This document shows, one piece after another, positions 1 to 64,000 of a stretch of 64,000 nt of DNA (positions within the stretch are counted from its first letter, which is position 1; each line of letters starts with the position of its first letter). The stretch comes from Paenibacillaceae bacterium. GTDB lineage: Bacteria; Bacillota; Bacilli; Paenibacillales; CANHGK01. Made by a program: the position numbers and the translations under genes. The notes below the pieces were generated by a model. That model saw only the letters and a list, made by a program, of their open reading frames with translations, searched no databases and had not been told where the DNA came from. The stretch is from positions 8,509 to 72,508 of the forward strand of contig CANHGK010000013.1 in NCBI GenBank assembly GCA_947460235.1, written 5' to 3'.

Positions 1-584
<584 letters not shown>

Positions 585-631
585 AAGAGTGGTAAACATA
601 AAAAAAAGCCCATTTCCGCAAAAATAGGAAA

Positions 632-1171
632 TCATTTTCCTGGCGGTTTGGGCGGTTGATTCGGATGTGGATGTTGCGTTACATTTTGTTGGGATTGTTG
701 CTGCATTTGTTTCGCTTGGAACATTTGAAAGCTTTGCCATAATCGTTGACTAATCGGAAAATTGATATGATTAAATTGCGGATTGCGACGCAGTAAAATA
801 CTTAATTCATTCACGAGTTGGAAAACATTCGAGAATTGTTCGCGATCTTCCGATTCGAAAATAAACCCATAATCATATAAATCATCGCTAATTTTAATCA
901 TCCGTAATACGTGTCCCGATATTTTGTTCACGGTATTTATTAAGTTGAATTCAACCTCATAAACATATAATGATGTGACTGGAAATTTTACATCGGATAA
1001 AAACCGCATGCCACCAGCACTCAAGTCCAACAAAAGTACAGGAAGTTTTGAACCGACCACATTCACAGAAATTTCAACCGGTTGAAGCATTTTGACGCGA
1101 AAATGTTGCCGGCGGTTATCATCACGCGGCGTTCCACCGGATGACGGAAGTTTTCCTGGTGGCATTCCCAT
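632..1171 (-). CDS. PilZ domain protein (c-di-GMP receptor) with Gln/Pro-rich tail
   Basis: RRQHFR (RxxxR) and DLSAGG (DxSxxG) motifs; GGAGG RBS. Confidence 0.85.
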   Translation of the reverse strand: MGMPPGKLPSSGGTPRDDNRRQHFRVKMLQPVEISVNVVGSKLPVLLLDLSAGGMRFLSDVKFPVTSLYVYEVEFNLINTVNKISGHVLRMIKISDDLYDYGFIFESEDREQFSNVFQLVNELSILLRRNPQFNHINFPISQRLWQSFQMFQAKQMQQQSQQNVTQHPHPNQPPKPPGK

Positions 1172-1189
1172 AACGATGCCTCCTTTTCG

Positions 1190-1783
1190 CTATAACGATC
1201 TTATGTATTCAGAAACAATAAAAGCGCGAAGCGTGCGAATGTCCTCATTACTGACTGCAAAAAACTCTGCAAGGTACCTCATCCCGTATTCCATTGGAAA
1301 TTGACGTCTTATAATAAACGTAGGTAAGATCCTTTGTTCCCCGCAAAATAAAACGGATTGGTATTGGTGATTCATAATTAACAAGCCATTATTCACTTCA
1401 ATCGAGGATTGCGGCAAGTAAAAAAACACTCCATGTCGACTCACATCTAGTGTGTTGATCACAACTTTTGGAATTTGAGGTAAGTGATGCAGAACTGCTA
1501 CCGTCTCAAATCGAAACCGTTGATATAACTTATTTGGATCGAGCGGAATTTTTTGCTCACCAAGTAAAAATATATCTGAGTTCGAAGGAAACGTACAAAT
1601 CAAATTATCTTTCATCTCCAAAATACGCAATTCCGATTTGGAATTGCGATTAAAAATGATCAAATAATCTCCGACTTCATATGGATCCGGATCATCAACT
1701 TCGATTTCCATATAATCAGTCTTTACGTAGGTTACACGCCCTTCGCACATTTTATCTCCGTATAGAACTTGTACCGTATGCAT
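1190..1783 (-). CDS. PilZ-like domain protein (degenerate)
   Basis: DVSRHG (DxSxxG) after a YQRFR segment; PilZ-like C-terminus; RBS GGAAGGTGG; co-oriented with the neighbouring PilZ gene. Confidence 0.6.
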   Translation of the reverse strand: MHTVQVLYGDKMCEGRVTYVKTDYMEIEVDDPDPYEVGDYLIIFNRNSKSELRILEMKDNLICTFPSNSDIFLLGEQKIPLDPNKLYQRFRFETVAVLHHLPQIPKVVINTLDVSRHGVFFYLPQSSIEVNNGLLIMNHQYQSVLFCGEQRILPTFIIRRQFPMEYGMRYLAEFFAVSNEDIRTLRAFIVSEYIRSL

Positions 1784-1985
1784 TTGAGCACCACCTTCCG
1801 ACCAATGGATGTCGTTAAAACGGGAAGCGTGTATCTTTAGTATATCGATATTTCATAAAAATTGTGAATATAATTTTTCGAATTGGCAATAAAACTTTCA
1901 TTCGATTACAATAATATACGAATATTGCCTTCGAACGCATGAACTCCACTCCCAATGGAATCATACAATCGGAGGAGATTACGCG

Positions 1986-2633
1986 ATGAATGAATCAAAA
2001 GAAACGTTACAGTCCTATGAACAACTACCAGAAGAAAACCTCTTAAGTAAAATTCCTTTTATCGATCCTACATCTCATGTTGTTGCATCAAATCTTGGTG
2101 AATGGGTCAAAATCGGTCCAAATAGCTCGATCGTAGAATCTGACATTGGCGACTATACTTATAATGCCGGTGACAATCAAATTATTTATGCAACAATCGG
2201 CAACTATTGCTCGATTGCGTCACATGTCCGTATCAATCCAGGCAATCATCCAACATGGCGTGTCACGCAACATCATATGACCTATCGCAAGCAAATGTAT
2301 CAATTGGGTACTGATGATGCTGATTTTTTCAACTGGATACGAACACATCGTGTCATTATTGGTCACGATGTATGGATTGGACATGGTGTTGTGATTATGC
2401 CAGGAATCACGATCGGAACGGGCGCAGTCATCGGTTCCGGTGCTGTCGTTACGAAATCAGTACAACCTTATGAAGTCGTTGTCGGTATCCCCGCAAAACC
2501 AATTAAGAAACGGTTTTCCAACGATGTCATCGCTAAATTATTGGCGAGTGAATGGTGGAAATGGCCAAGAGAAGAATTAGAAGCTCGTTTTGAAGAACTT
2601 AATAATTTAGAACTCTTTTTGAGCAAACATTAA
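1986..2633 (+). CDS. Hexapeptide-repeat acetyltransferase (CatB/Vat-like; phosphonate-metabolism-associated subfamily-like)
   Basis: IGNYCSIA, NPGNHPTWR, IGHDVWIGHG, IGTGAVIGSGAVVTK, PAKPIKKRF, WWKW motifs. Confidence 0.8.
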   Translation: MNESKETLQSYEQLPEENLLSKIPFIDPTSHVVASNLGEWVKIGPNSSIVESDIGDYTYNAGDNQIIYATIGNYCSIASHVRINPGNHPTWRVTQHHMTYRKQMYQLGTDDADFFNWIRTHRVIIGHDVWIGHGVVIMPGITIGTGAVIGSGAVVTKSVQPYEVVVGIPAKPIKKRFSNDVIAKLLASEWWKWPREELEARFEELNNLELFLSKH

Positions 2634-2659
2634 TCTACAAATGAAAGTAGGAACGTTCG

Positions 2660-3829
2660 ATGTTCGAAATGTCACAACGGTTAAAAGAATTGCCAGAGCA
2701 ATTTTTTGCAAATTTGGTGAAACAGGTATCGGTAGCCATCAATGCTGGCCATGATGTCATAAATTTAGGTCAAGGCAGTCCAGACTTGCCAACTCCCCCG
2801 CACATTGTTGAAGCGATGCAACATGCGGTTACAAAGCCTATTCACCACCGTTATGCACCATTTCGCGGACATACGTCCCTAAAAGAAGCAATCGCGAAAC
2901 GATATTTCGAAGATTATGGTGTCATACTCGATCCTGAAAAGGAAGTAGCCTTGTTATTTGGAGGCAAAACCGGATTAATCGAAATAAGTCAATGTTTACT
3001 AGATCCAGGAGACGTATGTCTCGTCCCCGATCCAGGATATCCAGACTATTGGTCAGGTGTCGTAATGGCAGGCGCAAAAATGGAAATGATGCCTCTTCGC
3101 GAATCAAACGATTATTTGCCGGATTACACTGCAATATCTCCTACAGCTGTCGACAAAGCAAAATTAATGTTCGTCAATTATCCGAACAACCCAACTGGTG
3201 CGATTGCAACCAATGAATTTTATGAAGAAACCGTTGCATTCGCAGCGAAGCATGGCATCGCCGTTTGTAGTGATTTCGCGTATGGAGCAATTGGATTCGA
3301 TGGCAAACGTCCAATTTCTTTCCTTGCAACACCAGGCGCAAAAGAAGTTGGAATCGAATGTTATACGATGTCTAAAACCTATAATATGGCTGGATGGCGC
3401 GTCGGTTTTGCCGTAGGTAATGCCAAGTTAATCGAAATGATCGATTTGATTCAAGATCATTATTACTGCAGTTTGTTTGGTGCAATTCAAGAAGCAGCAA
3501 CGGTTGCGTTAACGTATGACCAATCATGCGTACGCAATTTGAATTCGATCTATGAAAAAAGACGCCAGGTATTATCTGATGCATTAAACGAAATCGGTTG
3601 GCATGCGAAACCACCTGCAGGTTCATTTTTTGCTTGGTTACCGACTCCTAAAGGCATGACCTCAACTTATTTTACTGAATATGTTCTTCGCGAAGCCAAT
3701 GTCATGTTCGCACCAGGGATCGGTTTTGGTTCGTATGGCGAAGGATTCGTCCGCTGTGCCCTATTAGCCGAAGAACATCGAATTCGAGAAGCGATTGCAA
3801 GAATTGGTAAATTGAATTTATTCTCATAA
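2660..3829 (+). CDS. mtnE: PLP-dependent aminotransferase MtnE (methionine salvage)
   Basis: LKELPEQFFA, INLGQG, DPGYPDYWSG, NYPNNPTG, DFAYGA, SKTYNMAGWRVG; closely resembles B. subtilis MtnE as recalled. Confidence 0.85.
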   Translation: MFEMSQRLKELPEQFFANLVKQVSVAINAGHDVINLGQGSPDLPTPPHIVEAMQHAVTKPIHHRYAPFRGHTSLKEAIAKRYFEDYGVILDPEKEVALLFGGKTGLIEISQCLLDPGDVCLVPDPGYPDYWSGVVMAGAKMEMMPLRESNDYLPDYTAISPTAVDKAKLMFVNYPNNPTGAIATNEFYEETVAFAAKHGIAVCSDFAYGAIGFDGKRPISFLATPGAKEVGIECYTMSKTYNMAGWRVGFAVGNAKLIEMIDLIQDHYYCSLFGAIQEAATVALTYDQSCVRNLNSIYEKRRQVLSDALNEIGWHAKPPAGSFFAWLPTPKGMTSTYFTEYVLREANVMFAPGIGFGSYGEGFVRCALLAEEHRIREAIARIGKLNLFS

Positions 3830-3874
3830 TACAAATTCAGCCCAAAATCTTGGATGCAAATGGCGTCCTTTGAT

Positions 3875-4234
3875 TTACGGGCTGTTTTTTTCATCATTTG
3901 ATTGTGCTGCATGTTCGTCAACATTTTTTTGATTTTGATCAGTTGTCGATTGCAAATTTGATATAACACTTGGTGAACTTGCAGGGACTTGTACCGTTTT
4001 CATCATCGTCTTTGCGGTATATTGAAGACGTTCCCAATTCATTGAGACAAAATTACTCATCTTCTCATTTGATTTCCATTGAAGTACGGTAGAAACAATA
4101 GTTTGAGTCGTTTGTTTCAATGGTGCTAACCAATCCGTACCCGCTTGAGGTAAAAGCCACATCCGAACAATCACGATTAATAAGAGCATTATTTGCGCTC
4201 CGCGCCACATCCATCGTACATTTTGCCAGACCAT
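3875..4234 (-). CDS. Hypothetical protein with N-terminal membrane anchor
   Basis: 119-aa ORF, GAGGAGG RBS, hydrophobic N-terminus, sigA-like TTGACT-N18-TATAAA upstream. Confidence 0.6.
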   Translation of the reverse strand: MVWQNVRWMWRGAQIMLLLIVIVRMWLLPQAGTDWLAPLKQTTQTIVSTVLQWKSNEKMSNFVSMNWERLQYTAKTMMKTVQVPASSPSVISNLQSTTDQNQKNVDEHAAQSNDEKNSP

Positions 4235-4379
4235 TGACTTCCCTCCTCAATTGTAAGCGTTTACTTCTCTCTACTTTTATACAATGCATTTGCATTTACA
4301 GTCAATAGAGAATTTTCTGTTAACTTAGCACAAACAAAACAAAAAATAACCGGCAGCAACATTTTCATGTGCATTACGG

Positions 4380-5144
4380 TTATCGATGATCAATATAGTT
4401 TATTAAGTTATTATTATCCCAGTACGTTTTTTTGTTTACCGTATATGCTACTGCATATTCAACATTTTTGGCATTTGTGTCGACTGGAAGTTTGAATGTC
4501 CAACGTTCCACATTATCCGAATTATTCGCATCACCAAGCGTCTCTGTAAATTTAGCGAATGCGACTTTTTTCGTGATCCAACGATCTGTTGTGTACGTAA
4601 TTTTAACGGTTTTAGGATATCCAAGATTACGAACTATCACAGTGCCATTTACTGCATTTTCCGTCCAATCAAATGTTGAAGCTTCGACTGCGACATTGCG
4701 ATTACCGAGTACAACATTGTTCATGTCTGCATCCAACGTGTAATCTGCGTAGTTGTTATTATCCCAAAATGTTTTACCTGCCGTTTTGAAACGAATCGCG
4801 AACGTTAATCCTTTTTCACCAACATTTACTTTGTTGATATTCGTTTTGAAGGTCCACAATTCATGTCCGTTTTCGAGTGGCATTTTGTAGTTTGCTTCAA
4901 TCAAACCACCTGCAGCATCACCATTCCAAGTAATTGCAACTTGTTTTTTGAATGCGATGTTTATAATTTCGACTTGCCCAGATAATGTGTAATAATAATG
5001 ATTGTCGATCAACTGAGCTTTAATCAATTTTACGGGTGACGATGCAACGACTTCTTCTTGCGTTGGTTCTGCTGCAAACACAACTGGTTGAACCATTGTG
5101 AATACAAGCATAGCAACTAACATTGCTTTGAACATTGTTTTCAT
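4380..5144 (-). CDS. Secreted protein with two tandem CBM21 (starch/glycogen-binding) domains
   Basis: Signal peptide MKTMFK...VFA; two repeats of G.V.(V/I).N(I/L).(F/Y).K.V.I....E.W.F....(F/Y)A(I/V)......(F/Y)WDNNN..(D/N)Y; start moved to ATG 5144 after AAAGGAG. Confidence 0.8.
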   Translation of the reverse strand: MKTMFKAMLVAMLVFTMVQPVVFAAEPTQEEVVASSPVKLIKAQLIDNHYYYTLSGQVEIINIAFKKQVAITWNGDAAGGLIEANYKMPLENGHELWTFKTNINKVNVGEKGLTFAIRFKTAGKTFWDNNNYADYTLDADMNNVVLGNRNVAVEASTFDWTENAVNGTVIVRNLGYPKTVKITYTTDRWITKKVAFAKFTETLGDANNSDNVERWTFKLPVDTNAKNVEYAVAYTVNKKTYWDNNNLINYIDHR

Positions 5145-5224
5145 CTTTCTCTCTCCTTTTAATTGTAACATGTTTTTTCTTTCTGAAAAAATCATACTAC
5201 ATTTTCATTAAATATGAAAGATTA

Positions 5225-5238
5225 TGAAAATGTTTTCA
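5225..5238. promoter_or_regulatory. cre-like site upstream of the CBM21 gene
   Basis: TGAAAATGTTTTCA near-palindrome. Confidence 0.45.
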
Positions 5239-5377
5239 ATGATGTTTCCGTTTTCATTGTGTCTTTCATGTGACGTGTATAATGAGTACATTTTATATGC
5301 GAATAAATTGCCTAACCTCGTGCAGATTTGGTATTTTAAATAGATAAATCTTTTCATTTCATTGGAGGTGCTTGACC

Positions 5378-6487
5378 ATGGGCAACCGGATCGTGGTAAA
5401 AATCGGGAGCAGTTCGTTAACTTCAGCGAACGGCGGCCTACATCGCGAACGGATTGCGTTTTACACAGCAGAAATCGCCGCTGTGAAACAACGTGGTTAT
5501 GAAGTCGTATTGGTAACATCAGGAGCTGTTGCCGCAGGATTTAGCGTTCTCGGGTATCCGCAACGACCGAAAGAAGTTCATGATAAACAAGCAAGCGCTG
5601 CTGTTGGCCAAGCGCTGTTAATGCAAGCGTATCAAGAGGCACTAGCCACGCATCAACTTATCGGTGGTCAACTCTTATTGACGCGCGGAGATTTTGCCTC
5701 GAGAAGACGAACTCATTATGCATCGATGACCCTTGAGACATTATTAAATCGAGGTGCGATCCCCATTATTAATGAAAATGACTGTGTTTCGATCGATGAA
5801 TTGAAATTCGGAGATAATGATTTGTTATCCGCGCTGGTTAGCCAATTGGTAAATGCAGATCGACTTTTTATTTTGACCGATACCGATGGATTATATACGG
5901 CAGATCCGCGCAAAGATCCCACCGCAACACGTATCGAGAAAGTCGAACGCATTGATGATGACTTTCTTGCAATGGCTGGGGGAACAGGAAGTTCGGTTGG
6001 CACTGGTGGAATGAGATCCAAATTACTCGCTGCACAAACTGCAACGCGATGTGGAACGGATGTTTTTGTTGGTCGAGTTACCGAACGCGGAGAATTGATC
6101 GATGCGGTCGACGGAAAAGGAAAAGGTACGATTTTCGCGAAAGAACCGGTTACTGCATCACGTAAAAAACAATGGGTCGGATTTTTATCAACGCCTCGAG
6201 GTAAAATCGTTATCGATACTGGTGCGGCTGAAGCACTTTTGAATAAAGGAAGAAGTTTATTGCCTGCCGGCGTCAAATCCGCAGAAGGCGTATTTCGTCA
6301 AGGTGATGTCCTAGAAGTTTATACGGAGGATGGGATATCCATCGGCCGAGGTATTTGCAATTATACATCTGAAAGCATTCGTAGCGTTTATGGTTTATCC
6401 AGTGATGCTGTACGCACACAATTCCCAGAACAACATCGCGTCGAAGTCATCCACCGCGACGAGTGGATGCCGATGGAAGGAGTCTAA
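5378..6487 (+). CDS. proB: Glutamate 5-kinase with PUA domain
   Basis: VVKIGSSSLT, SGAVAAG, INEND, FGDND, GTGGMRSK, C-terminal PUA (GRSLLPAGV, EVIHRD). Confidence 0.97.
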   Translation: MGNRIVVKIGSSSLTSANGGLHRERIAFYTAEIAAVKQRGYEVVLVTSGAVAAGFSVLGYPQRPKEVHDKQASAAVGQALLMQAYQEALATHQLIGGQLLLTRGDFASRRRTHYASMTLETLLNRGAIPIINENDCVSIDELKFGDNDLLSALVSQLVNADRLFILTDTDGLYTADPRKDPTATRIEKVERIDDDFLAMAGGTGSSVGTGGMRSKLLAAQTATRCGTDVFVGRVTERGELIDAVDGKGKGTIFAKEPVTASRKKQWVGFLSTPRGKIVIDTGAAEALLNKGRSLLPAGVKSAEGVFRQGDVLEVYTEDGISIGRGICNYTSESIRSVYGLSSDAVRTQFPEQHRVEVIHRDEWMPMEGV

Positions 6488-6490
6488 ACA

Positions 6491-7738
6491 ATGAGAACGG
6501 TTCGTGAACAAGCCCTTGCCGCAAAACAAGCAAAAGCGAAACTACAACAGGCAACAACTATGCAAAAAAATGAATTGTTGCTTGAGATGGCGGATCGTTT
6601 AATTGCCGCTGAGGCTTATTTAATGGAAGCAAACGAAAAAGATTTGGACAATGGACGCACAAATGGCATGAGCACTTCCCTACTCGATCGATTGTCATTA
6701 AACAAAACTCGCATTGAGGCGATGGCTGAAGGCTTGCGGCAAATTGCCGATTTACCAGACCCTATTGGTACCGTGTTAAGTGAGATTGAACGTCCCAATG
6801 GACTTCGCATCGAACAATTGCGCGTACCAATCGGTGTGATCGGAATGATTTATGAAGCACGGCCTAATGTAACCGTTGACGCTGCAGGGCTATCCCTCAA
6901 AACAGGAAATGCGGTTGTTTTGCGCGGCGGTACTGCGGCATTGAATACAAATGTTGCGCTTGTAGGGGTGTTACACGGTGCGCTCAAAGCGTGTAACTTA
7001 CCAACAGATGCACTTCAATATGTTGAAGATCCCGACCGTAAATCAGTCGATGAATTATTAACCGCGAACGGATTAGTTGATGTTGTGATTCCACGCGGCG
7101 GACGTTCATTAATTCAACATGTCGTCAAACACGCTACCGTTCCAGCGATTGAAACTGGCGAAGGAATTTGTCATACATTTCTTGACGAAACTGCTGATCC
7201 AGCAATGGCACGCAACATCGTCCTTAATGCTAAAGTACAGCGTCCCTCCGTTTGTAACTCACTAGAAACGCTATTGATCCACCGTGATTTTGCGACACGT
7301 GAATGGCCAGAACTTGCAAAATATTTACAAGAAGCAGGCGTTGAATTGCGCGGAGATGCTCGCGCAGCATCAATTGCACATGGTGTTACTCCTGCAGTAG
7401 ATGAGGATTGGTCAACGGAATATTTGGATTTGATTTTGAGCGTAGCGATCGTTGATTCCCTTGACGAGGCGATGGAACATATCCGCAACTATGGTACGTT
7501 GCATTCGGAATGTATCGTAACTGAAAATGACGAACATGCAATTCGCTTCTTAAACGAAGTGGATGCTGCAGCTGTGTACCATAATGCTTCTACCCGATTT
7601 ACTGATGGCTTTGAATTTGGGTTTGGCGCAGAAATCGGTATCAGCACTCAGAAATTACATGCACGCGGTCCAATGGGCTTGCCCGCATTAACTACGGTTC
7701 AATATCGTATTCACGGAAATGGTCAGGTGCGCAAATGA
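6491..7738 (+). CDS. proA: Gamma-glutamyl phosphate reductase
   Basis: IYEARPNV, IPRGG, PSVCNSLETLL, NASTRFTDGFEFGFGAEIGISTQKLHARGPMG. Confidence 0.98.
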   Translation: MRTVREQALAAKQAKAKLQQATTMQKNELLLEMADRLIAAEAYLMEANEKDLDNGRTNGMSTSLLDRLSLNKTRIEAMAEGLRQIADLPDPIGTVLSEIERPNGLRIEQLRVPIGVIGMIYEARPNVTVDAAGLSLKTGNAVVLRGGTAALNTNVALVGVLHGALKACNLPTDALQYVEDPDRKSVDELLTANGLVDVVIPRGGRSLIQHVVKHATVPAIETGEGICHTFLDETADPAMARNIVLNAKVQRPSVCNSLETLLIHRDFATREWPELAKYLQEAGVELRGDARAASIAHGVTPAVDEDWSTEYLDLILSVAIVDSLDEAMEHIRNYGTLHSECIVTENDEHAIRFLNEVDAAAVYHNASTRFTDGFEFGFGAEIGISTQKLHARGPMGLPALTTVQYRIHGNGQVRK

Positions 7739-8634
7739 GTTTAGATAGCGGATTAACACATAAGAAAATTTGTTTTGTCGGTGCAGGTTCGATGGCGGAA
7801 GCGATCATGAAAGGTTTGATCGAGAAACGCGTAGCACTACCCGCAGATATTTCAGTCATTAATCGCCAGGACCAGGAACGGTTACAATTTTTACAGGAAT
7901 TTTACGGTGTACAAGTGCGAACTGATGAATCTTCCGTTGCCAGCTTTTTGGGGGAGGCTGATTTGGTCGTTTTAGCGATGAAACCGAAAGATGCGGCCGT
8001 AGCAATTTCTTCGATCCGACATCACTTAACCCATCACCCGCTGATCGTGAGCGTTCTTGCCGGAGTTTCTATTCAATCAATTCAGCAACTCGTTCAAGGA
8101 GACCATACGACATCTACACGTATTCCGGTCGTTCGCACAATGCCTAATACATCAAGTACCATCGGACTTGGAATGACAGGCGTTGCCTATTCCACTGAAG
8201 TAACTGAAGATCAAAAAGATCTCGCCTTTGATTTATTTGAAGCGGTCGGTGAAGTCGCACTCGTGGAAGAAGATCAATTGCATATCGTAACTGGAATGTC
8301 TGGAAGCGGACCGGCGTATATCTATTTAATGATGGAATCGATGATTTCCGCTGGAATCGCCAATGGATTATCAGAAGAAATGGCAATACAATTAACAACA
8401 CAAACCGTTCTAGGCGCTGCTAATATGGTCAAGACAACTGCTGAACAACCCGATGTTTTGCGAAAAAAAGTAACGTCCCCTAACGGTACTACCCAAGCAG
8501 CCATTGAAACGATGCAAGGTCTTGGCTATGAAGAAATGATTTTGAAAGCGATCACCCGTGCAACTGAGCGTTCTCGTGAACTTGGTACTATGATTGAAAA
8601 TCAATTGAGCGTTACAAGTGGCGAAAGTAACTAA
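7735..8634 (+). CDS. proC: Pyrroline-5-carboxylate reductase
   Basis: GAGSMA, AMKP, RTMPNT, SGSGPAY, VTSPNGTT. Confidence 0.96.
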   Translation: MSLDSGLTHKKICFVGAGSMAEAIMKGLIEKRVALPADISVINRQDQERLQFLQEFYGVQVRTDESSVASFLGEADLVVLAMKPKDAAVAISSIRHHLTHHPLIVSVLAGVSIQSIQQLVQGDHTTSTRIPVVRTMPNTSSTIGLGMTGVAYSTEVTEDQKDLAFDLFEAVGEVALVEEDQLHIVTGMSGSGPAYIYLMMESMISAGIANGLSEEMAIQLTTQTVLGAANMVKTTAEQPDVLRKKVTSPNGTTQAAIETMQGLGYEEMILKAITRATERSRELGTMIENQLSVTSGESN

Positions 8635-8678
8635 AGGATTGTAACGTTCCGCGATCGAGATGCCAAATCCAATTTAAA

Positions 8679-8733
8679 ACAAAAAAAGGTTAACTTTGCT
8701 GCCGAAGCAGTTCAGTTAACCTTTTTTTGTTGT
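8679..8733. terminator. Bidirectional intrinsic terminator between proC and dnaD
   Basis: aaaaaaaggttaact...agttaaccttttttt inverted repeat with A/T tracts on both sides. Confidence 0.85.
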
Positions 8734-8749
8734 TCCATGATCGGTCATT

Positions 8750-9625
8750 CTATTCTTTGTTGTTTTGTTGAAATCGTTTAACGTCTTCTTTCGTACGCAA
8801 ATTATTCGTACGCCAATCCAGTAAAATTTTATCGATATAACGGAAATTAAGTTTGTTATTAAACACGGCTTCGCGAAGTGCCATCATTACCAATGTTTCG
8901 CCTACTTTATCTTTATCTAACCATTGACTAATTGTTTCGCGTTCCATCGGTGTAATTGGTCGAGCAAATTCTTCTTCGAACACACTGAAAATATCAGGCA
9001 TCCCTGCTGGTTTCGTAACTCCGGAATGATTAATTCCCCCAAGTGAAGGTCCCAAACGAGGTGGCGGAAGTACAATCGGCGCACCAGCGGGTCTGTTTGG
9101 CGGAGTTTTGGATTGTGGCATTTGATTCGTTCTACCGGGAGTTACATTAACTTGTGGTATAGGAACTATTTTCTCCGCTGAGGTAGAAAACCCAGATGCA
9201 GCCACCTTGGGAACAGGGTTGTCTGCAGCATTTTGTTTGAACTGTTGCATCATATTGTCCGCAGCCCAAGCCTGACCGATCCGATTCCATAAAGGCCCTA
9301 AATCATAACGATCCGTGTGCATCCCACTTTGACCGTCGACACCGCTCTCCAACTTGATCCAGCCATTTTTCATTAATTTATGCAAGGTGGACGCAAGTAC
9401 ATCCGGCTTCAACGCAGTCCTCGCTTGCAATTGCTCCATACTTGGCAAGTCCGTGCGGTCGATTTGTTGAAATGCAATCAACTGCAATAACAACACCAAT
9501 TCAGTGTCGTTTAAGGATAATTTGGTATACCATTTTAACAGTGGAAATGGAACACTTACAATACCCGACGTCAGAGCGGATGCAAATCCGGTCGCTGTCT
9601 GATCTTCAATTTGATCATCAAACAT
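8750..9625 (-). CDS. dnaD: Primosomal protein DnaD
   Basis: N-terminal wHTH (LLKWYTKLSL, YDLGPLW); C-terminal FEEEFARPITPME...ALREAV...YIDKILLDW; downstream of asnS as in Bacilli. Confidence 0.9.
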   Translation of the reverse strand: MFDDQIEDQTATGFASALTSGIVSVPFPLLKWYTKLSLNDTELVLLLQLIAFQQIDRTDLPSMEQLQARTALKPDVLASTLHKLMKNGWIKLESGVDGQSGMHTDRYDLGPLWNRIGQAWAADNMMQQFKQNAADNPVPKVAASGFSTSAEKIVPIPQVNVTPGRTNQMPQSKTPPNRPAGAPIVLPPPRLGPSLGGINHSGVTKPAGMPDIFSVFEEEFARPITPMERETISQWLDKDKVGETLVMMALREAVFNNKLNFRYIDKILLDWRTNNLRTKEDVKRFQQNNKE

Positions 9626-9669
9626 GAACTCCCTCACCTCTTTGCGTTCACAATATCAATGCCAATTCA

Positions 9670-10971
9670 TTACGGATAGAAACGATATAACATGCGTGGA
9701 AACGCAATCGTTTCACGCACGTGATCTAACCCACAAATCCATGCAACCAAACGTTCGAGGCCAAGTCCAAATCCACCATGCGGAACGGTACCATACTTAC
9801 GCAAATCCAAGTACCATGCATAATCTGCAACCGGCATTCCATGTTCTTCGAATCTTGCTGCCAACAATTCTGGGTCATCAATCCGCTGTGATCCGCCGAT
9901 AATTTCGCCGTATCCTTCTGGCGCAAGTAAATCCGCACATTCAACAACTTCTGGCCGATCCGGCTTTGGTTTCATATAAAAAGCTTTAATCCCCGCGGGA
10001 TAATGTGTAATAAATACCGGACTGGAATGATGATCGGCAATCGCCGTTTCATGCGGTGAACCAAAATCATCACCCCATGAGATTTCATGTCCTTGCGATT
10101 GCAACCAAGCGATAGCATCATCGTACGTAATTCTTGGGAACGGCTGTAACACCGCCTCTAACTTCGTGCGATCCCGTTCCAATTTGGATAGCTCATCCGT
10201 GCAATTCTCTAAAATTGTGCGCACTGCATGTTGTACAAGTCGTTCTTGTAGCAACAAATTATCGTCCAAATCAATAAATGCCATCTCTGGTTCTAACATC
10301 CAAAATTCTAACAAATGTCTGCGTGTTTTGGATTTTTCGGCACGAAACGTTGGACCAAATGAATATACGCGTCCAAGCGCCATCGCCGCCGCTTCCATAT
10401 ATAACTGACCGCTTTGCGTCAAATACGCGTCCTGATCAAAATAATTCGTATGAAACAAATCTGACGTTCCTTCGCATGCCGACGGAGTCAAAATTGGCGG
10501 ATCCACACGAGTAAAACCATCTGAATTCAGAAACGATTGAATTGACTCCATCAAAACAGCGCGAATGCGCATAATCGCCGTTTGACGTGGCGTGCGTAAC
10601 CATAAATGGCGATGGTCCATCAGAAAATCCGTACCATGTTCCTTCGGTGTGATCGGATATCCTTGAGCAACCTGAATGACCTCAATCTCGATTACATCAA
10701 GCTCGTAGCCACTAGGACTTCTCGGTTCCGCACGAACGGAGCCAATGCACCACAGTGAACTTTCCTGAGTAAGCGACGAAGCCTTTTCCCATACTAATGC
10801 GGACACTTGTGCCTTCGATAGTACCGCCTGTATGCGGCCACTACCATCACGAAGTTGTAAAAATATAATTTTACCACTGGAGCGTTTATGTGCCATCCAT
10901 GCACCAAGACGCACCGTTTGGCCATCCCGCGCAGCAATTTGTGAGATCATTACCGTTTGTTCGTCTCTCAT
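9670..10971 (-). CDS. asnS: Asparagine--tRNA ligase
   Basis: [59 protein letters not shown]. Confidence 0.98.
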
Positions 10972-11101
10972 CCGAACTCCCCCTACATCTGCTTTTTATG
11001 AAGCAAAAATATGCCGAAGACCGTTAATTTGGAACAAAAAAGCCTCTTTGTATCTTACCACAAAGAAGGCTTTAATTTTATACAATCTAGATGAAATTCG
11101 A

Positions 11102-11995
11102 TTACCAACCAAGCATTAACAATACGGAGAGCGCCGTCAAATACCAAATCGAATAGAAAAACCAACGTTTTGCCCATTTCTCTTCTTCGATCGGTCCAAA
11201 CCCGCGGACAAGCCCATACATCCAATATAATCCTAGTACGATCGAAGTAACCAAGAATACAGGTCCTGCAAAATTACAACCATAAAATAATAAAGTCACT
11301 GGAATCAATGCAGCTAAGTAGCGAACCATTTGGATTTTCGTCGCCTCAACCCCATGTACAACCGGTAAAAGCGGAAAACCCGCTGCCCGATATTCTTCGC
11401 GTCTACGAATGGCAAGCGCCAAAAAGTGCGGTGGTTGCCACAAGTATAAAAAGCTAAATAACAACAACGCACCCATATCAAATGAATTCGTTACTGCACA
11501 ATATCCGATCACTGGAGGAATTGAACCTGCAATTCCGCCCCATACCGTACTTAGTGTCGATGTACGTTTCAACCAGTACGTATATAGCCAAACATAACTT
11601 AACCAACCGGTTAACCCAAGAATCGCACTAAGTGAATTCACTAAATATAATGAACTAACTCCAGCAAGTCCAAGTAAAATGCCATAGGTTAGTACGAACG
11701 TCACACTCATCCGTTGCATTGGCAATGCGCGATGTTGCGTTCGGGCCATGCGTTGATCCATTTCTCGATCCAAAATATTATTAAATACGCAGCCGGATGC
11801 CATTACCAGCGCACTTCCCAACGTCATCAATAACCATTCGATCCAAGTCCAACCAGCGGCATCATGTTTGACTGCCAAGAAAAATCCAGCCCAAGCTGTG
11901 ACCAAATTCGACATAATAATCCGTGGTTTCGTCAACGTGATTAAATCACGCCATATCGATTGATTTATTTGCCCCGCCATGACCGATTCGGTCAA
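11102..11995 (-). CDS. ctaB: Protoheme IX farnesyltransferase (heme O synthase)
   Basis: LTKPRI, DREMDQRMART..RALP, YTYWLKR, LWQPPHF, EYRAAGFPLLP; start tentatively TTG 11995 after AGGAGG (ATG 12025 also possible). Confidence 0.93.
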   Translation of the reverse strand: MTESVMAGQINQSIWRDLITLTKPRIIMSNLVTAWAGFFLAVKHDAAGWTWIEWLLMTLGSALVMASGCVFNNILDREMDQRMARTQHRALPMQRMSVTFVLTYGILLGLAGVSSLYLVNSLSAILGLTGWLSYVWLYTYWLKRTSTLSTVWGGIAGSIPPVIGYCAVTNSFDMGALLLFSFLYLWQPPHFLALAIRRREEYRAAGFPLLPVVHGVEATKIQMVRYLAALIPVTLLFYGCNFAGPVFLVTSIVLGLYWMYGLVRGFGPIEEEKWAKRWFFYSIWYLTALSVLLMLGW

Positions 11996-12021
11996 GTCGT
12001 CCGCCTCCTTCTGCACACTTG

Positions 12022-12228
12022 TCATGGATTCATTCCCCACCCATACCAAGCTAAAACAATCAGCAATCCGAGCGTTACGCCTGGATAACAAAACCAAGCC
12101 CAGTCCCAGCGTACTACTTCATTGCCTATCTGTTTCGATTTTCGAACACGCCATACTGAAAAAAATTCAGCGGCAACGTAAAGCAAAACCGAAATCAGCA
12201 ACGTTAGTTGAAACCATGTATTTTGCAT
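12022..12228 (-). CDS. Small two-TM membrane protein
   Basis: 68 aa with two hydrophobic segments, GAGG RBS, directly upstream of ctaB. Confidence 0.5.
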   Translation of the reverse strand: MQNTWFQLTLLISVLLYVAAEFFSVWRVRKSKQIGNEVVRWDWAWFCYPGVTLGLLIVLAWYGWGMNP

Positions 12229-12326
12229 TTTTTCCCGCACCTCTTTCTCTAGTCGCATTCGCTAACACATGATATCATAACAAGTAGGCAATAAGAAAAC
12301 AACTTTTTACCGCAAGGAGGTGGAAA

Positions 12327-13349
12327 ATGGATAGCGTTACGCATGTCTGTTTCGGAATAGGTCTTGCAGCATTAGCTCATTGGGATCCTACGCTAGCAAC
12401 ATCACCCGCAGCATTTCAATCCATTGCGATTGCCACCGTTGCCGGATCTGTAATACCGGACTGTGATACCATATTCCGTTTGGGTGGAAACGCGAACTTT
12501 TTACGACAACATCGCGGAATTACTCACTCTTTACCGTTTTTACTCGTTTGGGCTTTTGGGATCGCAGGTGCCGTTTCGCTGATTCCCAATGCGGCGAATT
12601 TTATAATCCTTTTCATTTGGACGTCCATTGCACTTATCCTTCATGTACTAACTGATGTACTAAATCCATATGGCACACAAGTATTCATTCCATTTTCCAA
12701 AAAGCGATACGCTTGGAACGTGCTACCAACGTTCGATCCATTTATTTTTACAATTCATTTAATTGGAATCATCGGTTGGGTTCAATCAATTGCTCCAGTG
12801 CATGTAATCGCAAGTATTTCGTATGTGATGATTGGAGTTTATATTGGTTGGCGATTCCTTAAACAGCGTAATGTCATCCGGAATTTACCTCATATTGATA
12901 AGAATTACGCTCGCGCTGACCATTATTGGGCGCTCCCTACTGCCAATCCGTTCCGTTTTGAAATAGGCAAACGAACTTCTAAACATACGTTCCATACGGG
13001 TACCCTTTCGTATCATAACATCACATGGCTTCATCAATGGGTCAGTGACAAACATCCGGCCATTTTGAATTCGACAACCCATGACACGGTAAAAGCACTC
13101 ATTGAATTTAGTAATGATCAAGTCGTTCATGTATATGACCATGATTGGGGCACAGAAGTACGCTGGTTTGACGTACGATACACGTACCGTAAAAACTTCC
13201 CGCTCGTTGCATCGGTGATGATGGATCGAAATTTGCAACCCATTTCCGGCAATGTCGGTTGGATGAATGAACGTCAATTGCATAAAAAACATAACCGCAC
13301 CCATTTATTACGAATCAAAAAACAAAAACAGGACCATTCCATTCGCTAA
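12327..13349 (+). CDS. Membrane metal-dependent hydrolase (YdjM/YfhP family)
   Basis: MDSVTH, GSVIPDCD, HRGITHS, LHVLTDVLNPYGT, FDPFI. Confidence 0.85.
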   Translation: MDSVTHVCFGIGLAALAHWDPTLATSPAAFQSIAIATVAGSVIPDCDTIFRLGGNANFLRQHRGITHSLPFLLVWAFGIAGAVSLIPNAANFIILFIWTSIALILHVLTDVLNPYGTQVFIPFSKKRYAWNVLPTFDPFIFTIHLIGIIGWVQSIAPVHVIASISYVMIGVYIGWRFLKQRNVIRNLPHIDKNYARADHYWALPTANPFRFEIGKRTSKHTFHTGTLSYHNITWLHQWVSDKHPAILNSTTHDTVKALIEFSNDQVVHVYDHDWGTEVRWFDVRYTYRKNFPLVASVMMDRNLQPISGNVGWMNERQLHKKHNRTHLLRIKKQKQDHSIR

Positions 13350-13419
13350 GCACGACGTGCCCGCGAAATGAAAGGTCCTGTTTTCTTTTGCATCCTGCAC
13401 ACGGGTACGGGATGTTACT

Positions 13420-13677
13420 TCATCGAAACTGATTCGGATTCGGATTCGGATTCGGATTTGGCTTTACGCCACCTGTTGTACCCATTGATTGTTCAGCCAA
13501 TTGAACCAATTTGCGCGTCATACCGCCACCAATGGATCCATTCTCACGAGAAGTCATACTGCCGTAATCACCATTCGCAGGTAATTGAATACCCAACTCA
13601 CCAGCTACTTCGTACTTCAACTTCTCGAGTGCTGCCATCGCTTGTGGAACCACAGGTACTTTACTGTTACGGGCCAT
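13420..13677 (-). CDS. Alpha/beta-type small acid-soluble spore protein with (PN)n tail
   Basis: ALEKLKYEVAGELG, MTSRENGSIGGGMTRKLVQLAEQ. Confidence 0.92.
   Translation of the reverse strand: MARNSKVPVVPQAMAALEKLKYEVAGELGIQLPANGDYGSMTSRENGSIGGGMTRKLVQLAEQSMGTTGGVKPNPNPNPNPNQFR
13431..13454. repeat. Hexamer tandem repeat (GATTCG)x4 encoding Pro-Asn repeats
   Basis: Directly visible at the 3' end of the SASP gene. Confidence 0.9.
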
Positions 13678-13739
13678 CTGAATCGCTCCTTTTATTGGTG
13701 CCTACCGGTGGCAATGCAAGTTTTGCAAGCTTGCTCAAA

Positions 13740-13769
13740 CAGTATGTGACCAAAGCACGAGAACTATAC
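13740..13769 (-). promoter_or_regulatory. SigG promoter of the SASP gene
   Basis: GTATA-N18-CATACTG on the minus strand, matching the GNATR-N18-CATNNTA consensus except for the last base. Confidence 0.75.
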
Positions 13770-13788
13770 ATGGTTATTCCGTAACATG

Positions 13789-14772
13789 TTAAGGCATCAA
13801 AAATCCCATGCGTTCTTTCAATTGATTCAATGTTTTGTCCGCCACTTCAGAAGCTCGCGCTGCACCATCGCGCAAAATTACTCGAAGGTCATTGGACTCA
13901 CGGATGTCGCGGTATTTTTTCTGAATCGGTTCGAGCAACGTGACAACTACATCGGCCAGTTCTTTCTTAAAGTTACCATAACCTTGTCCTTCAAAACGAC
14001 GCACGACATCTTCGATTGATACGCCAGCACATGCCGCATAAATGCTAATCAAATTGCTCACTTCGGGTTTCTCTTCCGGATGATACTGCACCTCACGACC
14101 CGAATCAGTAACTGCTCGGCTTAGTTTTTTGCGAAGAACATCTGGAGAATCAAGTAACGCAATATAACTGCCCGGATTCGGATTGCTTTTGCTCATTTTC
14201 TTACTCGCATCATCTAATGACATGACACGTTTGCCGACTGGAGGAATATATCCGTCTGGGACTGTGAAAAGCTCACCGAACCGATTATTCATTCGAATCG
14301 CAAGATCGCGCGTTAACTCCAAATGTTGCCTTTGATCGTCACCGACTGGAACAAGTCCTGCTTGGTATAACAAAATATCGGCAGCCATTAATGACGGATA
14401 CACAAACAATCCCGCTCCAACGGAATCTTTCCCCATCGCCTTATCTTTAAACTGGGTCATCCGCTCAAGTTCACCCATATACGTCATCGTAGTGAGTAAC
14501 CATCCGAGTTCTGCGTGTGCACGAACATGAGATTGGATAAACACTGTTGCAAGTTTTGGGTCGATTCCGCAGGCCAAATACAATGCAGCAACCGATTCAG
14601 TTTGCTCCAATAGCGCCTCTGGTTCTTGTGGAACAGTAATTGCATGCAAATCTACCACCATAAAATAACAATCATTCTCATGTTGCAATTTAACAAAATT
14701 CAGCATTGCGCCGATGTAATTCCCGAGCGTCAATTGACCACTCGGCTGAATCCCAGATAATACACGTGCCAT
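13789..14772 (-). CDS. trpS: Tryptophan--tRNA ligase
   Basis: SGIQPSG, TLGN, VDLHAIT, VPVGDDQRQHLE, KMSKS. Confidence 0.98.
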   Translation of the reverse strand: MARVLSGIQPSGQLTLGNYIGAMLNFVKLQHENDCYFMVVDLHAITVPQEPEALLEQTESVAALYLACGIDPKLATVFIQSHVRAHAELGWLLTTMTYMGELERMTQFKDKAMGKDSVGAGLFVYPSLMAADILLYQAGLVPVGDDQRQHLELTRDLAIRMNNRFGELFTVPDGYIPPVGKRVMSLDDASKKMSKSNPNPGSYIALLDSPDVLRKKLSRAVTDSGREVQYHPEEKPEVSNLISIYAACAGVSIEDVVRRFEGQGYGNFKKELADVVVTLLEPIQKKYRDIRESNDLRVILRDGAARASEVADKTLNQLKERMGFLMP

Positions 14773-14884
14773 ATTTGAATCCTCCAATAATTTAGACGAC
14801 GTTATTCAACCAAAAAGCGCCGCTACTCAGCCACACCAAAAACGGCGGGCGCGAGCAACTGCGCTTGTCCAACTACTTATTACA

Positions 14885-15127
14885 TTAAAATGACTTTTTC
14901 TTGCGATTCAAAGAAGGTGAAAAAACATCCTTAATATATTGTTGCACGTAATTAATCGGAATACCTGTCGTGTTTGCAACTTCCATCATATTGCACCCTG
15001 GATGATTTTTCACGTATTCACGATATTCATCATAACGATCATCTAATTTACTCTGACAAGTAGGGCAATATGAACTTAATGACTTTGAAAACATGCCACC
15101 GCACAACTTACAGTTGGCTAAATTCAT
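14885..15127 (-). CDS. YvyF-like Zn-ribbon/HTH protein
   Basis: MNLANCKLCG...CPTC followed by EYVKNHP...EVANTTG HTH-like segment. Confidence 0.7.
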   Translation of the reverse strand: MNLANCKLCGGMFSKSLSSYCPTCQSKLDDRYDEYREYVKNHPGCNMMEVANTTGIPINYVQQYIKDVFSPSLNRKKKSF

Positions 15128-15206
15128 GATTCAGAACGCTCCTCTCGGTCGTAGGAAATCTCGCTTTTACATTATAACCGACAGACTTGATGATTTCTAT
15201 AACTAT

Positions 15207-15926
15207 TTATAACCACGCCAACATCTTTCCAACCAATAAAAGAAAAATCGGTACCAAAACGCCAATACAAGCACCCAGCGTAATCGATGCAAGTTGACTT
15301 CTCGCACGGTCCATCAGCACAATCGCACTTAATACCGCCATCGTCATGCCAATTAATAGCACACGTGTATCCCATGTCAATAATCCAACGAGCACCGCCA
15401 TCGAAAACATGACTGAAGAGATTAAGCTTGGACGGATCCACGGATTTTTACGTGCAAATAGAGCTTGCATCCCGATAACCAAAATCATGACAGCCGTTAC
15501 AATTACCCACAATAACCACACATTATCAGGATTTGTAACCATCCAACCTTGCATCCGCTCTTTGTGCAACCACGTATCGATTGCTGGGAAAAAAATTACC
15601 ATGCCCACAACAACGGCAAAAAACGATGTAATAAGTACTGCGCCAGCAGCGACATCTTTAGCGATCTTGGCAAGTTTATGCCATTCTGGAGATGCCAGAT
15701 CAACTGCCTTTTCTATAGCGGTATTCATTAATTCGGTCACAACGACCATCATAATTGCAAACATTAAGAATAAAATATCTGTTTTCGATAATTGAAAAAT
15801 AAAGGCGAGGCCTAGCGCTAGGAGCGCAAGCACGAAGTGAATTCGCATATTGCGCTGCGTTAAAAGCACATAAATTAGACCTTCATAAGCAAATCGAAAA
15901 CTGCGCAACAATCCGCGAATGTTCAT
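15207..15926 (-). CDS. dgkA: Diacylglycerol/undecaprenol kinase with C-terminal membrane extension
   Basis: SFRFAYEG, QRNMRIH, ELMNTAIEKAVD, AKIAKDVAAGAVL. Confidence 0.92.
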   Translation of the reverse strand: MNIRGLLRSFRFAYEGLIYVLLTQRNMRIHFVLALLALGLAFIFQLSKTDILFLMFAIMMVVVTELMNTAIEKAVDLASPEWHKLAKIAKDVAAGAVLITSFFAVVVGMVIFFPAIDTWLHKERMQGWMVTNPDNVWLLWVIVTAVMILVIGMQALFARKNPWIRPSLISSVMFSMAVLVGLLTWDTRVLLIGMTMAVLSAIVLMDRARSQLASITLGACIGVLVPIFLLLVGKMLAWL

Positions 15927-16399
15927 GATCGGATTAACCCGATTTGAGCTAATATCGCTTCCTGTTTGGCGAACATTTCTTGCTCGTCCGCTTCTGATTC
16001 ATGATCATATCCAATCAAATGTAAAAATCCATGAACGAATAAAAATCCAATTTCCCGTTCAATGGAGTGGCCGTATTCTTCACTTTGTGCGATCGCTTTT
16101 GGGACTGAGATAATAATATCTCCGAGAATCGGTACTTCCTCCTCATCCAACCAATCGCCTTCCGCGTCATCTCCTTCAAGCATCGAAAACGAAAGTACAT
16201 CCGTTGGCCGATCGATCCCGCGATATTCTTTGTTCATCTCATGAATTTGTTTATCGTCGACAAACGTAAGCGCGACTTCGCCATCTTCCCATTCTTCCGA
16301 GCTTGCGGCCACATCAAGTAATTTTTCAAGTACCGTAATCAATTCTGGCTGAATCGGCCAAATTGTTTGTTCATCATTCCATACTAGGTGCATTGCCAT
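15923..16399 (-). CDS. ybeY: rRNA maturation endoribonuclease YbeY
   Basis: NKEYRGIDRPTDVLSF, LGDIIIS, HGFLHLIGYDH. Confidence 0.97.
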   Translation of the reverse strand: MAMHLVWNDEQTIWPIQPELITVLEKLLDVAASSEEWEDGEVALTFVDDKQIHEMNKEYRGIDRPTDVLSFSMLEGDDAEGDWLDEEEVPILGDIIISVPKAIAQSEEYGHSIEREIGFLFVHGFLHLIGYDHESEADEQEMFAKQEAILAQIGLIRS

Positions 16400-17378
16400 A
16401 CATCGCATCCCCTTCTTTTGTGGCACTCGCTTGGCTATATGCGGTAATGATTTTCTGTACAAGTGGATGACGAACAACATCATGTTCCGTCAAATGAATA
16501 AAGCCGATCTCTTCGATCCCCTTCAAGATCCGCTCCGCTTCGCGAAGTCCGCTCTTTTTTCCGCGCGGCAAATCGACTTGGGTGATATCTCCGGTGAGGA
16601 CCATTTTTGCACTTTGACCAAGACGGGTAAGCACCATTTTCATCTGTTCTGGTGTCGTATTTTGTGCCTCATCCAAAATAACAAAGGCATCATCAAGCGT
16701 TCTTCCTCTCATGTATGCAAGCGGCGCTACTTCGATTAAACCACGCTCGATGTATTTCGTTGTTTGTTCTAGGCCGAGCATATCATGCAACGCATCATAG
16801 AGAGGACGTAAATACGGATCCACCTTTTCTTGTAAATCACCCGGTAAAAACCCAAGATTTTCTCCAGCCTCAACGGCGGGACGTGTCAACACGATGCGTT
16901 TCACTTTTCCTTCTCGAAGTGCAACAACCGCAAGCACAACCGCAAGATATGTTTTACCAGTACCCGCAGGACCGATCCCAAAGACAATATCTTTCTTTTG
17001 AATCGTGGAAACATAATGTTTCTGACCAATGGTTTTTAAATAGACAGGTTTGCCTTTTTGTGTGGTTGCAATCACTTTTTTATACAAATTCAACAGTTGG
17101 TCTGCTCGGTGATCAACCGCAAGTTCAATGGCATAGCGCAGATCACGTTCACTAAGCACATGCCCAGATCGTATTAATTCCAAGAGCACGTGAAACAAAT
17201 GCTCCAACCAACTGACATCTTTATCGCTTCCTTGAATAACAATTGCATTGTCGCGAGTAGTTACTGCCGCTGTCGACTGTTCTTGAAGCAATTGCAACAG
17301 TAAATCACGCGGGCCGAAAAGTGCCATCGCTTCATTTGCATTTTGTAATTCCAACCGAATCACTTGGGCATTTTTCAT
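16374..17378 (-). CDS. phoH: PhoH family ATPase
   Basis: GPAGTGKT, TRPAVEAGE.LGFLPG, YMRGRTL, DEAQN, DVVRHPLV. Confidence 0.96.
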   Translation of the reverse strand: MKNAQVIRLELQNANEAMALFGPRDLLLQLLQEQSTAAVTTRDNAIVIQGSDKDVSWLEHLFHVLLELIRSGHVLSERDLRYAIELAVDHRADQLLNLYKKVIATTQKGKPVYLKTIGQKHYVSTIQKKDIVFGIGPAGTGKTYLAVVLAVVALREGKVKRIVLTRPAVEAGENLGFLPGDLQEKVDPYLRPLYDALHDMLGLEQTTKYIERGLIEVAPLAYMRGRTLDDAFVILDEAQNTTPEQMKMVLTRLGQSAKMVLTGDITQVDLPRGKKSGLREAERILKGIEEIGFIHLTEHDVVRHPLVQKIITAYSQASATKEGDAMYGNAPSME

Positions 17379-18585
17379 TGATCGTGACAGGCTCCTCTCG
17401 GCTTATAACTTCTTCCATTTCGTACAACACTGTCAAATTCACTTTATCATGATCGTTTTGTACTTGCAAAATCTTTTCGGTAATCATTTTGGAAGAAGGA
17501 CCTGCGCGTTGTCTAACGTTTTGCCTTGCCAACTCAAGCGCACGCTGCGTTGACTGACTTGGCGTTAATTGTTCCATGACGCTTTTCGTTTCCCACTGCT
17601 GATCAATCGAAATCCCAAACGGCAATGACCACGGTCCGAATTGCCACGGCGTATGGATCGTACGAAGCATTTGTGTCGGAAACGGTTTTTGTTTGCCATA
17701 AAATAATGGCATACGAAACTGTATTTTGGGGATCGAAAAATACAATTCATCATTACGTTCGCCGGTCATCACTTGATAGGTTTGCCGATATGGTACTCGT
17801 AGACGAAGTTCGTACCATACGGTTCCGAATACTTGCCCTGCCGCATGAAGTAAAACTTGGTCAGGCGGTTCACCAAGGACACCGCTAACCAATACATCAC
17901 CTGTTTTTACGCGTTGATGCCGCATCACAATTTCTTTACCCGCATTCACTTCAAAACGACTTACCGTTGCCTCTGTCGTCGCAATTAAATTTGTTGGATT
18001 TAATCCTGTGGATGTATCATTGCTTTTTTGCGGCACTACTTGCTCCTGCAGTTCGATTGAATATGCCGTCCCCTCGCGCCGCACACCGACCCATGTTAAC
18101 CCTGGAACTCGCTGCATCACCTGACGTGAGATCATTTCGGTATCTGGCAATCCATCCATCCATGCCCACTTTTCTAAACCAATCGAACGAAGTGCCTCGT
18201 TAACGTACACTTTTCGTTCCACAGTTCCGCCTTGAATACGTACATCCCATACAATATGAAAACAATAATACTGAATGACCAAGCACATGGTAATTATTGC
18301 GATAAGAAATGGATTTCGAACCAATCGATACATTCTGCTAAACCAGTCATCATCCATCACTTTTTGCAGACGCAATCCTTTAATTCCGTTCGCACGCGAA
18401 CGTCTTCTTACACGTTTCCAGTTCATGAAAAGCCTTTTGCAGTCCGCAACATCCAGCGAGAGCATGAACGAATCGTTAACAACGACTATTCGTGTGAGAC
18501 GCAAACCATCGTTTTGACATTCTGTTACCCAGTCCGACAAGACTTCCAATGGACCGCTTGCCCGCAGCCTTACAACGCGCTTCAT
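17332..18585 (-). CDS. yqfD: Sporulation protein YqfD (divergent)
   Basis: VWDVRIQG, LTWVGV, GDVLVSG, GTVWYE; conserved position between yqfC and phoH. Confidence 0.8.
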   Translation of the reverse strand: MKRVVRLRASGPLEVLSDWVTECQNDGLRLTRIVVVNDSFMLSLDVADCKRLFMNWKRVRRRSRANGIKGLRLQKVMDDDWFSRMYRLVRNPFLIAIITMCLVIQYYCFHIVWDVRIQGGTVERKVYVNEALRSIGLEKWAWMDGLPDTEMISRQVMQRVPGLTWVGVRREGTAYSIELQEQVVPQKSNDTSTGLNPTNLIATTEATVSRFEVNAGKEIVMRHQRVKTGDVLVSGVLGEPPDQVLLHAAGQVFGTVWYELRLRVPYRQTYQVMTGERNDELYFSIPKIQFRMPLFYGKQKPFPTQMLRTIHTPWQFGPWSLPFGISIDQQWETKSVMEQLTPSQSTQRALELARQNVRQRAGPSSKMITEKILQVQNDHDKVNLTVLYEMEEVISREEPVTINEKCPSDSVGITKCK

Positions 18586-18821
18586 GTACCCCACTCCACT
18601 CGGTGTACATGACCTCGGATTTCCAATAAATTTCCGTCCCATTTTGAGATTTCTAAATCCTTACCAGTAATCATCATTTTGACTCGTTCCGCCAATAACT
18701 CTATCCGGTCTGGACCGAACGCACGAATGCGTTTTACATCATGAACATAGACCAATTGTTCACTCATCGCCCAAACATGCGGCTGATCACGCCACCACAT
18801 CACAACCGCCCCCGTTTTCAC
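18582..18821 (-). CDS. yqfC: YqfC/YabP-family sporulation protein (divergent)
   Basis: ITGKDLEI...LEIRGHV C-terminal pattern; ATGA overlap with yqfD. Confidence 0.6.
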   Translation of the reverse strand: MKTGAVVMWWRDQPHVWAMSEQLVYVHDVKRIRAFGPDRIELLAERVKMMITGKDLEISKWDGNLLEIRGHVHRVEWGT

Positions 18822-18918
18822 ATGTGATTCCTCACATTATTCGGAGTTAAGGGTAAAAAGAACCCGCCCAACCCGTGTCTAGTGTACGGTTTAGGCGGGC
18901 CAATGATGCTCACATTAC

Positions 18919-19125
18919 TTAGAAACCTTTATATTGAGGTTCTTCTTGCTCTAATTGTTGAACTCGCGTTGCAACTTGATCAACGATTTGCTGAGTTTGA
19001 GTTGCCGCATTTGTGAATAATTGTTTTGCTTCTTGATTTTGAGTGTTCAGTGCGAATGATTCCAAACTTGCTTGTGCACTTTTTAATGATGCGAGCGTCG
19101 TTTTTACTTGTGTTGCTACTGTCAT
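18919..19125 (-). CDS. DUF1657 domain protein
   Basis: MTVATQVKTTLASLKSAQASLESFALNTQNQEAK...EEPQYKGF. Confidence 0.9.
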   Translation of the reverse strand: MTVATQVKTTLASLKSAQASLESFALNTQNQEAKQLFTNAATQTQQIVDQVATRVQQLEQEEPQYKGF

Positions 19126-19200
19126 TGCGATGTCCCTCTTTCGATTAGTGGAATGGTCTTCACAAACCAATCTGCCCTTTTGCCATACAAATTATTCAAT

Positions 19201-19231
19201 GTATGTTCAACTCGCATATCGGAACATACTA
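19201..19231 (+). promoter_or_regulatory. Putative SigG/SigF promoter of the spoVA2-like operon
   Basis: GTATG-N19-CATACTA; spacer is one base longer than consensus. Confidence 0.45.
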
Positions 19232-19254
19232 CGGGCAAAAAAGGAGCGCTACCA

Positions 19255-20112
19255 ATGGACAATTGGCATATCGTATTTCGCGCATTAGGTGCAATTACGG
19301 CGTTATTTTTGCTTACAAAAATGCTTGGCAAAAAGCAAATCGCACAACTGACACTATTCGAATATATGGTGGGGATTACACTTGGCGATATTGCCGGATT
19401 TATTTCGACAGATGTTGAGAAAAATTATGGGCATGGGTTGATCGCACTTGGCGTTTGGACGCTAATCCCATTTGGTGTTGAATGGTTAACGCTAAAAAGC
19501 AAATGGGCCCGTGATTTTTTTGAAGGCCGAGGCACCGTGATTATTAAAGACGGAAAAATACTCGAAGATAACATGAAAAAAGAACGCTTAAACAGCGATG
19601 AGTTAATGTCACAACTTCGAAGTAAAAATGCCTTCGTTGCCGCCGACGTTGAATTCGCTGTACTCGAAGCGAACGGTGAACTAAGTGTCCTCCTTAAATC
19701 CGACCAACAACCACTCACACCGAAACATTTAGGGATCACCGTAGCCCCTGTGATGGCTCCCCAAACGGTAATCATGGACGGGATGATTTTGGATGAACCG
19801 CTCGCCACCGCTGGTCTTTCGCGTGACTGGTTATTAACAGAACTTAATTCGGTAGGTGTAACAGTAGACAATGTGTATTTGGCACAAGTAGACGGTTATC
19901 AACAATTATATATCGACGTTTTCGATGATAAATTGTCCATCCCGCTTCCGCAAACAAAGTTACTTGTATTTACTACACTAAAAAAATGTGCAGCCGATCT
20001 TGAACTTTTTGCACTAGGTACAAACAATAAACAAGCGAAACTAGCTTATTCCGAATCGGTGATGACGATGGACCGAGTCTTAACAATTATGGAACCAGTT
20101 CTCAAACGATAA
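19255..20112 (+). CDS. DUF421 (YetF)-DUF1657 fusion ('2Duf')
   Basis: LGKKQIAQLTLFEY..GITLG, IIKDGKILEDN, LEANGELSV, then KKCAADLELFALGTNN (DUF1657); start at ATG 19255 after AAGGAG. Confidence 0.9.
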   Translation: MDNWHIVFRALGAITALFLLTKMLGKKQIAQLTLFEYMVGITLGDIAGFISTDVEKNYGHGLIALGVWTLIPFGVEWLTLKSKWARDFFEGRGTVIIKDGKILEDNMKKERLNSDELMSQLRSKNAFVAADVEFAVLEANGELSVLLKSDQQPLTPKHLGITVAPVMAPQTVIMDGMILDEPLATAGLSRDWLLTELNSVGVTVDNVYLAQVDGYQQLYIDVFDDKLSIPLPQTKLLVFTTLKKCAADLELFALGTNNKQAKLAYSESVMTMDRVLTIMEPVLKR

Positions 20113-20130
20113 CCATAGGAGGCGAACATA

Positions 20131-20622
20131 ATGGAATTATCGCGAACACAGCGTAATCGATTAACACCAGTACAACGCAACTATTTAAGACTTGCTGCCC
20201 GGCACGAACCACGCCGGCGTATTGCACGAAATATGTTATGGGCTTTTGGAACTGGTGGTGGCATTTGTGCGATTGGTCAAGGTATCCAATTTGCATTTAT
20301 GCACTGGGCTGGATTCGATCAAAAAACGGCGGGAAATCCGACGGTCGCAGTGATGATTTTGCTATCAATCACATTCACATGCCTAGGTGTATATGACCGC
20401 TTCGCACAAAAGGCCGGAGCCGGCAGTGCGGTTCCAGTAACAGGGTTCGCAAATGCCATGTGCTCTGCAGCATTAGAACATCGCAGCGAAGGATTGGTAC
20501 TCGGTGTTGGGGGTCAACTATTTAAGGTAGCTGGTCCTGTGATCGTCTTTGGAACAACTGCGGCGTTTATATTCGCATTATTACGCGTGCTGATTATGCC
20601 ACTTTTTGGAGGTCATGCATGA
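20131..20622 (+). CDS. spoVAC: Stage V sporulation protein AC
   Basis: WAFGTGGGICAIGQ, AGAGSAVPVTGFAN, ALEHRSEG, AGPVIVFG. Confidence 0.95.
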   Translation: MELSRTQRNRLTPVQRNYLRLAARHEPRRRIARNMLWAFGTGGGICAIGQGIQFAFMHWAGFDQKTAGNPTVAVMILLSITFTCLGVYDRFAQKAGAGSAVPVTGFANAMCSAALEHRSEGLVLGVGGQLFKVAGPVIVFGTTAAFIFALLRVLIMPLFGGHA

Positions 20623-21671
20623 AAAAAGGACATCAATCGTGGGAATTCTATAGTTCTCCAACCATTATTTCTAGTGGTACCGTCGTTGGCCCGGATGAAG
20701 GACTTGGTCCGTTAGCAAGACACTTTGATCGAATTCACGGTGATTTGCGTTTGAATCAAGAAAGCTGGGAAAAAGCTGAGCGCGCGTTACTTGAAGAGGC
20801 CGCCACGATCGCCATCGGCAAGGTGAAGTTACGTGAAGAAGATGTCGATTTTTGGATTGCAGGAGATTTAATGAATCAAATCATTAGTAGCAGTTTTGCG
20901 GCTCGTACGCTAGGGATCCCTTATCTTGGTGTATTCGGGGCTTGTTCTACGGCGATGCAAAGTTTAGCACTGTCCGGACTATTGATCGAAAGCGGTGCAG
21001 CAAAACGGATTTTGGCAGGCGCATGCAGTCACCGCGCAACGGCCGAGCGACAATTTCGAAACCCCACTGAATACGGCGCACAAAAACCACCAACCGCTCA
21101 ATTTACGGTAACAGGAGCCGGCGTTGGGTTGATCGTTTCCTCAAGTGACTACGATGAAATTGCCAGCAGACAACCTGAAATCCCGCCTCCAATTCGTGTC
21201 ACGGGTGCAACCATTGGACGCGTCGTAGATATGGGCGTCGATGATCCATATAACATGGGCGCTGCGATGGCACCAGCTGCTGTCGATACGATTCAGGCCC
21301 ATTTGCGTGACTTCGGTCGAACGGCAGAAGATTATGATGTCATCTTCACCGGCGACCTCGGGAATATCGGTCACATCATTGCAAAAGAACTGTTGAACGA
21401 ACAAGGTGTAACGTTCAAATCGAATGCGTTTATGGACTGCGGTATGCTTATTTTTGATCAGCAAAAACAGCAAGTCTGGTCTGGAGGAAGCGGTTGTGGT
21501 TGTGTGGCAACGACAGCCTATGGATATTTACTTAATGAAATGCGCAAAGGAACATGGAAGCGAATTCTGGTTGTGGCAACAGGGGCACTACTCTCACCGG
21601 TATCGTATCAACAAGATGAAACAATTCCATGCATTGCGCATGCCGTTATTCTGGAAGGAGGAAATGTGTAA
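20619..21671 (+). CDS. spoVAD: Stage V sporulation protein AD
   Basis: SWEKAE, GDLMNQ, FGACST, AERQFRNPTEYG, NMGAAMAPAA, TGDLG, GGSGCGC, IPCIAHAV. Confidence 0.97.
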   Translation: MKKGHQSWEFYSSPTIISSGTVVGPDEGLGPLARHFDRIHGDLRLNQESWEKAERALLEEAATIAIGKVKLREEDVDFWIAGDLMNQIISSSFAARTLGIPYLGVFGACSTAMQSLALSGLLIESGAAKRILAGACSHRATAERQFRNPTEYGAQKPPTAQFTVTGAGVGLIVSSSDYDEIASRQPEIPPPIRVTGATIGRVVDMGVDDPYNMGAAMAPAAVDTIQAHLRDFGRTAEDYDVIFTGDLGNIGHIIAKELLNEQGVTFKSNAFMDCGMLIFDQQKQQVWSGGSGCGCVATTAYGYLLNEMRKGTWKRILVVATGALLSPVSYQQDETIPCIAHAVILEGGNV

Positions 21672-22075
21672 TGACACGATGGGAACAGTGGCTAGACTTA
21701 CTGGCCAATAAACCGATGTGGTTAATGTTCGTACTTGCATTCGTAGTTGGCGGAGCAATTTGTTTGATTGGCCAAATTTTAATTGATGTAGCACGATTAA
21801 CTCCGGCACATGCGATGACGACATTGGTCGTTGCTGGAGTTGCACTCGATGCCTTAAATTGGTATGAACCGCTTATTGATTTTGCCGGGGCCGGAGCAAC
21901 GGTGCCAATCACGAGTTTCGGAAATGCGTTATTTCACGGCGCAATGAGCGAATATCATCGCGACGGCTGGATTGGACTGTTAACTGGAATTTTCGAAGTC
22001 ACAAGCGCTGGGATCTCGTGCGCGATTGTGTTTTCTTTTCTCGCTGCATTACTAATTAGGCCTGTAAAAAATTAA
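21671..22075 (+). CDS. spoVAEb: Stage V sporulation protein AEb
   Basis: AFVVGGAICLIGQ, LTPAH, FAGAGATVPITSFGN, FEVTSAGIS. Confidence 0.93.
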   Translation: MTRWEQWLDLLANKPMWLMFVLAFVVGGAICLIGQILIDVARLTPAHAMTTLVVAGVALDALNWYEPLIDFAGAGATVPITSFGNALFHGAMSEYHRDGWIGLLTGIFEVTSAGISCAIVFSFLAALLIRPVKN

Positions 22076-22148
22076 CGCGTATTCCCTTGGATCGCTCCAA
22101 TGAGAACACGCGTTATGGTTTATCTAACATGTTAGGTTGTAGTATTGA

Positions 22149-22222
22149 TGGGCCCTGAGGGACTCGAACCCACGACCAATCGGTTATGAGCCGACCGCTC
22201 TAACCAACTGAGCTAAGGGCCC
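22149..22222 (-). tRNA. tRNA with CAT anticodon, most likely tRNA-Ile2 (lysidine-modified)
   Basis: GGGCCCTTAGCTCAGTTGGTTAGAGC...GGCTCATAACCG...GGTTCGAGTCC...GGGCCCA cloverleaf; CCA not encoded. Confidence 0.9.
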
Positions 22223-22237
22223 TACTAAAAAACGAAA

Positions 22238-22311
<74 letters not shown>

Positions 22312-22332
22312 ACGTCAAAAACGAACCTCTTT

Positions 22333-22361
22333 AATATAACGAATATAAACGTAATATGCAA
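22333..22361 (-). promoter_or_regulatory. SigA promoter of the tRNA pair
   Basis: TTGCAT-N17-TATATT. Confidence 0.7.
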
Positions 22362-22390
22362 TAGGTTCGTTTGCGTTATATGAAATAAAA

Positions 22391-24979
22391 TTATTCAGTC
22401 AAATTGCCAGTAACCCATAAAATCGGTCTACTTGCGAGTAAGCGCTTTGCACCTTTAACTTTGTAGTATACATTCAAGCGGATCGATTTTCCGTAATTGA
22501 TCGATTCTGACATCATCGAATACGGTTTATGAATCGTCAAGGAGTGTACGCCTAGTGCAAATGCACCATCCGTTACAGTGGCTCCGCTTCGGTCCAAATC
22601 AAGTTCATCAGACCAAATCGATTTCCCTGCTTCCGTTGCATATTCAATGATTACTTTACTGTCTTCATTGGAATAAGCAGCATCAGAATTACGGGTTAAT
22701 TGGTAATCCAATTGCAACGTCATTTCCGATTCAATAAACAATGGATGCAGCTCATTAAAAGAAATGGTGTATGGATATGCGTTCATCGATTGAACGGATT
22801 TTGATGGGAATGTCGTATCATGAATTGACCACGCAAAATCATTTACCCATGCATCTGGCGTTTGATCTGAAGTAGCTGCCTTATCATCGGCAACACCTTC
22901 ACCAATCCATAATTGCAAAGTATTTACATCAATTCCCTTTGGGATCGATGCTGAAATGGTCAATAACGCATCTGAAAATGGAGCTAATTTCCCTCCGCTT
23001 ACAGGTACATTTGAAATGCTTGCAGGATACAAATTACCATTCACATTACGCAAGTAACCAAAAAATTTACCCGGTGTTACATAACGAGATTCTTTATTGG
23101 TGAGATTCAACCAAGCAACCAATACAGATGTACCTGAATCGGACTCAAAACGAATCGCATTTTTGTATTGAAGATCTACCCGTTTCCCAGCTTGATTAAT
23201 TGACATTGTTTCGTTTGCAGACAACTGCTTCATCACATCCGCTTTCGACGCAGCATCCATCCGAACAATTTCAGACGATTTGTCAAGCAATCGCAATTGT
23301 ACATTTTGAAAATTCGAAGTATATGGTAGTTTGGTCAGAACCATTACTGTACCAGAAGCCCCCGCAGAGATCGTCGCAATCCCTTGCGGATTTACCCATT
23401 TTGCATCTAATTTCAGTGCATCATCTAGCCAAATTTGAGGCGTGAATGTAGGCAATGAAATCGGTTTTGTATCTGTATTTGTGACAAGAACCCGCAATAC
23501 CAACTCATCAGTTTCATCCCATGGCAAACGGCTGAAACCTACGATTTTAAGCGTTGCTTTTCCGTTTGACGCATAAGACCATGTTTCCCCATTAATAACT
23601 TTAGTAACTGGTGCAGCTACTTCTTCAGTAATTGGCGGAAGTGCAAACATCGCAATTGGTTTGTTTGCAACCCCTTTTGCATCTCGAGCAGGACCAGAAA
23701 AAACCCATAATTGCGCATTGGTCATGGAAGCACCGCTTGGAACGCTTATTTTACCTTTGTAATCTCGAACGGTTTGTGGCAACCAAATCGAATCTTGATT
23801 GTCGATTACAGGTGCCACAGTTAATGGATATTGAACCCCGCTGGCCGTTTGTAACACATATGAATACTGTGGTACTGGAACATCTACGGTTCCACGTTGT
23901 TCCATCGTCCATGTCACTTGCGGAGTTACCGTTTCATCGCTAGTCGTAAATGTATATTTCGCTACGGTCATCCGAAGTGGTTGCAAATTCCACTTCCACA
24001 TCGCAGCTTGTCCAATCGAAGTGAGACCAATACTAGAAGACATTGAAGTACTTGGAAGAGGACACATCATCGTCATTACCGGAACCGATAACGACGCAAG
24101 TGATGACGAACTACTTGATGTTACAACCTGTGTCACCCAAAGTTGCAATTGCTTTTCATTTAATTCTTCTGGAATCGTTGATAATAAGCTGAACGTTCTA
24201 GGTGAACGCGGATTCGCAGGACCTTTATCATTGCTTGCACCGTCTAACGGGAAAAACAATCCTTCGTTTGACCTCAAATAATAACCAAATGATGGAAGCT
24301 CAACGGCGCGGATGCCTTTGTTTTCGATCACAACCTCGATTTGAGCAATTCGCTCTCCCGCATCATTCGTAGAAATGTTTAATTTTTTTAACGATAAATT
24401 AAGTGGGACACCTTGTGATAACAGTTTGCCAGTTGTATTTACTGGAAGCACCGAATTCGCAATTGGACCTGCTTTTTTGATCAAACCAATGCTTCGTTGA
24501 AAAAGTTTGTTACTAAAATCCCAACGAACGATTTGTACTTGAAGGTTATTCCAACCAAGTTCAGCAGGTACAACCGCATAGTAACTTAATACAATGGTTT
24601 CCCCAACCGAGATACGCGTGCGATTCCGATCTGAAGGCATCAATTGAACCGAGAACGATGAACCCTTTAACGTGGATAGTTTTACCCAGTAATCCATCAT
24701 ATCAACATCTTTTTTGCCTTCATTCTTAAACGAAACAGCAAAACGCAACACATTGCCGAGATCCCCCGGCATCTCGTATGCTTCCTTCCAAACAAATTTC
24801 ATCCCATTCGAATCGGCAACGGTTCCTGCCGGGAGAATCACTTTCGGAGTAACAGGGGCAATCGTTGGCTTTTTCACCGTTGCAGCCACACCGGCTTGGA
24901 GTGCACAAACAATTACTAGAGATGCAATAATGCATATCGAGACAAATAATTTAAATGGATTGGTATTTGCGCGTTGCAT
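22391..24979 (-). CDS. Large secreted beta-rich protein (repeated Ig-like/DUF4352-like modules)
   Basis: Signal peptide; recurring .N.G...V..P.(F/Y).Y.L....G..(F/Y)P pattern; GGAGG RBS. Confidence 0.7.
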   Translation of the reverse strand: MQRANTNPFKLFVSICIIASLVIVCALQAGVAATVKKPTIAPVTPKVILPAGTVADSNGMKFVWKEAYEMPGDLGNVLRFAVSFKNEGKKDVDMMDYWVKLSTLKGSSFSVQLMPSDRNRTRISVGETIVLSYYAVVPAELGWNNLQVQIVRWDFSNKLFQRSIGLIKKAGPIANSVLPVNTTGKLLSQGVPLNLSLKKLNISTNDAGERIAQIEVVIENKGIRAVELPSFGYYLRSNEGLFFPLDGASNDKGPANPRSPRTFSLLSTIPEELNEKQLQLWVTQVVTSSSSSSLASLSVPVMTMMCPLPSTSMSSSIGLTSIGQAAMWKWNLQPLRMTVAKYTFTTSDETVTPQVTWTMEQRGTVDVPVPQYSYVLQTASGVQYPLTVAPVIDNQDSIWLPQTVRDYKGKISVPSGASMTNAQLWVFSGPARDAKGVANKPIAMFALPPITEEVAAPVTKVINGETWSYASNGKATLKIVGFSRLPWDETDELVLRVLVTNTDTKPISLPTFTPQIWLDDALKLDAKWVNPQGIATISAGASGTVMVLTKLPYTSNFQNVQLRLLDKSSEIVRMDAASKADVMKQLSANETMSINQAGKRVDLQYKNAIRFESDSGTSVLVAWLNLTNKESRYVTPGKFFGYLRNVNGNLYPASISNVPVSGGKLAPFSDALLTISASIPKGIDVNTLQLWIGEGVADDKAATSDQTPDAWVNDFAWSIHDTTFPSKSVQSMNAYPYTISFNELHPLFIESEMTLQLDYQLTRNSDAAYSNEDSKVIIEYATEAGKSIWSDELDLDRSGATVTDGAFALGVHSLTIHKPYSMMSESINYGKSIRLNVYYKVKGAKRLLASRPILWVTGNLTE

Positions 24980-25028
24980 GATTCCCCTCCTTTTCCGAAT
25001 TTCACAATTGCTTGCCGGTCTTCATTTA

Positions 25029-26447
25029 TTAATCCGCACGCAACATTGGATTATTAGGTGTGTTGGTTTTTATTGTTTTTAATTGTTGATTGCCTTCCGT
25101 TTGCCATTCCTTTAGCGCTTGTCGGACTTCTTTTTTTCCTTCAATGACAAGTTGTAATTTTTGACGGCCAATATCAAAGATGGAATAGATGTTTGGATAT
25201 TTTACTGAAAGACGATCATTATTTTGCTCAAAAGACGGCGTCAACGTGTAAAAGGCTTTCACATTATAATTTGCACCACTAATCGGTTTAATAAATTCTT
25301 GACGCGAAACAAGTTGATATAAATTACGGGAGCGAAGTTTTGCCCAATCATCACCATTAATAAATTTCAGCAATTGCCATGCGCCTTCTTGGTTTTGGGC
25401 TTTTACATTGATCGCAAAAATCCCATCTAAATAAATTGGACTACCAATTCCAGGCGCATCCGGATGGGTTGGTAACGTCACGACATCCCAATCAAACGGT
25501 TTGAAATTTTTGATTTTTGATGCGTTTTTGTTTGCATCAACAATATTGTTAATGTCCGCATTGCTGACGACCATCATCGCCGCTTGCCCAGACATAAACG
25601 GATCTCCAAAAAAAGGATTTGGATTCATTTGTGAATAATCCATTGGCCCAGTCATAATTTTATCTTTTTGATTCTTAATTAATGTTTTCCATACATTTTC
25701 CCAATCACTTGAATCAACAGTCATCGTTGTAGCTGTGTCATCGACCATATTCAAACCTAATGAAGAGGTGTATGCATTCATATCATAAAAAATCTCACCA
25801 GAACGTCCCAGTGCCAACCCGAATGTGCGCTCTTTTCCGTCTCCATGCGCAACGCGGCGAGCCAAATTAAAAATATCATCCCACGTCATCCCGTCTTTCG
25901 GAAACGGAACGCCTGCATCGGTAAATATTTTTTTATTAAAAGCGAGTGCATTCCCTGTAAATGTAGGTGCGAGCGCATATAATTTGCCGTCACCCATCGT
26001 TTTCAAACCTTCACGAACAGAAGGAACAATTTTATTCAAATCAAATTGATCACGCTGCGCAAGTGGATCAAGTGGTGCAAGCAAGTTTTCATCAATCAAA
26101 TTTGGAATATCGTTCGGACTAATATGCACCAAATCAGGTGGATTAGAGCCGGTCATTATTTTTTTTAAGTTCTCAAGTGGATCCACAATCGTCTGCGGAT
26201 CATTATTGTAGCGATACATTCCATCATCCGTTGCCATCGTGTATTCGATTTTTGTTTTTGGATGAGAGTACTCAAACAAATCCGTAAATTGTTGACGCGT
26301 ATAATCTTCTCCCATTCCGGTATCATCAGCAATTCGGATAATTTGTTCTTTGTCCGCGTTAGGATCATCGGTTTTCTTACATGCAGTTGCCGTTAAAACA
26401 AGCGATACAATTGTCGCTACACTAACTATTCTTACCCATTTTTGCAT
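25029..26447 (-). CDS. Extracellular solute-binding lipoprotein (carbohydrate-type SBP family 1)
   Basis: Lipobox LTATAC; PPDLV, GKLYALAP, FNKKIF..AGV.FP...TWDD, F.SGQAAM, WDVVTLP, AWQLLKF. Confidence 0.88.
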   Translation of the reverse strand: MQKWVRIVSVATIVSLVLTATACKKTDDPNADKEQIIRIADDTGMGEDYTRQQFTDLFEYSHPKTKIEYTMATDDGMYRYNNDPQTIVDPLENLKKIMTGSNPPDLVHISPNDIPNLIDENLLAPLDPLAQRDQFDLNKIVPSVREGLKTMGDGKLYALAPTFTGNALAFNKKIFTDAGVPFPKDGMTWDDIFNLARRVAHGDGKERTFGLALGRSGEIFYDMNAYTSSLGLNMVDDTATTMTVDSSDWENVWKTLIKNQKDKIMTGPMDYSQMNPNPFFGDPFMSGQAAMMVVSNADINNIVDANKNASKIKNFKPFDWDVVTLPTHPDAPGIGSPIYLDGIFAINVKAQNQEGAWQLLKFINGDDWAKLRSRNLYQLVSRQEFIKPISGANYNVKAFYTLTPSFEQNNDRLSVKYPNIYSIFDIGRQKLQLVIEGKKEVRQALKEWQTEGNQQLKTIKTNTPNNPMLRAD

Positions 26448-26454
26448 TTTAAGT

Positions 26455-27300
26455 TCATCCTTCCGTAGGTTTCAAATAATTTGGCGGATAAATGCGAATA
26501 TGATCTCCGTGCCATTCCATTCGCGCTTTATCGTTAATGTTTAAATCCGTAAACCAACCTGCTGGAGCCTGTAAACGACCATTTCGGTCGACAACCACAA
26601 ACTCTTCATGTGTATGTTCATCTTGTTTTTTTAGCCATTCACTACTTGTGAGTCCATCTCGGATCGATACAACACGGTCTACCTGCTGAGCGAGTGCCAA
26701 ATCATGCGTAACAATAACAATCGTGACGCCAAACTGTTTATTTAGTCCGCGAAAAATATCCATAATTTGTGCGGAAGTTTGCGTGTCGACGGACCCAGTA
26801 GGTTCATCGGCCAGTAACAATTTTGGATGGTTCGCGAGTGAAATCGCAATGGCAACACGTTGTTGTTCCCCGCCAGACAATTGGACGAGTTTTTGGTGCA
26901 TCCGATGAGTAAGCCCGACCGCCTCGAGTAACTCAAGTGCATACGCGCGGTCACTCGTTCCATTCAAAATCATCGGTAATTCAATATTTTCTAGAGCAGA
27001 TAAATAAGGCATTAAATTTCTCGCATTATTTTGCCACACGAAACCGACGGTATTGCGTTTATATTCGACAAGTTGCTGTTCTTTCACCGTAAGCAAATTC
27101 CAACCATTGACGAGCACCGTACCCGCACTTGGACGATCCAAACCGCCCAATATATTCATTAAGGTTGATTTACCACTTCCACTATTACCAATAATGGCAA
27201 TCATTTCACCATCATCCACCTGCAAATTTAGCCCCTGAAGTGCGACAACTTCCACATCTGATGATTTGAAAATTTTAACCAAACCTTCACACGTAATCAT
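26455..27300 (-). CDS. ABC ATP-binding protein (LolD/MacB type) with C-terminal AbrB-like extension
   Basis: GNSGSGKST, LSGGEQQRVAIA, LLADEPTG, VTHD; tail VVVDRNGRLQAP. Confidence 0.92.
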   Translation of the reverse strand: MITCEGLVKIFKSSDVEVVALQGLNLQVDDGEMIAIIGNSGSGKSTLMNILGGLDRPSAGTVLVNGWNLLTVKEQQLVEYKRNTVGFVWQNNARNLMPYLSALENIELPMILNGTSDRAYALELLEAVGLTHRMHQKLVQLSGGEQQRVAIAISLANHPKLLLADEPTGSVDTQTSAQIMDIFRGLNKQFGVTIVIVTHDLALAQQVDRVVSIRDGLTSSEWLKKQDEHTHEEFVVVDRNGRLQAPAGWFTDLNINDKARMEWHGDHIRIYPPNYLKPTEG

Positions 27301-27302
27301 GA

Positions 27303-30161
27303 TTATCGCTCCTCTCCGAGTTTCACCGCTTGATGAATGCGTAATCTGCGAATAAATAAATTTAAGATCATAAATCCAACGAGAATCATCACCAGCACAA
27401 CGGACATTAATTCAATCGTATCTTGCGCTTCAAATACAATTCGGAACGGTGGCAATTGAGCATCGGCTTGTTCTGTCGTTTGTAAAAACGGTAAAAACCA
27501 TTTACTCACAAGTTGTCCAAATAATAAGCCAAGGCCAATTGATGTTCCAGATGTTAGCAATTGCTCGAACAGCAACATTCCGGTCAACTGAGATTTCGAT
27601 AATCCAGATGCGCGCAAAATCCCTAGTTGAACAACTCGTTTTGATAGTGCAAATACCCAAAACAAGATATAACCAAGAAATGACACAATCACGGTCAATA
27701 AAAATCCCATACTCAAAATTCCAAATACACCACCACGAGACGGTAGTTTTTGTTGAGTAATGAGTGCATTTCGCACATCCAACACATCAGCGAGTATAAT
27801 TTGCTTTTGCTGTAATTGTTCGATGATCGGAGTTAACGGAGCACCTGTTTTCATTTTCATCCAGACCGTATAAGGTATCGTGCCTACCTGATCGTACACA
27901 TAATCCAAATTCGCAATAAAAAACGGTCGCTCTCTTGGATCTAACGATGGCCAATAATCAACCATCGCACTAACGACCAATTCAACTGGTTGGTCATCGA
28001 CAATTAAGGTTACCGTATCCCCTAAGTTCACCTGTTCGTCATGTGCCCATTTGGAAGAAACGATTACTGCCTCCTCCATATCACCCAACATCTTTAAATA
28101 ATAAAAAGGATGTACCGGATACAAATCTCGGCGGAACCAAGCAACTTTCGCAAAATCGACATTGTCGAGTGCCATCAAATTCGCTTCACCAGTCGATCTT
28201 CCAGCAATAATCGCGTTCGTTTTTTGTTTCAAAACACGCGCGGTAGCTTCAACGCCCTGCAAAGTACCGAACACTTCGTATGGCGGTTCGTTATAGGAAA
28301 CTGGTTGAATGTCTGGTTTGTCCGGCTTGGCGGTTTGAGACGGAGACGCCCCGTTTGCGGAACCAGATGGTTTTTTTGTCGGTTTGGGTTGATTCGGAAC
28401 AAATGAATCCGCAACACTTTCCCAAACTGCTGTCATTTGGACATCCGTTCCATATTGATAACGAACACGATCTTCACTATTCGTATCCATCGTTCGTGCG
28501 GCCGCTGCATTATAAATACCAAGTCCGATCGTCAACATCAACAACAGCATCACCGGATAATACACAGCCGTTGAACGAGATAATTGAGTGCTTGTCAAAT
28601 AAAAACTAACAGGCAACCAACGATGATTCAGTTTCGTTAATAATCTCAAAAGATAAGGCAATAAGCGAAGTGTAAATAATCCCATACCCGCAATCGCAAG
28701 TGCGGGAACCATAAACAACACGGGTTGCAGCTGTAATTCAGCACCCGATAGGCCTGTCTGCTCGGTTAGCCATTGTTGATTCTGCATCATGTAATATCCA
28801 TATCCTGCAACGCCCATGAAAATAATATCAATTCCAAAGCGATGCCAAAACGGATTGGACGCGTTGCGTGATGTTTGCTGCTTTAAGCGTACAATAGACG
28901 TTTTCGCATTCAAAATGACCGGAATTGAGTATGCAAGTACTGCAATCACCACTGCAATCGTTCCATAAAAAATCGTGTCCGATCCAATGCCAACCGGGAT
29001 CGACTGCCTTTGCACGAATTCCAAAAATCCGTTGGCTGCACCAATGCTTTTCGCCATCACGAATCCAAGTGGGATCCCTGCGATAAGCGCAAGGACGCCT
29101 AATCCGGCAGCATCAAGCAATACATATGCAGTCAATTGCCTAAAACTCGCACCCCTGCTTTGAAGCACCGCAAATTCGGTGCGTTGCCTTTCCGCTGATT
29201 GTTGCGCGCTGATCACGATAAAGACAAGAATTAACATAATCATCGGTAATGCGAGTGCGAGTAGCAGCGCCTGTAGCGCATTACTACGTTCTCGGAATGT
29301 ATCTAACAATCCTTGAAATGAAATATCCACATGCGTATCTGGTAATCTGTCAAATACTTCACGATCTAAGCGCTGAAGCGTTCGAGATACCCCTGCGATT
29401 TGAGTCGATTGAATCGACTGCAAATCATAAACTGTAAACCAGTATCCAAGGTTGAGCGGATATTCTTTCTGGATAATAAGTGTGTTTTCTAACCACGATT
29501 CATCGACAAACAACCCATTAAGCAGCGCTGACATTCCCTCATACCAATACGGATCATTTTCGTTTTTCGGTTTGAATACACCGGTTATTTGGACACGCAA
29601 TTTTTTCTTGCCGGGTACTTTATAATCAAACTGATCGCCAATTCTTAAATTATAACGATCGATTGCATCTTCCAACACCATGACAGGGATGATCGTTGAT
29701 AATGATTTTGGTTTCGAAAAAGCACCTTGAACCACATCGATGTGATTTGCAAAATCACTCATTGCCATCATTGCCATTTGTCTGCGTTTACTAGCATCGG
29801 TTTTGTCAAAATCAACAACCTGTAAAGCCGTAGAACGAAGTGCCAACGTCCGAATCGATATCGTTTTGGGCAATCCCAAATCATCTGAGAAGGTTTGATT
29901 GATGTATTGATTCACTTGCGACCACGATTCTTGTTTAATCGGATCTGTTGCGGTGCGCTGATACCGAATCAACACGGACCCAGCAGGCATTCCATTTTGC
30001 ACTGCGAACAACGTCTTTGTAATGACACGTTTTAATGCACCGTCAGCATACATCGGAATGCTCGTCGTAAACGCGACCACCAACACCAACCCAGCCCAAG
30101 TACTTATCGTCAACCACTTATAATTGACCCATTTACGCCATAATAATTTGAACAACCGCAT
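27303..30161 (-). CDS. FtsX/MacB-like ABC permease (duplicated architecture)
   Basis: Two large extracytoplasmic domains; EFAVLQSRGAS and LGILRASGLS FtsX motifs. Confidence 0.88.
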   Translation of the reverse strand: MRLFKLLWRKWVNYKWLTISTWAGLVLVVAFTTSIPMYADGALKRVITKTLFAVQNGMPAGSVLIRYQRTATDPIKQESWSQVNQYINQTFSDDLGLPKTISIRTLALRSTALQVVDFDKTDASKRRQMAMMAMSDFANHIDVVQGAFSKPKSLSTIIPVMVLEDAIDRYNLRIGDQFDYKVPGKKKLRVQITGVFKPKNENDPYWYEGMSALLNGLFVDESWLENTLIIQKEYPLNLGYWFTVYDLQSIQSTQIAGVSRTLQRLDREVFDRLPDTHVDISFQGLLDTFRERSNALQALLLALALPMIMLILVFIVISAQQSAERQRTEFAVLQSRGASFRQLTAYVLLDAAGLGVLALIAGIPLGFVMAKSIGAANGFLEFVQRQSIPVGIGSDTIFYGTIAVVIAVLAYSIPVILNAKTSIVRLKQQTSRNASNPFWHRFGIDIIFMGVAGYGYYMMQNQQWLTEQTGLSGAELQLQPVLFMVPALAIAGMGLFTLRLLPYLLRLLTKLNHRWLPVSFYLTSTQLSRSTAVYYPVMLLLMLTIGLGIYNAAAARTMDTNSEDRVRYQYGTDVQMTAVWESVADSFVPNQPKPTKKPSGSANGASPSQTAKPDKPDIQPVSYNEPPYEVFGTLQGVEATARVLKQKTNAIIAGRSTGEANLMALDNVDFAKVAWFRRDLYPVHPFYYLKMLGDMEEAVIVSSKWAHDEQVNLGDTVTLIVDDQPVELVVSAMVDYWPSLDPRERPFFIANLDYVYDQVGTIPYTVWMKMKTGAPLTPIIEQLQQKQIILADVLDVRNALITQQKLPSRGGVFGILSMGFLLTVIVSFLGYILFWVFALSKRVVQLGILRASGLSKSQLTGMLLFEQLLTSGTSIGLGLLFGQLVSKWFLPFLQTTEQADAQLPPFRIVFEAQDTIELMSVVLVMILVGFMILNLFIRRLRIHQAVKLGEER

Positions 30162-30164
30162 CTT

Positions 30165-31280
30165 TTATCGCCCCACAACGCGCTGTCCGACGTCCAATCC
30201 ACGCACAATTTCGATCTGAGTAGCTGTTTCTAATCCAATTTCAACATCCACTTCCCGTTTATTGCCTTGTTCATCTTGCACGATCACATAATTCCGTCCT
30301 GCATGTGTCCGTAATACAGATGGCTCAATCACAACAACGTTAGCATGACGTTGGACGACGACACTCGCACTTAGCGGTGTGTCACGTGTCACATCTTTGG
30401 GAAATGGATTAATGGATATAAGCGTATAAATATCCGGAGAATCCGGGAGTGGATTTCCAAACTGATCATATCCAGGATTATACATATTCGAATTATTTGG
30501 TTTTAATGGCATACGCAAAACTGTACCTGTTTGTTTACCAACGCCATTAATATCAATATCCGCTTTCATCTTTGGTGCAATCTTTTTTAAATCATCCGCA
30601 TCAAATGTCACCGCAACGCATAATTTGGACAAGTCAGATACGACCATAACTGGACTATACGCATTTATTTGATCACCATTTTTTGGTGTCACCGAGACGA
30701 CTGTGCCATCAAATGGTGCCATAATTTTTGCATGAGCGAGTGATTTTTCGAGTTTCCTCAACTCTGTGCGTTTCAGTTCAAAATCAATTTTTGCTTGTTC
30801 AACTTGTGCAGGATCCATTTCGTCTGATTTACGCAACAAATCGATCATTTGCAATTCATCTTTGCGAGTTTCAAGCTTCTTCTGATCGTATTGATTTTGT
30901 GCATCTTCCATATCAAGTTCCGCAAGCACTTGACCTTTTTTGACCAAATCTCCTGAATGAACATTGATCATTTTGATCCGTTTGCCGTCCTCTGTAAAAT
31001 ACATCGTTTGTTCATTTAATGACATTACTTTTCCGCCACCAGTGACGGATTGTTCTATGGTTGCAGTACCAACTGTGTAAACTGGTTTTTTAGATAGTTT
31101 TGGCGGTTGAATCGTTGGTAACACTTCTTCTTCCGCTTCTTTCGGGAATATTGTACAACCGCTAAGAACAGATACAGTAACCATTAATGCAACTAAAGAA
31201 ATGAATAACCGTTTCCCCTTGCGCAATGGCAACGAATAAAAATCAAGAGATGTTTGTGATAATTCCATCAACCATTTCAT
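30165..31280 (-). CDS. Membrane fusion (periplasmic adaptor) lipoprotein
   Basis: Lipobox VLSGC; V.SGDLVKKGQVLAELD, IMAPFDGTV, VEIGL...EIVRGL; true start probably somewhat downstream of 31280. Confidence 0.88.
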   Translation of the reverse strand: MKWLMELSQTSLDFYSLPLRKGKRLFISLVALMVTVSVLSGCTIFPKEAEEEVLPTIQPPKLSKKPVYTVGTATIEQSVTGGGKVMSLNEQTMYFTEDGKRIKMINVHSGDLVKKGQVLAELDMEDAQNQYDQKKLETRKDELQMIDLLRKSDEMDPAQVEQAKIDFELKRTELRKLEKSLAHAKIMAPFDGTVVSVTPKNGDQINAYSPVMVVSDLSKLCVAVTFDADDLKKIAPKMKADIDINGVGKQTGTVLRMPLKPNNSNMYNPGYDQFGNPLPDSPDIYTLISINPFPKDVTRDTPLSASVVVQRHANVVVIEPSVLRTHAGRNYVIVQDEQGNKREVDVEIGLETATQIEIVRGLDVGQRVVGR

Positions 31281-31914
31281 AGATCTGGTCCGCTCCTTCC
31301 ATCATCTTCGGGTCATGTGTCGTCATACAGATCGTGATTTGTTCATGTTCCATTACATCGTGAAATACGCGTAATATTTGCTTTGCCATTTGCGAATCCA
31401 ATTCAGCAGTCGGTTCATCAGCAAGGATGATTTTGGGTTTATGTGCGAATGCTTTGGCAATGGCAACACGCTGCTGTTCCCCGCCTGAAAGTTCATACGG
31501 ACGATGTTTGGAACGCTTACTTAAACCCACCAACTCTAGACAATAACCCACACGAGATTTCCATTCGCGTGATGGCAAACCAGCAAGTCTTAGTGAAAGT
31601 TCCACATTTTCATATGCGGACAAATGCGGTAATAACGCGTACGATTGAAACACAAAACCGAACTTCGATTTTCGCAGTCCGGTACGCGCTCGATCATTCA
31701 ATTGATGAATCATTTGACCGTCGAATTCAACCGTGCCTTTGCTCGGTAAATCAAGTCCGCCCAAAATATTAAGTAATGTCGTTTTTCCGGACCCCGAACG
31801 TCCGCGAAGTACTGTCAAATTCCCAGTTTGAATATGTATGTCTACGCCCTTAAGAACATCGATCTTTAGACCTACTTGTTCAAATGAACGCACGACGCCG
31901 GTGCAACGAATCAT
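31243..31914 (-). CDS. ABC ATP-binding protein (LolD/MacB type)
   Basis: GRSGSGKTT, LSGGEQQRVAIA, ILADEPT, TTHD. Confidence 0.93.
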   Translation of the reverse strand: MIRCTGVVRSFEQVGLKIDVLKGVDIHIQTGNLTVLRGRSGSGKTTLLNILGGLDLPSKGTVEFDGQMIHQLNDRARTGLRKSKFGFVFQSYALLPHLSAYENVELSLRLAGLPSREWKSRVGYCLELVGLSKRSKHRPYELSGGEQQRVAIAKAFAHKPKIILADEPTAELDSQMAKQILRVFHDVMEHEQITICMTTHDPKMMEGADQIYEMVDGIITNIS

Positions 31915-31956
31915 CCGATCGCCTCAGTTCCTCAAGTTCATATTTCATATCAAATA

Positions 31957-31984
31957 AGACGATTTCACTTCACAAAAAGTTGCA
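31957..31984 (-). promoter_or_regulatory. Putative ECF-sigma (SigM/W/X-like) promoter of the ABC locus
   Basis: TGCAAC-N17-CGTCT on the minus strand. Confidence 0.55.
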
Positions 31985-32003
31985 TTCAATTAAATAAAAA
32001 TAG

Positions 32004-32035
32004 AAAACTGCCGACATGCACGCGCCGACAGTTCT
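32004..32035 (-). terminator. Terminator of the pyr operon
   Basis: aactgtcggcg...tgtcggcagtt stem followed by a T-rich run on the minus strand. Confidence 0.65.
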
Positions 32036-32072
32036 TTATTTTTAAAATTGCTTTGATTGATTAGAAAAATTA

Positions 32073-32708
32073 TTAATTACCGAATGATTTACGGTCAAGA
32101 CGCCATGCTTCCAACTTCTCAATTGCATCTTTTTCAATATATCCCATGTGTAATGCTTCTTCAATAAGCGCTCGGTAATTTGACAGTGTAAAAAGTGGGA
32201 TGCCTGCATCCGCAAATGCTTGGTGTGCATCATCAAACTCATACGTAAAAATTGCTACGATTCCCAGCACGATACCGCCAGCTTCACGCACTGCATTCGC
32301 GGCTTTAATTGAGCTTCCACCGGTAGAAATCAAATCTTCAATGACAACAACGCGGTCACCCTGGTTCATTAATCCTTCGATCTGATTTTGTTTGCCATGA
32401 CCCTTCGCTTTATCGCGAATATAAATCATCGGCGATTCCAATTTTTGCGCGACCCATGCCGCGTGCGGAATACCGGCAGTTGCCGTACCCGCAACCGCAT
32501 CAACATTTGGGAAGTGTGTTTTAATCACTTCGGAAAAACCTTCTGCAATTGCATCGCGAATTTTTGGGAACGACATCGTTAAACGATTGTCGCAATAGAT
32601 CGGTGATTTAATGCCTGATGTCCACGTGAATGGTTCATCTGGACGCAGTGAAACTGCGCGAATTTGCAATAAATAACGTGCAATCTGCTGTGCCAATGCT
32701 GCGCTCAT
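32073..32708 (-). CDS. pyrE: Orotate phosphoribosyltransferase
   Basis: FTWTSGIKSPIYCDNR, VVIEDLISTGGS. Confidence 0.98.
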   Translation of the reverse strand: MSAALAQQIARYLLQIRAVSLRPDEPFTWTSGIKSPIYCDNRLTMSFPKIRDAIAEGFSEVIKTHFPNVDAVAGTATAGIPHAAWVAQKLESPMIYIRDKAKGHGKQNQIEGLMNQGDRVVVIEDLISTGGSSIKAANAVREAGGIVLGIVAIFTYEFDDAHQAFADAGIPLFTLSNYRALIEEALHMGYIEKDAIEKLEAWRLDRKSFGN

Positions 32709-33418
32709 GCTTCTGACATCTCCTTTATGATCGACAATACCGCTTCGCGCGGATTGCTTGCTTTCGTGATTGGACGTCCTATCACCAAAAAGTCTACACC
32801 TTGACGAACAGCGTCCGCAGGAGTCATCACCCGCTGCTGATCTCCAATATCGCTACCAGAAGGACGAATCCCTGGCGTAATGGTTAAAAATGAATCGCCG
32901 CATATCGCTTTGATCAATTGTACTTCTTGCGCAGAAGCGACAACCCCATCAAGCCCTGCTTCTTTAGCTAGTTTGGCATAGTGAATGACCGTATCAGATA
33001 CTTCCCCTGGAATGCCGATTTCATCGTTCATACAGGCTTGATTCGTACTGGTCAATTGGGTTACTGCGATTAACAAAGGTTTTATCCCAATCCCATCCCA
33101 GCCTTCTTCTAGTCCCGCCTTCGCCGCCTTCATCATCTCGACACCGCCAGCTGCATGAACATTAAAGACAAATACGCCTAATTTTGCAATCACCCGAGCA
33201 GCTGATCGTACCGTGTTCGGAATATCATGCAATTTTACATCTAGGAATATATGATGGCCCGCTTCTTGTAATTGTTTGATAAACTTAGGTCCTTCGGAGT
33301 AAAACAATTCCATTCCGACTTTTATCGTCAATGGAATTCCAGAAAACTGCGCCAACAGCGGTTTAGCCGAAGGCGCATCCGGAACATCCAGTGCAATCAT
33401 AATCCGTTTGGAATCCAT
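32705..33418 (-). CDS. pyrF: Orotidine-5'-phosphate decarboxylase
   Basis: IALD, KVGMELF, DVKLHDIPNTV, TPGIRP, DQQRVMTP, IGRPIT. Confidence 0.98.
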   Translation of the reverse strand: MDSKRIMIALDVPDAPSAKPLLAQFSGIPLTIKVGMELFYSEGPKFIKQLQEAGHHIFLDVKLHDIPNTVRSAARVIAKLGVFVFNVHAAGGVEMMKAAKAGLEEGWDGIGIKPLLIAVTQLTSTNQACMNDEIGIPGEVSDTVIHYAKLAKEAGLDGVVASAQEVQLIKAICGDSFLTITPGIRPSGSDIGDQQRVMTPADAVRQGVDFLVIGRPITKASNPREAVLSIIKEMSEA

Positions 33419-33419
33419 A

Positions 33420-36400
33420 TTAACTCATCACCGGCATCGATTTTACGTGGAAATTCATTTGTTCCAATACGAGTAATAATGCTTTTACCGTATCGAGTGA
33501 CGTCATACAAATGATTCCGTGTTCTACGGATTCGCGGCGAATTCGGAAACCATCACGTTCTGGCGTTTTGCCTTTCGTGAGTGTGTTAACCACAAATTTT
33601 GCTTCACCGCTGCGAATCAAATCAAGGATGTTTGGAGAACCGTCCGTAATTTTGTTCACGCGTTTCACATAAATGTCTGCTTTTTCGAATGCATCTGCAG
33701 TTCCGCCAGTTGCAATAATTTTGTATCCAAGCTCTGAGAATCCGCGCATGATTTCAACGGCTTCATCTTTATCTTTATCCGCAACGGTAACAACGATCGA
33801 ACCTGATGGTGGAATTTTCATCCCAGAACCAATTAATCCTTTGTAGAGCGCTTTGGCAAAACTGCTATCGCGGCCCATTACTTCACCAGTTGATTTCATT
33901 TCTGGTCCAAGGTATGTGTCAACGCGGCGCAATTTTGCAAACGAGAACACAGGAACTTTAACCGAAATTTGTTTGTCTTCAGGCCATAATCCTTCTGAAT
34001 AGCCAAGGCTTGTAAGCGTTTGACCCATAATTAACTTCGTTGCCACGTTTGCCATCGGTACGCCTGTTACTTTGGAAAGGAATGGAACCGTCCGCGAAGA
34101 GCGCGGATTGACTTCAATAACGTATACAACATCTTGGGAAATGACGAATTGAATATTTACCAAACCGATCGTTTTCAATTCTTTTGCAATTTTTATCGTG
34201 ATCTCAACGATTTGATCTTGAATTTCTTTGGCGATGGTTTGCGGCGGATATACGGCAATCGAGTCACCGGAGTGAACTCCTGCTCGCTCAATATGTTCCA
34301 TAATACCTGGAATTAATACCGTTTCTCCATCACAAATGGCGTCAACTTCTAATTCTTTACCGACCATATAACGGTCAACAAGCACCGGATGTTCTGGATT
34401 AATTTTGACGGCTTGTTCCATATAACTTAACAATTCTTTGTCGGAATATACGATTTCCATTGCACGACCACCAAGCACATAAGACGGACGGACGAGCACT
34501 GGATATCCGAGTGCGTCGGCTGCTTTTACCGCATCTTCAACGGTAAACACGTTATGACCTTCTGGTTGTGCGATGTCAAGGCGCTTCAAAAGCGCTTCGA
34601 ATTTCTTGCGATCTTCTGCGGTATCGATACTTTCCAAGCTAGAACCGAGAATTTTTACACCGGCTTTTTGCAATGGTGCCGCAAGATTAATTGCCGTTTG
34701 ACCACCAAATTGAACAATTACCCCAATTGGATTTTCTTGTTCGATCACATTCATGACATCTTCAAAGAACAACGGTTCAAAGTACAAACGGTCAGATGTG
34801 TTAAAGTCCGTCGAAACGGTTTCTGGATTGTTGTTGATGATGACAGCCTCGTAGCCTGCATCTTGAATTGCCCAAACCGCGTGAACCGTCGAATAGTCAA
34901 ACTCGATTCCTTGACCGATCCGAATCGGACCAGAACCAAGCACGAGCACTTTTTCCTTCGAAGATTCCGTCACTTCATTTTCTTGCTCGTATGTTGAATA
35001 GTAGTAAGGTGTAGATGCTTCGAACTCCGCGGAACATGTATCAACCATTTTGTAAACTGGAACGATGTCGTTTGCTTTTCGATGTGAACGAATATCATGT
35101 TCATTCGTGAATGTTGTCAAATTCGCCAAACGACGCAATTCAGCAATTGAACGGTCACTAAAGCCCATGCGTTTCGCTTTATATAAGATTTCAAGGGTGA
35201 ACTCAGATTCTTGAATTGTTTTCTCAAACGCAACCATACCCTCAAATTTGTGCAAGAACCACCAATCGATTTTGGTGAGGTCTTGTAATTTTTGAACGGA
35301 ATAACCGCGGCGAAGTGCGTCTGCGAGCAAGAACATGCGCTCGTCATCCGCTTTTGCAAGACGCGATTCTAATGTCGCTTCGTCTAAGTATTCCGGATCT
35401 TTTAATTCCAAGCGATGTGTTCCGATTTCGAGTGAGCGAATCGCTTTGTGCATGGACTCTTCGAATGTACGGCCAATCGCCATCACTTCACCGGTTGCTT
35501 TCATTTGCGTACCGAGTTTACGGTTTGCACTCACAAATTTATCAAACGGCCAGCGCGGAATTTTCGTAACGATATAGTCGAGTGTAGGCTCGAAACATGC
35601 ATAAGTTTGACCAGTAACCGGATTTTGAATTTCATCAAGGGTATAACCGATTGCGATTTTTGCCGCCATCTTTGCAATTGGATATCCAGTTGCTTTGGAT
35701 GCAAGCGCGGAAGAACGACTCACACGCGGATTTACTTCAATAACATAGTATTGGAATGAATGCGGATCAAGGGCATATTGTACGTTACATCCGCCTTCAA
35801 TTTTCAGTGCACGAATGATTTTGATTGACGCGCTGCGAAGCATTTGATATTCACGATCAGACAACGTTTGGCTTGGTGCCACAACGATCGAGTCGCCTGT
35901 ATGAACGCCAACTGGATCAATGTTTTCCATATTACAAATCGTTACGCAGTTATCATTCGCATCGCGCATAACTTCGTATTCGATTTCTTTCATCCCTGCG
36001 ATTGATTTCTCAATCAAGCATTGCGTGATTGGACTGTGGAGCAACCCGGAAGCTACGATTTCGCGCGCTTCTTCTTCATTATTACAAATCCCGCCGCCTG
36101 TTCCGCCAAGCGTGTACGCCGGACGAACGATAATTGGGTAACCAATTTCATTAGCAAAATCAAGCGATTCTTCAATCGTTGTGACAATCACACTTGGGGG
36201 AACCGGTTGTTCCAATTCGCGCATCAAATTACGGAACAAATCACGGTCCTCGGCTTGTTTAATTGCACTAAGTTGTGTACCGAGTAATTTTACATTTTCA
36301 GCTTCCAAAACGCCTGCGTCCGCAAGCGATACTGCCATATTCAATCCGGTTTGACCGCCAAGAGTCGGAAGCAATCCATCTGGACGTTCTTGACGAATAA

Positions 36401-36629
36401 TTTGACTTACGAACTCAAGTGTAATTGGCTCGATATACACTTTATCCGCCATATTCGTGTCTGTCATGATCGTTGCAGGATTGCTATTAATCAAAACGAC
36501 TTCGTATCCTTCTTCTTTGAGTGCCTGGCAAGCTTGTGTACCGGCATAGTCAAACTCAGCCGCCTGTCCAATGACGATCGGACCGGATCCAATCACCAGG
36601 ATTTTTTTTAGGTCATTATTTTTTGGCAT
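33420..36629 (-). CDS. carB: Carbamoyl-phosphate synthase large chain (pyrimidine-specific)
   Basis: [17 protein letters not shown], duplicated ATP-grasp domains, C-terminal MGS domain. Confidence 0.99.
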
Positions 36630-37770
36630 ACTCGAGTTCTCCTTTGCTTACGTTCAGTTCCGCAAACACAGCTTGACGCGGCGGTTTCGGATTTGATGTT
36701 TTGAATTCATGAATCATCGTGATGAAGTCATCAAACAAGTAACCAGAATCCCAAGGACCAGGGGATGCTTCTGGATGATATTGGACTGAAAATGCTGGCA
36801 ATGTGTTATGGCGAACGCCTTCAATTGTGCCGTCATTGTTATTGATATGAGTTACGATTAATGGTGTATCTTTGACTGAATCAGACAAAATCGTGTATCC
36901 ATGATTTTGAGACGTGATGTGGCAACGACCATTCGTCAAATCTTTCACTGGATGGTTTCCGCCGCGGTGTCCAAATTTCAACTTCGTTGAATCCGCTCCG
37001 CATGCAAGGCTGAGCAGTTGATGTCCGAGGCAAATCCCGAACAATGGAATCTCACCCAGAATATCTTTGATCATTTGAATGGCAACCGGAACATTTTTTG
37101 GGTCCCCAGGGCCATTGGACAATAAAATTCCATCAGGGTGCAAGCGGCGAATTTGATCTGCCGTCGTATCGTGAGGTACAACTACCACATCACAACCTCT
37201 TTTATTCAACTCGCGTAAAATTCCGCCCTTCGCGCCGAAGTCAACAACGACAACACGTTCTTTCGTCCCTGGATTATGGAACATTGAACGGGTACTAACA
37301 CGTTGCACTTGATCTTCAAGCAAATTGCTCACTGCCATTTGGGCTTTTAATGATTCAAGAGGACGATCAGATGTGCTGATGATCCCTTTGAGCGTTCCAA
37401 ACGTACGGATTTTACGAGTAAGCATCCGTGTATCAATGCCCGAGATACCAGGTATATCATATTCTTTCAATAATTGATCTAACGTATATTGACCGCGCCA
37501 GTTACTTGGTAACACTTCTTGTTCGCGTACAACAAAGCCGTGAATGTAAGGACGAACCGATTCAAAATCATCGCGTGTAATCCCGTAGTTTCCGATTAAA
37601 GGATACGTCATCGTAACAATTTGTCCGCAATACGATGGATCGGATAAAACTTCTTGGTAACCGGTCATTCCTGTGTTGAACACAACTTCCCCAACCATGT
37701 CTGTTGTTGCTCCGAATGCTTGTCCAACAAATACCGTACCGTCTTCCAGGATTAATCTTGCTTGTTTCAT
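36616..37770 (-). CDS. carA: Carbamoyl-phosphate synthase small chain
   Basis: [33 protein letters not shown]. Confidence 0.98.
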
Positions 37771-37784
37771 CTGATGATCCTCCC

Positions 37785-39131
37785 TCATTCCGCAATCGCC
37801 GCTTCCGGCGTTGCACTGCTTTCAGTGTATACTACATGACCTGCAACCATTGTAAATAGTGGCCAACCGAACAACTTCCAACCGCCAAACGGCGTATTTT
37901 TACTTTTTGACGCAAAAGTTGATGGATCTACGGTTCGTTCGAATTCTAAGTCAATCAACGTCAAATCTGCTGGCGCACCAACTGCAATCCGTCCACCTGG
38001 CAAACCGAACAGTGCTGCTGGTTTTTCCGTCATCGCCTTCAGTAAAAAGTCGAGTGTGACGCGACCTGTTTTCACAAAGTGTGTATATAGTAATGGAAAT
38101 GCTGTTTCTAACCCAACAATTCCAAATGGTGCCAGGGTAAGCCCACGTGCCTTTTCTTCAGCGGCATGAGGCGCATGATCCGTAACGATCACATCGATTG
38201 TACCATCGAGCCATGCTTCGACAACCGCGTCGCGATCTTTCGGAGTCCGAAGTGGCGGATTCATTTTCCAGTTTGCATCGTCAATACCCGGAATATCTTC
38301 GTCGCAAAGTAATAAGTGATGCGGACAAACTTCCGTACTTACGCGAATGCCTCGTGTTTTTGCCTCACGAATCAAATGCACTGATTGACGAGTGCTAATG
38401 TGGCAAACATGATAATGTGCGCCTGTTTTCTCGGACAATTGGATATCACGACCAACATGTATGGATTCCGATTCATTCGTGATTCCGACCAAACCGTGTT
38501 TACGGGCAAATTCACCTTCCGAAACCGCAGCTCCATGTGCGACGAGCGATTCGTCCTCACAATGTGCAACTACCGGCAACCCATGTTCGACAGCCGTCTC
38601 CATCGCTTTAAGCATCATGCCGGCGGACTGAACGCCAACGCCGTCATCTGTATATGCGATAATCCCAGCTTTTTGAAGTGCAGCAAAATCTGTTAATTCC
38701 TTGCCCAATTGATTCTTCGTAATGCAGCCATATGGAATGACATTCGCAACGCCTTCTGTTTTCGCTTTTTCATAAATGAATTGCACCGTCTCCGGCGTAT
38801 CGATCACCGGACGCGTGTTAGGCATGCAAGCAATGGTTGTATATCCACCTTTAACTGCCGCACGTGTTCCCGTTGCAATCGTTTCTTTATGTTCAAATCC
38901 CGGTTCACGCAAATGTACATGCAAATCGATAAATCCAGCGCTGAGCAAAAGCCCTTCCGCGTCAACGATATGCCACCCTTCTAAAGCAGCAACTTGCTCG
39001 TCCGCTTCATTCGTTGTTGGCAAACTGATTTTGGCAATGACGCCATTCTCTACCCACACATCTTGTTTCGTTTGTTCACCCGATCGGGTATCAACGACCC
39101 ATGCATTGCGAATCCATGTTTTTGTATTCAA
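37785..39131 (-). CDS. pyrC: Dihydroorotase
   Basis: DLHVHLREPG, MPNTRP, AHCED, KMNPPLR, TDHAPH. Confidence 0.97.
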   Translation of the reverse strand: MNTKTWIRNAWVVDTRSGEQTKQDVWVENGVIAKISLPTTNEADEQVAALEGWHIVDAEGLLLSAGFIDLHVHLREPGFEHKETIATGTRAAVKGGYTTIACMPNTRPVIDTPETVQFIYEKAKTEGVANVIPYGCITKNQLGKELTDFAALQKAGIIAYTDDGVGVQSAGMMLKAMETAVEHGLPVVAHCEDESLVAHGAAVSEGEFARKHGLVGITNESESIHVGRDIQLSEKTGAHYHVCHISTRQSVHLIREAKTRGIRVSTEVCPHHLLLCDEDIPGIDDANWKMNPPLRTPKDRDAVVEAWLDGTIDVIVTDHAPHAAEEKARGLTLAPFGIVGLETAFPLLYTHFVKTGRVTLDFLLKAMTEKPAALFGLPGGRIAVGAPADLTLIDLEFERTVDPSTFASKSKNTPFGGWKLFGWPLFTMVAGHVVYTESSATPEAAIAE

Positions 39132-39195
39132 AGCGAAAGCCTCCTTAAAATTAATGCCATCGTTCCAATTCGTAATTCCTTTGGCATGAAAGAAA

Positions 39196-40101
39196 TTACT
39201 TCTTCATTACCCATTCAAGTACGGCCATACGTACCGGTACGCCATTTGCCATTTGCGGAAACACGCGTGATTGCGGTGCATCGATTACTTCATCATCCAT
39301 TTCAACATTTCGGTTAATCGGAGCCGGATGCATACAAATAGCATGTGATTGCATTACACTTAATCGCTCTGCCGTTAACCCATAAGCTGCGCGGTATGCA
39401 CTTGTATCGCTAAACATCGCGTTCGTTTGATCATGCCGTTCGAGTTGAACACGTAGCATCATCACGACATCGGACTGTAATGCTTGGTCCATCGAAATAT
39501 AATCTGCAAAATCGGCCAATTCCGGTGCACGCATTTCAAAAGGCGCACAAAAGCGGACATTTGCACCTAGTTCACGTAATGCCCATAAGTTCGAACGAGC
39601 AACGCGGCTATGTTTAATATCTCCGATTATGGTTACATTCAAATCTTTGATTTCGCCAAACTGTTTCTTCATTGTATATAAATCGAGTAATCCTTGTGTT
39701 GGATGCTCGTTACATCCATCTCCTGCATTCACAAGCGGTACGCGAACTTTATTCATGAGTGCTTGCAATACACCTTCTTGCTTCAAACGAATAACCCCAG
39801 CATGTACGCCCATCGCTTCCAGCGTTCGAACCGTATCTTCAATCGATTCGCCCTTTTGGACACTAGATACGCCCGCGGAAAAATTCATCACTTCCGCACC
39901 AAGACGTTTCTCCGCCACTTCAAACGAGAAGCGCGTTCGCGTACTGTTCTCAAAGAACATGTTCACGACAAAACGATCGTTTAGCACGCGATGTACTTGA
40001 TCCCCTTCGTTCTCCCAATGTGCTGCCCGCGCCAACCATTCATGTAATTGAGTTGCTGATATGCCGCGAAGTCCAAGCAAATGTCTAGGTGTCTGACTCA
40101 T
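39196..40101 (-). CDS. pyrB: Aspartate carbamoyltransferase
   Basis: FFENSTRT, HPTQGLLD, GDIKHSRVARS, LRVQLER, MHPAP. Confidence 0.98.
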   Translation of the reverse strand: MSQTPRHLLGLRGISATQLHEWLARAAHWENEGDQVHRVLNDRFVVNMFFENSTRTRFSFEVAEKRLGAEVMNFSAGVSSVQKGESIEDTVRTLEAMGVHAGVIRLKQEGVLQALMNKVRVPLVNAGDGCNEHPTQGLLDLYTMKKQFGEIKDLNVTIIGDIKHSRVARSNLWALRELGANVRFCAPFEMRAPELADFADYISMDQALQSDVVMMLRVQLERHDQTNAMFSDTSAYRAAYGLTAERLSVMQSHAICMHPAPINRNVEMDDEVIDAPQSRVFPQMANGVPVRMAVLEWVMKK

Positions 40102-40649
40102 TCGTTTGAATTCCCCCTCTGATAAATCACCACTTGATCAATTCCATCTCGCTCATCCAGGCGTACGATAATCGATTCTGTTCGTGATGTTGGTACATTC
40201 TTTCCAACAAAATCTGGCCGAATTGGTAACTCACGATGCCCGCGGTCAATTAATACCGCAAGTTGTATACACTGTGCTCGTCCAAGATCCATCAATGCAT
40301 CCATCGCTGCACGAACCGTGCGCCCTGTATATAAAACATCATCAAATAACACAACCACTTTCCCATCAATTCGCTGAGAATCAGACAACATCAGATCCGG
40401 TCGTTGTACCACGTGTAAGCGATCATCACGGTATGCCGTAACATCCAAATCAAACACTGGAACTTGCACCGATTCGAGTTCCTGAATCCGCTTGGCAACA
40501 CGTTCCGCCAAAAACGCGCCGCGAGTGCGAATCCCTACCAATACCAAATCGTGAACCCCTTTATTCTTTTCCAAAATCTCAAATGCAATTCGGGTTAACG
40601 ATCGCCTAATTGTCGCATCATCTAGCAAAATCCGCTCACTAGCGGGCAT
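40098..40649 (-). CDS. pyrR: Bifunctional pyr attenuation regulator/uracil phosphoribosyltransferase
   Basis: LVGIRTRG, DDVLYTGRTVRAA, DRGHRELPIRPDFVGKNVPT. Confidence 0.97.
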   Translation of the reverse strand: MPASERILLDDATIRRSLTRIAFEILEKNKGVHDLVLVGIRTRGAFLAERVAKRIQELESVQVPVFDLDVTAYRDDRLHVVQRPDLMLSDSQRIDGKVVVLFDDVLYTGRTVRAAMDALMDLGRAQCIQLAVLIDRGHRELPIRPDFVGKNVPTSRTESIIVRLDERDGIDQVVIYQRGNSNE

Positions 40650-40687
40650 AAAAAAACCTCCTTGTCCATGCTGACAAGGAGGTTGGT
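40650..40687 (-). terminator. Attenuator terminator of the pyr leader
   Basis: aacctccttgtc-agcatg-gacaaggaggtt followed by a T run directly before the pyrR ATG. Confidence 0.85.
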
Positions 40688-40781
40688 TGTCGGTTTCGGG
40701 GAAGCGATGCGCGTGTTGTGCAAACGAATTCACACAAACCTAGCAAAGAAAAGTTCATTGTCGCTTCGACGTTACATTACC

Positions 40782-40820
40782 ATTCCTTATCAGTCTCTCG
40801 GGACTAAATTAAAGGCGGGT
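40782..40820 (-). promoter_or_regulatory. PyrR-binding loop (anti-antiterminator)
   Basis: cctttaatttAGTCCcGAGAGACTgataagg resembles the ARUCC..GNGAGGYU PyrR motif. Confidence 0.8.
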
Positions 40821-40840
40821 TTCCGATTTTATTTGTTGAA

Positions 40841-40870
40841 ATTATCCCATGCCGAAGCACGTAAAGTCAA
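40841..40870 (-). promoter_or_regulatory. SigA promoter of the pyr operon
   Basis: TTGACT-N18-GATAAT with TG extension. Confidence 0.65.
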
Positions 40871-41028
40871 GGGCAAAGCGGTGAAACATTTATGTAAACC
40901 ATCCGTAATTCAATCGATATGATCGAGATTGAATTCGTTATCCTTTCCATTGACAACAGGTATTTTATGGTGCATCTCGAATTTAAGTTAAATGACTCAA
41001 ATTGTCATTTTTCCAAGGAGGGCTCTAT

Positions 41029-44000
41029 GTGTTTATCAATCAACGACTTCGACGTAAATCAATTTTGTCTATTATTTTTGCGTTATTTACGTTACTGAAT
41101 TTTATGTTTTCATACATTGCATACGCGCAAGGAACAACATCCAATAAAATCGTTCAATTACAATCCGATTGGGCTTACGCATGGGGAGACGTAAGTCCTC
41201 ACGCAACAAAAGGAATCAAGTGGAATCCCGTTTCTTCATTAAACAATGTAAATGCTCCTGTAGAAACGTCGGTCGCACCACTAATCACCTTCAAAACGAA
41301 ATTGCCACAAGTATCCTGCAGCACATGTGTAATCTTTATCAATCATTATGTACGCGCCTATGATCTATACCTAGGTAACGAGAGAATTTATCGCAGCAAC
41401 GTTGGCAATCAATTGATGAACCTAACGATGGGCAAACCCGCCTTAACTGTTCAATTACCCGCTCATTCCGAAAATCAAGAACTTTTGATTGTAACAAATC
41501 TTTATAATCGATCATTTCCCATTTATGATCCGATTTATTTTGGGGAAGAAAAAGAAATTTTAAATCAACTGTGGGCTAATGATGAATCAAAACTCATGAT
41601 TGGTGCGCTCATTTTATTAATTGGAATTATCTCCTTTATGTTGTTCGTTTCATTAAATCGTGATTATGCATTTTTATTTCTCGGTTTATGCGCGCTTGAT
41701 ATCGGAACATATATGATCTGTTCTGCGGATATTGTTATTTTTTTCTCGAACCATCCTGTCCTTTGGGATTATACCGAATATATTTTAATTTACATAATGC
41801 CCGTTTTGGCATGGTTATACTTCCGGCGATTTGTAAAAGAGAATAAACTCGTCGATTGGTTAATCATTGGTAGCACAACAGTATTCATGATCAATGCAAT
41901 CATTTTTCAGTTTTTAGGAAAACCAATGATTGATTGGGCAGATGATCACCGCTACATTTTTATGATGACGATCGTACTGGTCTTTTGGAGACTTATAAAA
42001 TCCGCAAATAAAGATAATCGTGATGCACGATTCATCTTATTATCCTTCATGATTACATGTGGAATGACCTTGATTAAATTAGTTGTAGACATCTTTGTCA
42101 CCGATTCAGGAAATTTAATCCCTTACTGCGGCGGATTTTTTATGCTATCCCAATTGTTTGTATTGACGAACCGTTTCCGACGATTAAATGAAGAACTAAC
42201 GTTGCGCGGAGACAATTTGGAACAGATGAACGAAAAATTACGACAAATGGATCAAATCAAAGATTCCATTATGGCAAATACATCCCATGAATTACGAACA
42301 CCACTCCATGGCATGATCGGGTTAGCTGAATCATTACTCGAAACATCTGAAGATCTTTCAACGCAATTAAAAAATCCATTAAAAATGATCGTCTCTAGTG
42401 GACGACGCCTTCAAAAATTAATCGAAGATATTTTGGACTTCAACCACATTCGGCAAAACAAGTTGAATTTGAACCTTCAATCGATCGCATTAAAACCTGC
42501 CGTAGATGAAGTTATTCAATTAACAAAACATATTTTAGCAAATAAACCAGTAAACATTTCCAATCAAATTTCGGAAGACATTTTGAATGTATATGCGGAT
42601 GAAAATCGACTCCATCAAATGCTCCATCACCTCATCGGAAATGCGATGAAATTTACGAATAATGGTGAGATTACCATTACTGCCGCACAGCAAAATCATG
42701 TCATGATTATCGAAGTGAAAGACACCGGGATCGGAATTGAACCAACTAGTTTGGAACGTATTTTTGAGTTGTTTGAACAAGCGGACACACGCACCGAACG
42801 CGTGTATGGCGGAACTGGCATCGGTTTGGCGATCACTCGTAATTTGGCACAAATGCACAATGGAAGTCTAACGGTTTCTTCCGTACCCGGTAAAGGTTCG
42901 ATTTTTACGCTGTCGTTACCAACTTCCATTCATCAAGATGTCTCAGTTCGCAAACGAATTGATGAATCTCCAGTTCATCGAATCGATCCGATTCCAATTT
43001 TGAAGGACTTGCCGGCAATCACTACATCCAATCAGATGAACGATCAATCCGCCATGATTTGGTGTGTTGACGATGAACCTATCAATCTTCAAGTATTATT
43101 AAGTCATCTAAAAATGGCAGGTTATCACGTTGAGTTGTTCGAGTCTGGGCCGGAAATGCTTGATGCATTGAAAAAAACAGAAATTTTTCCTGATGTCCTA
43201 GTGGTCGATGTGATGATGCCGCTAATGAATGGATATGAATTAACACAAATTATACGAAAACAGCACTCGGCCAGTGAATTACCGATTTTGATGTTAACCG
43301 CACGCAGTCAAAGCAGCGATATTTTGGAAGGATTCGAATCGGGTGCAAATGATTATTTAATTAAACCTTTTTCCAAACCAGAATTACTTGCCCGATTAAA
43401 CATTCAAGTACAATTGGCAAAAGAATATGCACAAAATGAAATAAAACTGATCAAGAAAACTGAGCAAGTGCATCATATTATGAAACAGGCTTTGCAAGGA
43501 TATTTACTTTTCAACAATGAATTAATGATCACTCCTGAGCACAGCGAACAATGTCATGAATTATTAGGCATGAACCCAACCGGTTCCTCAATCGCAGAAT
43601 TGATTACAATTGATGATCCGCAATCGTTGAATTGGACGAAACAATTATTAATCGGATTATTTGATCTGCAAGATCATCTCATGCTAGAAACGTATCTTAC
43701 CTTAATTCGAAATGAGATCGCGATAAATGGACGAATTATCGGGTTGCAATTTAAGCCCGTATTAAATTCGGAAGGTAGCGTGCATATGTTCATGTGTATC
43801 TTGTCCGATTTATCCGATCAAAAATTACTTGAGAAAAAATTGCGTTCAGAAGAACAATTACTTCGCATGGCCGTCTCAGTCATGGCAAACCCAGACGATT
43901 ATAATCAATTAATTGAAGAGTTCCGTCATTTTATCGAACAACAACTTCCAAAGTTAACCGAAGAATTGGTAGAAAATGTGACCCCTGACTTGTTTGTTAT

Positions 44001-44799
44001 GTCAAAAATCGAAAAATTTAAGCAACGCTTTGAAACAGTAAACTCATATTTATCGGTACCTTATTTAATCCATGCGGAAAAAGCCGTTTTGAAACACCGC
44101 GACGAGGATGTTACAGCATGGCATTCCCGGATTCAAAGCATGCAGTGGTTATCCCCAATTGAAGTGGAGCATGAACGACTCGAGAAGGTTTTGCCTGAAT
44201 CCATTTTAACTGACAGACGTTTAGGACCGCTTCGGAGCAGAGAATCACTTTTTCACTTGAAACAACAAATACTCGATCGTTTACCATTAAAAAGTTCGGT
44301 TGCTTTAATTGAAGAAGTAGAACAAATGTATCATTTACCATTTTGCCAATTGTTTGAACCACTCGATCTTGCACTACATGCATGGTCTGATCGATTAAAA
44401 AAATCCGTCAATCCCCTTCAAATTTCCGGAGGTGAATGGAAAACGGAAATTGATTCTTGGCAAAAATTCGCTCAATCGTTCGTGCATATTATTCGCGGCC
44501 AATTGGAACATCAAATTGAAACGCCTGAAGAACGAATACAGGCCAACAAACCAGAACGCGCAACGTTTTGTATTGATATTCAACGTAGCATTTCAGAAAT
44601 TATCATTCGATTTACAAATGATGGAAAAGGTGATCCGAAACTAAGCGGAGCATTGCGTCCTGGCATGTTTCCGACGACTCAATCGTATGGACTAAATATT
44701 ATTCAAGAGCAAACTGAAGTACTTGGCGGGACGATTACCATCAAATCCTCCGTTGAACTCGGGACAGAATTTATTTTTCACTTTAACTATCGCTCCTAA
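41029..44799 (+). CDS. Hybrid sensor histidine kinase (extracellular domain, multi-TM, HisKA, HATPase, REC) with degenerate CheA-like C-terminal module
   Basis: TSHELRTPLHG, GNAMKFT, DTGIG, GGTGIGL, VDDEP..DVMMP..IKPF; then HIIRGQLEHQIETPEER, NDGKG, LGGTI.I.S..ELGT; start GTG 41029 after AAGGAGG. Confidence 0.88.
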   Translation: MFINQRLRRKSILSIIFALFTLLNFMFSYIAYAQGTTSNKIVQLQSDWAYAWGDVSPHATKGIKWNPVSSLNNVNAPVETSVAPLITFKTKLPQVSCSTCVIFINHYVRAYDLYLGNERIYRSNVGNQLMNLTMGKPALTVQLPAHSENQELLIVTNLYNRSFPIYDPIYFGEEKEILNQLWANDESKLMIGALILLIGIISFMLFVSLNRDYAFLFLGLCALDIGTYMICSADIVIFFSNHPVLWDYTEYILIYIMPVLAWLYFRRFVKENKLVDWLIIGSTTVFMINAIIFQFLGKPMIDWADDHRYIFMMTIVLVFWRLIKSANKDNRDARFILLSFMITCGMTLIKLVVDIFVTDSGNLIPYCGGFFMLSQLFVLTNRFRRLNEELTLRGDNLEQMNEKLRQMDQIKDSIMANTSHELRTPLHGMIGLAESLLETSEDLSTQLKNPLKMIVSSGRRLQKLIEDILDFNHIRQNKLNLNLQSIALKPAVDEVIQLTKHILANKPVNISNQISEDILNVYADENRLHQMLHHLIGNAMKFTNNGEITITAAQQNHVMIIEVKDTGIGIEPTSLERIFELFEQADTRTERVYGGTGIGLAITRNLAQMHNGSLTVSSVPGKGSIFTLSLPTSIHQDVSVRKRIDESPVHRIDPIPILKDLPAITTSNQMNDQSAMIWCVDDEPINLQVLLSHLKMAGYHVELFESGPEMLDALKKTEIFPDVLVVDVMMPLMNGYELTQIIRKQHSASELPILMLTARSQSSDILEGFESGANDYLIKPFSKPELLARLNIQVQLAKEYAQNEIKLIKKTEQVHHIMKQALQGYLLFNNELMITPEHSEQCHELLGMNPTGSSIAELITIDDPQSLNWTKQLLIGLFDLQDHLMLETYLTLIRNEIAINGRIIGLQFKPVLNSEGSVHMFMCILSDLSDQKLLEKKLRSEEQLLRMAVSVMANPDDYNQLIEEFRHFIEQQLPKLTEELVENVTPDLFVMSKIEKFKQRFETVNSYLSVPYLIHAEKAVLKHRDEDVTAWHSRIQSMQWLSPIEVEHERLEKVLPESILTDRRLGPLRSRESLFHLKQQILDRLPLKSSVALIEEVEQMYHLPFCQLFEPLDLALHAWSDRLKKSVNPLQISGGEWKTEIDSWQKFAQSFVHIIRGQLEHQIETPEERIQANKPERATFCIDIQRSISEIIIRFTNDGKGDPKLSGALRPGMFPTTQSYGLNIIQEQTEVLGGTITIKSSVELGTEFIFHFNYRS

Positions 44800-44807
44800 T
44801 TGTTACA

Positions 44808-44836
44808 TTTACATTACTTCTCATTAAATATATAAT
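44808..44836 (+). promoter_or_regulatory. SigA promoter of the response regulator gene
   Basis: TTTACA-N17-TATAAT. Confidence 0.7.
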
Positions 44837-44885
44837 AGAAATAGTAATACATTCCTATTATTCAAAAGAATGAAGGTGATGTACA

Positions 44886-45464
44886 ATGACTTGGAGCTCT
44901 AAGCTATTCAATGTATTCCGAGCGATCATTGGTCAATCACCGAATCAGGAAACGGAACAGAACAACATTTCAGATCATCCATCAGAATCGTCTTCCATCG
45001 GATTGAATCAACTAGTGTCTACTCTACAACATGAACATACCCAACCGATCTTTGAACTCCCTAAATTGCCGAAACCGGAACAATCCGATTCGTTACTAAT
45101 TTGGGCAGTTGACGATGAACCGGTGAATTTAATGGTCATTGAAACTGCGATGTTGAATACCGGTTTTCAGGTTCGTGTGTTTGAATCAGCAACTGATGTA
45201 CTTTTTGCGATTCGCAACGAGAACGTCATTCCGCATCTGATTTTAGCTGATGTCATGATGCCAACAATGTCTGGTTTTGAATTAACGGAGATCATTCGCA
45301 TTTCATATGCCCCGAATGATTTACCAATCGTCATTGTTTCCGCAAAACATCGACAAGAAGATATCGACCAAAGTAAACGCGTCGGTGCGAATGACTTTTT
45401 AAAGAAACCTTTTGCACGTGCTGATTTACTAACACGTGTCAAAAGCCAACTGCATTCTGCATAA
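44886..45464 (+). CDS. Stand-alone receiver-domain response regulator with N-terminal extension
   Basis: VDDEPVN, ADVMMP, VSAK, DFLKKPF; no output domain. Confidence 0.88.
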   Translation: MTWSSKLFNVFRAIIGQSPNQETEQNNISDHPSESSSIGLNQLVSTLQHEHTQPIFELPKLPKPEQSDSLLIWAVDDEPVNLMVIETAMLNTGFQVRVFESATDVLFAIRNENVIPHLILADVMMPTMSGFELTEIIRISYAPNDLPIVIVSAKHRQEDIDQSKRVGANDFLKKPFARADLLTRVKSQLHSA

Positions 45465-45467
45465 TTT

Positions 45468-45513
45468 AATAGCTGATGAACGGAATTTGATTCCGATTCA
45501 ATCGGCTATTTTT
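45468..45513 (+). terminator. Intrinsic terminator
   Basis: aatagctga...tcggctatt stem followed by a T run. Confidence 0.6.
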
Positions 45514-45534
45514 GTTTGATTTGAAATCACAATG

Positions 45535-45563
45535 GAAGGAATCTCCCTCCAATTGTCGAATTT
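45535..45563 (+). promoter_or_regulatory. SigH-type promoter of the second kinase
   Basis: GAAGGAATC-N11-GTCGAATTT versus consensus RNAGGAWWW-N11/12-RNNGAATWW. Confidence 0.65.
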
Positions 45564-45601
45564 TAACATGAATTGTAAAATCAATTGATGGTGGTGTATT
45601 T

Positions 45602-48600
45602 ATGCGTGTGCTGATCATGTTGATACTATGTATTTATACAGGTTATTTAAGTATTGCCTATGCTGAATCTACGTCATCCGTTCAATCGATGGAAAAATGG
45701 ATGTTCAGCGCCGGAGCAGTAACTTCTTCTACGATTAATTCATCCAAGTGGAGTCCATTAGATAAGTTCTCAGATCATCAAACCGAATTGCAAGCTGCGA
45801 ATCAAATTATCACGTACAAAACCACACTTCCAACAACCAATTGTAAATCGTGTGCGATCTATATTGCGAATCGCGGATATGAAATCGAAATTGATGGCAA
45901 ACTTGTCGCGACCGCCGGCGGTGGAATTAAACCAGTTCATTTCCCAATGGGTAAATCACAAAATTTAGTTCATTTAGATGCAAATGAAGATGGAAAAACA
46001 ATATTAATTCGAATGAATAATTCCGTTCGAAAAAATGTACTTGAATTACCCATCCAATACGGACAATCCGAAAATATCATCAAGAATCATATGGTAGAAG
46101 ATGCATTTACAATTCGTATGGCAGAATTTGTGATCATGGTTTCGATCATCTCATTAATTATGTATTTCTCGATGAATCGAAATTATACGTATTTAACCTT
46201 TGCGATTGCCGCACTGAACATTGGAATTTTCATGTTTGTTCGAACACCAACATCCACCTTGATTTGGTTTGAATCGTCTCCCCTAAGCGATATACTTGAA
46301 TATTTCGGAATCTATTTTTTGCCAATCACGTGCTGGAATTATGTTCGTTCGATCGTATCAGCTCCAAATTGGTTACACCGCTTAAATCTATGGATTCCGA
46401 GTTTATTTATTGTATGGATACTGATCAATTGGACATTAGAAGGGGTTCCCCCGTTTGATTTTGTTATGACAGGAGAACTTATCTTATTATTTTCATTTCT
46501 CTGCATCATCAGTTTGCTACTATTTCATGGATTAAAAGGTGATCAAAATGCACGGTTAATCGGTCTTTTACTTGGGATTTCCGGTTTTCTCGCCATCATT
46601 GAAACGATGACGTACGTTATCGGATTACCAAGAATCAATTTAACTGCCTTTTCTTCTGCTTTTTTCATTGCATCACAACTTTGCATATTCTTAAACCGCG
46701 TTCAACGATTGAACAAACATTTAAATGAACAAAAAATTCATCTACAAAACTTGAACGAGCGGTTGACTAATTTGAATCAATTAAAAGATGAATTTATTGC
46801 AAATACATCCCATGAACTTCGTACCCCACTTCACGGAATGATCGGATTGGCAGATGCGATGTTAGATGGTGGTAGTGGCACTTTAACTCCTGCTGCAAAA
46901 AAGAACTTGGAAATGATTATCGCGAGTGGTCGCCGCTTAACTAATCTTGTGAATGATTTACTTGATTTCGCTAAAATTCGCAGCAATGGGCTACAATTGG
47001 TCATACAGCCATTGCATATTTTTGAATTGATTGATTCCGTCGTTACGATGGCGAAACCAACGCTTGGAAACAAACCGGTTGTTCTATCAAACCGAATTCA
47101 AATGAATACACCATTAATTCTTGCCGATGAAAATCGGATGCAACAAATGTTACACAATCTCGTTGGTAATGCGATTAAATTCACAACTTCCGGACGAATT
47201 GAGATTGCCGCAACATGGAATGAAGAAAATGTTGCGATCACCGTACTTGATACTGGAATTGGTATACCTGCACATAAAATAAATCAAATTTTTGAATCAT
47301 TTGAACAGGCTGACGGTGCAATTGCCCGTGAATATGGTGGAACTGGACTGGGATTAGCCATTACAAAACAGCTTGCATTGCTGCAAAAAGGTACAATAGA
47401 TGTCAAATCTTCCGTCGGAGACGGCTCTGTATTTACATTGATTTTACCAAGAGCGACAGATACACGAATTAACCCAACCACATCAACTGAAGGTACCGAT
47501 AATATAACTTCAACCGGATCTTCTGCATTATCTGATTTCGAATTGTTACAACTGCAACGTTTTAACACATCTACCGTTGTCCATCAAGAAATCATTCGGA
47601 ATATTGTTGAAGAAACTGACGATTCCATTTCTCTTCAAGAAACGAAAGCAGTCATTTGGTGCGTAGATGATGAACCAGTAAACTTACAAGTATTAAAAAA
47701 TCATTTATTAATGGAAGGTTACGATGCGCATCTTTTTAATGATGCCATAGAATTATTGAATGCAATGGAAACAACAGAACGTTTCCCTGATCTTATGATC
47801 GTTGACGTCATGATGCCCTATATGTCAGGATTTGAATTAACTCGAAAACTTCGCGAACAACATCACGCTAGCGAATTACCGATCATTATATTAACGGCAA
47901 AAAGTCAAAGCGAAGACATTATTGAAGGTTTTACAGCGGGGGCTAACGATTATATTATCAAGCCTTTCGTCAAATCAGAATTGCTTGCACGGATGGAATT
48001 ACATCTGCAATTATCCAAACGACACGCAAATTTGGAGAACCAAGTGAAAACAAACGAAACTGCGGTCAAACAAATGATCGCCAGTGTAGCGCAAGCGGTT
48101 TTAATGTTTGATTCAACACTTGTGATTTCCGGTGAATATACCCCAATATGTAAATCAATCATCGGAAAAGATCCGAATGGCTATCCAATCCAACACATTC
48201 TTGCTGCGAATGATGAAAAAATGCAAAAATGGTTCGTTTCCATGTTCCAAGACTTATTTGCAGCTACTTCAATTCCAAATATTGAAACGTATTTTTCACT
48301 CATCCCAGATCAACTCGAGATTAACGAAAAATTGATTGGTGTCAAAATGCAACCTGTACGTAATCCAAATGGAAAATTAATGTGGATCATGGTTGTGCTG
48401 AGTGATTTATCAGACCAAATGCTACTTGATCAACATTTAGCGGAAGAAGAAAAATTACTTCGCATGGTAGTTCGGATTGTCTCGAACGCCAAAGCATATG
48501 AAACGCTCGTTCAAAATTATCGTACGTTTATCGATGAAACACTTCCTAAACTTGCTGAAGAAACATTTGACGATCAACCGAGTGAGCATTATTTACTCAC

Positions 48601-49282
48601 ACAAATTTCAGATTTTCGCGTCGGTTTTGAGAAATTAAATTCGTTTATGCTCGCACCCTATTTGGCACATGTGTATCCATTACTTAAAAAGCTTCACGGG
48701 GAAGAATCATCTGAATGGATCGAACGTATTCAATCGTTAAGTTGGATTTCACCACTTGAATTAGAACAAGAACGTATGCGATCGGTGTTACCGGAACAAC
48801 CATTAACCATTCAAAATGACGTCGTATATAGTGAACGCGATTCGTTATTCGAATTAAAACAACATATTATGGATACTTTGCCACTTCAGGATACAAAAGA
48901 ATTAATTAGTGAAATTGAGCAATTATATTACTTTCCGTATCGAAGTTTATTTATTTCTTTGATTGAACGCTTTCCAAACGCCACGATGCAGGGCGGAGAA
49001 TGGACACTTGATTTGGATCCATGGGAATCTTGGGCAAGTATGATTTGTGATTCGATCTTGGAAGAAAGTTCAACACTTGATCGTTCTTTGTTAACATTAG
49101 GAATTACGATCTTACGTGAATCTCAACTTATGGATATCATCTTCCTTCTAGATGGCTTCACAATTACAGACGCTAACCTTGAACAAATCCAATTGCTAAC
49201 ATTGCGTTTTGGCGGTTCAACATTGGTTGAAACAAATAATCAAGAAATGGTGCTTAAATTTACATTTGCAATGTTTAATTAA
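45602..49282 (+). CDS. Hybrid sensor histidine kinase, paralog 2, with more eroded CheA-like tail
   Basis: TSHELRTPLHG, GNAIKFT, DTGIG, GGTGLGL, VDDEP..DVMMP..IKPF; C-terminal ~400 aa collinear with paralog 1. Confidence 0.88.
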   Translation: MRVLIMLILCIYTGYLSIAYAESTSSVQSMEKWMFSAGAVTSSTINSSKWSPLDKFSDHQTELQAANQIITYKTTLPTTNCKSCAIYIANRGYEIEIDGKLVATAGGGIKPVHFPMGKSQNLVHLDANEDGKTILIRMNNSVRKNVLELPIQYGQSENIIKNHMVEDAFTIRMAEFVIMVSIISLIMYFSMNRNYTYLTFAIAALNIGIFMFVRTPTSTLIWFESSPLSDILEYFGIYFLPITCWNYVRSIVSAPNWLHRLNLWIPSLFIVWILINWTLEGVPPFDFVMTGELILLFSFLCIISLLLFHGLKGDQNARLIGLLLGISGFLAIIETMTYVIGLPRINLTAFSSAFFIASQLCIFLNRVQRLNKHLNEQKIHLQNLNERLTNLNQLKDEFIANTSHELRTPLHGMIGLADAMLDGGSGTLTPAAKKNLEMIIASGRRLTNLVNDLLDFAKIRSNGLQLVIQPLHIFELIDSVVTMAKPTLGNKPVVLSNRIQMNTPLILADENRMQQMLHNLVGNAIKFTTSGRIEIAATWNEENVAITVLDTGIGIPAHKINQIFESFEQADGAIAREYGGTGLGLAITKQLALLQKGTIDVKSSVGDGSVFTLILPRATDTRINPTTSTEGTDNITSTGSSALSDFELLQLQRFNTSTVVHQEIIRNIVEETDDSISLQETKAVIWCVDDEPVNLQVLKNHLLMEGYDAHLFNDAIELLNAMETTERFPDLMIVDVMMPYMSGFELTRKLREQHHASELPIIILTAKSQSEDIIEGFTAGANDYIIKPFVKSELLARMELHLQLSKRHANLENQVKTNETAVKQMIASVAQAVLMFDSTLVISGEYTPICKSIIGKDPNGYPIQHILAANDEKMQKWFVSMFQDLFAATSIPNIETYFSLIPDQLEINEKLIGVKMQPVRNPNGKLMWIMVVLSDLSDQMLLDQHLAEEEKLLRMVVRIVSNAKAYETLVQNYRTFIDETLPKLAEETFDDQPSEHYLLTQISDFRVGFEKLNSFMLAPYLAHVYPLLKKLHGEESSEWIERIQSLSWISPLELEQERMRSVLPEQPLTIQNDVVYSERDSLFELKQHIMDTLPLQDTKELISEIEQLYYFPYRSLFISLIERFPNATMQGGEWTLDLDPWESWASMICDSILEESSTLDRSLLTLGITILRESQLMDIIFLLDGFTITDANLEQIQLLTLRFGGSTLVETNNQEMVLKFTFAMFN

Positions 49283-49320
49283 CCATGAAAGTGCTACAAA
49301 CTAGAAAATGTAAATAAAGG

Positions 49321-49367
49321 AAAAAGGTAATCACTCGCGAATATTACTTCGAGCGGTTACTTTTTTT
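49321..49367 (+). terminator. Intrinsic terminator
   Basis: aaaaaggtaatcactcg...cgagcggttacttttttt. Confidence 0.6.
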
Positions 49368-49384
49368 GTTAGGAGGCTTAACTT

Positions 49385-51298
49385 TTGATTAAACTTACAA
49401 ACTCGAAAAGCCTCATTTTGATGGTTAGCGTCTTTTTCATTCTAATTATAGGAGCAAGTAATGCATATGTTTCACATGCATATGCTGAAAATTCAGGAGC
49501 AGCTCCAATCAAGTTACGATGGGAATGGACGAGCGGTATCGTGACCCCTGAAACGAAGAACCTTGCAACATGGCAATTGATCAACTCATTAGAAGAATCA
49601 CCCCACGCTGTTTCAGAGGTCGGTCGTATTATTAGTTATCGACTTTCGATACCACCGTTGATGTGCGATCAATGTGTCATCTCAATTCACGATATTTACA
49701 GGAATTACGACATTTATTTGAACGGGAGATTATTTCATAACTTTGGAACAATTAATACGAACACCCCTGATTCATTAGGTAATCCGATTGAGCGGTTTCA
49801 TCTACCTAGTCAAACACCGATTGAATTGTTAATCGTCGTAAAGGGCTTGAAAAAGGACGTCGGAATTTATGGCCCCGTTTTTGTTGGTGATGCAGATGAG
49901 TTACTCCAAACCGATATGCGTAAAACCATGGCTTGGTTAATCGTTGTCGCATTCACTTTTTTTGCGAGTGTATATAATTTGATCGTATTTTTTCCGGTCC
50001 GCTGGGAACGTGTTGAATTATATTTCAGTATTACTGCACTAATTTCATCGGTATATCTCATATGCCGAATTGATTTGATACGATGGTTTGTCGATGCTCC
50101 GGTATTTTTTGATTTTACGGAATACATCTCATTTGATTTGATGGCACTATCGTGTTGGTTATACTTTTGTGAGTTTTTCTTGGCAAAACAACGTTGGGCC
50201 ACAGGTATCACTTTGGGATATTCGTTATTGATTGCGTACATTACCATCCAAACCATTACTGGCTCTCATTTACCTCATGAATATACGTCAATTGTCATCC
50301 TGTTAACTGCTTTTATTTTACTTTTGATGATCGTGATTAGCATCTTTGCATCATTCAAAAAACGTGAACATTCCCTTTTTTTCGTTGGTACATTTGGATT
50401 ATGCATTTTGTTATGTTTACTTGGACTTTATGAATCCGTTTGGGGAAACAATCAATTCGAATTAGGACCTTATATTTTGTTAACATTTGTTAGTTCACAA
50501 CTGTATTTACTATCAAGCCGCTCCAGACAATTGAATAAAACATTGAACACTCAAACCATCGAACTTGAACAAAAAAATCAAGATCTAATTAAGTTAGATA
50601 AAGTTAAAGATGAATTTTTGGCGATGACGTCCCATGAATTGCGCACGCCATTAAACGGAATTATCGGATTGTCTGAATCCCTAATCGAAGGTGCAGCAGG
50701 TCCGATCAATCGCGTCATGCGTGATAATTTACAGATGATCATGAACAGTGGAAAACGACTTGCCAATCTCGTCAATGATATTTTAGACATATCTCAAATG
50801 CGTATCAAAGGAATTCAACTAAAACGTGCTCCTTTGCATATCCGAAATATTACAGATCTCGTATCGCAAGCGCTACAACCCGTTTTGCGCGAACAAGTCA
50901 CATTGATCAATTCCATTGAATTAGGAACGCCAGAAATATACGGGGACAACAATCGACTCCAGCAAGTTTTATATAATTTATTCGGAAATGCGATGAAGTT
51001 TACACATATCGGCTCGATATCCGTTTGGACGACATGGGATACAAAATCCGTTCATTTACACATTAAAGATACGGGCATAGGCATTGCAACTGAAAAACAA
51101 GAAACAATCTTCCAACCTTTCGAACAAGCGGATTATACAATTGAACGCAGATATGGTGGCAACGGACTCGGGTTATCGATTTCTAAACAGTTGATTGAGT
51201 TACACGATGGGACGATCAAACTAAATTCTAAGCTCGGTGTCGGGTCAGAATTTATTATCTCGTTACCACGTGCAGATCATTATTTATTCAAAAAATAA
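49385..51298 (+). CDS. Sensor histidine kinase, paralog 3 (no REC domain)
   Basis: Same N-terminal extracellular and multi-TM layout; TSHELRTPLNG, GNAMKFT, DTGIG, GGNGLGL. Confidence 0.9.
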   Translation: MIKLTNSKSLILMVSVFFILIIGASNAYVSHAYAENSGAAPIKLRWEWTSGIVTPETKNLATWQLINSLEESPHAVSEVGRIISYRLSIPPLMCDQCVISIHDIYRNYDIYLNGRLFHNFGTINTNTPDSLGNPIERFHLPSQTPIELLIVVKGLKKDVGIYGPVFVGDADELLQTDMRKTMAWLIVVAFTFFASVYNLIVFFPVRWERVELYFSITALISSVYLICRIDLIRWFVDAPVFFDFTEYISFDLMALSCWLYFCEFFLAKQRWATGITLGYSLLIAYITIQTITGSHLPHEYTSIVILLTAFILLLMIVISIFASFKKREHSLFFVGTFGLCILLCLLGLYESVWGNNQFELGPYILLTFVSSQLYLLSSRSRQLNKTLNTQTIELEQKNQDLIKLDKVKDEFLAMTSHELRTPLNGIIGLSESLIEGAAGPINRVMRDNLQMIMNSGKRLANLVNDILDISQMRIKGIQLKRAPLHIRNITDLVSQALQPVLREQVTLINSIELGTPEIYGDNNRLQQVLYNLFGNAMKFTHIGSISVWTTWDTKSVHLHIKDTGIGIATEKQETIFQPFEQADYTIERRYGGNGLGLSISKQLIELHDGTIKLNSKLGVGSEFIISLPRADHYLFKK

Positions 51299-51304
51299 TT
51301 AAAC

Positions 51305-51342
51305 AAACCCCTCTGCATATCAATTCTCGCAGAGGGGTTTTT
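51305..51342. terminator. Bidirectional terminator
   Basis: aaacccctctgc...gcagaggggttt between convergent genes. Confidence 0.8.
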
Positions 51343-51348
51343 GAAATA

Positions 51349-53592
51349 TTAATTTGCCAAATATGTTTCTTTACCTTGGTCTTTCGTTGCTTGGTGATTT
51401 ACGGTTGCTTCCATAATATCAGTAAAATTAACACTTTGCGGATTCATGTCTTTCCATGTTTGACCACTGTATTCTTGAAGTGGCCCTCGTCCAAATAATC
51501 GGTTCATCAGTAACGCTAATTCTCGGCGAGTCACTGTCGTTTTTATCTGCGTATCCGGTTCACCTAACCAAGATACTTCGCGTTTTGCCGATTGAACATT
51601 AGCAGAAGTCACTAAAAATTTAGCAATTAATTTCGATAGGATAAAACGAACATCATTGCGTGATACCTTTTGATCCGGACCGAATTTACCTTTACTTACT
51701 GCACTCAAAAAGTTCGTACGCACCGCAATATCCGCATAACCAACTAACCAATTATTATTTTTCATATCCGTAAAGACAAGCGCTTTAGAAGTGTTTGGAG
51801 CTTTCACGCCACTAATCCGAACGACTGCAGCTGCTAATTCGCCGCGAGTTAGTGCACGTTCAGGCTTAAATGTTTTATCTGGATAACCATATAAATAAAG
51901 GGTATGTGCAATTTTGACGGGTATAGGTTTGATCAGTACAGGGTTGATTTGAATTTCAACAACTGCAGGATTAGATAATTTTTTGCCGTCATCTACCGCA
52001 AATTCAAATCGATCGGTTCCAATAAATCCTGGATTCGGTACGTACTTATAAAATCCATTTTCAAAAAGTTCAACGGTTCCATTCAACGGGGCTTTTGTAA
52101 GCACATATTTTAAAACCGATGCATTTTCTCGTGTCGTTGTTCCCGTTAGTTGCCCTTCAAGTGTTTTCCCTTGATCGATTGTCGATTGTTGGTTCTGTGC
52201 TTGAGGAAGCGCAGTAATAAATACTTTGATTTCAATTGGTTTCGAGGTTTCTTTTCCATCATTGACAACCACCGTAAACAAATCGGATCCAGTACTCCCT
52301 GCGTTTGGTACGTAACGTAAAGAACCTGTTTTTGAGTCCACAGCTATACTCCCTTTTTGCGGGAAGCTTTGAAGTAAGTATTGCAATTCATCATTCTCAA
52401 CATCGGTTGCCTGAATCATAGCATTTACTGGTACTCCAAGCTCAGAAAGCAATGTTAATGGTTGACCTTCTGGTGCATCATTTACCGGGTTTATTTTGAT
52501 CGTATACGTCGCAGGTAAGGAATATACAATTCCATCATTTGCAACAACTTGAAATGAATCAGCACCCGAATAATTTTTATCTGGTGCATACGAAAATGCT
52601 CCTGTTACTTCGTTCGGTTCCAATTTCCCATGCGCTGGCTGTTCAAGGATTTTGTATGTTAACGTATTGCCGTCTACATCTGTTCCTTTTAACACGTCAA
52701 CAACCGGACCAGCATCTTCATCAATCGTATAACTTTTCGGAGCAATTTCAGGTTTGTGATTTTGGATATATGTTTTTGTAAGATCTATACCAGCAGGTCT
52801 GAATGTATGATCAAAATACAATTTACTAATATAATGATTTGCATATGCGCCGCCCGTTGCAGAAGTGAATCCTAAATAGACAGGTCCTGTCGGGAACATT
52901 GTCGCCAAATTTAAATTCGATGCCTTAACATTCGCTTCAACAGGTCGAACCGCTGTTGTAGAAATGCGCACTTCCATTTTTTTTGTATCACCATTATATT
53001 CAATCCAAACATGCTTCGTTTTTCCGTCATCGAGGACAATGCCCTGTTTCTCTAATGCACCCGCTGATGTGACAACAAGCGGTTTGTTTAAGTCACCATT
53101 CACATCAACTGCAATATGGTTACCATCTGGATCCCCAAATGCACTCGGGTTTAGCCAGGAGTCGAATTCAACACCAATGCTATTCGTCAAATCCAAGTAA
53201 CCGATACCGCCTCCATCTTTACCAACCACATTTGTTTTTTGGGCCAACACAAACACGATACCATCTGCCCCGCCATTGCCTGCATTCGTAATTTTCATCG
53301 TAAAATACGCACTAAACGATTGATTAGACTCCAATTGCAATGGATTTTTATAAAATGTTGAACCTGAAACATAAGGTTGGCTCGTCGTTAATTGAATCGA
53401 CCCATCATTTGGTCCTCCATTTAACTGGGTCGCCTCACCATTCAATACCCAATTCGTATCCTTGAATGAATCATATTTCAATTCAATCGGCTCATCCGCT
53501 GCAAATGCACTAGCATGTATGATGGTCATACCTAAAAAAGCTGTCGTCAAAAATAACGTTCGTTTCCACCATTTTTTCATTAATTTTTTCAC
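51349..53592 (-). CDS. Cell-surface protein: L-type (legume) lectin domain, three Ig/cadherin-like repeats, SLH domains
   Basis: Signal peptide; GADGIVFV, GGGIGY, GVEFDS, NHIAVD, YLGFTSATGG; repeats with YAPDKNYSGADSF / YVPNPGFIGTDRF; GYPDKTFKPERALTRGE. Confidence 0.85.
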   Translation of the reverse strand: MKKLMKKWWKRTLFLTTAFLGMTIIHASAFAADEPIELKYDSFKDTNWVLNGEATQLNGGPNDGSIQLTTSQPYVSGSTFYKNPLQLESNQSFSAYFTMKITNAGNGGADGIVFVLAQKTNVVGKDGGGIGYLDLTNSIGVEFDSWLNPSAFGDPDGNHIAVDVNGDLNKPLVVTSAGALEKQGIVLDDGKTKHVWIEYNGDTKKMEVRISTTAVRPVEANVKASNLNLATMFPTGPVYLGFTSATGGAYANHYISKLYFDHTFRPAGIDLTKTYIQNHKPEIAPKSYTIDEDAGPVVDVLKGTDVDGNTLTYKILEQPAHGKLEPNEVTGAFSYAPDKNYSGADSFQVVANDGIVYSLPATYTIKINPVNDAPEGQPLTLLSELGVPVNAMIQATDVENDELQYLLQSFPQKGSIAVDSKTGSLRYVPNAGSTGSDLFTVVVNDGKETSKPIEIKVFITALPQAQNQQSTIDQGKTLEGQLTGTTTRENASVLKYVLTKAPLNGTVELFENGFYKYVPNPGFIGTDRFEFAVDDGKKLSNPAVVEIQINPVLIKPIPVKIAHTLYLYGYPDKTFKPERALTRGELAAAVVRISGVKAPNTSKALVFTDMKNNNWLVGYADIAVRTNFLSAVSKGKFGPDQKVSRNDVRFILSKLIAKFLVTSANVQSAKREVSWLGEPDTQIKTTVTRRELALLMNRLFGRGPLQEYSGQTWKDMNPQSVNFTDIMEATVNHQATKDQGKETYLAN

Positions 53593-53742
53593 GATAATAC
53601 CTCCCAACAATCAGTTCAAACGTTTGCAATGCTATGGTATCTAATATATCACTTGTAGTAACCAATAAACAAATCCATAAATCGCAAAAAAACGACACAT
53701 TGTGAAATTCTGTGACAAGAATTTCAAACATGTCGGTACCCA

Positions 53743-55410
53743 TCATCCTGAGTTCACAAGATCTAAATCATATAGTTTTAACGCAACTTCAAGCATCAGA
53801 ATATGTTCGCCTTGCTCTAAATCTACGCAGAGCACTTTCTGTACACGTTCCATCCGATACAATACCGTATTATAGTGCGTAAATAATTGCTCTGCCGTTC
53901 GCCGAACATTACGATTTTGAGCAAAAAACATTTTCATCGTTTGAATTAATTGACTATTACTTTGTTGATCCGCCTCAATGAGTGGGTGCACATAGGTTTT
54001 GAGTAGTCTTCTCCGCTCGGGACTGTCTGCCAATTGCATGAGAATCGGAAACATTCCTAGTCGATCATACGTCACGATTTCACCAGTAAAACGACTTACA
54101 GGATACAATCTTGAGACGCGAATTGCCTCTTGAAAACTAATTGGCAAATCAACAGCTGAGCTGACGACATTGCCAAAACAAACGGCTTTTGCCATGGGTG
54201 CGATCGCTTCCTTTAACCAAGAGAGCAAATACTTCCCCCATTTTTCACGATTGATTTGCTCATCTTCCGAATATGCCATAACGATCGTTAATTCACCGTC
54301 CATCTGTACCATCCATAATGTCGAAGGTTCATATGGTTTTAATTTTCGCTGCTCAATGGATAGAAAATATGATATTTTTTCATGCATATCATCTAGGTTA
54401 ACAATCGCCACTACATACTTCGCAGCTTCTGGCAATGGACATCCGCATGCATCCGCCCGAAATCTTAAATCATTCATTGACGGAATGCGGCCCCAAAGCC
54501 AATCTTGAACAAAGGGATCACGATATTTCGTTTCAATTGCATATAGCGCATCCGAATTCATCATTTCAAGTGCAATTATCGATTTCACACGATCGATTGT
54601 TAACAAATCAACCGGTAAAAACGGCCCATTCCACTCAACCGCAATGAGCGCTGCTTGTTTGCGATTCGACAATTGAATAAAGATCGAATGGATCCGTACT
54701 TGTCGTCCGCCAATCCAAACGGTACGTAGCGGGTAGCCATTGACAAGATCCACTTCCCCGCGGCGAATCGCCGGGCGCACCCCATTTAACCAATCGCCAC
54801 TTGAACTCGCGAGTGCCTCCATAAACGATTCAGTACCTTGCGAGACACCACGCCAACGCCAACGTTCCGCATCTTCAATCCATATCAGCGGATTTCCAAG
54901 TACGGTTTCGAGCGTAACAAGCAGTTTCTCTATTCCTCCGCCTTCAAGCAATCCATTCGTAATCAATTGAAGACGTTCTTGTAATTTGGACAATTGCTCC
55001 ACTTCTTGGTGCATCAAATGTTCCATGACATCACGCGTAATTTCGGAAAATACCGTATCCGTCGGTAACTCAAAAATCGGAAATTGAAGTCGATTCGCAA
55101 GGGCAATCGCTGCTTCAGGAATTTCTTGAATAAACCGCTTTGTTTTGATCGCTAACGCCGCAACACCCCGTTTGTGCAATTCAGGGATTAAATGCATAAG
55201 CGTCATCGGTTGATCGCGAAACGGATATCCAGTGGTCAGTAACAACTCACCTGGTCTCACCCATTCTGCGACATCTGGAACTTCCATCACGTTCACGTGA
55301 TTGATAATTCGGTTCAACCCCGCGTTCCCAGCAATACATTTTGCATTCTGAAAAGGTGATAAAGATAGCACTTCAGAACAGGTCATTTCTTTTTCATTCC
55401 ATCCCATCAC
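53743..55410 (-). CDS. PucR-family transcriptional regulator
   Basis: N-terminal PucR domain (VNVMEVPDV..WVRPGELLLTTG); C-terminal HTH (TAEQLFTHYNTVLYRMER). Confidence 0.92.
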   Translation of the reverse strand: MMGWNEKEMTCSEVLSLSPFQNAKCIAGNAGLNRIINHVNVMEVPDVAEWVRPGELLLTTGYPFRDQPMTLMHLIPELHKRGVAALAIKTKRFIQEIPEAAIALANRLQFPIFELPTDTVFSEITRDVMEHLMHQEVEQLSKLQERLQLITNGLLEGGGIEKLLVTLETVLGNPLIWIEDAERWRWRGVSQGTESFMEALASSSGDWLNGVRPAIRRGEVDLVNGYPLRTVWIGGRQVRIHSIFIQLSNRKQAALIAVEWNGPFLPVDLLTIDRVKSIIALEMMNSDALYAIETKYRDPFVQDWLWGRIPSMNDLRFRADACGCPLPEAAKYVVAIVNLDDMHEKISYFLSIEQRKLKPYEPSTLWMVQMDGELTIVMAYSEDEQINREKWGKYLLSWLKEAIAPMAKAVCFGNVVSSAVDLPISFQEAIRVSRLYPVSRFTGEIVTYDRLGMFPILMQLADSPERRRLLKTYVHPLIEADQQSNSQLIQTMKMFFAQNRNVRRTAEQLFTHYNTVLYRMERVQKVLCVDLEQGEHILMLEVALKLYDLDLVNSG

Positions 55411-55430
55411 CGCTCACCTCAATTCACAAC

Positions 55431-56096
55431 TTATTGAATCGCTTGAATAATCTTGTCGCAATTCGTTGTCCAACCAAAAATCCCACCTTGCTGGTGAATC
55501 ATCTGAATCGCCGCTTCATGGTCCGCAATATCATATGCCGCTGTTGCATCCTCAACGACCAAACATTCATAACCTCGATCATTCGCTTCTCGTACTGTTG
55601 TATGCACGCATACATGGGTTGTCACGCCAGTAACGATCAGCGATGTAATTCCATTCCTTTGTAAAATAGCCTCAAGATCCGTTCGATAAAATGCACCCTT
55701 ACCTGGTTTATCTATGATCCATTCGTCTTCGATGGGATACAGTTCTTCGACGATATCATGTCCAAATTCACCACGCACGAGGATTCGCCCCATCGGACCA
55801 ACATCACCAATGCCTGCTCCTTTTGCTTTACTTCTAGCCAACTTACTTGGAGGACAATCAGACAAATCTGGTAGATGTCCTTCCCGCGTATGAATAATCA
55901 TCCCACCATGTTTACGAAACAAGTTCAATAATGCGGCAATAGCCGGGATGATCCGGCGAGTTGGAGTAATATCATTCCCCAATCGTTCACCGAATCCACC
56001 CGGCGCGCAAAAATCACGCTGCATATCAATGATCACCAATGCCGTATTTTTAATATCACAAGTAAAGTCGTATGGTAACGCTTTAATTACCGTCAT
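55431..56096 (-). CDS. Isochorismatase-family cysteine hydrolase, triuret hydrolase (TrtA)-like variant
   Basis: IDMQRDF..GGFGERLGND, HTREGH, DKPGKGAFY, TTHVC, AAYD, QGGIFGW; D-K-C triad intact. Confidence 0.75.
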   Translation of the reverse strand: MTVIKALPYDFTCDIKNTALVIIDMQRDFCAPGGFGERLGNDITPTRRIIPAIAALLNLFRKHGGMIIHTREGHLPDLSDCPPSKLARSKAKGAGIGDVGPMGRILVRGEFGHDIVEELYPIEDEWIIDKPGKGAFYRTDLEAILQRNGITSLIVTGVTTHVCVHTTVREANDRGYECLVVEDATAAYDIADHEAAIQMIHQQGGIFGWTTNCDKIIQAIQ

Positions 56097-56098
56097 AA

Positions 56099-56554
56099 TC
56101 AATATCCTTCAATCGGCACTTCGAGCGGGATATCCACGCGTGTCGTTTTGAAAAACTCATTACTAACCTTGCCTTCCACCGTTGGCACGAAAATGCTCAA
56201 TTGCTCCGTCGGTTCGGCGTCATCATTACGTACCGAGTGAATCACACCTGCGGGAACGAGAAATGTGTCTCCCGCTTGAAAACTATGCCATTCCCCATTC
56301 AAATACAAACGTACTTTGCCCTTTGTAATATGGATGATTTCTGCAACATTATGATAATGTGGCAACACCGCTCCGCCCACATCGATTTTTTCCCATAAAA
56401 TAGAACTCATCAAAATATTCATTCCATCTGCTTCTTGCGCACTGGTCACTTCGCGATGATGCAAACCCGGATGATCTTCGAATTTGCCCCATGGCATCGT
56501 TGCACCTATTTTTACTTGTGTCATTCCTGCCGTTGAAGGCGCAGTATGTTGCAT
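56099..56554 (-). CDS. Cupin domain protein
   Basis: PHYHNVAE...GD...VPAGVIH metal-binding cupin motifs. Confidence 0.88.
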   Translation of the reverse strand: MQHTAPSTAGMTQVKIGATMPWGKFEDHPGLHHREVTSAQEADGMNILMSSILWEKIDVGGAVLPHYHNVAEIIHITKGKVRLYLNGEWHSFQAGDTFLVPAGVIHSVRNDDAEPTEQLSIFVPTVEGKVSNEFFKTTRVDIPLEVPIEGY

Positions 56555-56556
56555 GA

Positions 56557-57264
56557 TTATTTTCCTCCTGTCGTCAGTGGAATGAGGGAATTCAGCACCT
56601 TTATTACTTCTACTGATGAAGAAACGGCACCGAACACACCGCCTTGCATCGTCACCATTTTGAGCGCAGCCAAATGATTACCTTCATCGGTTGCCCCCGT
56701 ACAATCTTCCAAGATCAAACATTCAAACCCTCTGTCGTTCGCCTCTCGCATTGTCGTATGCACGCATACATCGGTTGTTATCCCAGTCAAAATTAAATGC
56801 GAAATTCCTTTATTCCGAAGTACGAGTTCTAGGTCGGTTGCGTAAAAACTACCTTTGCCCGGTTTATCAATAATCATTTCTCCAGGAAGTGGATACAGTT
56901 CAGGGATGATGTCCCAGCCTTTTTCGCCGCGAACTAATATTCTACCGCACGGTCCAGCACTTCCAATACCTGCACCAATTTGTTCGCTGCGCCAGCGTTT
57001 ATTTGGCGGCAAATCGGATAAATCGGGTTTATGTCCTTCTCGCGTATGAATAATCGTCAATTTTGGAATTTGTCTTGCTGCTTCAAGTAGTTTACTGATT
57101 GGCTCTATCGCTCTTGCCGTAAGGCTAATGTCATAGCCCATTTGATCGACATAGCCACCTTTTCCGCAAAAGTCCATTTGCATATCAATGACGATGAGTG
57201 CAGTTTTGGACGGTTCGAATGCCCCGTCATACGGCCAAACATAAGGTGTTGCGTTCACTTGCAT
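56557..57264 (-). CDS. biuH: Biuret amidohydrolase
   Basis: [63 protein letters not shown]; near-identical to Rhizobium BiuH motifs as recalled. Confidence 0.88.
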
Positions 57265-57346
57265 CGAAAGAACGCTCCTTTCTTAAGCGAAAGCCAGTGC
57301 CTATTGCTAAGCACCGGCCAGCTTCACGTTTCAATGTGTCAAAACA

Positions 57347-58507
57347 TCACTTCGGAATGCTTCCGATTACGTTCTCTGCTAGGTAATCCATTTTCTCGAG
57401 TTCCTCGACTGGAGGTTGTTTGCCTGCTTCAATTTTGACCGCACCACTTTGATCCTTCAAGCCTGCATCGAACGGTTTGAATTCACCTTTTACGATTTTA
57501 TCGTGCAAATCAGTGACGAGCGTTTGAACATCTTCAGGTACGGAACTGCCGAATGGTGCCAACTCAACTACACCAGTGTCAATGCCTGCACGGAAGCGTG
57601 CATCAAATTTACTACCTTTGAATTTTCCATCAGCAACAGTTTTCACCATTTCGGAATACAATTTCGTCCAGTTCCAAATAGAACCTGTCAACCAACCTTT
57701 TGGCGCCAATTCATGCGCATCTGCATGGTAACCAACGGACATTGCGCCGCGTTTTTCAGCAGTTTCAATAATTGTTTTCGTGCAATCTTGGTGCTGTGCA
57801 AGTACGTCAACACCGGAATCGATCAATGTGTTCGCTGCGTTTGCTTGTAATGAAGGGTCACACCAGCTGCCTGCGAATACTGCCGTAACTGTCGCATTTG
57901 GATTCACAGATTTTGCACCTGCAGCAAATGCATTAATGTTCAACAATACTTGCGGAATCGGGAAAGCGACAACGAATCCAAGTTTATTCGTTTTCGTCAT
58001 TTTACCTGCGGTAACACCAGTCAAATATACTGTTTCCCAGATATTTCCGAAATATGTCCCTAAGTTTTCAGCCGTTTTCAAACCACCTTGATGTAAGAAC
58101 ACAACGTCTGGATGACGCTTTGCAACTTCTAACGCTGGGTCAAGATGACCGTAAGATGTAGGGAAAATAATTTTTGCGCCATTACGAATCATCTCTTCCA
58201 TCACGCGCTCAGCTTCCGCAGTTTCTGGGACGTTTTCTTTGCGTAATACTTTCAAATCTGGAAAATCTTTTTCAACGGCTTCAGAGCCAATGTATGCTGC
58301 TTGGTTATACCCATGGTCGTCTTTCGCTCCCACAAAGAGGAATCCAACTGCTGAACCGCCAGTACCAGGTGCTGTTGATGCTGCCGTTGCTTCAGGTTTT
58401 GCTGCATCCTCTGTTTTTGTTGCGCCGCTCGAACAAGCGCTGACTACCACCATTACCGCGATCATTAATGATGCAACTAACGTACGTTTGAACTTGAATG
58501 TGTTCAT
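57347..58507 (-). CDS. BMP-family ABC substrate-binding lipoprotein
   Basis: Lipobox VSAC; DHGYNQA, TSYGH, INAFAAGA, DVLAQHQD, W.W motif. Confidence 0.9.
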   Translation of the reverse strand: MNTFKFKRTLVASLMIAVMVVVSACSSGATKTEDAAKPEATAASTAPGTGGSAVGFLFVGAKDDHGYNQAAYIGSEAVEKDFPDLKVLRKENVPETAEAERVMEEMIRNGAKIIFPTSYGHLDPALEVAKRHPDVVFLHQGGLKTAENLGTYFGNIWETVYLTGVTAGKMTKTNKLGFVVAFPIPQVLLNINAFAAGAKSVNPNATVTAVFAGSWCDPSLQANAANTLIDSGVDVLAQHQDCTKTIIETAEKRGAMSVGYHADAHELAPKGWLTGSIWNWTKLYSEMVKTVADGKFKGSKFDARFRAGIDTGVVELAPFGSSVPEDVQTLVTDLHDKIVKGEFKPFDAGLKDQSGAVKIEAGKQPPVEELEKMDYLAENVIGSIPK

Positions 58508-58559
58508 GTGTTCCACTCCTCTTTTTTTGTTTGCAAACCTAAGCGACAACGACCGTCTT

Positions 58560-59483
58560 TCACGTTTGTACCGCCCCCCTCCGCTCTGCAACACGTCGCA
58601 AAGCCTCAGGCATCGCACCGATTCCTTGCTTGCGTCGTTCGACCAAAAATAAGACGAACAACGTTAGCAAATACGGAGTCATTAATAAAATGAAGGGAGA
58701 AACGGCATAGCCGCGAGCCTGTAAAATTAGTTGTAGCGCCTGTGCGCCGCCAAACAAGTACGCTCCGAGCATCGCCCGAACCGGCTTCCATGAAGCAAAA
58801 ATCACGAGTGCAACTGCGATGATCCCGCGTCCAGCGGTCATATTCTCGACCCATGCCATCGTAAACGCCATCGATAATTGAGCGCCGCCGAGACCAGCTA
58901 ACATGCCTCCTGCGGTAACACCCAAATAACGGATCAACCGTGGTGAATGTCCCATCGCATAGACGACCTCTTCACGTTCACCGACCGCTCTGAGCAGTAT
59001 CCCCCATCTCGTTTTGAACAAAAATACCCCAACGAGCGGACCAATCACATATGCTGCGTATGTTAAAACATCATGATTAAATAAAATCGGACCAAGAAAT
59101 GGAATGTCTGATAAATAAGGAATCGGAATGACCTGCAGTCCTTGAATTTGTTTGGTCACATAGTCTTGTCCGAAATATGCTGTAATCCCGAGTCCAAAAA
59201 ACATCACTGCCAGTCCGGATGCAAGTTGATTCGCACCCATCGTCACAACGAGAAATGCATGGATAAGTCCTGCGAGTCCTCCAGCAAGTAACGCTGCCAA
59301 AATCCCAAGTGCTGCGCTTCCGGTATCTGCTGTTACCGCAAATCCAGCAAATGCCCCCATAATCATCGATCCTTCAACACCAAGATTGATGACACCTGAT
59401 CGCTCACCAACCAATTCGCCAATTGAACCATACAATACAGAAGTTCCTGCTCTAACTGCACCCGTTAATAATGCCTCAATCAT
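58560..59483 (-). CDS. ABC permease (nucleoside/purine BMP type)
   Basis: ERSGVINLGVEG, LRAVGE, GRGIIAVALVIF, PYLLT. Confidence 0.92.
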   Translation of the reverse strand: MIEALLTGAVRAGTSVLYGSIGELVGERSGVINLGVEGSMIMGAFAGFAVTADTGSAALGILAALLAGGLAGLIHAFLVVTMGANQLASGLAVMFFGLGITAYFGQDYVTKQIQGLQVIPIPYLSDIPFLGPILFNHDVLTYAAYVIGPLVGVFLFKTRWGILLRAVGEREEVVYAMGHSPRLIRYLGVTAGGMLAGLGGAQLSMAFTMAWVENMTAGRGIIAVALVIFASWKPVRAMLGAYLFGGAQALQLILQARGYAVSPFILLMTPYLLTLFVLFLVERRKQGIGAMPEALRRVAERRGAVQT

Positions 59484-60532
59484 TTGGTCGCCCTCCTTTC
59501 AGCAGCTAACACCGCAAACAAGATCAGCGCCATAAACACATTTACAATCGATGAAGGTAAACCCGAAATCATCTCCAGTGTATTGCCTGAAACACTGATC
59601 GCCGCCAGTAAAAACGAACTAAAAATTAACAAGATCGGCCGATTCCATGCGGTCCATGCCGCCAAAAATCCGAAGTACCCATATCCAATCCCAGTCATCG
59701 GTCTTAAATGGCCTTCAATTCCAGAAATTTCGATCATCCCGGCAATTCCAGCCATCGCTCCGCCGAACAACAACATCCAAAACTGAATGCTTTTCACATT
59801 CAAACCAGTCTGCATCGCTGCTGTTGGATTTCCGCCAACGACCTTCGTGATAAAACCTAATCGTGTAAATTTGAACAACAACCAGATGATAAAAGTAATG
59901 GCGATCGCAATAAAAATCCCAATATGCAGCCTGCTATCTCCAATCATCGGTAATCTCAAGTTATCGATCAACCGCGGTGAAAACGGCCAGTTACCGGAAT
60001 TCGGATCTTTGAATGCTCCGAATACAAAATACGCAAGTGTATAACTAGCTATATAATTCAATAAAAGGGTTGTAATCGTTTCATTCATCGATGCAAATCG
60101 TTTCATCGCTGCCGCGAACATCGCCCATAGTGCTCCACCGATTGCTCCAGCAATGACCATCAGCGGAATGCCGAGCCATGCAGGCATCTCATTGAACAAA
60201 TACACGCCAGATGCCGTTGACACCAGTGCGCCGATCGTAAGTTGACCTTCTCCTCCAACATTCACAAGTCCTACCCTTGCAGGTATCGCAACCGCAAGAC
60301 CTGTCAGAAGGAACGGTGTCATCTTGATCAACACTTCGCCAAATCCGTACCAATCACCAAAGATCGAATCAAGCATCGATTGATAGACCTCAATCGGATC
60401 GGCTTTTTGTGACATTAAAAACAAAGTGTACAAAATGAGCGGAGTGAGCACGACCCATAAACCAGTTTGGATATGATAGCCAAGCTTTCCAAAGGTAAAT
60501 CGTTTGCGAATCGTATTTACGAGTGTGGTCAT
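59480..60532 (-). CDS. ABC permease (nucleoside/purine BMP type)
   Basis: NVGGEGQ, NETITTLLLNY, GGAMAGIAG..E. Confidence 0.92.
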   Translation of the reverse strand: MTTLVNTIRKRFTFGKLGYHIQTGLWVVLTPLILYTLFLMSQKADPIEVYQSMLDSIFGDWYGFGEVLIKMTPFLLTGLAVAIPARVGLVNVGGEGQLTIGALVSTASGVYLFNEMPAWLGIPLMVIAGAIGGALWAMFAAAMKRFASMNETITTLLLNYIASYTLAYFVFGAFKDPNSGNWPFSPRLIDNLRLPMIGDSRLHIGIFIAIAITFIIWLLFKFTRLGFITKVVGGNPTAAMQTGLNVKSIQFWMLLFGGAMAGIAGMIEISGIEGHLRPMTGIGYGYFGFLAAWTAWNRPILLIFSSFLLAAISVSGNTLEMISGLPSSIVNVFMALILFAVLAAERRATK

Positions 60533-62055
60533 GATGCTTCACCACCTTTTAGCATCAGTTGACCGAGTTCCTGTGCATTCACTACTCTTGGATCATAAGG
60601 ACCAAGCACCTTCTGGTGACTAAGCACGTACATGCGATCCGACAATTCATACAGTTCCGTTAAATTTTCTGTGATCAGTAAAATTGATGTGCCTTGATTT
60701 CGAAGTTCAAGTAGTAAATTTTGTGTTTCTCTCGTCGTGACGACATCAAGTCCTCGCGTCGGATACGAAACGATGAGTAATTTCGGCTTGCGTGACATCG
60801 CCCGCGCTAACACCATACGCTGTATATTTCCACCTGATAGTTGATCCGCCCGGCGCTTCGGATCGGCAACGGATAATCTGCGATATTCAGGAAGCGCACG
60901 TACGCTTCGCTCGGCCGCTTGCCAATTGATGCCGAGTTTCGTATAGGGAACAGCAATTCCGGTTAGGACCATATGTTCCAAAATCGTTAACCCACTAATA
61001 ATCGATTCTTGAACTGGATCTTCCGGAATATACGAATACCCTTTTTCAATCCAAGCTTTTACCGCTTTTCCCGTCATATCTGCTCCATCAATGAACACTT
61101 TGCCTTGTTTTGGTACGCGAAGCCCATATGCACTTTCCGCAAGTTCCAATTGTCCGTTTCCGGAAATACCAGCCACACCCACAATTTCACCGGGATGAAT
61201 TTCAAAATTGATATGACTTAATATTGGTTTGCCATGATCATTTAACAACGTCACATCCGCAAGTTGGAACACCGGTAACTCTTGATTCGTTTTCACTTCA
61301 TGAGCAAGTGGTTCCGGCATCTTCTGATTGCCAATCATTTCACGAATCAATACGTCTTCCCGGAAAGGAGCTCGCTCATCTCGCGCTGCTTGGAACGTTA
61401 CTTTCCCTTGCCTTAGCACCGTTACACGATCCGCACATGCCGTCACTTCAGAAATTTTATGCGTAATCAAAACGACTGCGAATCCATCATCTCTAAGCTT
61501 TCGAAGCATCGAGAGAAAACCTTCCACTTCAATCGGTGTAAGTACACTCGTTGGTTCGTCAAATATTATTAATTTGGGATGTCCACCAAGTAGCGCCTTA
61601 CAAATCTCTACACGCTGCTGTTGCCCCAAATCAAGTTCCCACACATACGAAGCTGTATTTACCGCAATTCCATATCGTTCTTGTAGTTCCGACATTTTCG
61701 TTCGGATGTTTTCCCGGCGAATGCGCGGGCCCATTCCATCCATACCGAGCGCTACATTTTCTAATACCGTCAGCGCTGGGATCAACCGAAAATCTTGAAA
61801 CACCATTCCAACCCCATGTGCACGTGCCTGTGCAGGTGGATGTAACTGAACATTTGTTCCTTCCCATTTCAATACTCCCTCATCGGGAACATAAACTCCG
61901 TATAACACCTTCATTAAGGTACTTTTGCCTGCACCATTCTCACCTAAGATCGCGTGAATCTCACCGGCATAAAACGATACGTTCACATGATCAAGTGCGA
62001 TAAAACTTCCAAACTGTTTGGTTATCCCTGAACACTGCAACAACGGTACGGTCAT
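60529..62055 (-). CDS. ABC ATP-binding protein (two-domain, CUT2/nucleoside type)
   Basis: GENGAGKST, FDEPT, ITHK, GISGNGQ, LSGGNIQR, PTRGLD. Confidence 0.94.
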   Translation of the reverse strand: MTVPLLQCSGITKQFGSFIALDHVNVSFYAGEIHAILGENGAGKSTLMKVLYGVYVPDEGVLKWEGTNVQLHPPAQARAHGVGMVFQDFRLIPALTVLENVALGMDGMGPRIRRENIRTKMSELQERYGIAVNTASYVWELDLGQQQRVEICKALLGGHPKLIIFDEPTSVLTPIEVEGFLSMLRKLRDDGFAVVLITHKISEVTACADRVTVLRQGKVTFQAARDERAPFREDVLIREMIGNQKMPEPLAHEVKTNQELPVFQLADVTLLNDHGKPILSHINFEIHPGEIVGVAGISGNGQLELAESAYGLRVPKQGKVFIDGADMTGKAVKAWIEKGYSYIPEDPVQESIISGLTILEHMVLTGIAVPYTKLGINWQAAERSVRALPEYRRLSVADPKRRADQLSGGNIQRMVLARAMSRKPKLLIVSYPTRGLDVVTTRETQNLLLELRNQGTSILLITENLTELYELSDRMYVLSHQKVLGPYDPRVVNAQELGQLMLKGGEAS

Positions 62056-62076
62056 CGGGCTCACCACCTTATGTTA

Positions 62077-62093
62077 TGTTATGTTATTTAACA
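62077..62093. promoter_or_regulatory. TnrA/GlnR box
   Basis: TGTTA-N7-TAACA, exact match to TGTNA-N7-TNACA. Confidence 0.7.
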
Positions 62094-62121
62094 TTTTTAG
62101 CTTCGTGTAACTTATATTTAG

Positions 62122-62151
62122 ATTATATGTTAACTAATTGCACATTGTCAC
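62122..62151 (-). promoter_or_regulatory. SigA promoter of the ABC-biuH operon
   Basis: GTGACA-N18-TATAAT. Confidence 0.55.
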
Positions 62152-62211
62152 TATAAAAAACTACAAATAATTTACGATTCGTTTGTATTTTTATTGAACA
62201 TCCGTTTTTGA

Positions 62212-62228
62212 TGTTATTTTATATTACA
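62212..62228. promoter_or_regulatory. TnrA/GlnR box
   Basis: TGTTA-N7-TTACA, exact match. Confidence 0.7.
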
Positions 62229-62290
62229 TAATATTTGAATAAACAGAAAAAAGCCCTCTAACACGAACGACTCATGTCAGAGGACTTCTC

Positions 62291-62647
62291 TCATGTTTTT
62301 GCCATTACAACCAACGCCATCGCTTCCTTGCATGTGGAACGAAACCAATCCGCACGAAGTTGGATTCGATATACATATCCGCGTTGCACAAATTCAGCCT
62401 GCACCCCGCCAAGTCCATCCGGATCCACACGACTGATCTTCACCGACTGCCTAAGCAATTCTTTCCTCGAACGATTCAAGTACTCATGCGCTAGCTTCAT
62501 CCAGCATTCATATTGACGCGCTAACGCATCCGCCTGATGCAATGTACTTCCTTTCACTTTCGCCGCATCATCCGCCAATTCGTCGAGTATCACCGTCCAC
62601 TTCAACACATCTCGCACCGCCTCTGTCGCTTCACCTGGCGCCAACAT
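62291..62647 (-). CDS. YhjD-like SOS-associated hypothetical protein
   Basis: GGAGG RBS before ATG 62647; KELLRQSVKI...EFVQRGY pattern; LexA box upstream. Confidence 0.6.
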   Translation of the reverse strand: MLAPGEATEAVRDVLKWTVILDELADDAAKVKGSTLHQADALARQYECWMKLAHEYLNRSRKELLRQSVKISRVDPDGLGGVQAEFVQRGYVYRIQLRADWFRSTCKEAMALVVMAKT

Positions 62648-62692
62648 GTGTCCACCTCCAACATACCTCTGCATATGTATATCATACCATAC

Positions 62693-62706
62693 AGAACGTA
62701 TGTTCG
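62693..62706. promoter_or_regulatory. LexA (DinR/Cheo) SOS box
   Basis: AGAACGTATGTTCG matches GAAC-N4-GTTC and lies within a TTTACG-N18-TATGAT promoter on the minus strand. Confidence 0.8.
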
Positions 62707-62715
62707 TAAATATCA

Positions 62716-63468
62716 TCAATATTGTAATTCCAATTCCATTTCACGAATATTACTAACTCCAAAAAAATGCCTGACATATTGTTCATCCATTTGCGTTAAA
62801 TCAAGCATCGTAAAAAGCACATAACTATCAAAATCAGGAGATTTTGCTGGTTCGCCGTAAATGCGGCAACCCATTTGCAAATAACCTTTCAAGAGTGGTG
62901 GGACTTGTCGTAAAAATATACGCAAATCAACTTGTTCTGGTGTCGTTTCATCATAAGTAATTCCCGATGGGAACATCGGACGAATCATCGGCTGCGTTTG
63001 AATCACTTGTTGACCTTTGAGTAACCCATATAACTTTTGCATGGAAATGCCGTGAATTTCCGTAAACAAACTTGTACATCCAAACAAACGTGTGGCCTTC
63101 ACGTTGCGCATATAATCCGCAATGCCTTTCCATAACAGCTGAATCACTTTTCCGTTCCGATATTCTGGCAAAATACAACTTCTACCGAGTTCCACAGATT
63201 TGGCCATCCATCCACGGATCGGTGACAAATCAAACATCGTCTCACTATAAAACCCGGTTGCCTCTCCTCGAGGACCCGGTAACAAGCGGTAGCAACCAAC
63301 AACTTTTCCAGTCATCACTTCTTGAACCATCAAATGATCCGACCACGCATCCCACCGATCGACATCGGTTGTTGATACCGACATCTCCCGCACAAATACG
63401 TCATGACGCAATAGATATACACGCTCCATATCTGCAGGTGTCGTCGCTAACTTTACTTGTAACATCAT
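62716..63468 (-). CDS. GNAT N-acyltransferase of the OlsB/'putative hemolysin' type
   Basis: LRHDVF..E, DVDRWDAWSDHL, VGCYRLL, FYSETMFDL, VELGRSCILPEYR, LFGCTS, PPLLKGYLQMG. Confidence 0.82.
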   Translation of the reverse strand: MMLQVKLATTPADMERVYLLRHDVFVREMSVSTTDVDRWDAWSDHLMVQEVMTGKVVGCYRLLPGPRGEATGFYSETMFDLSPIRGWMAKSVELGRSCILPEYRNGKVIQLLWKGIADYMRNVKATRLFGCTSLFTEIHGISMQKLYGLLKGQQVIQTQPMIRPMFPSGITYDETTPEQVDLRIFLRQVPPLLKGYLQMGCRIYGEPAKSPDFDSYVLFTMLDLTQMDEQYVRHFFGVSNIREMELELQY

Positions 63469-63627
63469 TCGTTCATCCGCCTCCGAACCAAATATGATTG
63501 TTTTCAAAATCGTATCAAACATTCATTAAATCGATTCGCGAAGCAGATAAAACGAATATTAAGCTGCGGAAACATTGTAAATAAACGAAAACGGCCGCCC
63601 CTCTATAAGGGACGGACCGCTTCAAAC

Positions 63628-64000
63628 TCATTTTAAGTTGCTAATAAATTTCTCAGAATCGTTCGCTTGCCGAACCGAGTTGTGAGCATGCGAAGCTTCT
63701 TCGATCTCAGCAAAAGCCCAACTGGATTTCGGAACATCTGACCAACGCTTCGTTTGAGAATTCGTGATTGGACCTCGTTGGAAAAGTCGGTTAAGCACGA
63801 CAACGGTTTGCTCACGATTCAAAATCGCATCAGTAAAGGCGAAAGGTGCTGCGTCCATTTTCTGACCTTTAAGATATTTTGTAAGTTCGTTGCTATGGAA
63901 ATTCGTACTGCAATTTGCACAGAAGTAGTTTTTCATTTTTCCGGCGAATTGCTTATTCATGAGTGCCAAATACTTGATCACAATATTATCAATTTGTTTT
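63628..64000 (-). CDS. C-terminal end of an SLH-domain surface protein (runs off the right edge)
   Basis: Frame is open to the window edge; LNREQ...NRLFQRGP...WSDVPKSSWAFAEIEEAS.AH SLH-type terminus. Confidence 0.75.
   Translation of the reverse strand, partial: KQIDNIVIKYLALMNKQFAGKMKNYFCANCSTNFHSNELTKYLKGQKMDAAPFAFTDAILNREQTVVVLNRLFQRGPITNSQTKRWSDVPKSSWAFAEIEEASHAHNSVRQANDSEKFISNLK

Follow-up and report, generated by a model that had tools for sequence, protein, structure and literature searches.

How a spore-forming bacterium might draw nitrogen from linear ureides with a gene cluster that encodes no allophanate hydrolase is the question raised by a locus of a Paenibacillaceae bacterium. 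The locus lies within a 64,000-nucleotide stretch of DNA that is referred to here as the window. The designation of the host as a spore-former agrees with its Spo0A score in a profile search of the genome (362.7 bits vs. a cut-off of 200) and with the presence of SpoVAC, SpoVAD, and YqfD genes in the window. The cluster is reasonably likely to be a nitrogen-starvation operon, which would import ureides of the triuret/biuret type and strip their amide nitrogens stepwise.

Eight co-directional genes, the number given in the original prediction, occupy the minus strand from 53743 to 62067, as delimited by open reading frames and by Pfam and NCBIfam profiles. The junctions between them are tight, consisting of 4-base overlaps or gaps of 2–82 bases. 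The first gene encodes an ABC transporter ATPase in which the ABC domain occurs twice (60529..62067; PF00005 twice; NF047930 at 405 bits, below its cut-off of 670), and is followed by genes for two BPD_transp_2 permeases recognized by both Pfam and NCBIfam (59480..60532 and 58560..59483) and a BMP/PnrA-like substrate-binding protein (57347..58507; PF02608, 184 bits). Next come BiuH, a biuret amidohydrolase of 235 amino acids from the isochorismatase family (56557..57264), a metal cupin of 151 amino acids assigned to Cupin_2 by Pfam (56099..56554), and a TrtA-like cysteine hydrolase of 223 amino acids, also of the isochorismatase family and belonging to a His-type clade (55431..56102), for which an alternative start is the ATG at 56096. 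The last gene, which begins 20 nt past the trtA-like gene, encodes a transcriptional regulator (53743..55410) whose earlier placement in the PucR family is corroborated by matches to PF07905 (136 bits), PF17853, and PF13556. Reading by eye, the more likely start of the ATPase is the ATG at 62055, 8 nt after an AAGGTGG ribosome-binding site, and that of the binding protein is 58507, which would give a lipoprotein-type signal peptide. On the minus strand at 62246..62292, an intrinsic-terminator-like hairpin with a 20-pair stem and a T-rich tail sits 3' of the upstream gene and delimits the operon on its upstream side. An ortholog at 65–73% identity was found in 19 of 400 other genomes sampled from the same order, representing eight families. 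All eight genes occur in the same order at 10 of these 19 related loci, and two more are consistent with this order but are cut by contig ends; the PucR-family gene holds the last position at 16.

The proposed pairing of BiuH with a TrtA-like paralog was upheld by profile and phylogenetic analyses. Against the BiuH equivalog model NF050097 (cut-off 370), the 235-aa hydrolase scores 411.8 bits, whereas the 223-aa paralog falls short at 300 bits. The former is 72% identical to Rhizobium BiuH (PDB 6AZO, 373 bits), carries the signature YYSDTQV, which equals the BiuH consensus at 7/7 positions (six discriminating ones and a shared Gln), and is placed inside the BiuH clade in a phylogeny of 154 proteins from the family. 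In the same tree, which includes the Rhizobium TrtA homolog, leaves out the characterised Herbaspirillum TrtA, and has a root that depends on three very long branches, the 223-aa protein falls in a TrtA-side clade (SH-aLRT 99) that is sister to canonical TrtA and is found mostly in Bacillota. Its best PDB match is TrtA (6XIX, 268 bits), ahead of BiuH structures by a narrow margin (252 and 244 bits), and it is about as similar to the neighboring BiuH (56% identity) as to proteobacterial TrtA homologs (54–56%). Six positions that discriminate TrtA from BiuH were taken from PMC7948467 and mapped by alignment; the TrtA residue is present at five of them, so that the signature reads FNAHYQI vs. the TrtA consensus FNAEYQI. 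The alignments also show that the catalytic Asp/Lys/Cys residues and the TrtA contacts F29, E72, K132, and Q202 are retained. Where TrtA has E160, 25/25 members of the clade have His, and Phe takes the place of Y187 in 21/25. Y187T substitution lowered TrtA activity to <10%, and Y187F is not among the variants assayed in the same paper (PMC7948467). Judged from its sequence, the 223-aa hydrolase is a probable triuret hydrolase.

The two substitutions, the position of the His-type clade outside the one that contains the Rhizobium TrtA homolog, and the governing of TrtA specificity by second-shell residues (PMC7948467) all lend weight to a different reading, in which this clade uses another ureide or acyl-urea, e.g., one derived from purines or pyrimidines, and BiuH takes the downstream product. 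Members of the clade in Peptoclostridium, Allofournierella, Paraliobacillus, and an Eggerthellaceae genome are encoded between two xanthine-type permeases, without BiuH, and are adjoined by AllF/AllG and, in three of the four, by AllH and AllK as well. However, Glu-type TrtA homologs likewise occur in both settings, with a BMP importer and BiuH or with a xanthine permease and oxalurate genes, so context does not separate the clades. The preserved substrate contacts and discriminating residues, the 50% activity kept by the E160D variant of TrtA (PMC7948467), and the linkage of the TrtA-like gene to BiuH in 18/19 loci of the host's order also speak against this alternative, which is rather unlikely. 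Searches of the host genome by tblastn found no xanthine-permease-type or oxalurate genes; the origin of triuret in purine oxidation is a published hypothesis (PMC7948467). Salvage of nucleosides or vitamins, with an importer for purine nucleosides or a B6 vitamer and hydrolases that are generic amidases such as RutB or nicotinamidase, is suggested by the fact that BMP/PnrA proteins are best known for nucleoside reception and that "putative B6 ABC transporter" parts are the best NCBIfam models for all four transporter genes. This reading is highly improbable, as the B6 models score far below their cut-offs (86 vs. 400 bits for the binding protein), RutB and nicotinamidase models reach 100–118 and 40–49 bits vs. 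300–412 bits for BiuH, and the binding protein and its counterpart in the biuH/trtA cluster of Rhizobium plasmid pRL10 share 43% identity across 349 residues. The ATPase is 49–54% identical across 16 orthologous loci, and the BMP/PnrA-like protein is predicted to bind triuret/biuret-type ureides. It is barely credible that these genes are left over from a pathway degrading s-triazine or cyanuric acid herbicides, even though cyanuric acid catabolism is the context in which BiuH was first described and the Rhizobium cluster includes atzD. No cyanuric acid hydrolase was detected in the genome by Pfam search or tblastn (the Pfam model gave no match in control genomes either, but it detected AtzD in 10/201 Burkholderiaceae-family genomes), AtzD is present at 0/19 related loci, and most biuH genes have been published as independent of atzD (PMC7948467).

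Within the preferred triuret/biuret reading, the cupin seems to be a small metal enzyme that fills one pathway step, and it is what chiefly appears to set the cluster apart. It is found at 18/19 related loci, and residues H66, H68, E72, and H106 are invariant across 26 homologs. The nearest folds to its AlphaFold2 model (pLDDT 90.6) are the DMSP lyase DddK and the uncharacterised Mn cupin TM1459, and its sequence shows no link to any ureide decarboxylase. A survey of 99 loci, which are related and thus non-independent and many of which are cut by contig ends, found a Cupin_2-type protein in 19, a Cupin_7-type protein in 14 (33 with cupins), and an AtzH-like protein in 14; cupins and AtzH-like proteins did not occur together at any of the 99. 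Exactly one of these accessory proteins is present in 37/43 loci that combine the TrtA and BiuH types, but in just 9/55 loci with TrtA alone. The mutual exclusion and the enrichment suggest that the cupin is probably a carboxybiuret decarboxylase, a non-homologous stand-in for TrtB. The TrtB decarboxylase is itself likely to be the AtzH-like protein, a domain that is fused to TrtA in one Massilia locus and adjoins TrtA in another. An AtzH-like protein also lies near AtzD in 6/10 Burkholderiaceae-family loci, and no cupin was found at these loci.

There is nevertheless a substantial chance, somewhat short of even, that the cupin has another role: it might act on a different intermediate (allophanate or formylurea), carry out a ureide hydrolysis of the kind performed by ureidoglycine aminohydrolase cupins, or serve as a small-molecule sensor. 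The sole cupin matches with an assigned function are ureidoglycine aminohydrolase models (E ~5e-4 to 9e-4, far below cut-offs), a Cupin_7 gene of Verrucomicrobia adjoins BiuH rather than TrtA, and six loci with TrtA and BiuH have no accessory protein. Carboxybiuret also loses CO2 unaided, with a half-life of ~20 min (PMC7948467), which makes an enzyme dispensable in principle. Against these points stand the mutual exclusion of cupins and AtzH-like proteins and their strong enrichment where TrtA and BiuH pair up. Furthermore, AtzF accompanies the cupin in 9/33 cupin-bearing loci, which indicates that the cupin is not a replacement for AtzF and speaks against a role in allophanate removal, and the complete His/His/Glu/His metal site is more in keeping with an enzyme than with a passive sensor.

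The end of the pathway was addressed by the genome search for atzF and urease that the original prediction had proposed. As had been noted, allophanate hydrolase and cyanuric acid hydrolase are missing from the cluster, and it encodes no further amidase either. Nothing in the whole genome (99.2% complete) exceeded the cut-off of TIGR02713 (AtzF), GatA was the only amidase-signature match, and tblastn with AtzF, AtzD, and AtzH-like queries returned only the GatA locus; none of atzD, atzE, and atzH is present in the genome. The search did find ureABC, ureG, and urtABCDE, and a formamidase is encoded elsewhere, outside the cluster. Allophanate and carboxybiuret are unstable, yielding urea and biuret, respectively (PMC6219798). 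Since the genome lacks AtzF and has urease, allophanate probably decays to urea in this bacterium. AtzF is encoded inside the cluster at 6 of the 19 related Paenibacillales loci, where 4/4 tested proteins score 622–644 bits (cut-off 511), and urease is present in all three AtzF-less relatives.

Several known systems resemble the cluster. The biuH-atzD-trtA cluster on pRL10 of Rhizobium johnstonii (leguminosarum) 3841, the source of crystallised BiuH (PDB 6AZO, 5BK6), encodes in order a BMP binding protein, two permeases, formamidase, BiuH, AtzD, an ABC ATPase, a TrtA homolog, and a cupin. It shares with the window a BMP protein, two permeases, a two-domain ATPase, BiuH, a TrtA-type paralog, and a metal cupin, all co-directional, but the gene order differs and atzD and formamidase are absent from the window cluster. 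The regulator is of the GntR type in Rhizobium and the PucR type in the window, TrtA is Glu-type vs. His-type, and the Rhizobium cupin is a Cupin_7 (ChrR-like, PF12973) rather than a Cupin_2. The profile match between these two cupins is non-significant, and the window cupin is ~30% identical over only 54 residues to the Cupin_7 protein of a Sulfitobacter plasmid, which carries the pRL10-type gene set plus atzF. The trtA-biuH-atzF operon of Herbaspirillum sp. BH-1, whose TrtA is characterised (PDB 6XIX, 6XJE) and is the best PDB match noted above, has a proposed triuret to carboxybiuret to biuret to allophanate route like that considered here; it differs in the presence of atzF and of Glu at position 160, and the AtzH-like gene of trtB systems, which would encode TrtB, is replaced in the window by the cupin. 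Ammonia oxidisers and comammox Nitrospira have atzF-biuH-trtA-trtB-bmpA-nupABC contigs, for which organic-nitrogen use was proposed (PMC12625717, 2025). There, too, a BMP-type ABC transporter adjoins biuH and a putative trtA, but atzF is present, in some cases with trtB or allFGHK; the relevant passages and two supplementary texts of that paper mention no cupin, PucR, or GlnR boxes. In the atzDGEHF system of Pseudomonas sp. ADP, AtzH, a decarboxylating amidohydrolase of NTF2 fold, removes a nitrogen-bound carboxyl group from a linear ureide (PMC6219798). The reaction proposed for the window cupin is of this kind, although the AtzH fold is unrelated to cupins and the Pseudomonas route bypasses biuret. 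These comparisons bear on the claim of a pathway variant, which held only in part. The genuine variant features are the His-type TrtA clade, Cupin_2 in place of Cupin_7 or AtzH-like proteins, proposed PucR and GlnR control, and an AtzF-free ending. The cupin and "purine-type" importer do not replace missing enzymes as a departure from the known route: both are already present on pRL10, importers beside biuH/trtA have been published for nitrifiers (PMC12625717), and AtzF coexists with cupins at some loci and is encoded inside six Paenibacillales clusters.

Conservation in 15/18 orthologous promoters makes the predicted GlnR/TnrA boxes look genuine. A sigma-A-type promoter, GTGACA-18-TATAAT, lies on the minus strand at 62122..62151 (11/12 matches, the best in 53500-62800) and is flanked by two perfect TGTNAN7TNACA sequences. 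Box 1, TGTAATATAAAATAACA on the minus strand (62212..62228), ends 60 nt upstream of the -35 hexamer and is predicted to be an activating site; box 2, TGTTAAATAACATAACA on the minus strand (62077..62093), starts at about +22 relative to the predicted transcription start, directly before the ribosome-binding site, and is predicted to be a repressing site. The window contains five such boxes vs. 1.56 expected, a number reached in 1/100 shuffles. At the 15 box-bearing orthologous loci, the proximal box is situated 59–109 nt before the ATPase match; nine loci have an upstream box at the position equivalent to box 1, and in seven the two boxes are 137–156 bp apart. The ure/urt intergenic region also carries two boxes. 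The arrangement resembles the GlnR-controlled nif promoter of Paenibacillus polymyxa WLY78, in which two sites of this type flank one promoter, site I being 58 bp upstream of the -35 element and site II 24 bp past the start, 118 bp apart (PMC6191146). The two predicted boxes upstream of the ATPase gene are 135 bp apart; unlike nif site I, which is degenerate, both fit the consensus in full, and the target operon is a different one.

In the proposed mechanism, the BMP-type ABC system would import the substrate, and the TrtA-like hydrolase, as its family membership suggests, would convert triuret to carboxybiuret and ammonia. The metal cupin may then speed the conversion of carboxybiuret to biuret and CO2, the task of TrtB elsewhere, and BiuH would hydrolyze biuret to allophanate and ammonia. 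Decay of allophanate to urea and CO2 would leave the last two nitrogens to be freed by urease. GlnR, encoded beside glnA in this genome, would bind the two promoter-flanking boxes and, by analogy with nif, may activate through the distal box during nitrogen shortage and repress through the proximal box when supply is ample, while the PucR-family protein would act as substrate-specific regulator. Gene clusters for triuret/biuret uptake and nitrogen release were known beforehand, and the one described here is a spore-former's version. What is new is the mutual exclusion of cupins and AtzH-like proteins and the presence of two predicted boxes, conserved in orthologous promoters, in a nif-like layout.

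Triuret and biuret are impurities of fertilisers and possible natural products of urate oxidation, and to our knowledge their breakdown has been worked out in only a few Proteobacteria. The cluster examined here consists of eight tightly packed minus-strand genes (53743-62067) bounded by a terminator-like hairpin (62246-62292) on one side and by a gene at 53610 on the other. The first encodes a two-domain ABC ATPase and is followed by those for two BPD_transp_2 permeases and a BMP/PnrA-like binding protein (PF02608); by Pfam these four make up a BMP/PnrA-type ABC importer. Then come a 235-aa isochorismatase-family hydrolase (56557-57264), a 151-aa Cupin_2 protein (56099-56554), a second isochorismatase-family hydrolase of 223 aa (55431-56102) and, last, a PucR-family regulator. 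The regulator matches PF07905 (136.1 bits), the GGDEF-like middle domain PF17853 (29 bits) and the C-terminal HTH_30 domain PF13556 (63.1 bits), and it reaches no NCBIfam equivalog cut-off. The co-directional arrangement and the GlnR/TnrA boxes of the original prediction are borne out, the boxes being two perfect ones.

The host genome, the sole member of its GTDB family, comprises 2.72 Mb in 42 contigs and is 99.2% complete. The organism is an endospore-former, with a Spo0A match of 362.7 bits and with SpoVAC, SpoVAD and YqfD in the window. The G+C content of the cluster (45.3%, against 41.6% for the genome) is reached by 4% of same-size windows and its GC3 is ordinary, which is not decisive for horizontal transfer. 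DNA near-identical to 53743-62300 (66-94% of sampled words) occurs in freshwater and lake-water metagenome runs of two studies, one of which may be the source of the assembly; the runs listed are of DNA only, with no RNA run among them, and the genome itself appears to be known from metagenomes alone.

All tests run identify the 235-aa protein as BiuH, and it is predicted to hydrolyse biuret to allophanate. On the NCBIfam equivalog NF050097 it reaches 411.8 bits (cut-off 370), and it is 72% identical to the crystallised Rhizobium enzyme (PDB 6AZO, 373 bits). Its signature, YYSDTQV, has the BiuH residue at all positions reported to discriminate BiuH from TrtA (Y, Y, S, D, T and V; PMC7948467) as well as the shared Gln. 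A tree of 154 family members, drawn from 99 loci and three plasmid records (IQ-TREE, LG+G4, quick search) and rooted on three very long distant branches, places it within a BiuH clade of 48 rows (SH-aLRT 84) together with the crystallised Rhizobium protein.

The 223-aa protein, encoded one gene away from BiuH with only the cupin gene between them (an arrangement shared by 12 related loci), reaches 300 bits on the BiuH model, under the cut-off. Its best solved relative is the TrtA of Herbaspirillum (6XIX, 268 bits), with BiuH structures close behind at 252 and 244 bits, and overall it is equally similar to its BiuH neighbour (56%) and to proteobacterial TrtA homologs (54-56%). Alignment to 6XIX shows that the catalytic residues Asp24, Lys129 and Cys162 and the contacts F29, E72, K132 and Q202 are identical; these catalytic residues and substrate contacts are invariant in 20 clade members. 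The TrtA consensus is reported to differ from that of BiuH at F35, N41, A134, E160, Y187 and I205 (Tassoulas et al., PMC7948467), and the 223-aa protein has the TrtA residue at five of these six positions, with His in place of E160. This His is found in 25 of 25 clade members, and Y187 is replaced by Phe in 21 of 25. An E160D variant of TrtA kept 50% activity, and formylurea is given as the second-best substrate of TrtA (PMC7948467).

In the same tree, the TrtA-type sequences group together in a clade of 102 rows (SH-aLRT 99) with two branches, a Glu-type clade with 77 rows (SH-aLRT 99) and a His-type clade with 25 (SH-aLRT 88). The former holds the Rhizobium TrtA homolog, which scores 282 bits to 6XIX. 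The 223-aa protein lies outside it, in the sister clade, along with all 19 orthologs from the order Paenibacillales, four sequences from other Bacillota and one from Eggerthellaceae; the clade-mates from outside the order occur without BiuH. Given the TrtA residues at five of six positions, the His at E160 and the sister-clade placement, "TrtA-like" is a fair name for this predicted hydrolase, which is a putative member of the characterised TrtA family. Its equal similarity to BiuH, its position outside the Glu-type clade and the absence of BiuH beside its clade-mates from outside the order count against the pathway reading given below.

The relatives of this protein outside the order have a different setting. 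At four loci in other Bacillota and one Eggerthellaceae genome (L047, from a plasmid of Peptoclostridium acidaminophilum, L056, L057 and L058), a His-type TrtA-like gene lies between two xanthine/uracil-type permease genes and adjoins AllF/AllG of the oxalurate/oxamate carbamoyltransferase route; BiuH is absent there, and three of the four also have AllH and carbamate kinase. A PucR-type gene heads three of them, being annotated in L047 and represented by weak tblastn matches (22-24% identity) in L056 and L058. Glu-type TrtA homologs have the same permease/All context in several phyla, which points to a second fate of the TrtA product, perhaps one that yields ATP. Some 90 plasmid records of Escherichia, with E. 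coli as the species throughout the rows listed and mostly from poultry, pigs and people, encode a "cysteine hydrolase" 55% identical to the TrtA-like protein of the window.

Orthologs of the 223-aa protein were sought in 401 genomes of the order, and all 19 loci found were fetched and the window genes mapped onto them. These orthologs (65-73% identity) come from 19 other genomes in eight families. All eight genes are present in the order of the window in 10 of the 19 loci, three of which have a formamidase gene between those of the binding protein and BiuH, and two more are consistent with that order up to the contig ends that cut them. Five loci have the arrangement BiuH-AtzF-ATPase-permease-permease-BMP-cupin-TrtA-like-PucR, and in one of these five a formamidase gene follows that of the BMP protein. 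Of the remaining two loci, one carries AtzF together with two BiuH genes, and one, on a short contig, has the TrtA-like and BMP genes only. A PucR-family gene is last in 16 of the 19. Formamidase (NF009803, about 559 bits) is frequent in trtA/biuH clusters of both Paenibacillales and Proteobacteria (e.g., L028, L029, L037 and L044; L055 and L048). The genome of the window has its formamidase outside the cluster, on contig C4 (G000:C4:55907-56809; L143:3872-4894), where it adjoins a sensor kinase and a chemotaxis receptor; no GlnR box lies close to it.

Systems of this kind are known. In Rhizobium johnstonii 3841, the pRL10 region from which the crystallised BiuH derives has the order GntR, BMP binding protein, permease, permease, formamidase, BiuH, AtzD (cyanuric acid hydrolase), ABC ATPase, TrtA homolog and a 117-aa cupin, and its binding protein is 43% identical to that of the window over 349 residues. 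A Sulfitobacter plasmid carries the same set plus atzF. The architecture with a BMP importer is already in print, in that bmpA-nupABC of ammonia oxidisers is described as adjoining biuH, trtA, trtB and atzF (PMC12625717, 2025). The cupin and the importer had been taken as signs of a pathway variant; both are present in the Rhizobium cluster and so give no sign of a different route. The literature searched, which leaves out most subscription journals, yielded nothing on such a cluster in Bacillota or on a role of the cupin with biuret or carboxybiuret.

The cupin matches PF07883 (Cupin_2) at 59.6 bits and contains two cupin motifs with His-x-His-x3-Glu and His metal ligands; across 26 sequences, these ligands (H66, H68, E72 and H106) do not vary. 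Its AlphaFold2 model is a confident beta-barrel (pLDDT 90.6), and in Foldseek the solved folds closest to it are those of DddK, a DMSP lyase, and TM1459, an Mn cupin, with RemF also among the highest ranked. A protein search yielded 106 clusters, all named only "cupin" or by generic labels and with no function-bearing relative among them; those with a named source come from Cohnella, Paenibacillus, Lysinibacillus and other Bacilli. A profile search of PDB sequences returned generic cupins only, and the protein atlas gave generic cupin clusters. Very weak matches to ureidoglycine aminohydrolase models are the sole link to a ureide enzyme, a point against the pathway reading. A tblastn search of plasmids gave weak matches in unrelated contexts, and no longer, fused forms turned up when sought, which is weak evidence. 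The Rhizobium and Sulfitobacter cupins belong to the Cupin_7/ChrR-like Pfam family and are barely alignable to the Cupin_2 protein of the window; most of the 760 relatives of the Rhizobium type carry the name "cupin" or "anti-sigma factor ChrR", and a few old "allophanate hydrolase" labels among them were treated as annotation noise.

The pathway runs from triuret through carboxybiuret and biuret to allophanate, and its gene trtB was defined by Aukema et al. (2020). The cupin was first suspected of being a TrtB member itself, as it adjoins trtA in Rhizobium. In a Massilia locus, however, TrtA and an AtzH-like domain form a single protein, and in another locus the AtzH-like domain comes immediately after TrtA. 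In the Burkholderiaceae family, which includes the Massilia genome on which the search was centred, 6 of 10 loci encode such a domain no more than about 6 kb from AtzD, and no cupin was found among the ten; Herbaspirillum, the source of trtB, presumably belongs to the same family. On these grounds we reject the cupin as a TrtB member and, together with the chemistry of AtzH, infer that TrtB, which may have been described elsewhere as an AtzH homolog, is an AtzH-like NTF2 protein (PF11533); the cupin of the window has the Cupin_2 rather than the NTF2 fold. AtzH itself is described as taking an N-carboxyl group off a linear ureide (PMC6219798). The Massilia fusion (L098:1478-2554, from a metagenome-assembled genome) places TrtA and the AtzH-like domain in one 358-aa open frame, which hints that hydrolase and decarboxylating partner work together. 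A role of the cupin as a replacement for AtzF was rejected as well, since cupins and AtzF occur together in 9 of 33 cupin-bearing loci.

What the distribution of accessory genes favours instead is a role between TrtA and BiuH. HMMs, and a tblastn version of the same scan, were run over 99 loci, comprising the 19 from Paenibacillales and 80 others obtained by a profile search of genome contigs with a TrtA alignment. Cupin_2 proteins occur in 19 of the 99, Cupin_7 proteins in 14 and AtzH-like proteins in 14, and a cupin and an AtzH-like protein occur together in none, counts to be read with the caution that the loci are mutually related, that many are cut by contig ends and that co-occurrence is not function. 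Exactly one accessory is present in 37 of 43 loci with both TrtA-type and BiuH-type genes (Cupin_2 in 19, Cupin_7 in 11, AtzH-like in 7), and an accessory is present in 9 of 55 loci with the TrtA type alone. Both options are found within Rhizobiaceae in clusters that are otherwise equal, and tblastn detected no AtzH-like gene in the genome of the window. The simplest reading of these gene contexts is that cupins and AtzH-like proteins would be alternative solutions for the TrtA-to-BiuH step, and the cupin of the window is accordingly a candidate for decarboxylating carboxybiuret to biuret. This decarboxylation is reported to be spontaneous as well, with a half-life of about 20 min (PMC7948467). 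If TrtB should prove to be a Cupin_7 protein, the prediction for the cupin of the window would only become stronger.

The final step of the pathway has no dedicated gene in the cluster. The lack of allophanate hydrolase and cyanuric acid hydrolase noted there holds for the whole genome. A search for atzF and urease, proposed with the original prediction, gave a best TIGR02713 match of 194 bits (cut-off 511), a candidate set aside as GatA (626 bits on the gatA model), and revealed ureABC and ureG, along with urtABCDE. Pfam searches and tblastn found no AtzD, AtzH-like, Cupin_7, xanthine-type permease or AllFGHK genes in this genome. Among the related loci, AtzF was checked against NCBIfam in four, all of which pass (622-644 bits, cut-off 511). 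The ten genomes with the AtzF-free cluster type have AtzF elsewhere in six cases, split into two adjacent pieces in one, and none in three; two of these three are just 79-81% complete, and the third, of 2.5 Mb, is 99% complete. Urease is present in all three. Allophanate is stated to decay to urea and CO2 under physiological conditions, and its fate in Rhizobium 3841 is given as unknown by the same source (PMC6219798). Because AtzF is missing, urease is present, the decay is published and AtzF-less relatives have urease, we propose that allophanate would be converted to urea and that the pathway would end with urease.

Nitrogen control by GlnR is well supported as a prediction, since the boxes are kept in orthologous loci. 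Upstream of the ATPase gene lie two perfect TGTNAN7TNACA matches, box 1 at 62212-62228 and box 2 at 62077-62093, which flank the best promoter-like site of the region (GTGACA-18-TATAAT, 62151-62122, minus strand). Box 1 is 60 nt upstream of the -35 hexamer and box 2 about 22 nt after the predicted transcription start. At the nif promoter of Paenibacillus polymyxa, GlnR site I is reported 58 bp upstream of the -35 element and activates, and site II, 24 bp downstream of the start, represses jointly with feedback-inhibited glutamine synthetase (PMC6191146). Of the 18 orthologous loci that include the ATPase gene, 15 have one or more perfect boxes in the 400 bp upstream of it; two boxes spaced by 137-156 bp are present in seven of these 15, and several loci have no other box in 20 kb. 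The genome contains just 51 perfect boxes, a number not above the expectation from composition. A 139-aa MerR-type protein encoded directly upstream of glnA, with the TnrA model as its best NCBIfam match (74.5 bits, under the cut-off), is read as a putative GlnR, giving a glnR-glnA pair.

Box pairs are also present at G000:C8:20650-20771, upstream of a NitT/TauT-type ABC transporter whose binding protein, of the SsuA family, also matches a putative urea-ABC binding-protein model more weakly, and at G000:C5:84910-85010, in the divergent ureABC/urtABCDE intergenic region; both are probable further members of the GlnR regulon. A third perfect match (TGTGAAATTCTGTGACA, at 53701-53717 of the window) falls in the gap from the pucR stop to the start of a surface-protein gene (51349-53610), where it overlaps a weak promoter-like site, and its half-sites also resemble the CRP/Fnr-type TGTGA motif. 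The surface protein has a legume-lectin domain, tandem-95/cadherin-like repeats and SLH anchoring, and a second tandem-95-repeat protein (G000:C8:18129-20660) is encoded just upstream of the boxed transporter on contig C8. Just upstream of the surface-protein gene, at 41002-51298, are three consecutive large sensor kinases, of which two are hybrids carrying receiver domains and one has a 7TMR-DISM domain, and a stand-alone receiver protein. On the other side, upstream of the operon (62291-63522), are a 142-aa protein without a family match and a 268-aa GNAT protein related to the ornithine-lipid N-acyltransferase OlsB (120 bits, under the cut-off); a comparable GNAT protein (35% identity) is encoded downstream of the cluster in locus L033.

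Taken jointly, Cupin_2 proteins in Bacillota and Cupin_7 proteins in Rhizobiales, Roseobacteraceae, Cyanobacteria and Verrucomicrobia, which belong to unrelated Pfam families, might be non-homologous carboxybiuret decarboxylases that replace an AtzH-like TrtB and, with the His-type TrtA lineage, might make up a GlnR/PucR-controlled, urease-ending triuret pathway in endospore-formers; we put this composite forward tentatively, as a proposal with the balance somewhat against it. Triuret crystals are mentioned in freshwater amoebae (introduction of PMC7948467), and triuret from such amoebae could be the substrate for a lake-water bacterium.

The locus extends the triuret/biuret pathway to endospore-forming Bacillota, with a regulatory logic of its own and an occurrence in about 5% of the sampled genomes of the order. 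Two parts merit follow-up, the proposed function of the cupin and the GlnR promoter with its two conserved sites. Should the His-type hydrolase act on some other substrate, this could be a sign of a natural ureide not yet recognised. The small cupin of the model Rhizobium cluster is a protein there without explanation, for which the window offers a testable role. If the cupin speeds the conversion of carboxybiuret to biuret, it would clearly exemplify a single pathway step served by enzymes that are not homologous and would provide a better annotation for hundreds of genes now labelled "cupin domain-containing protein".
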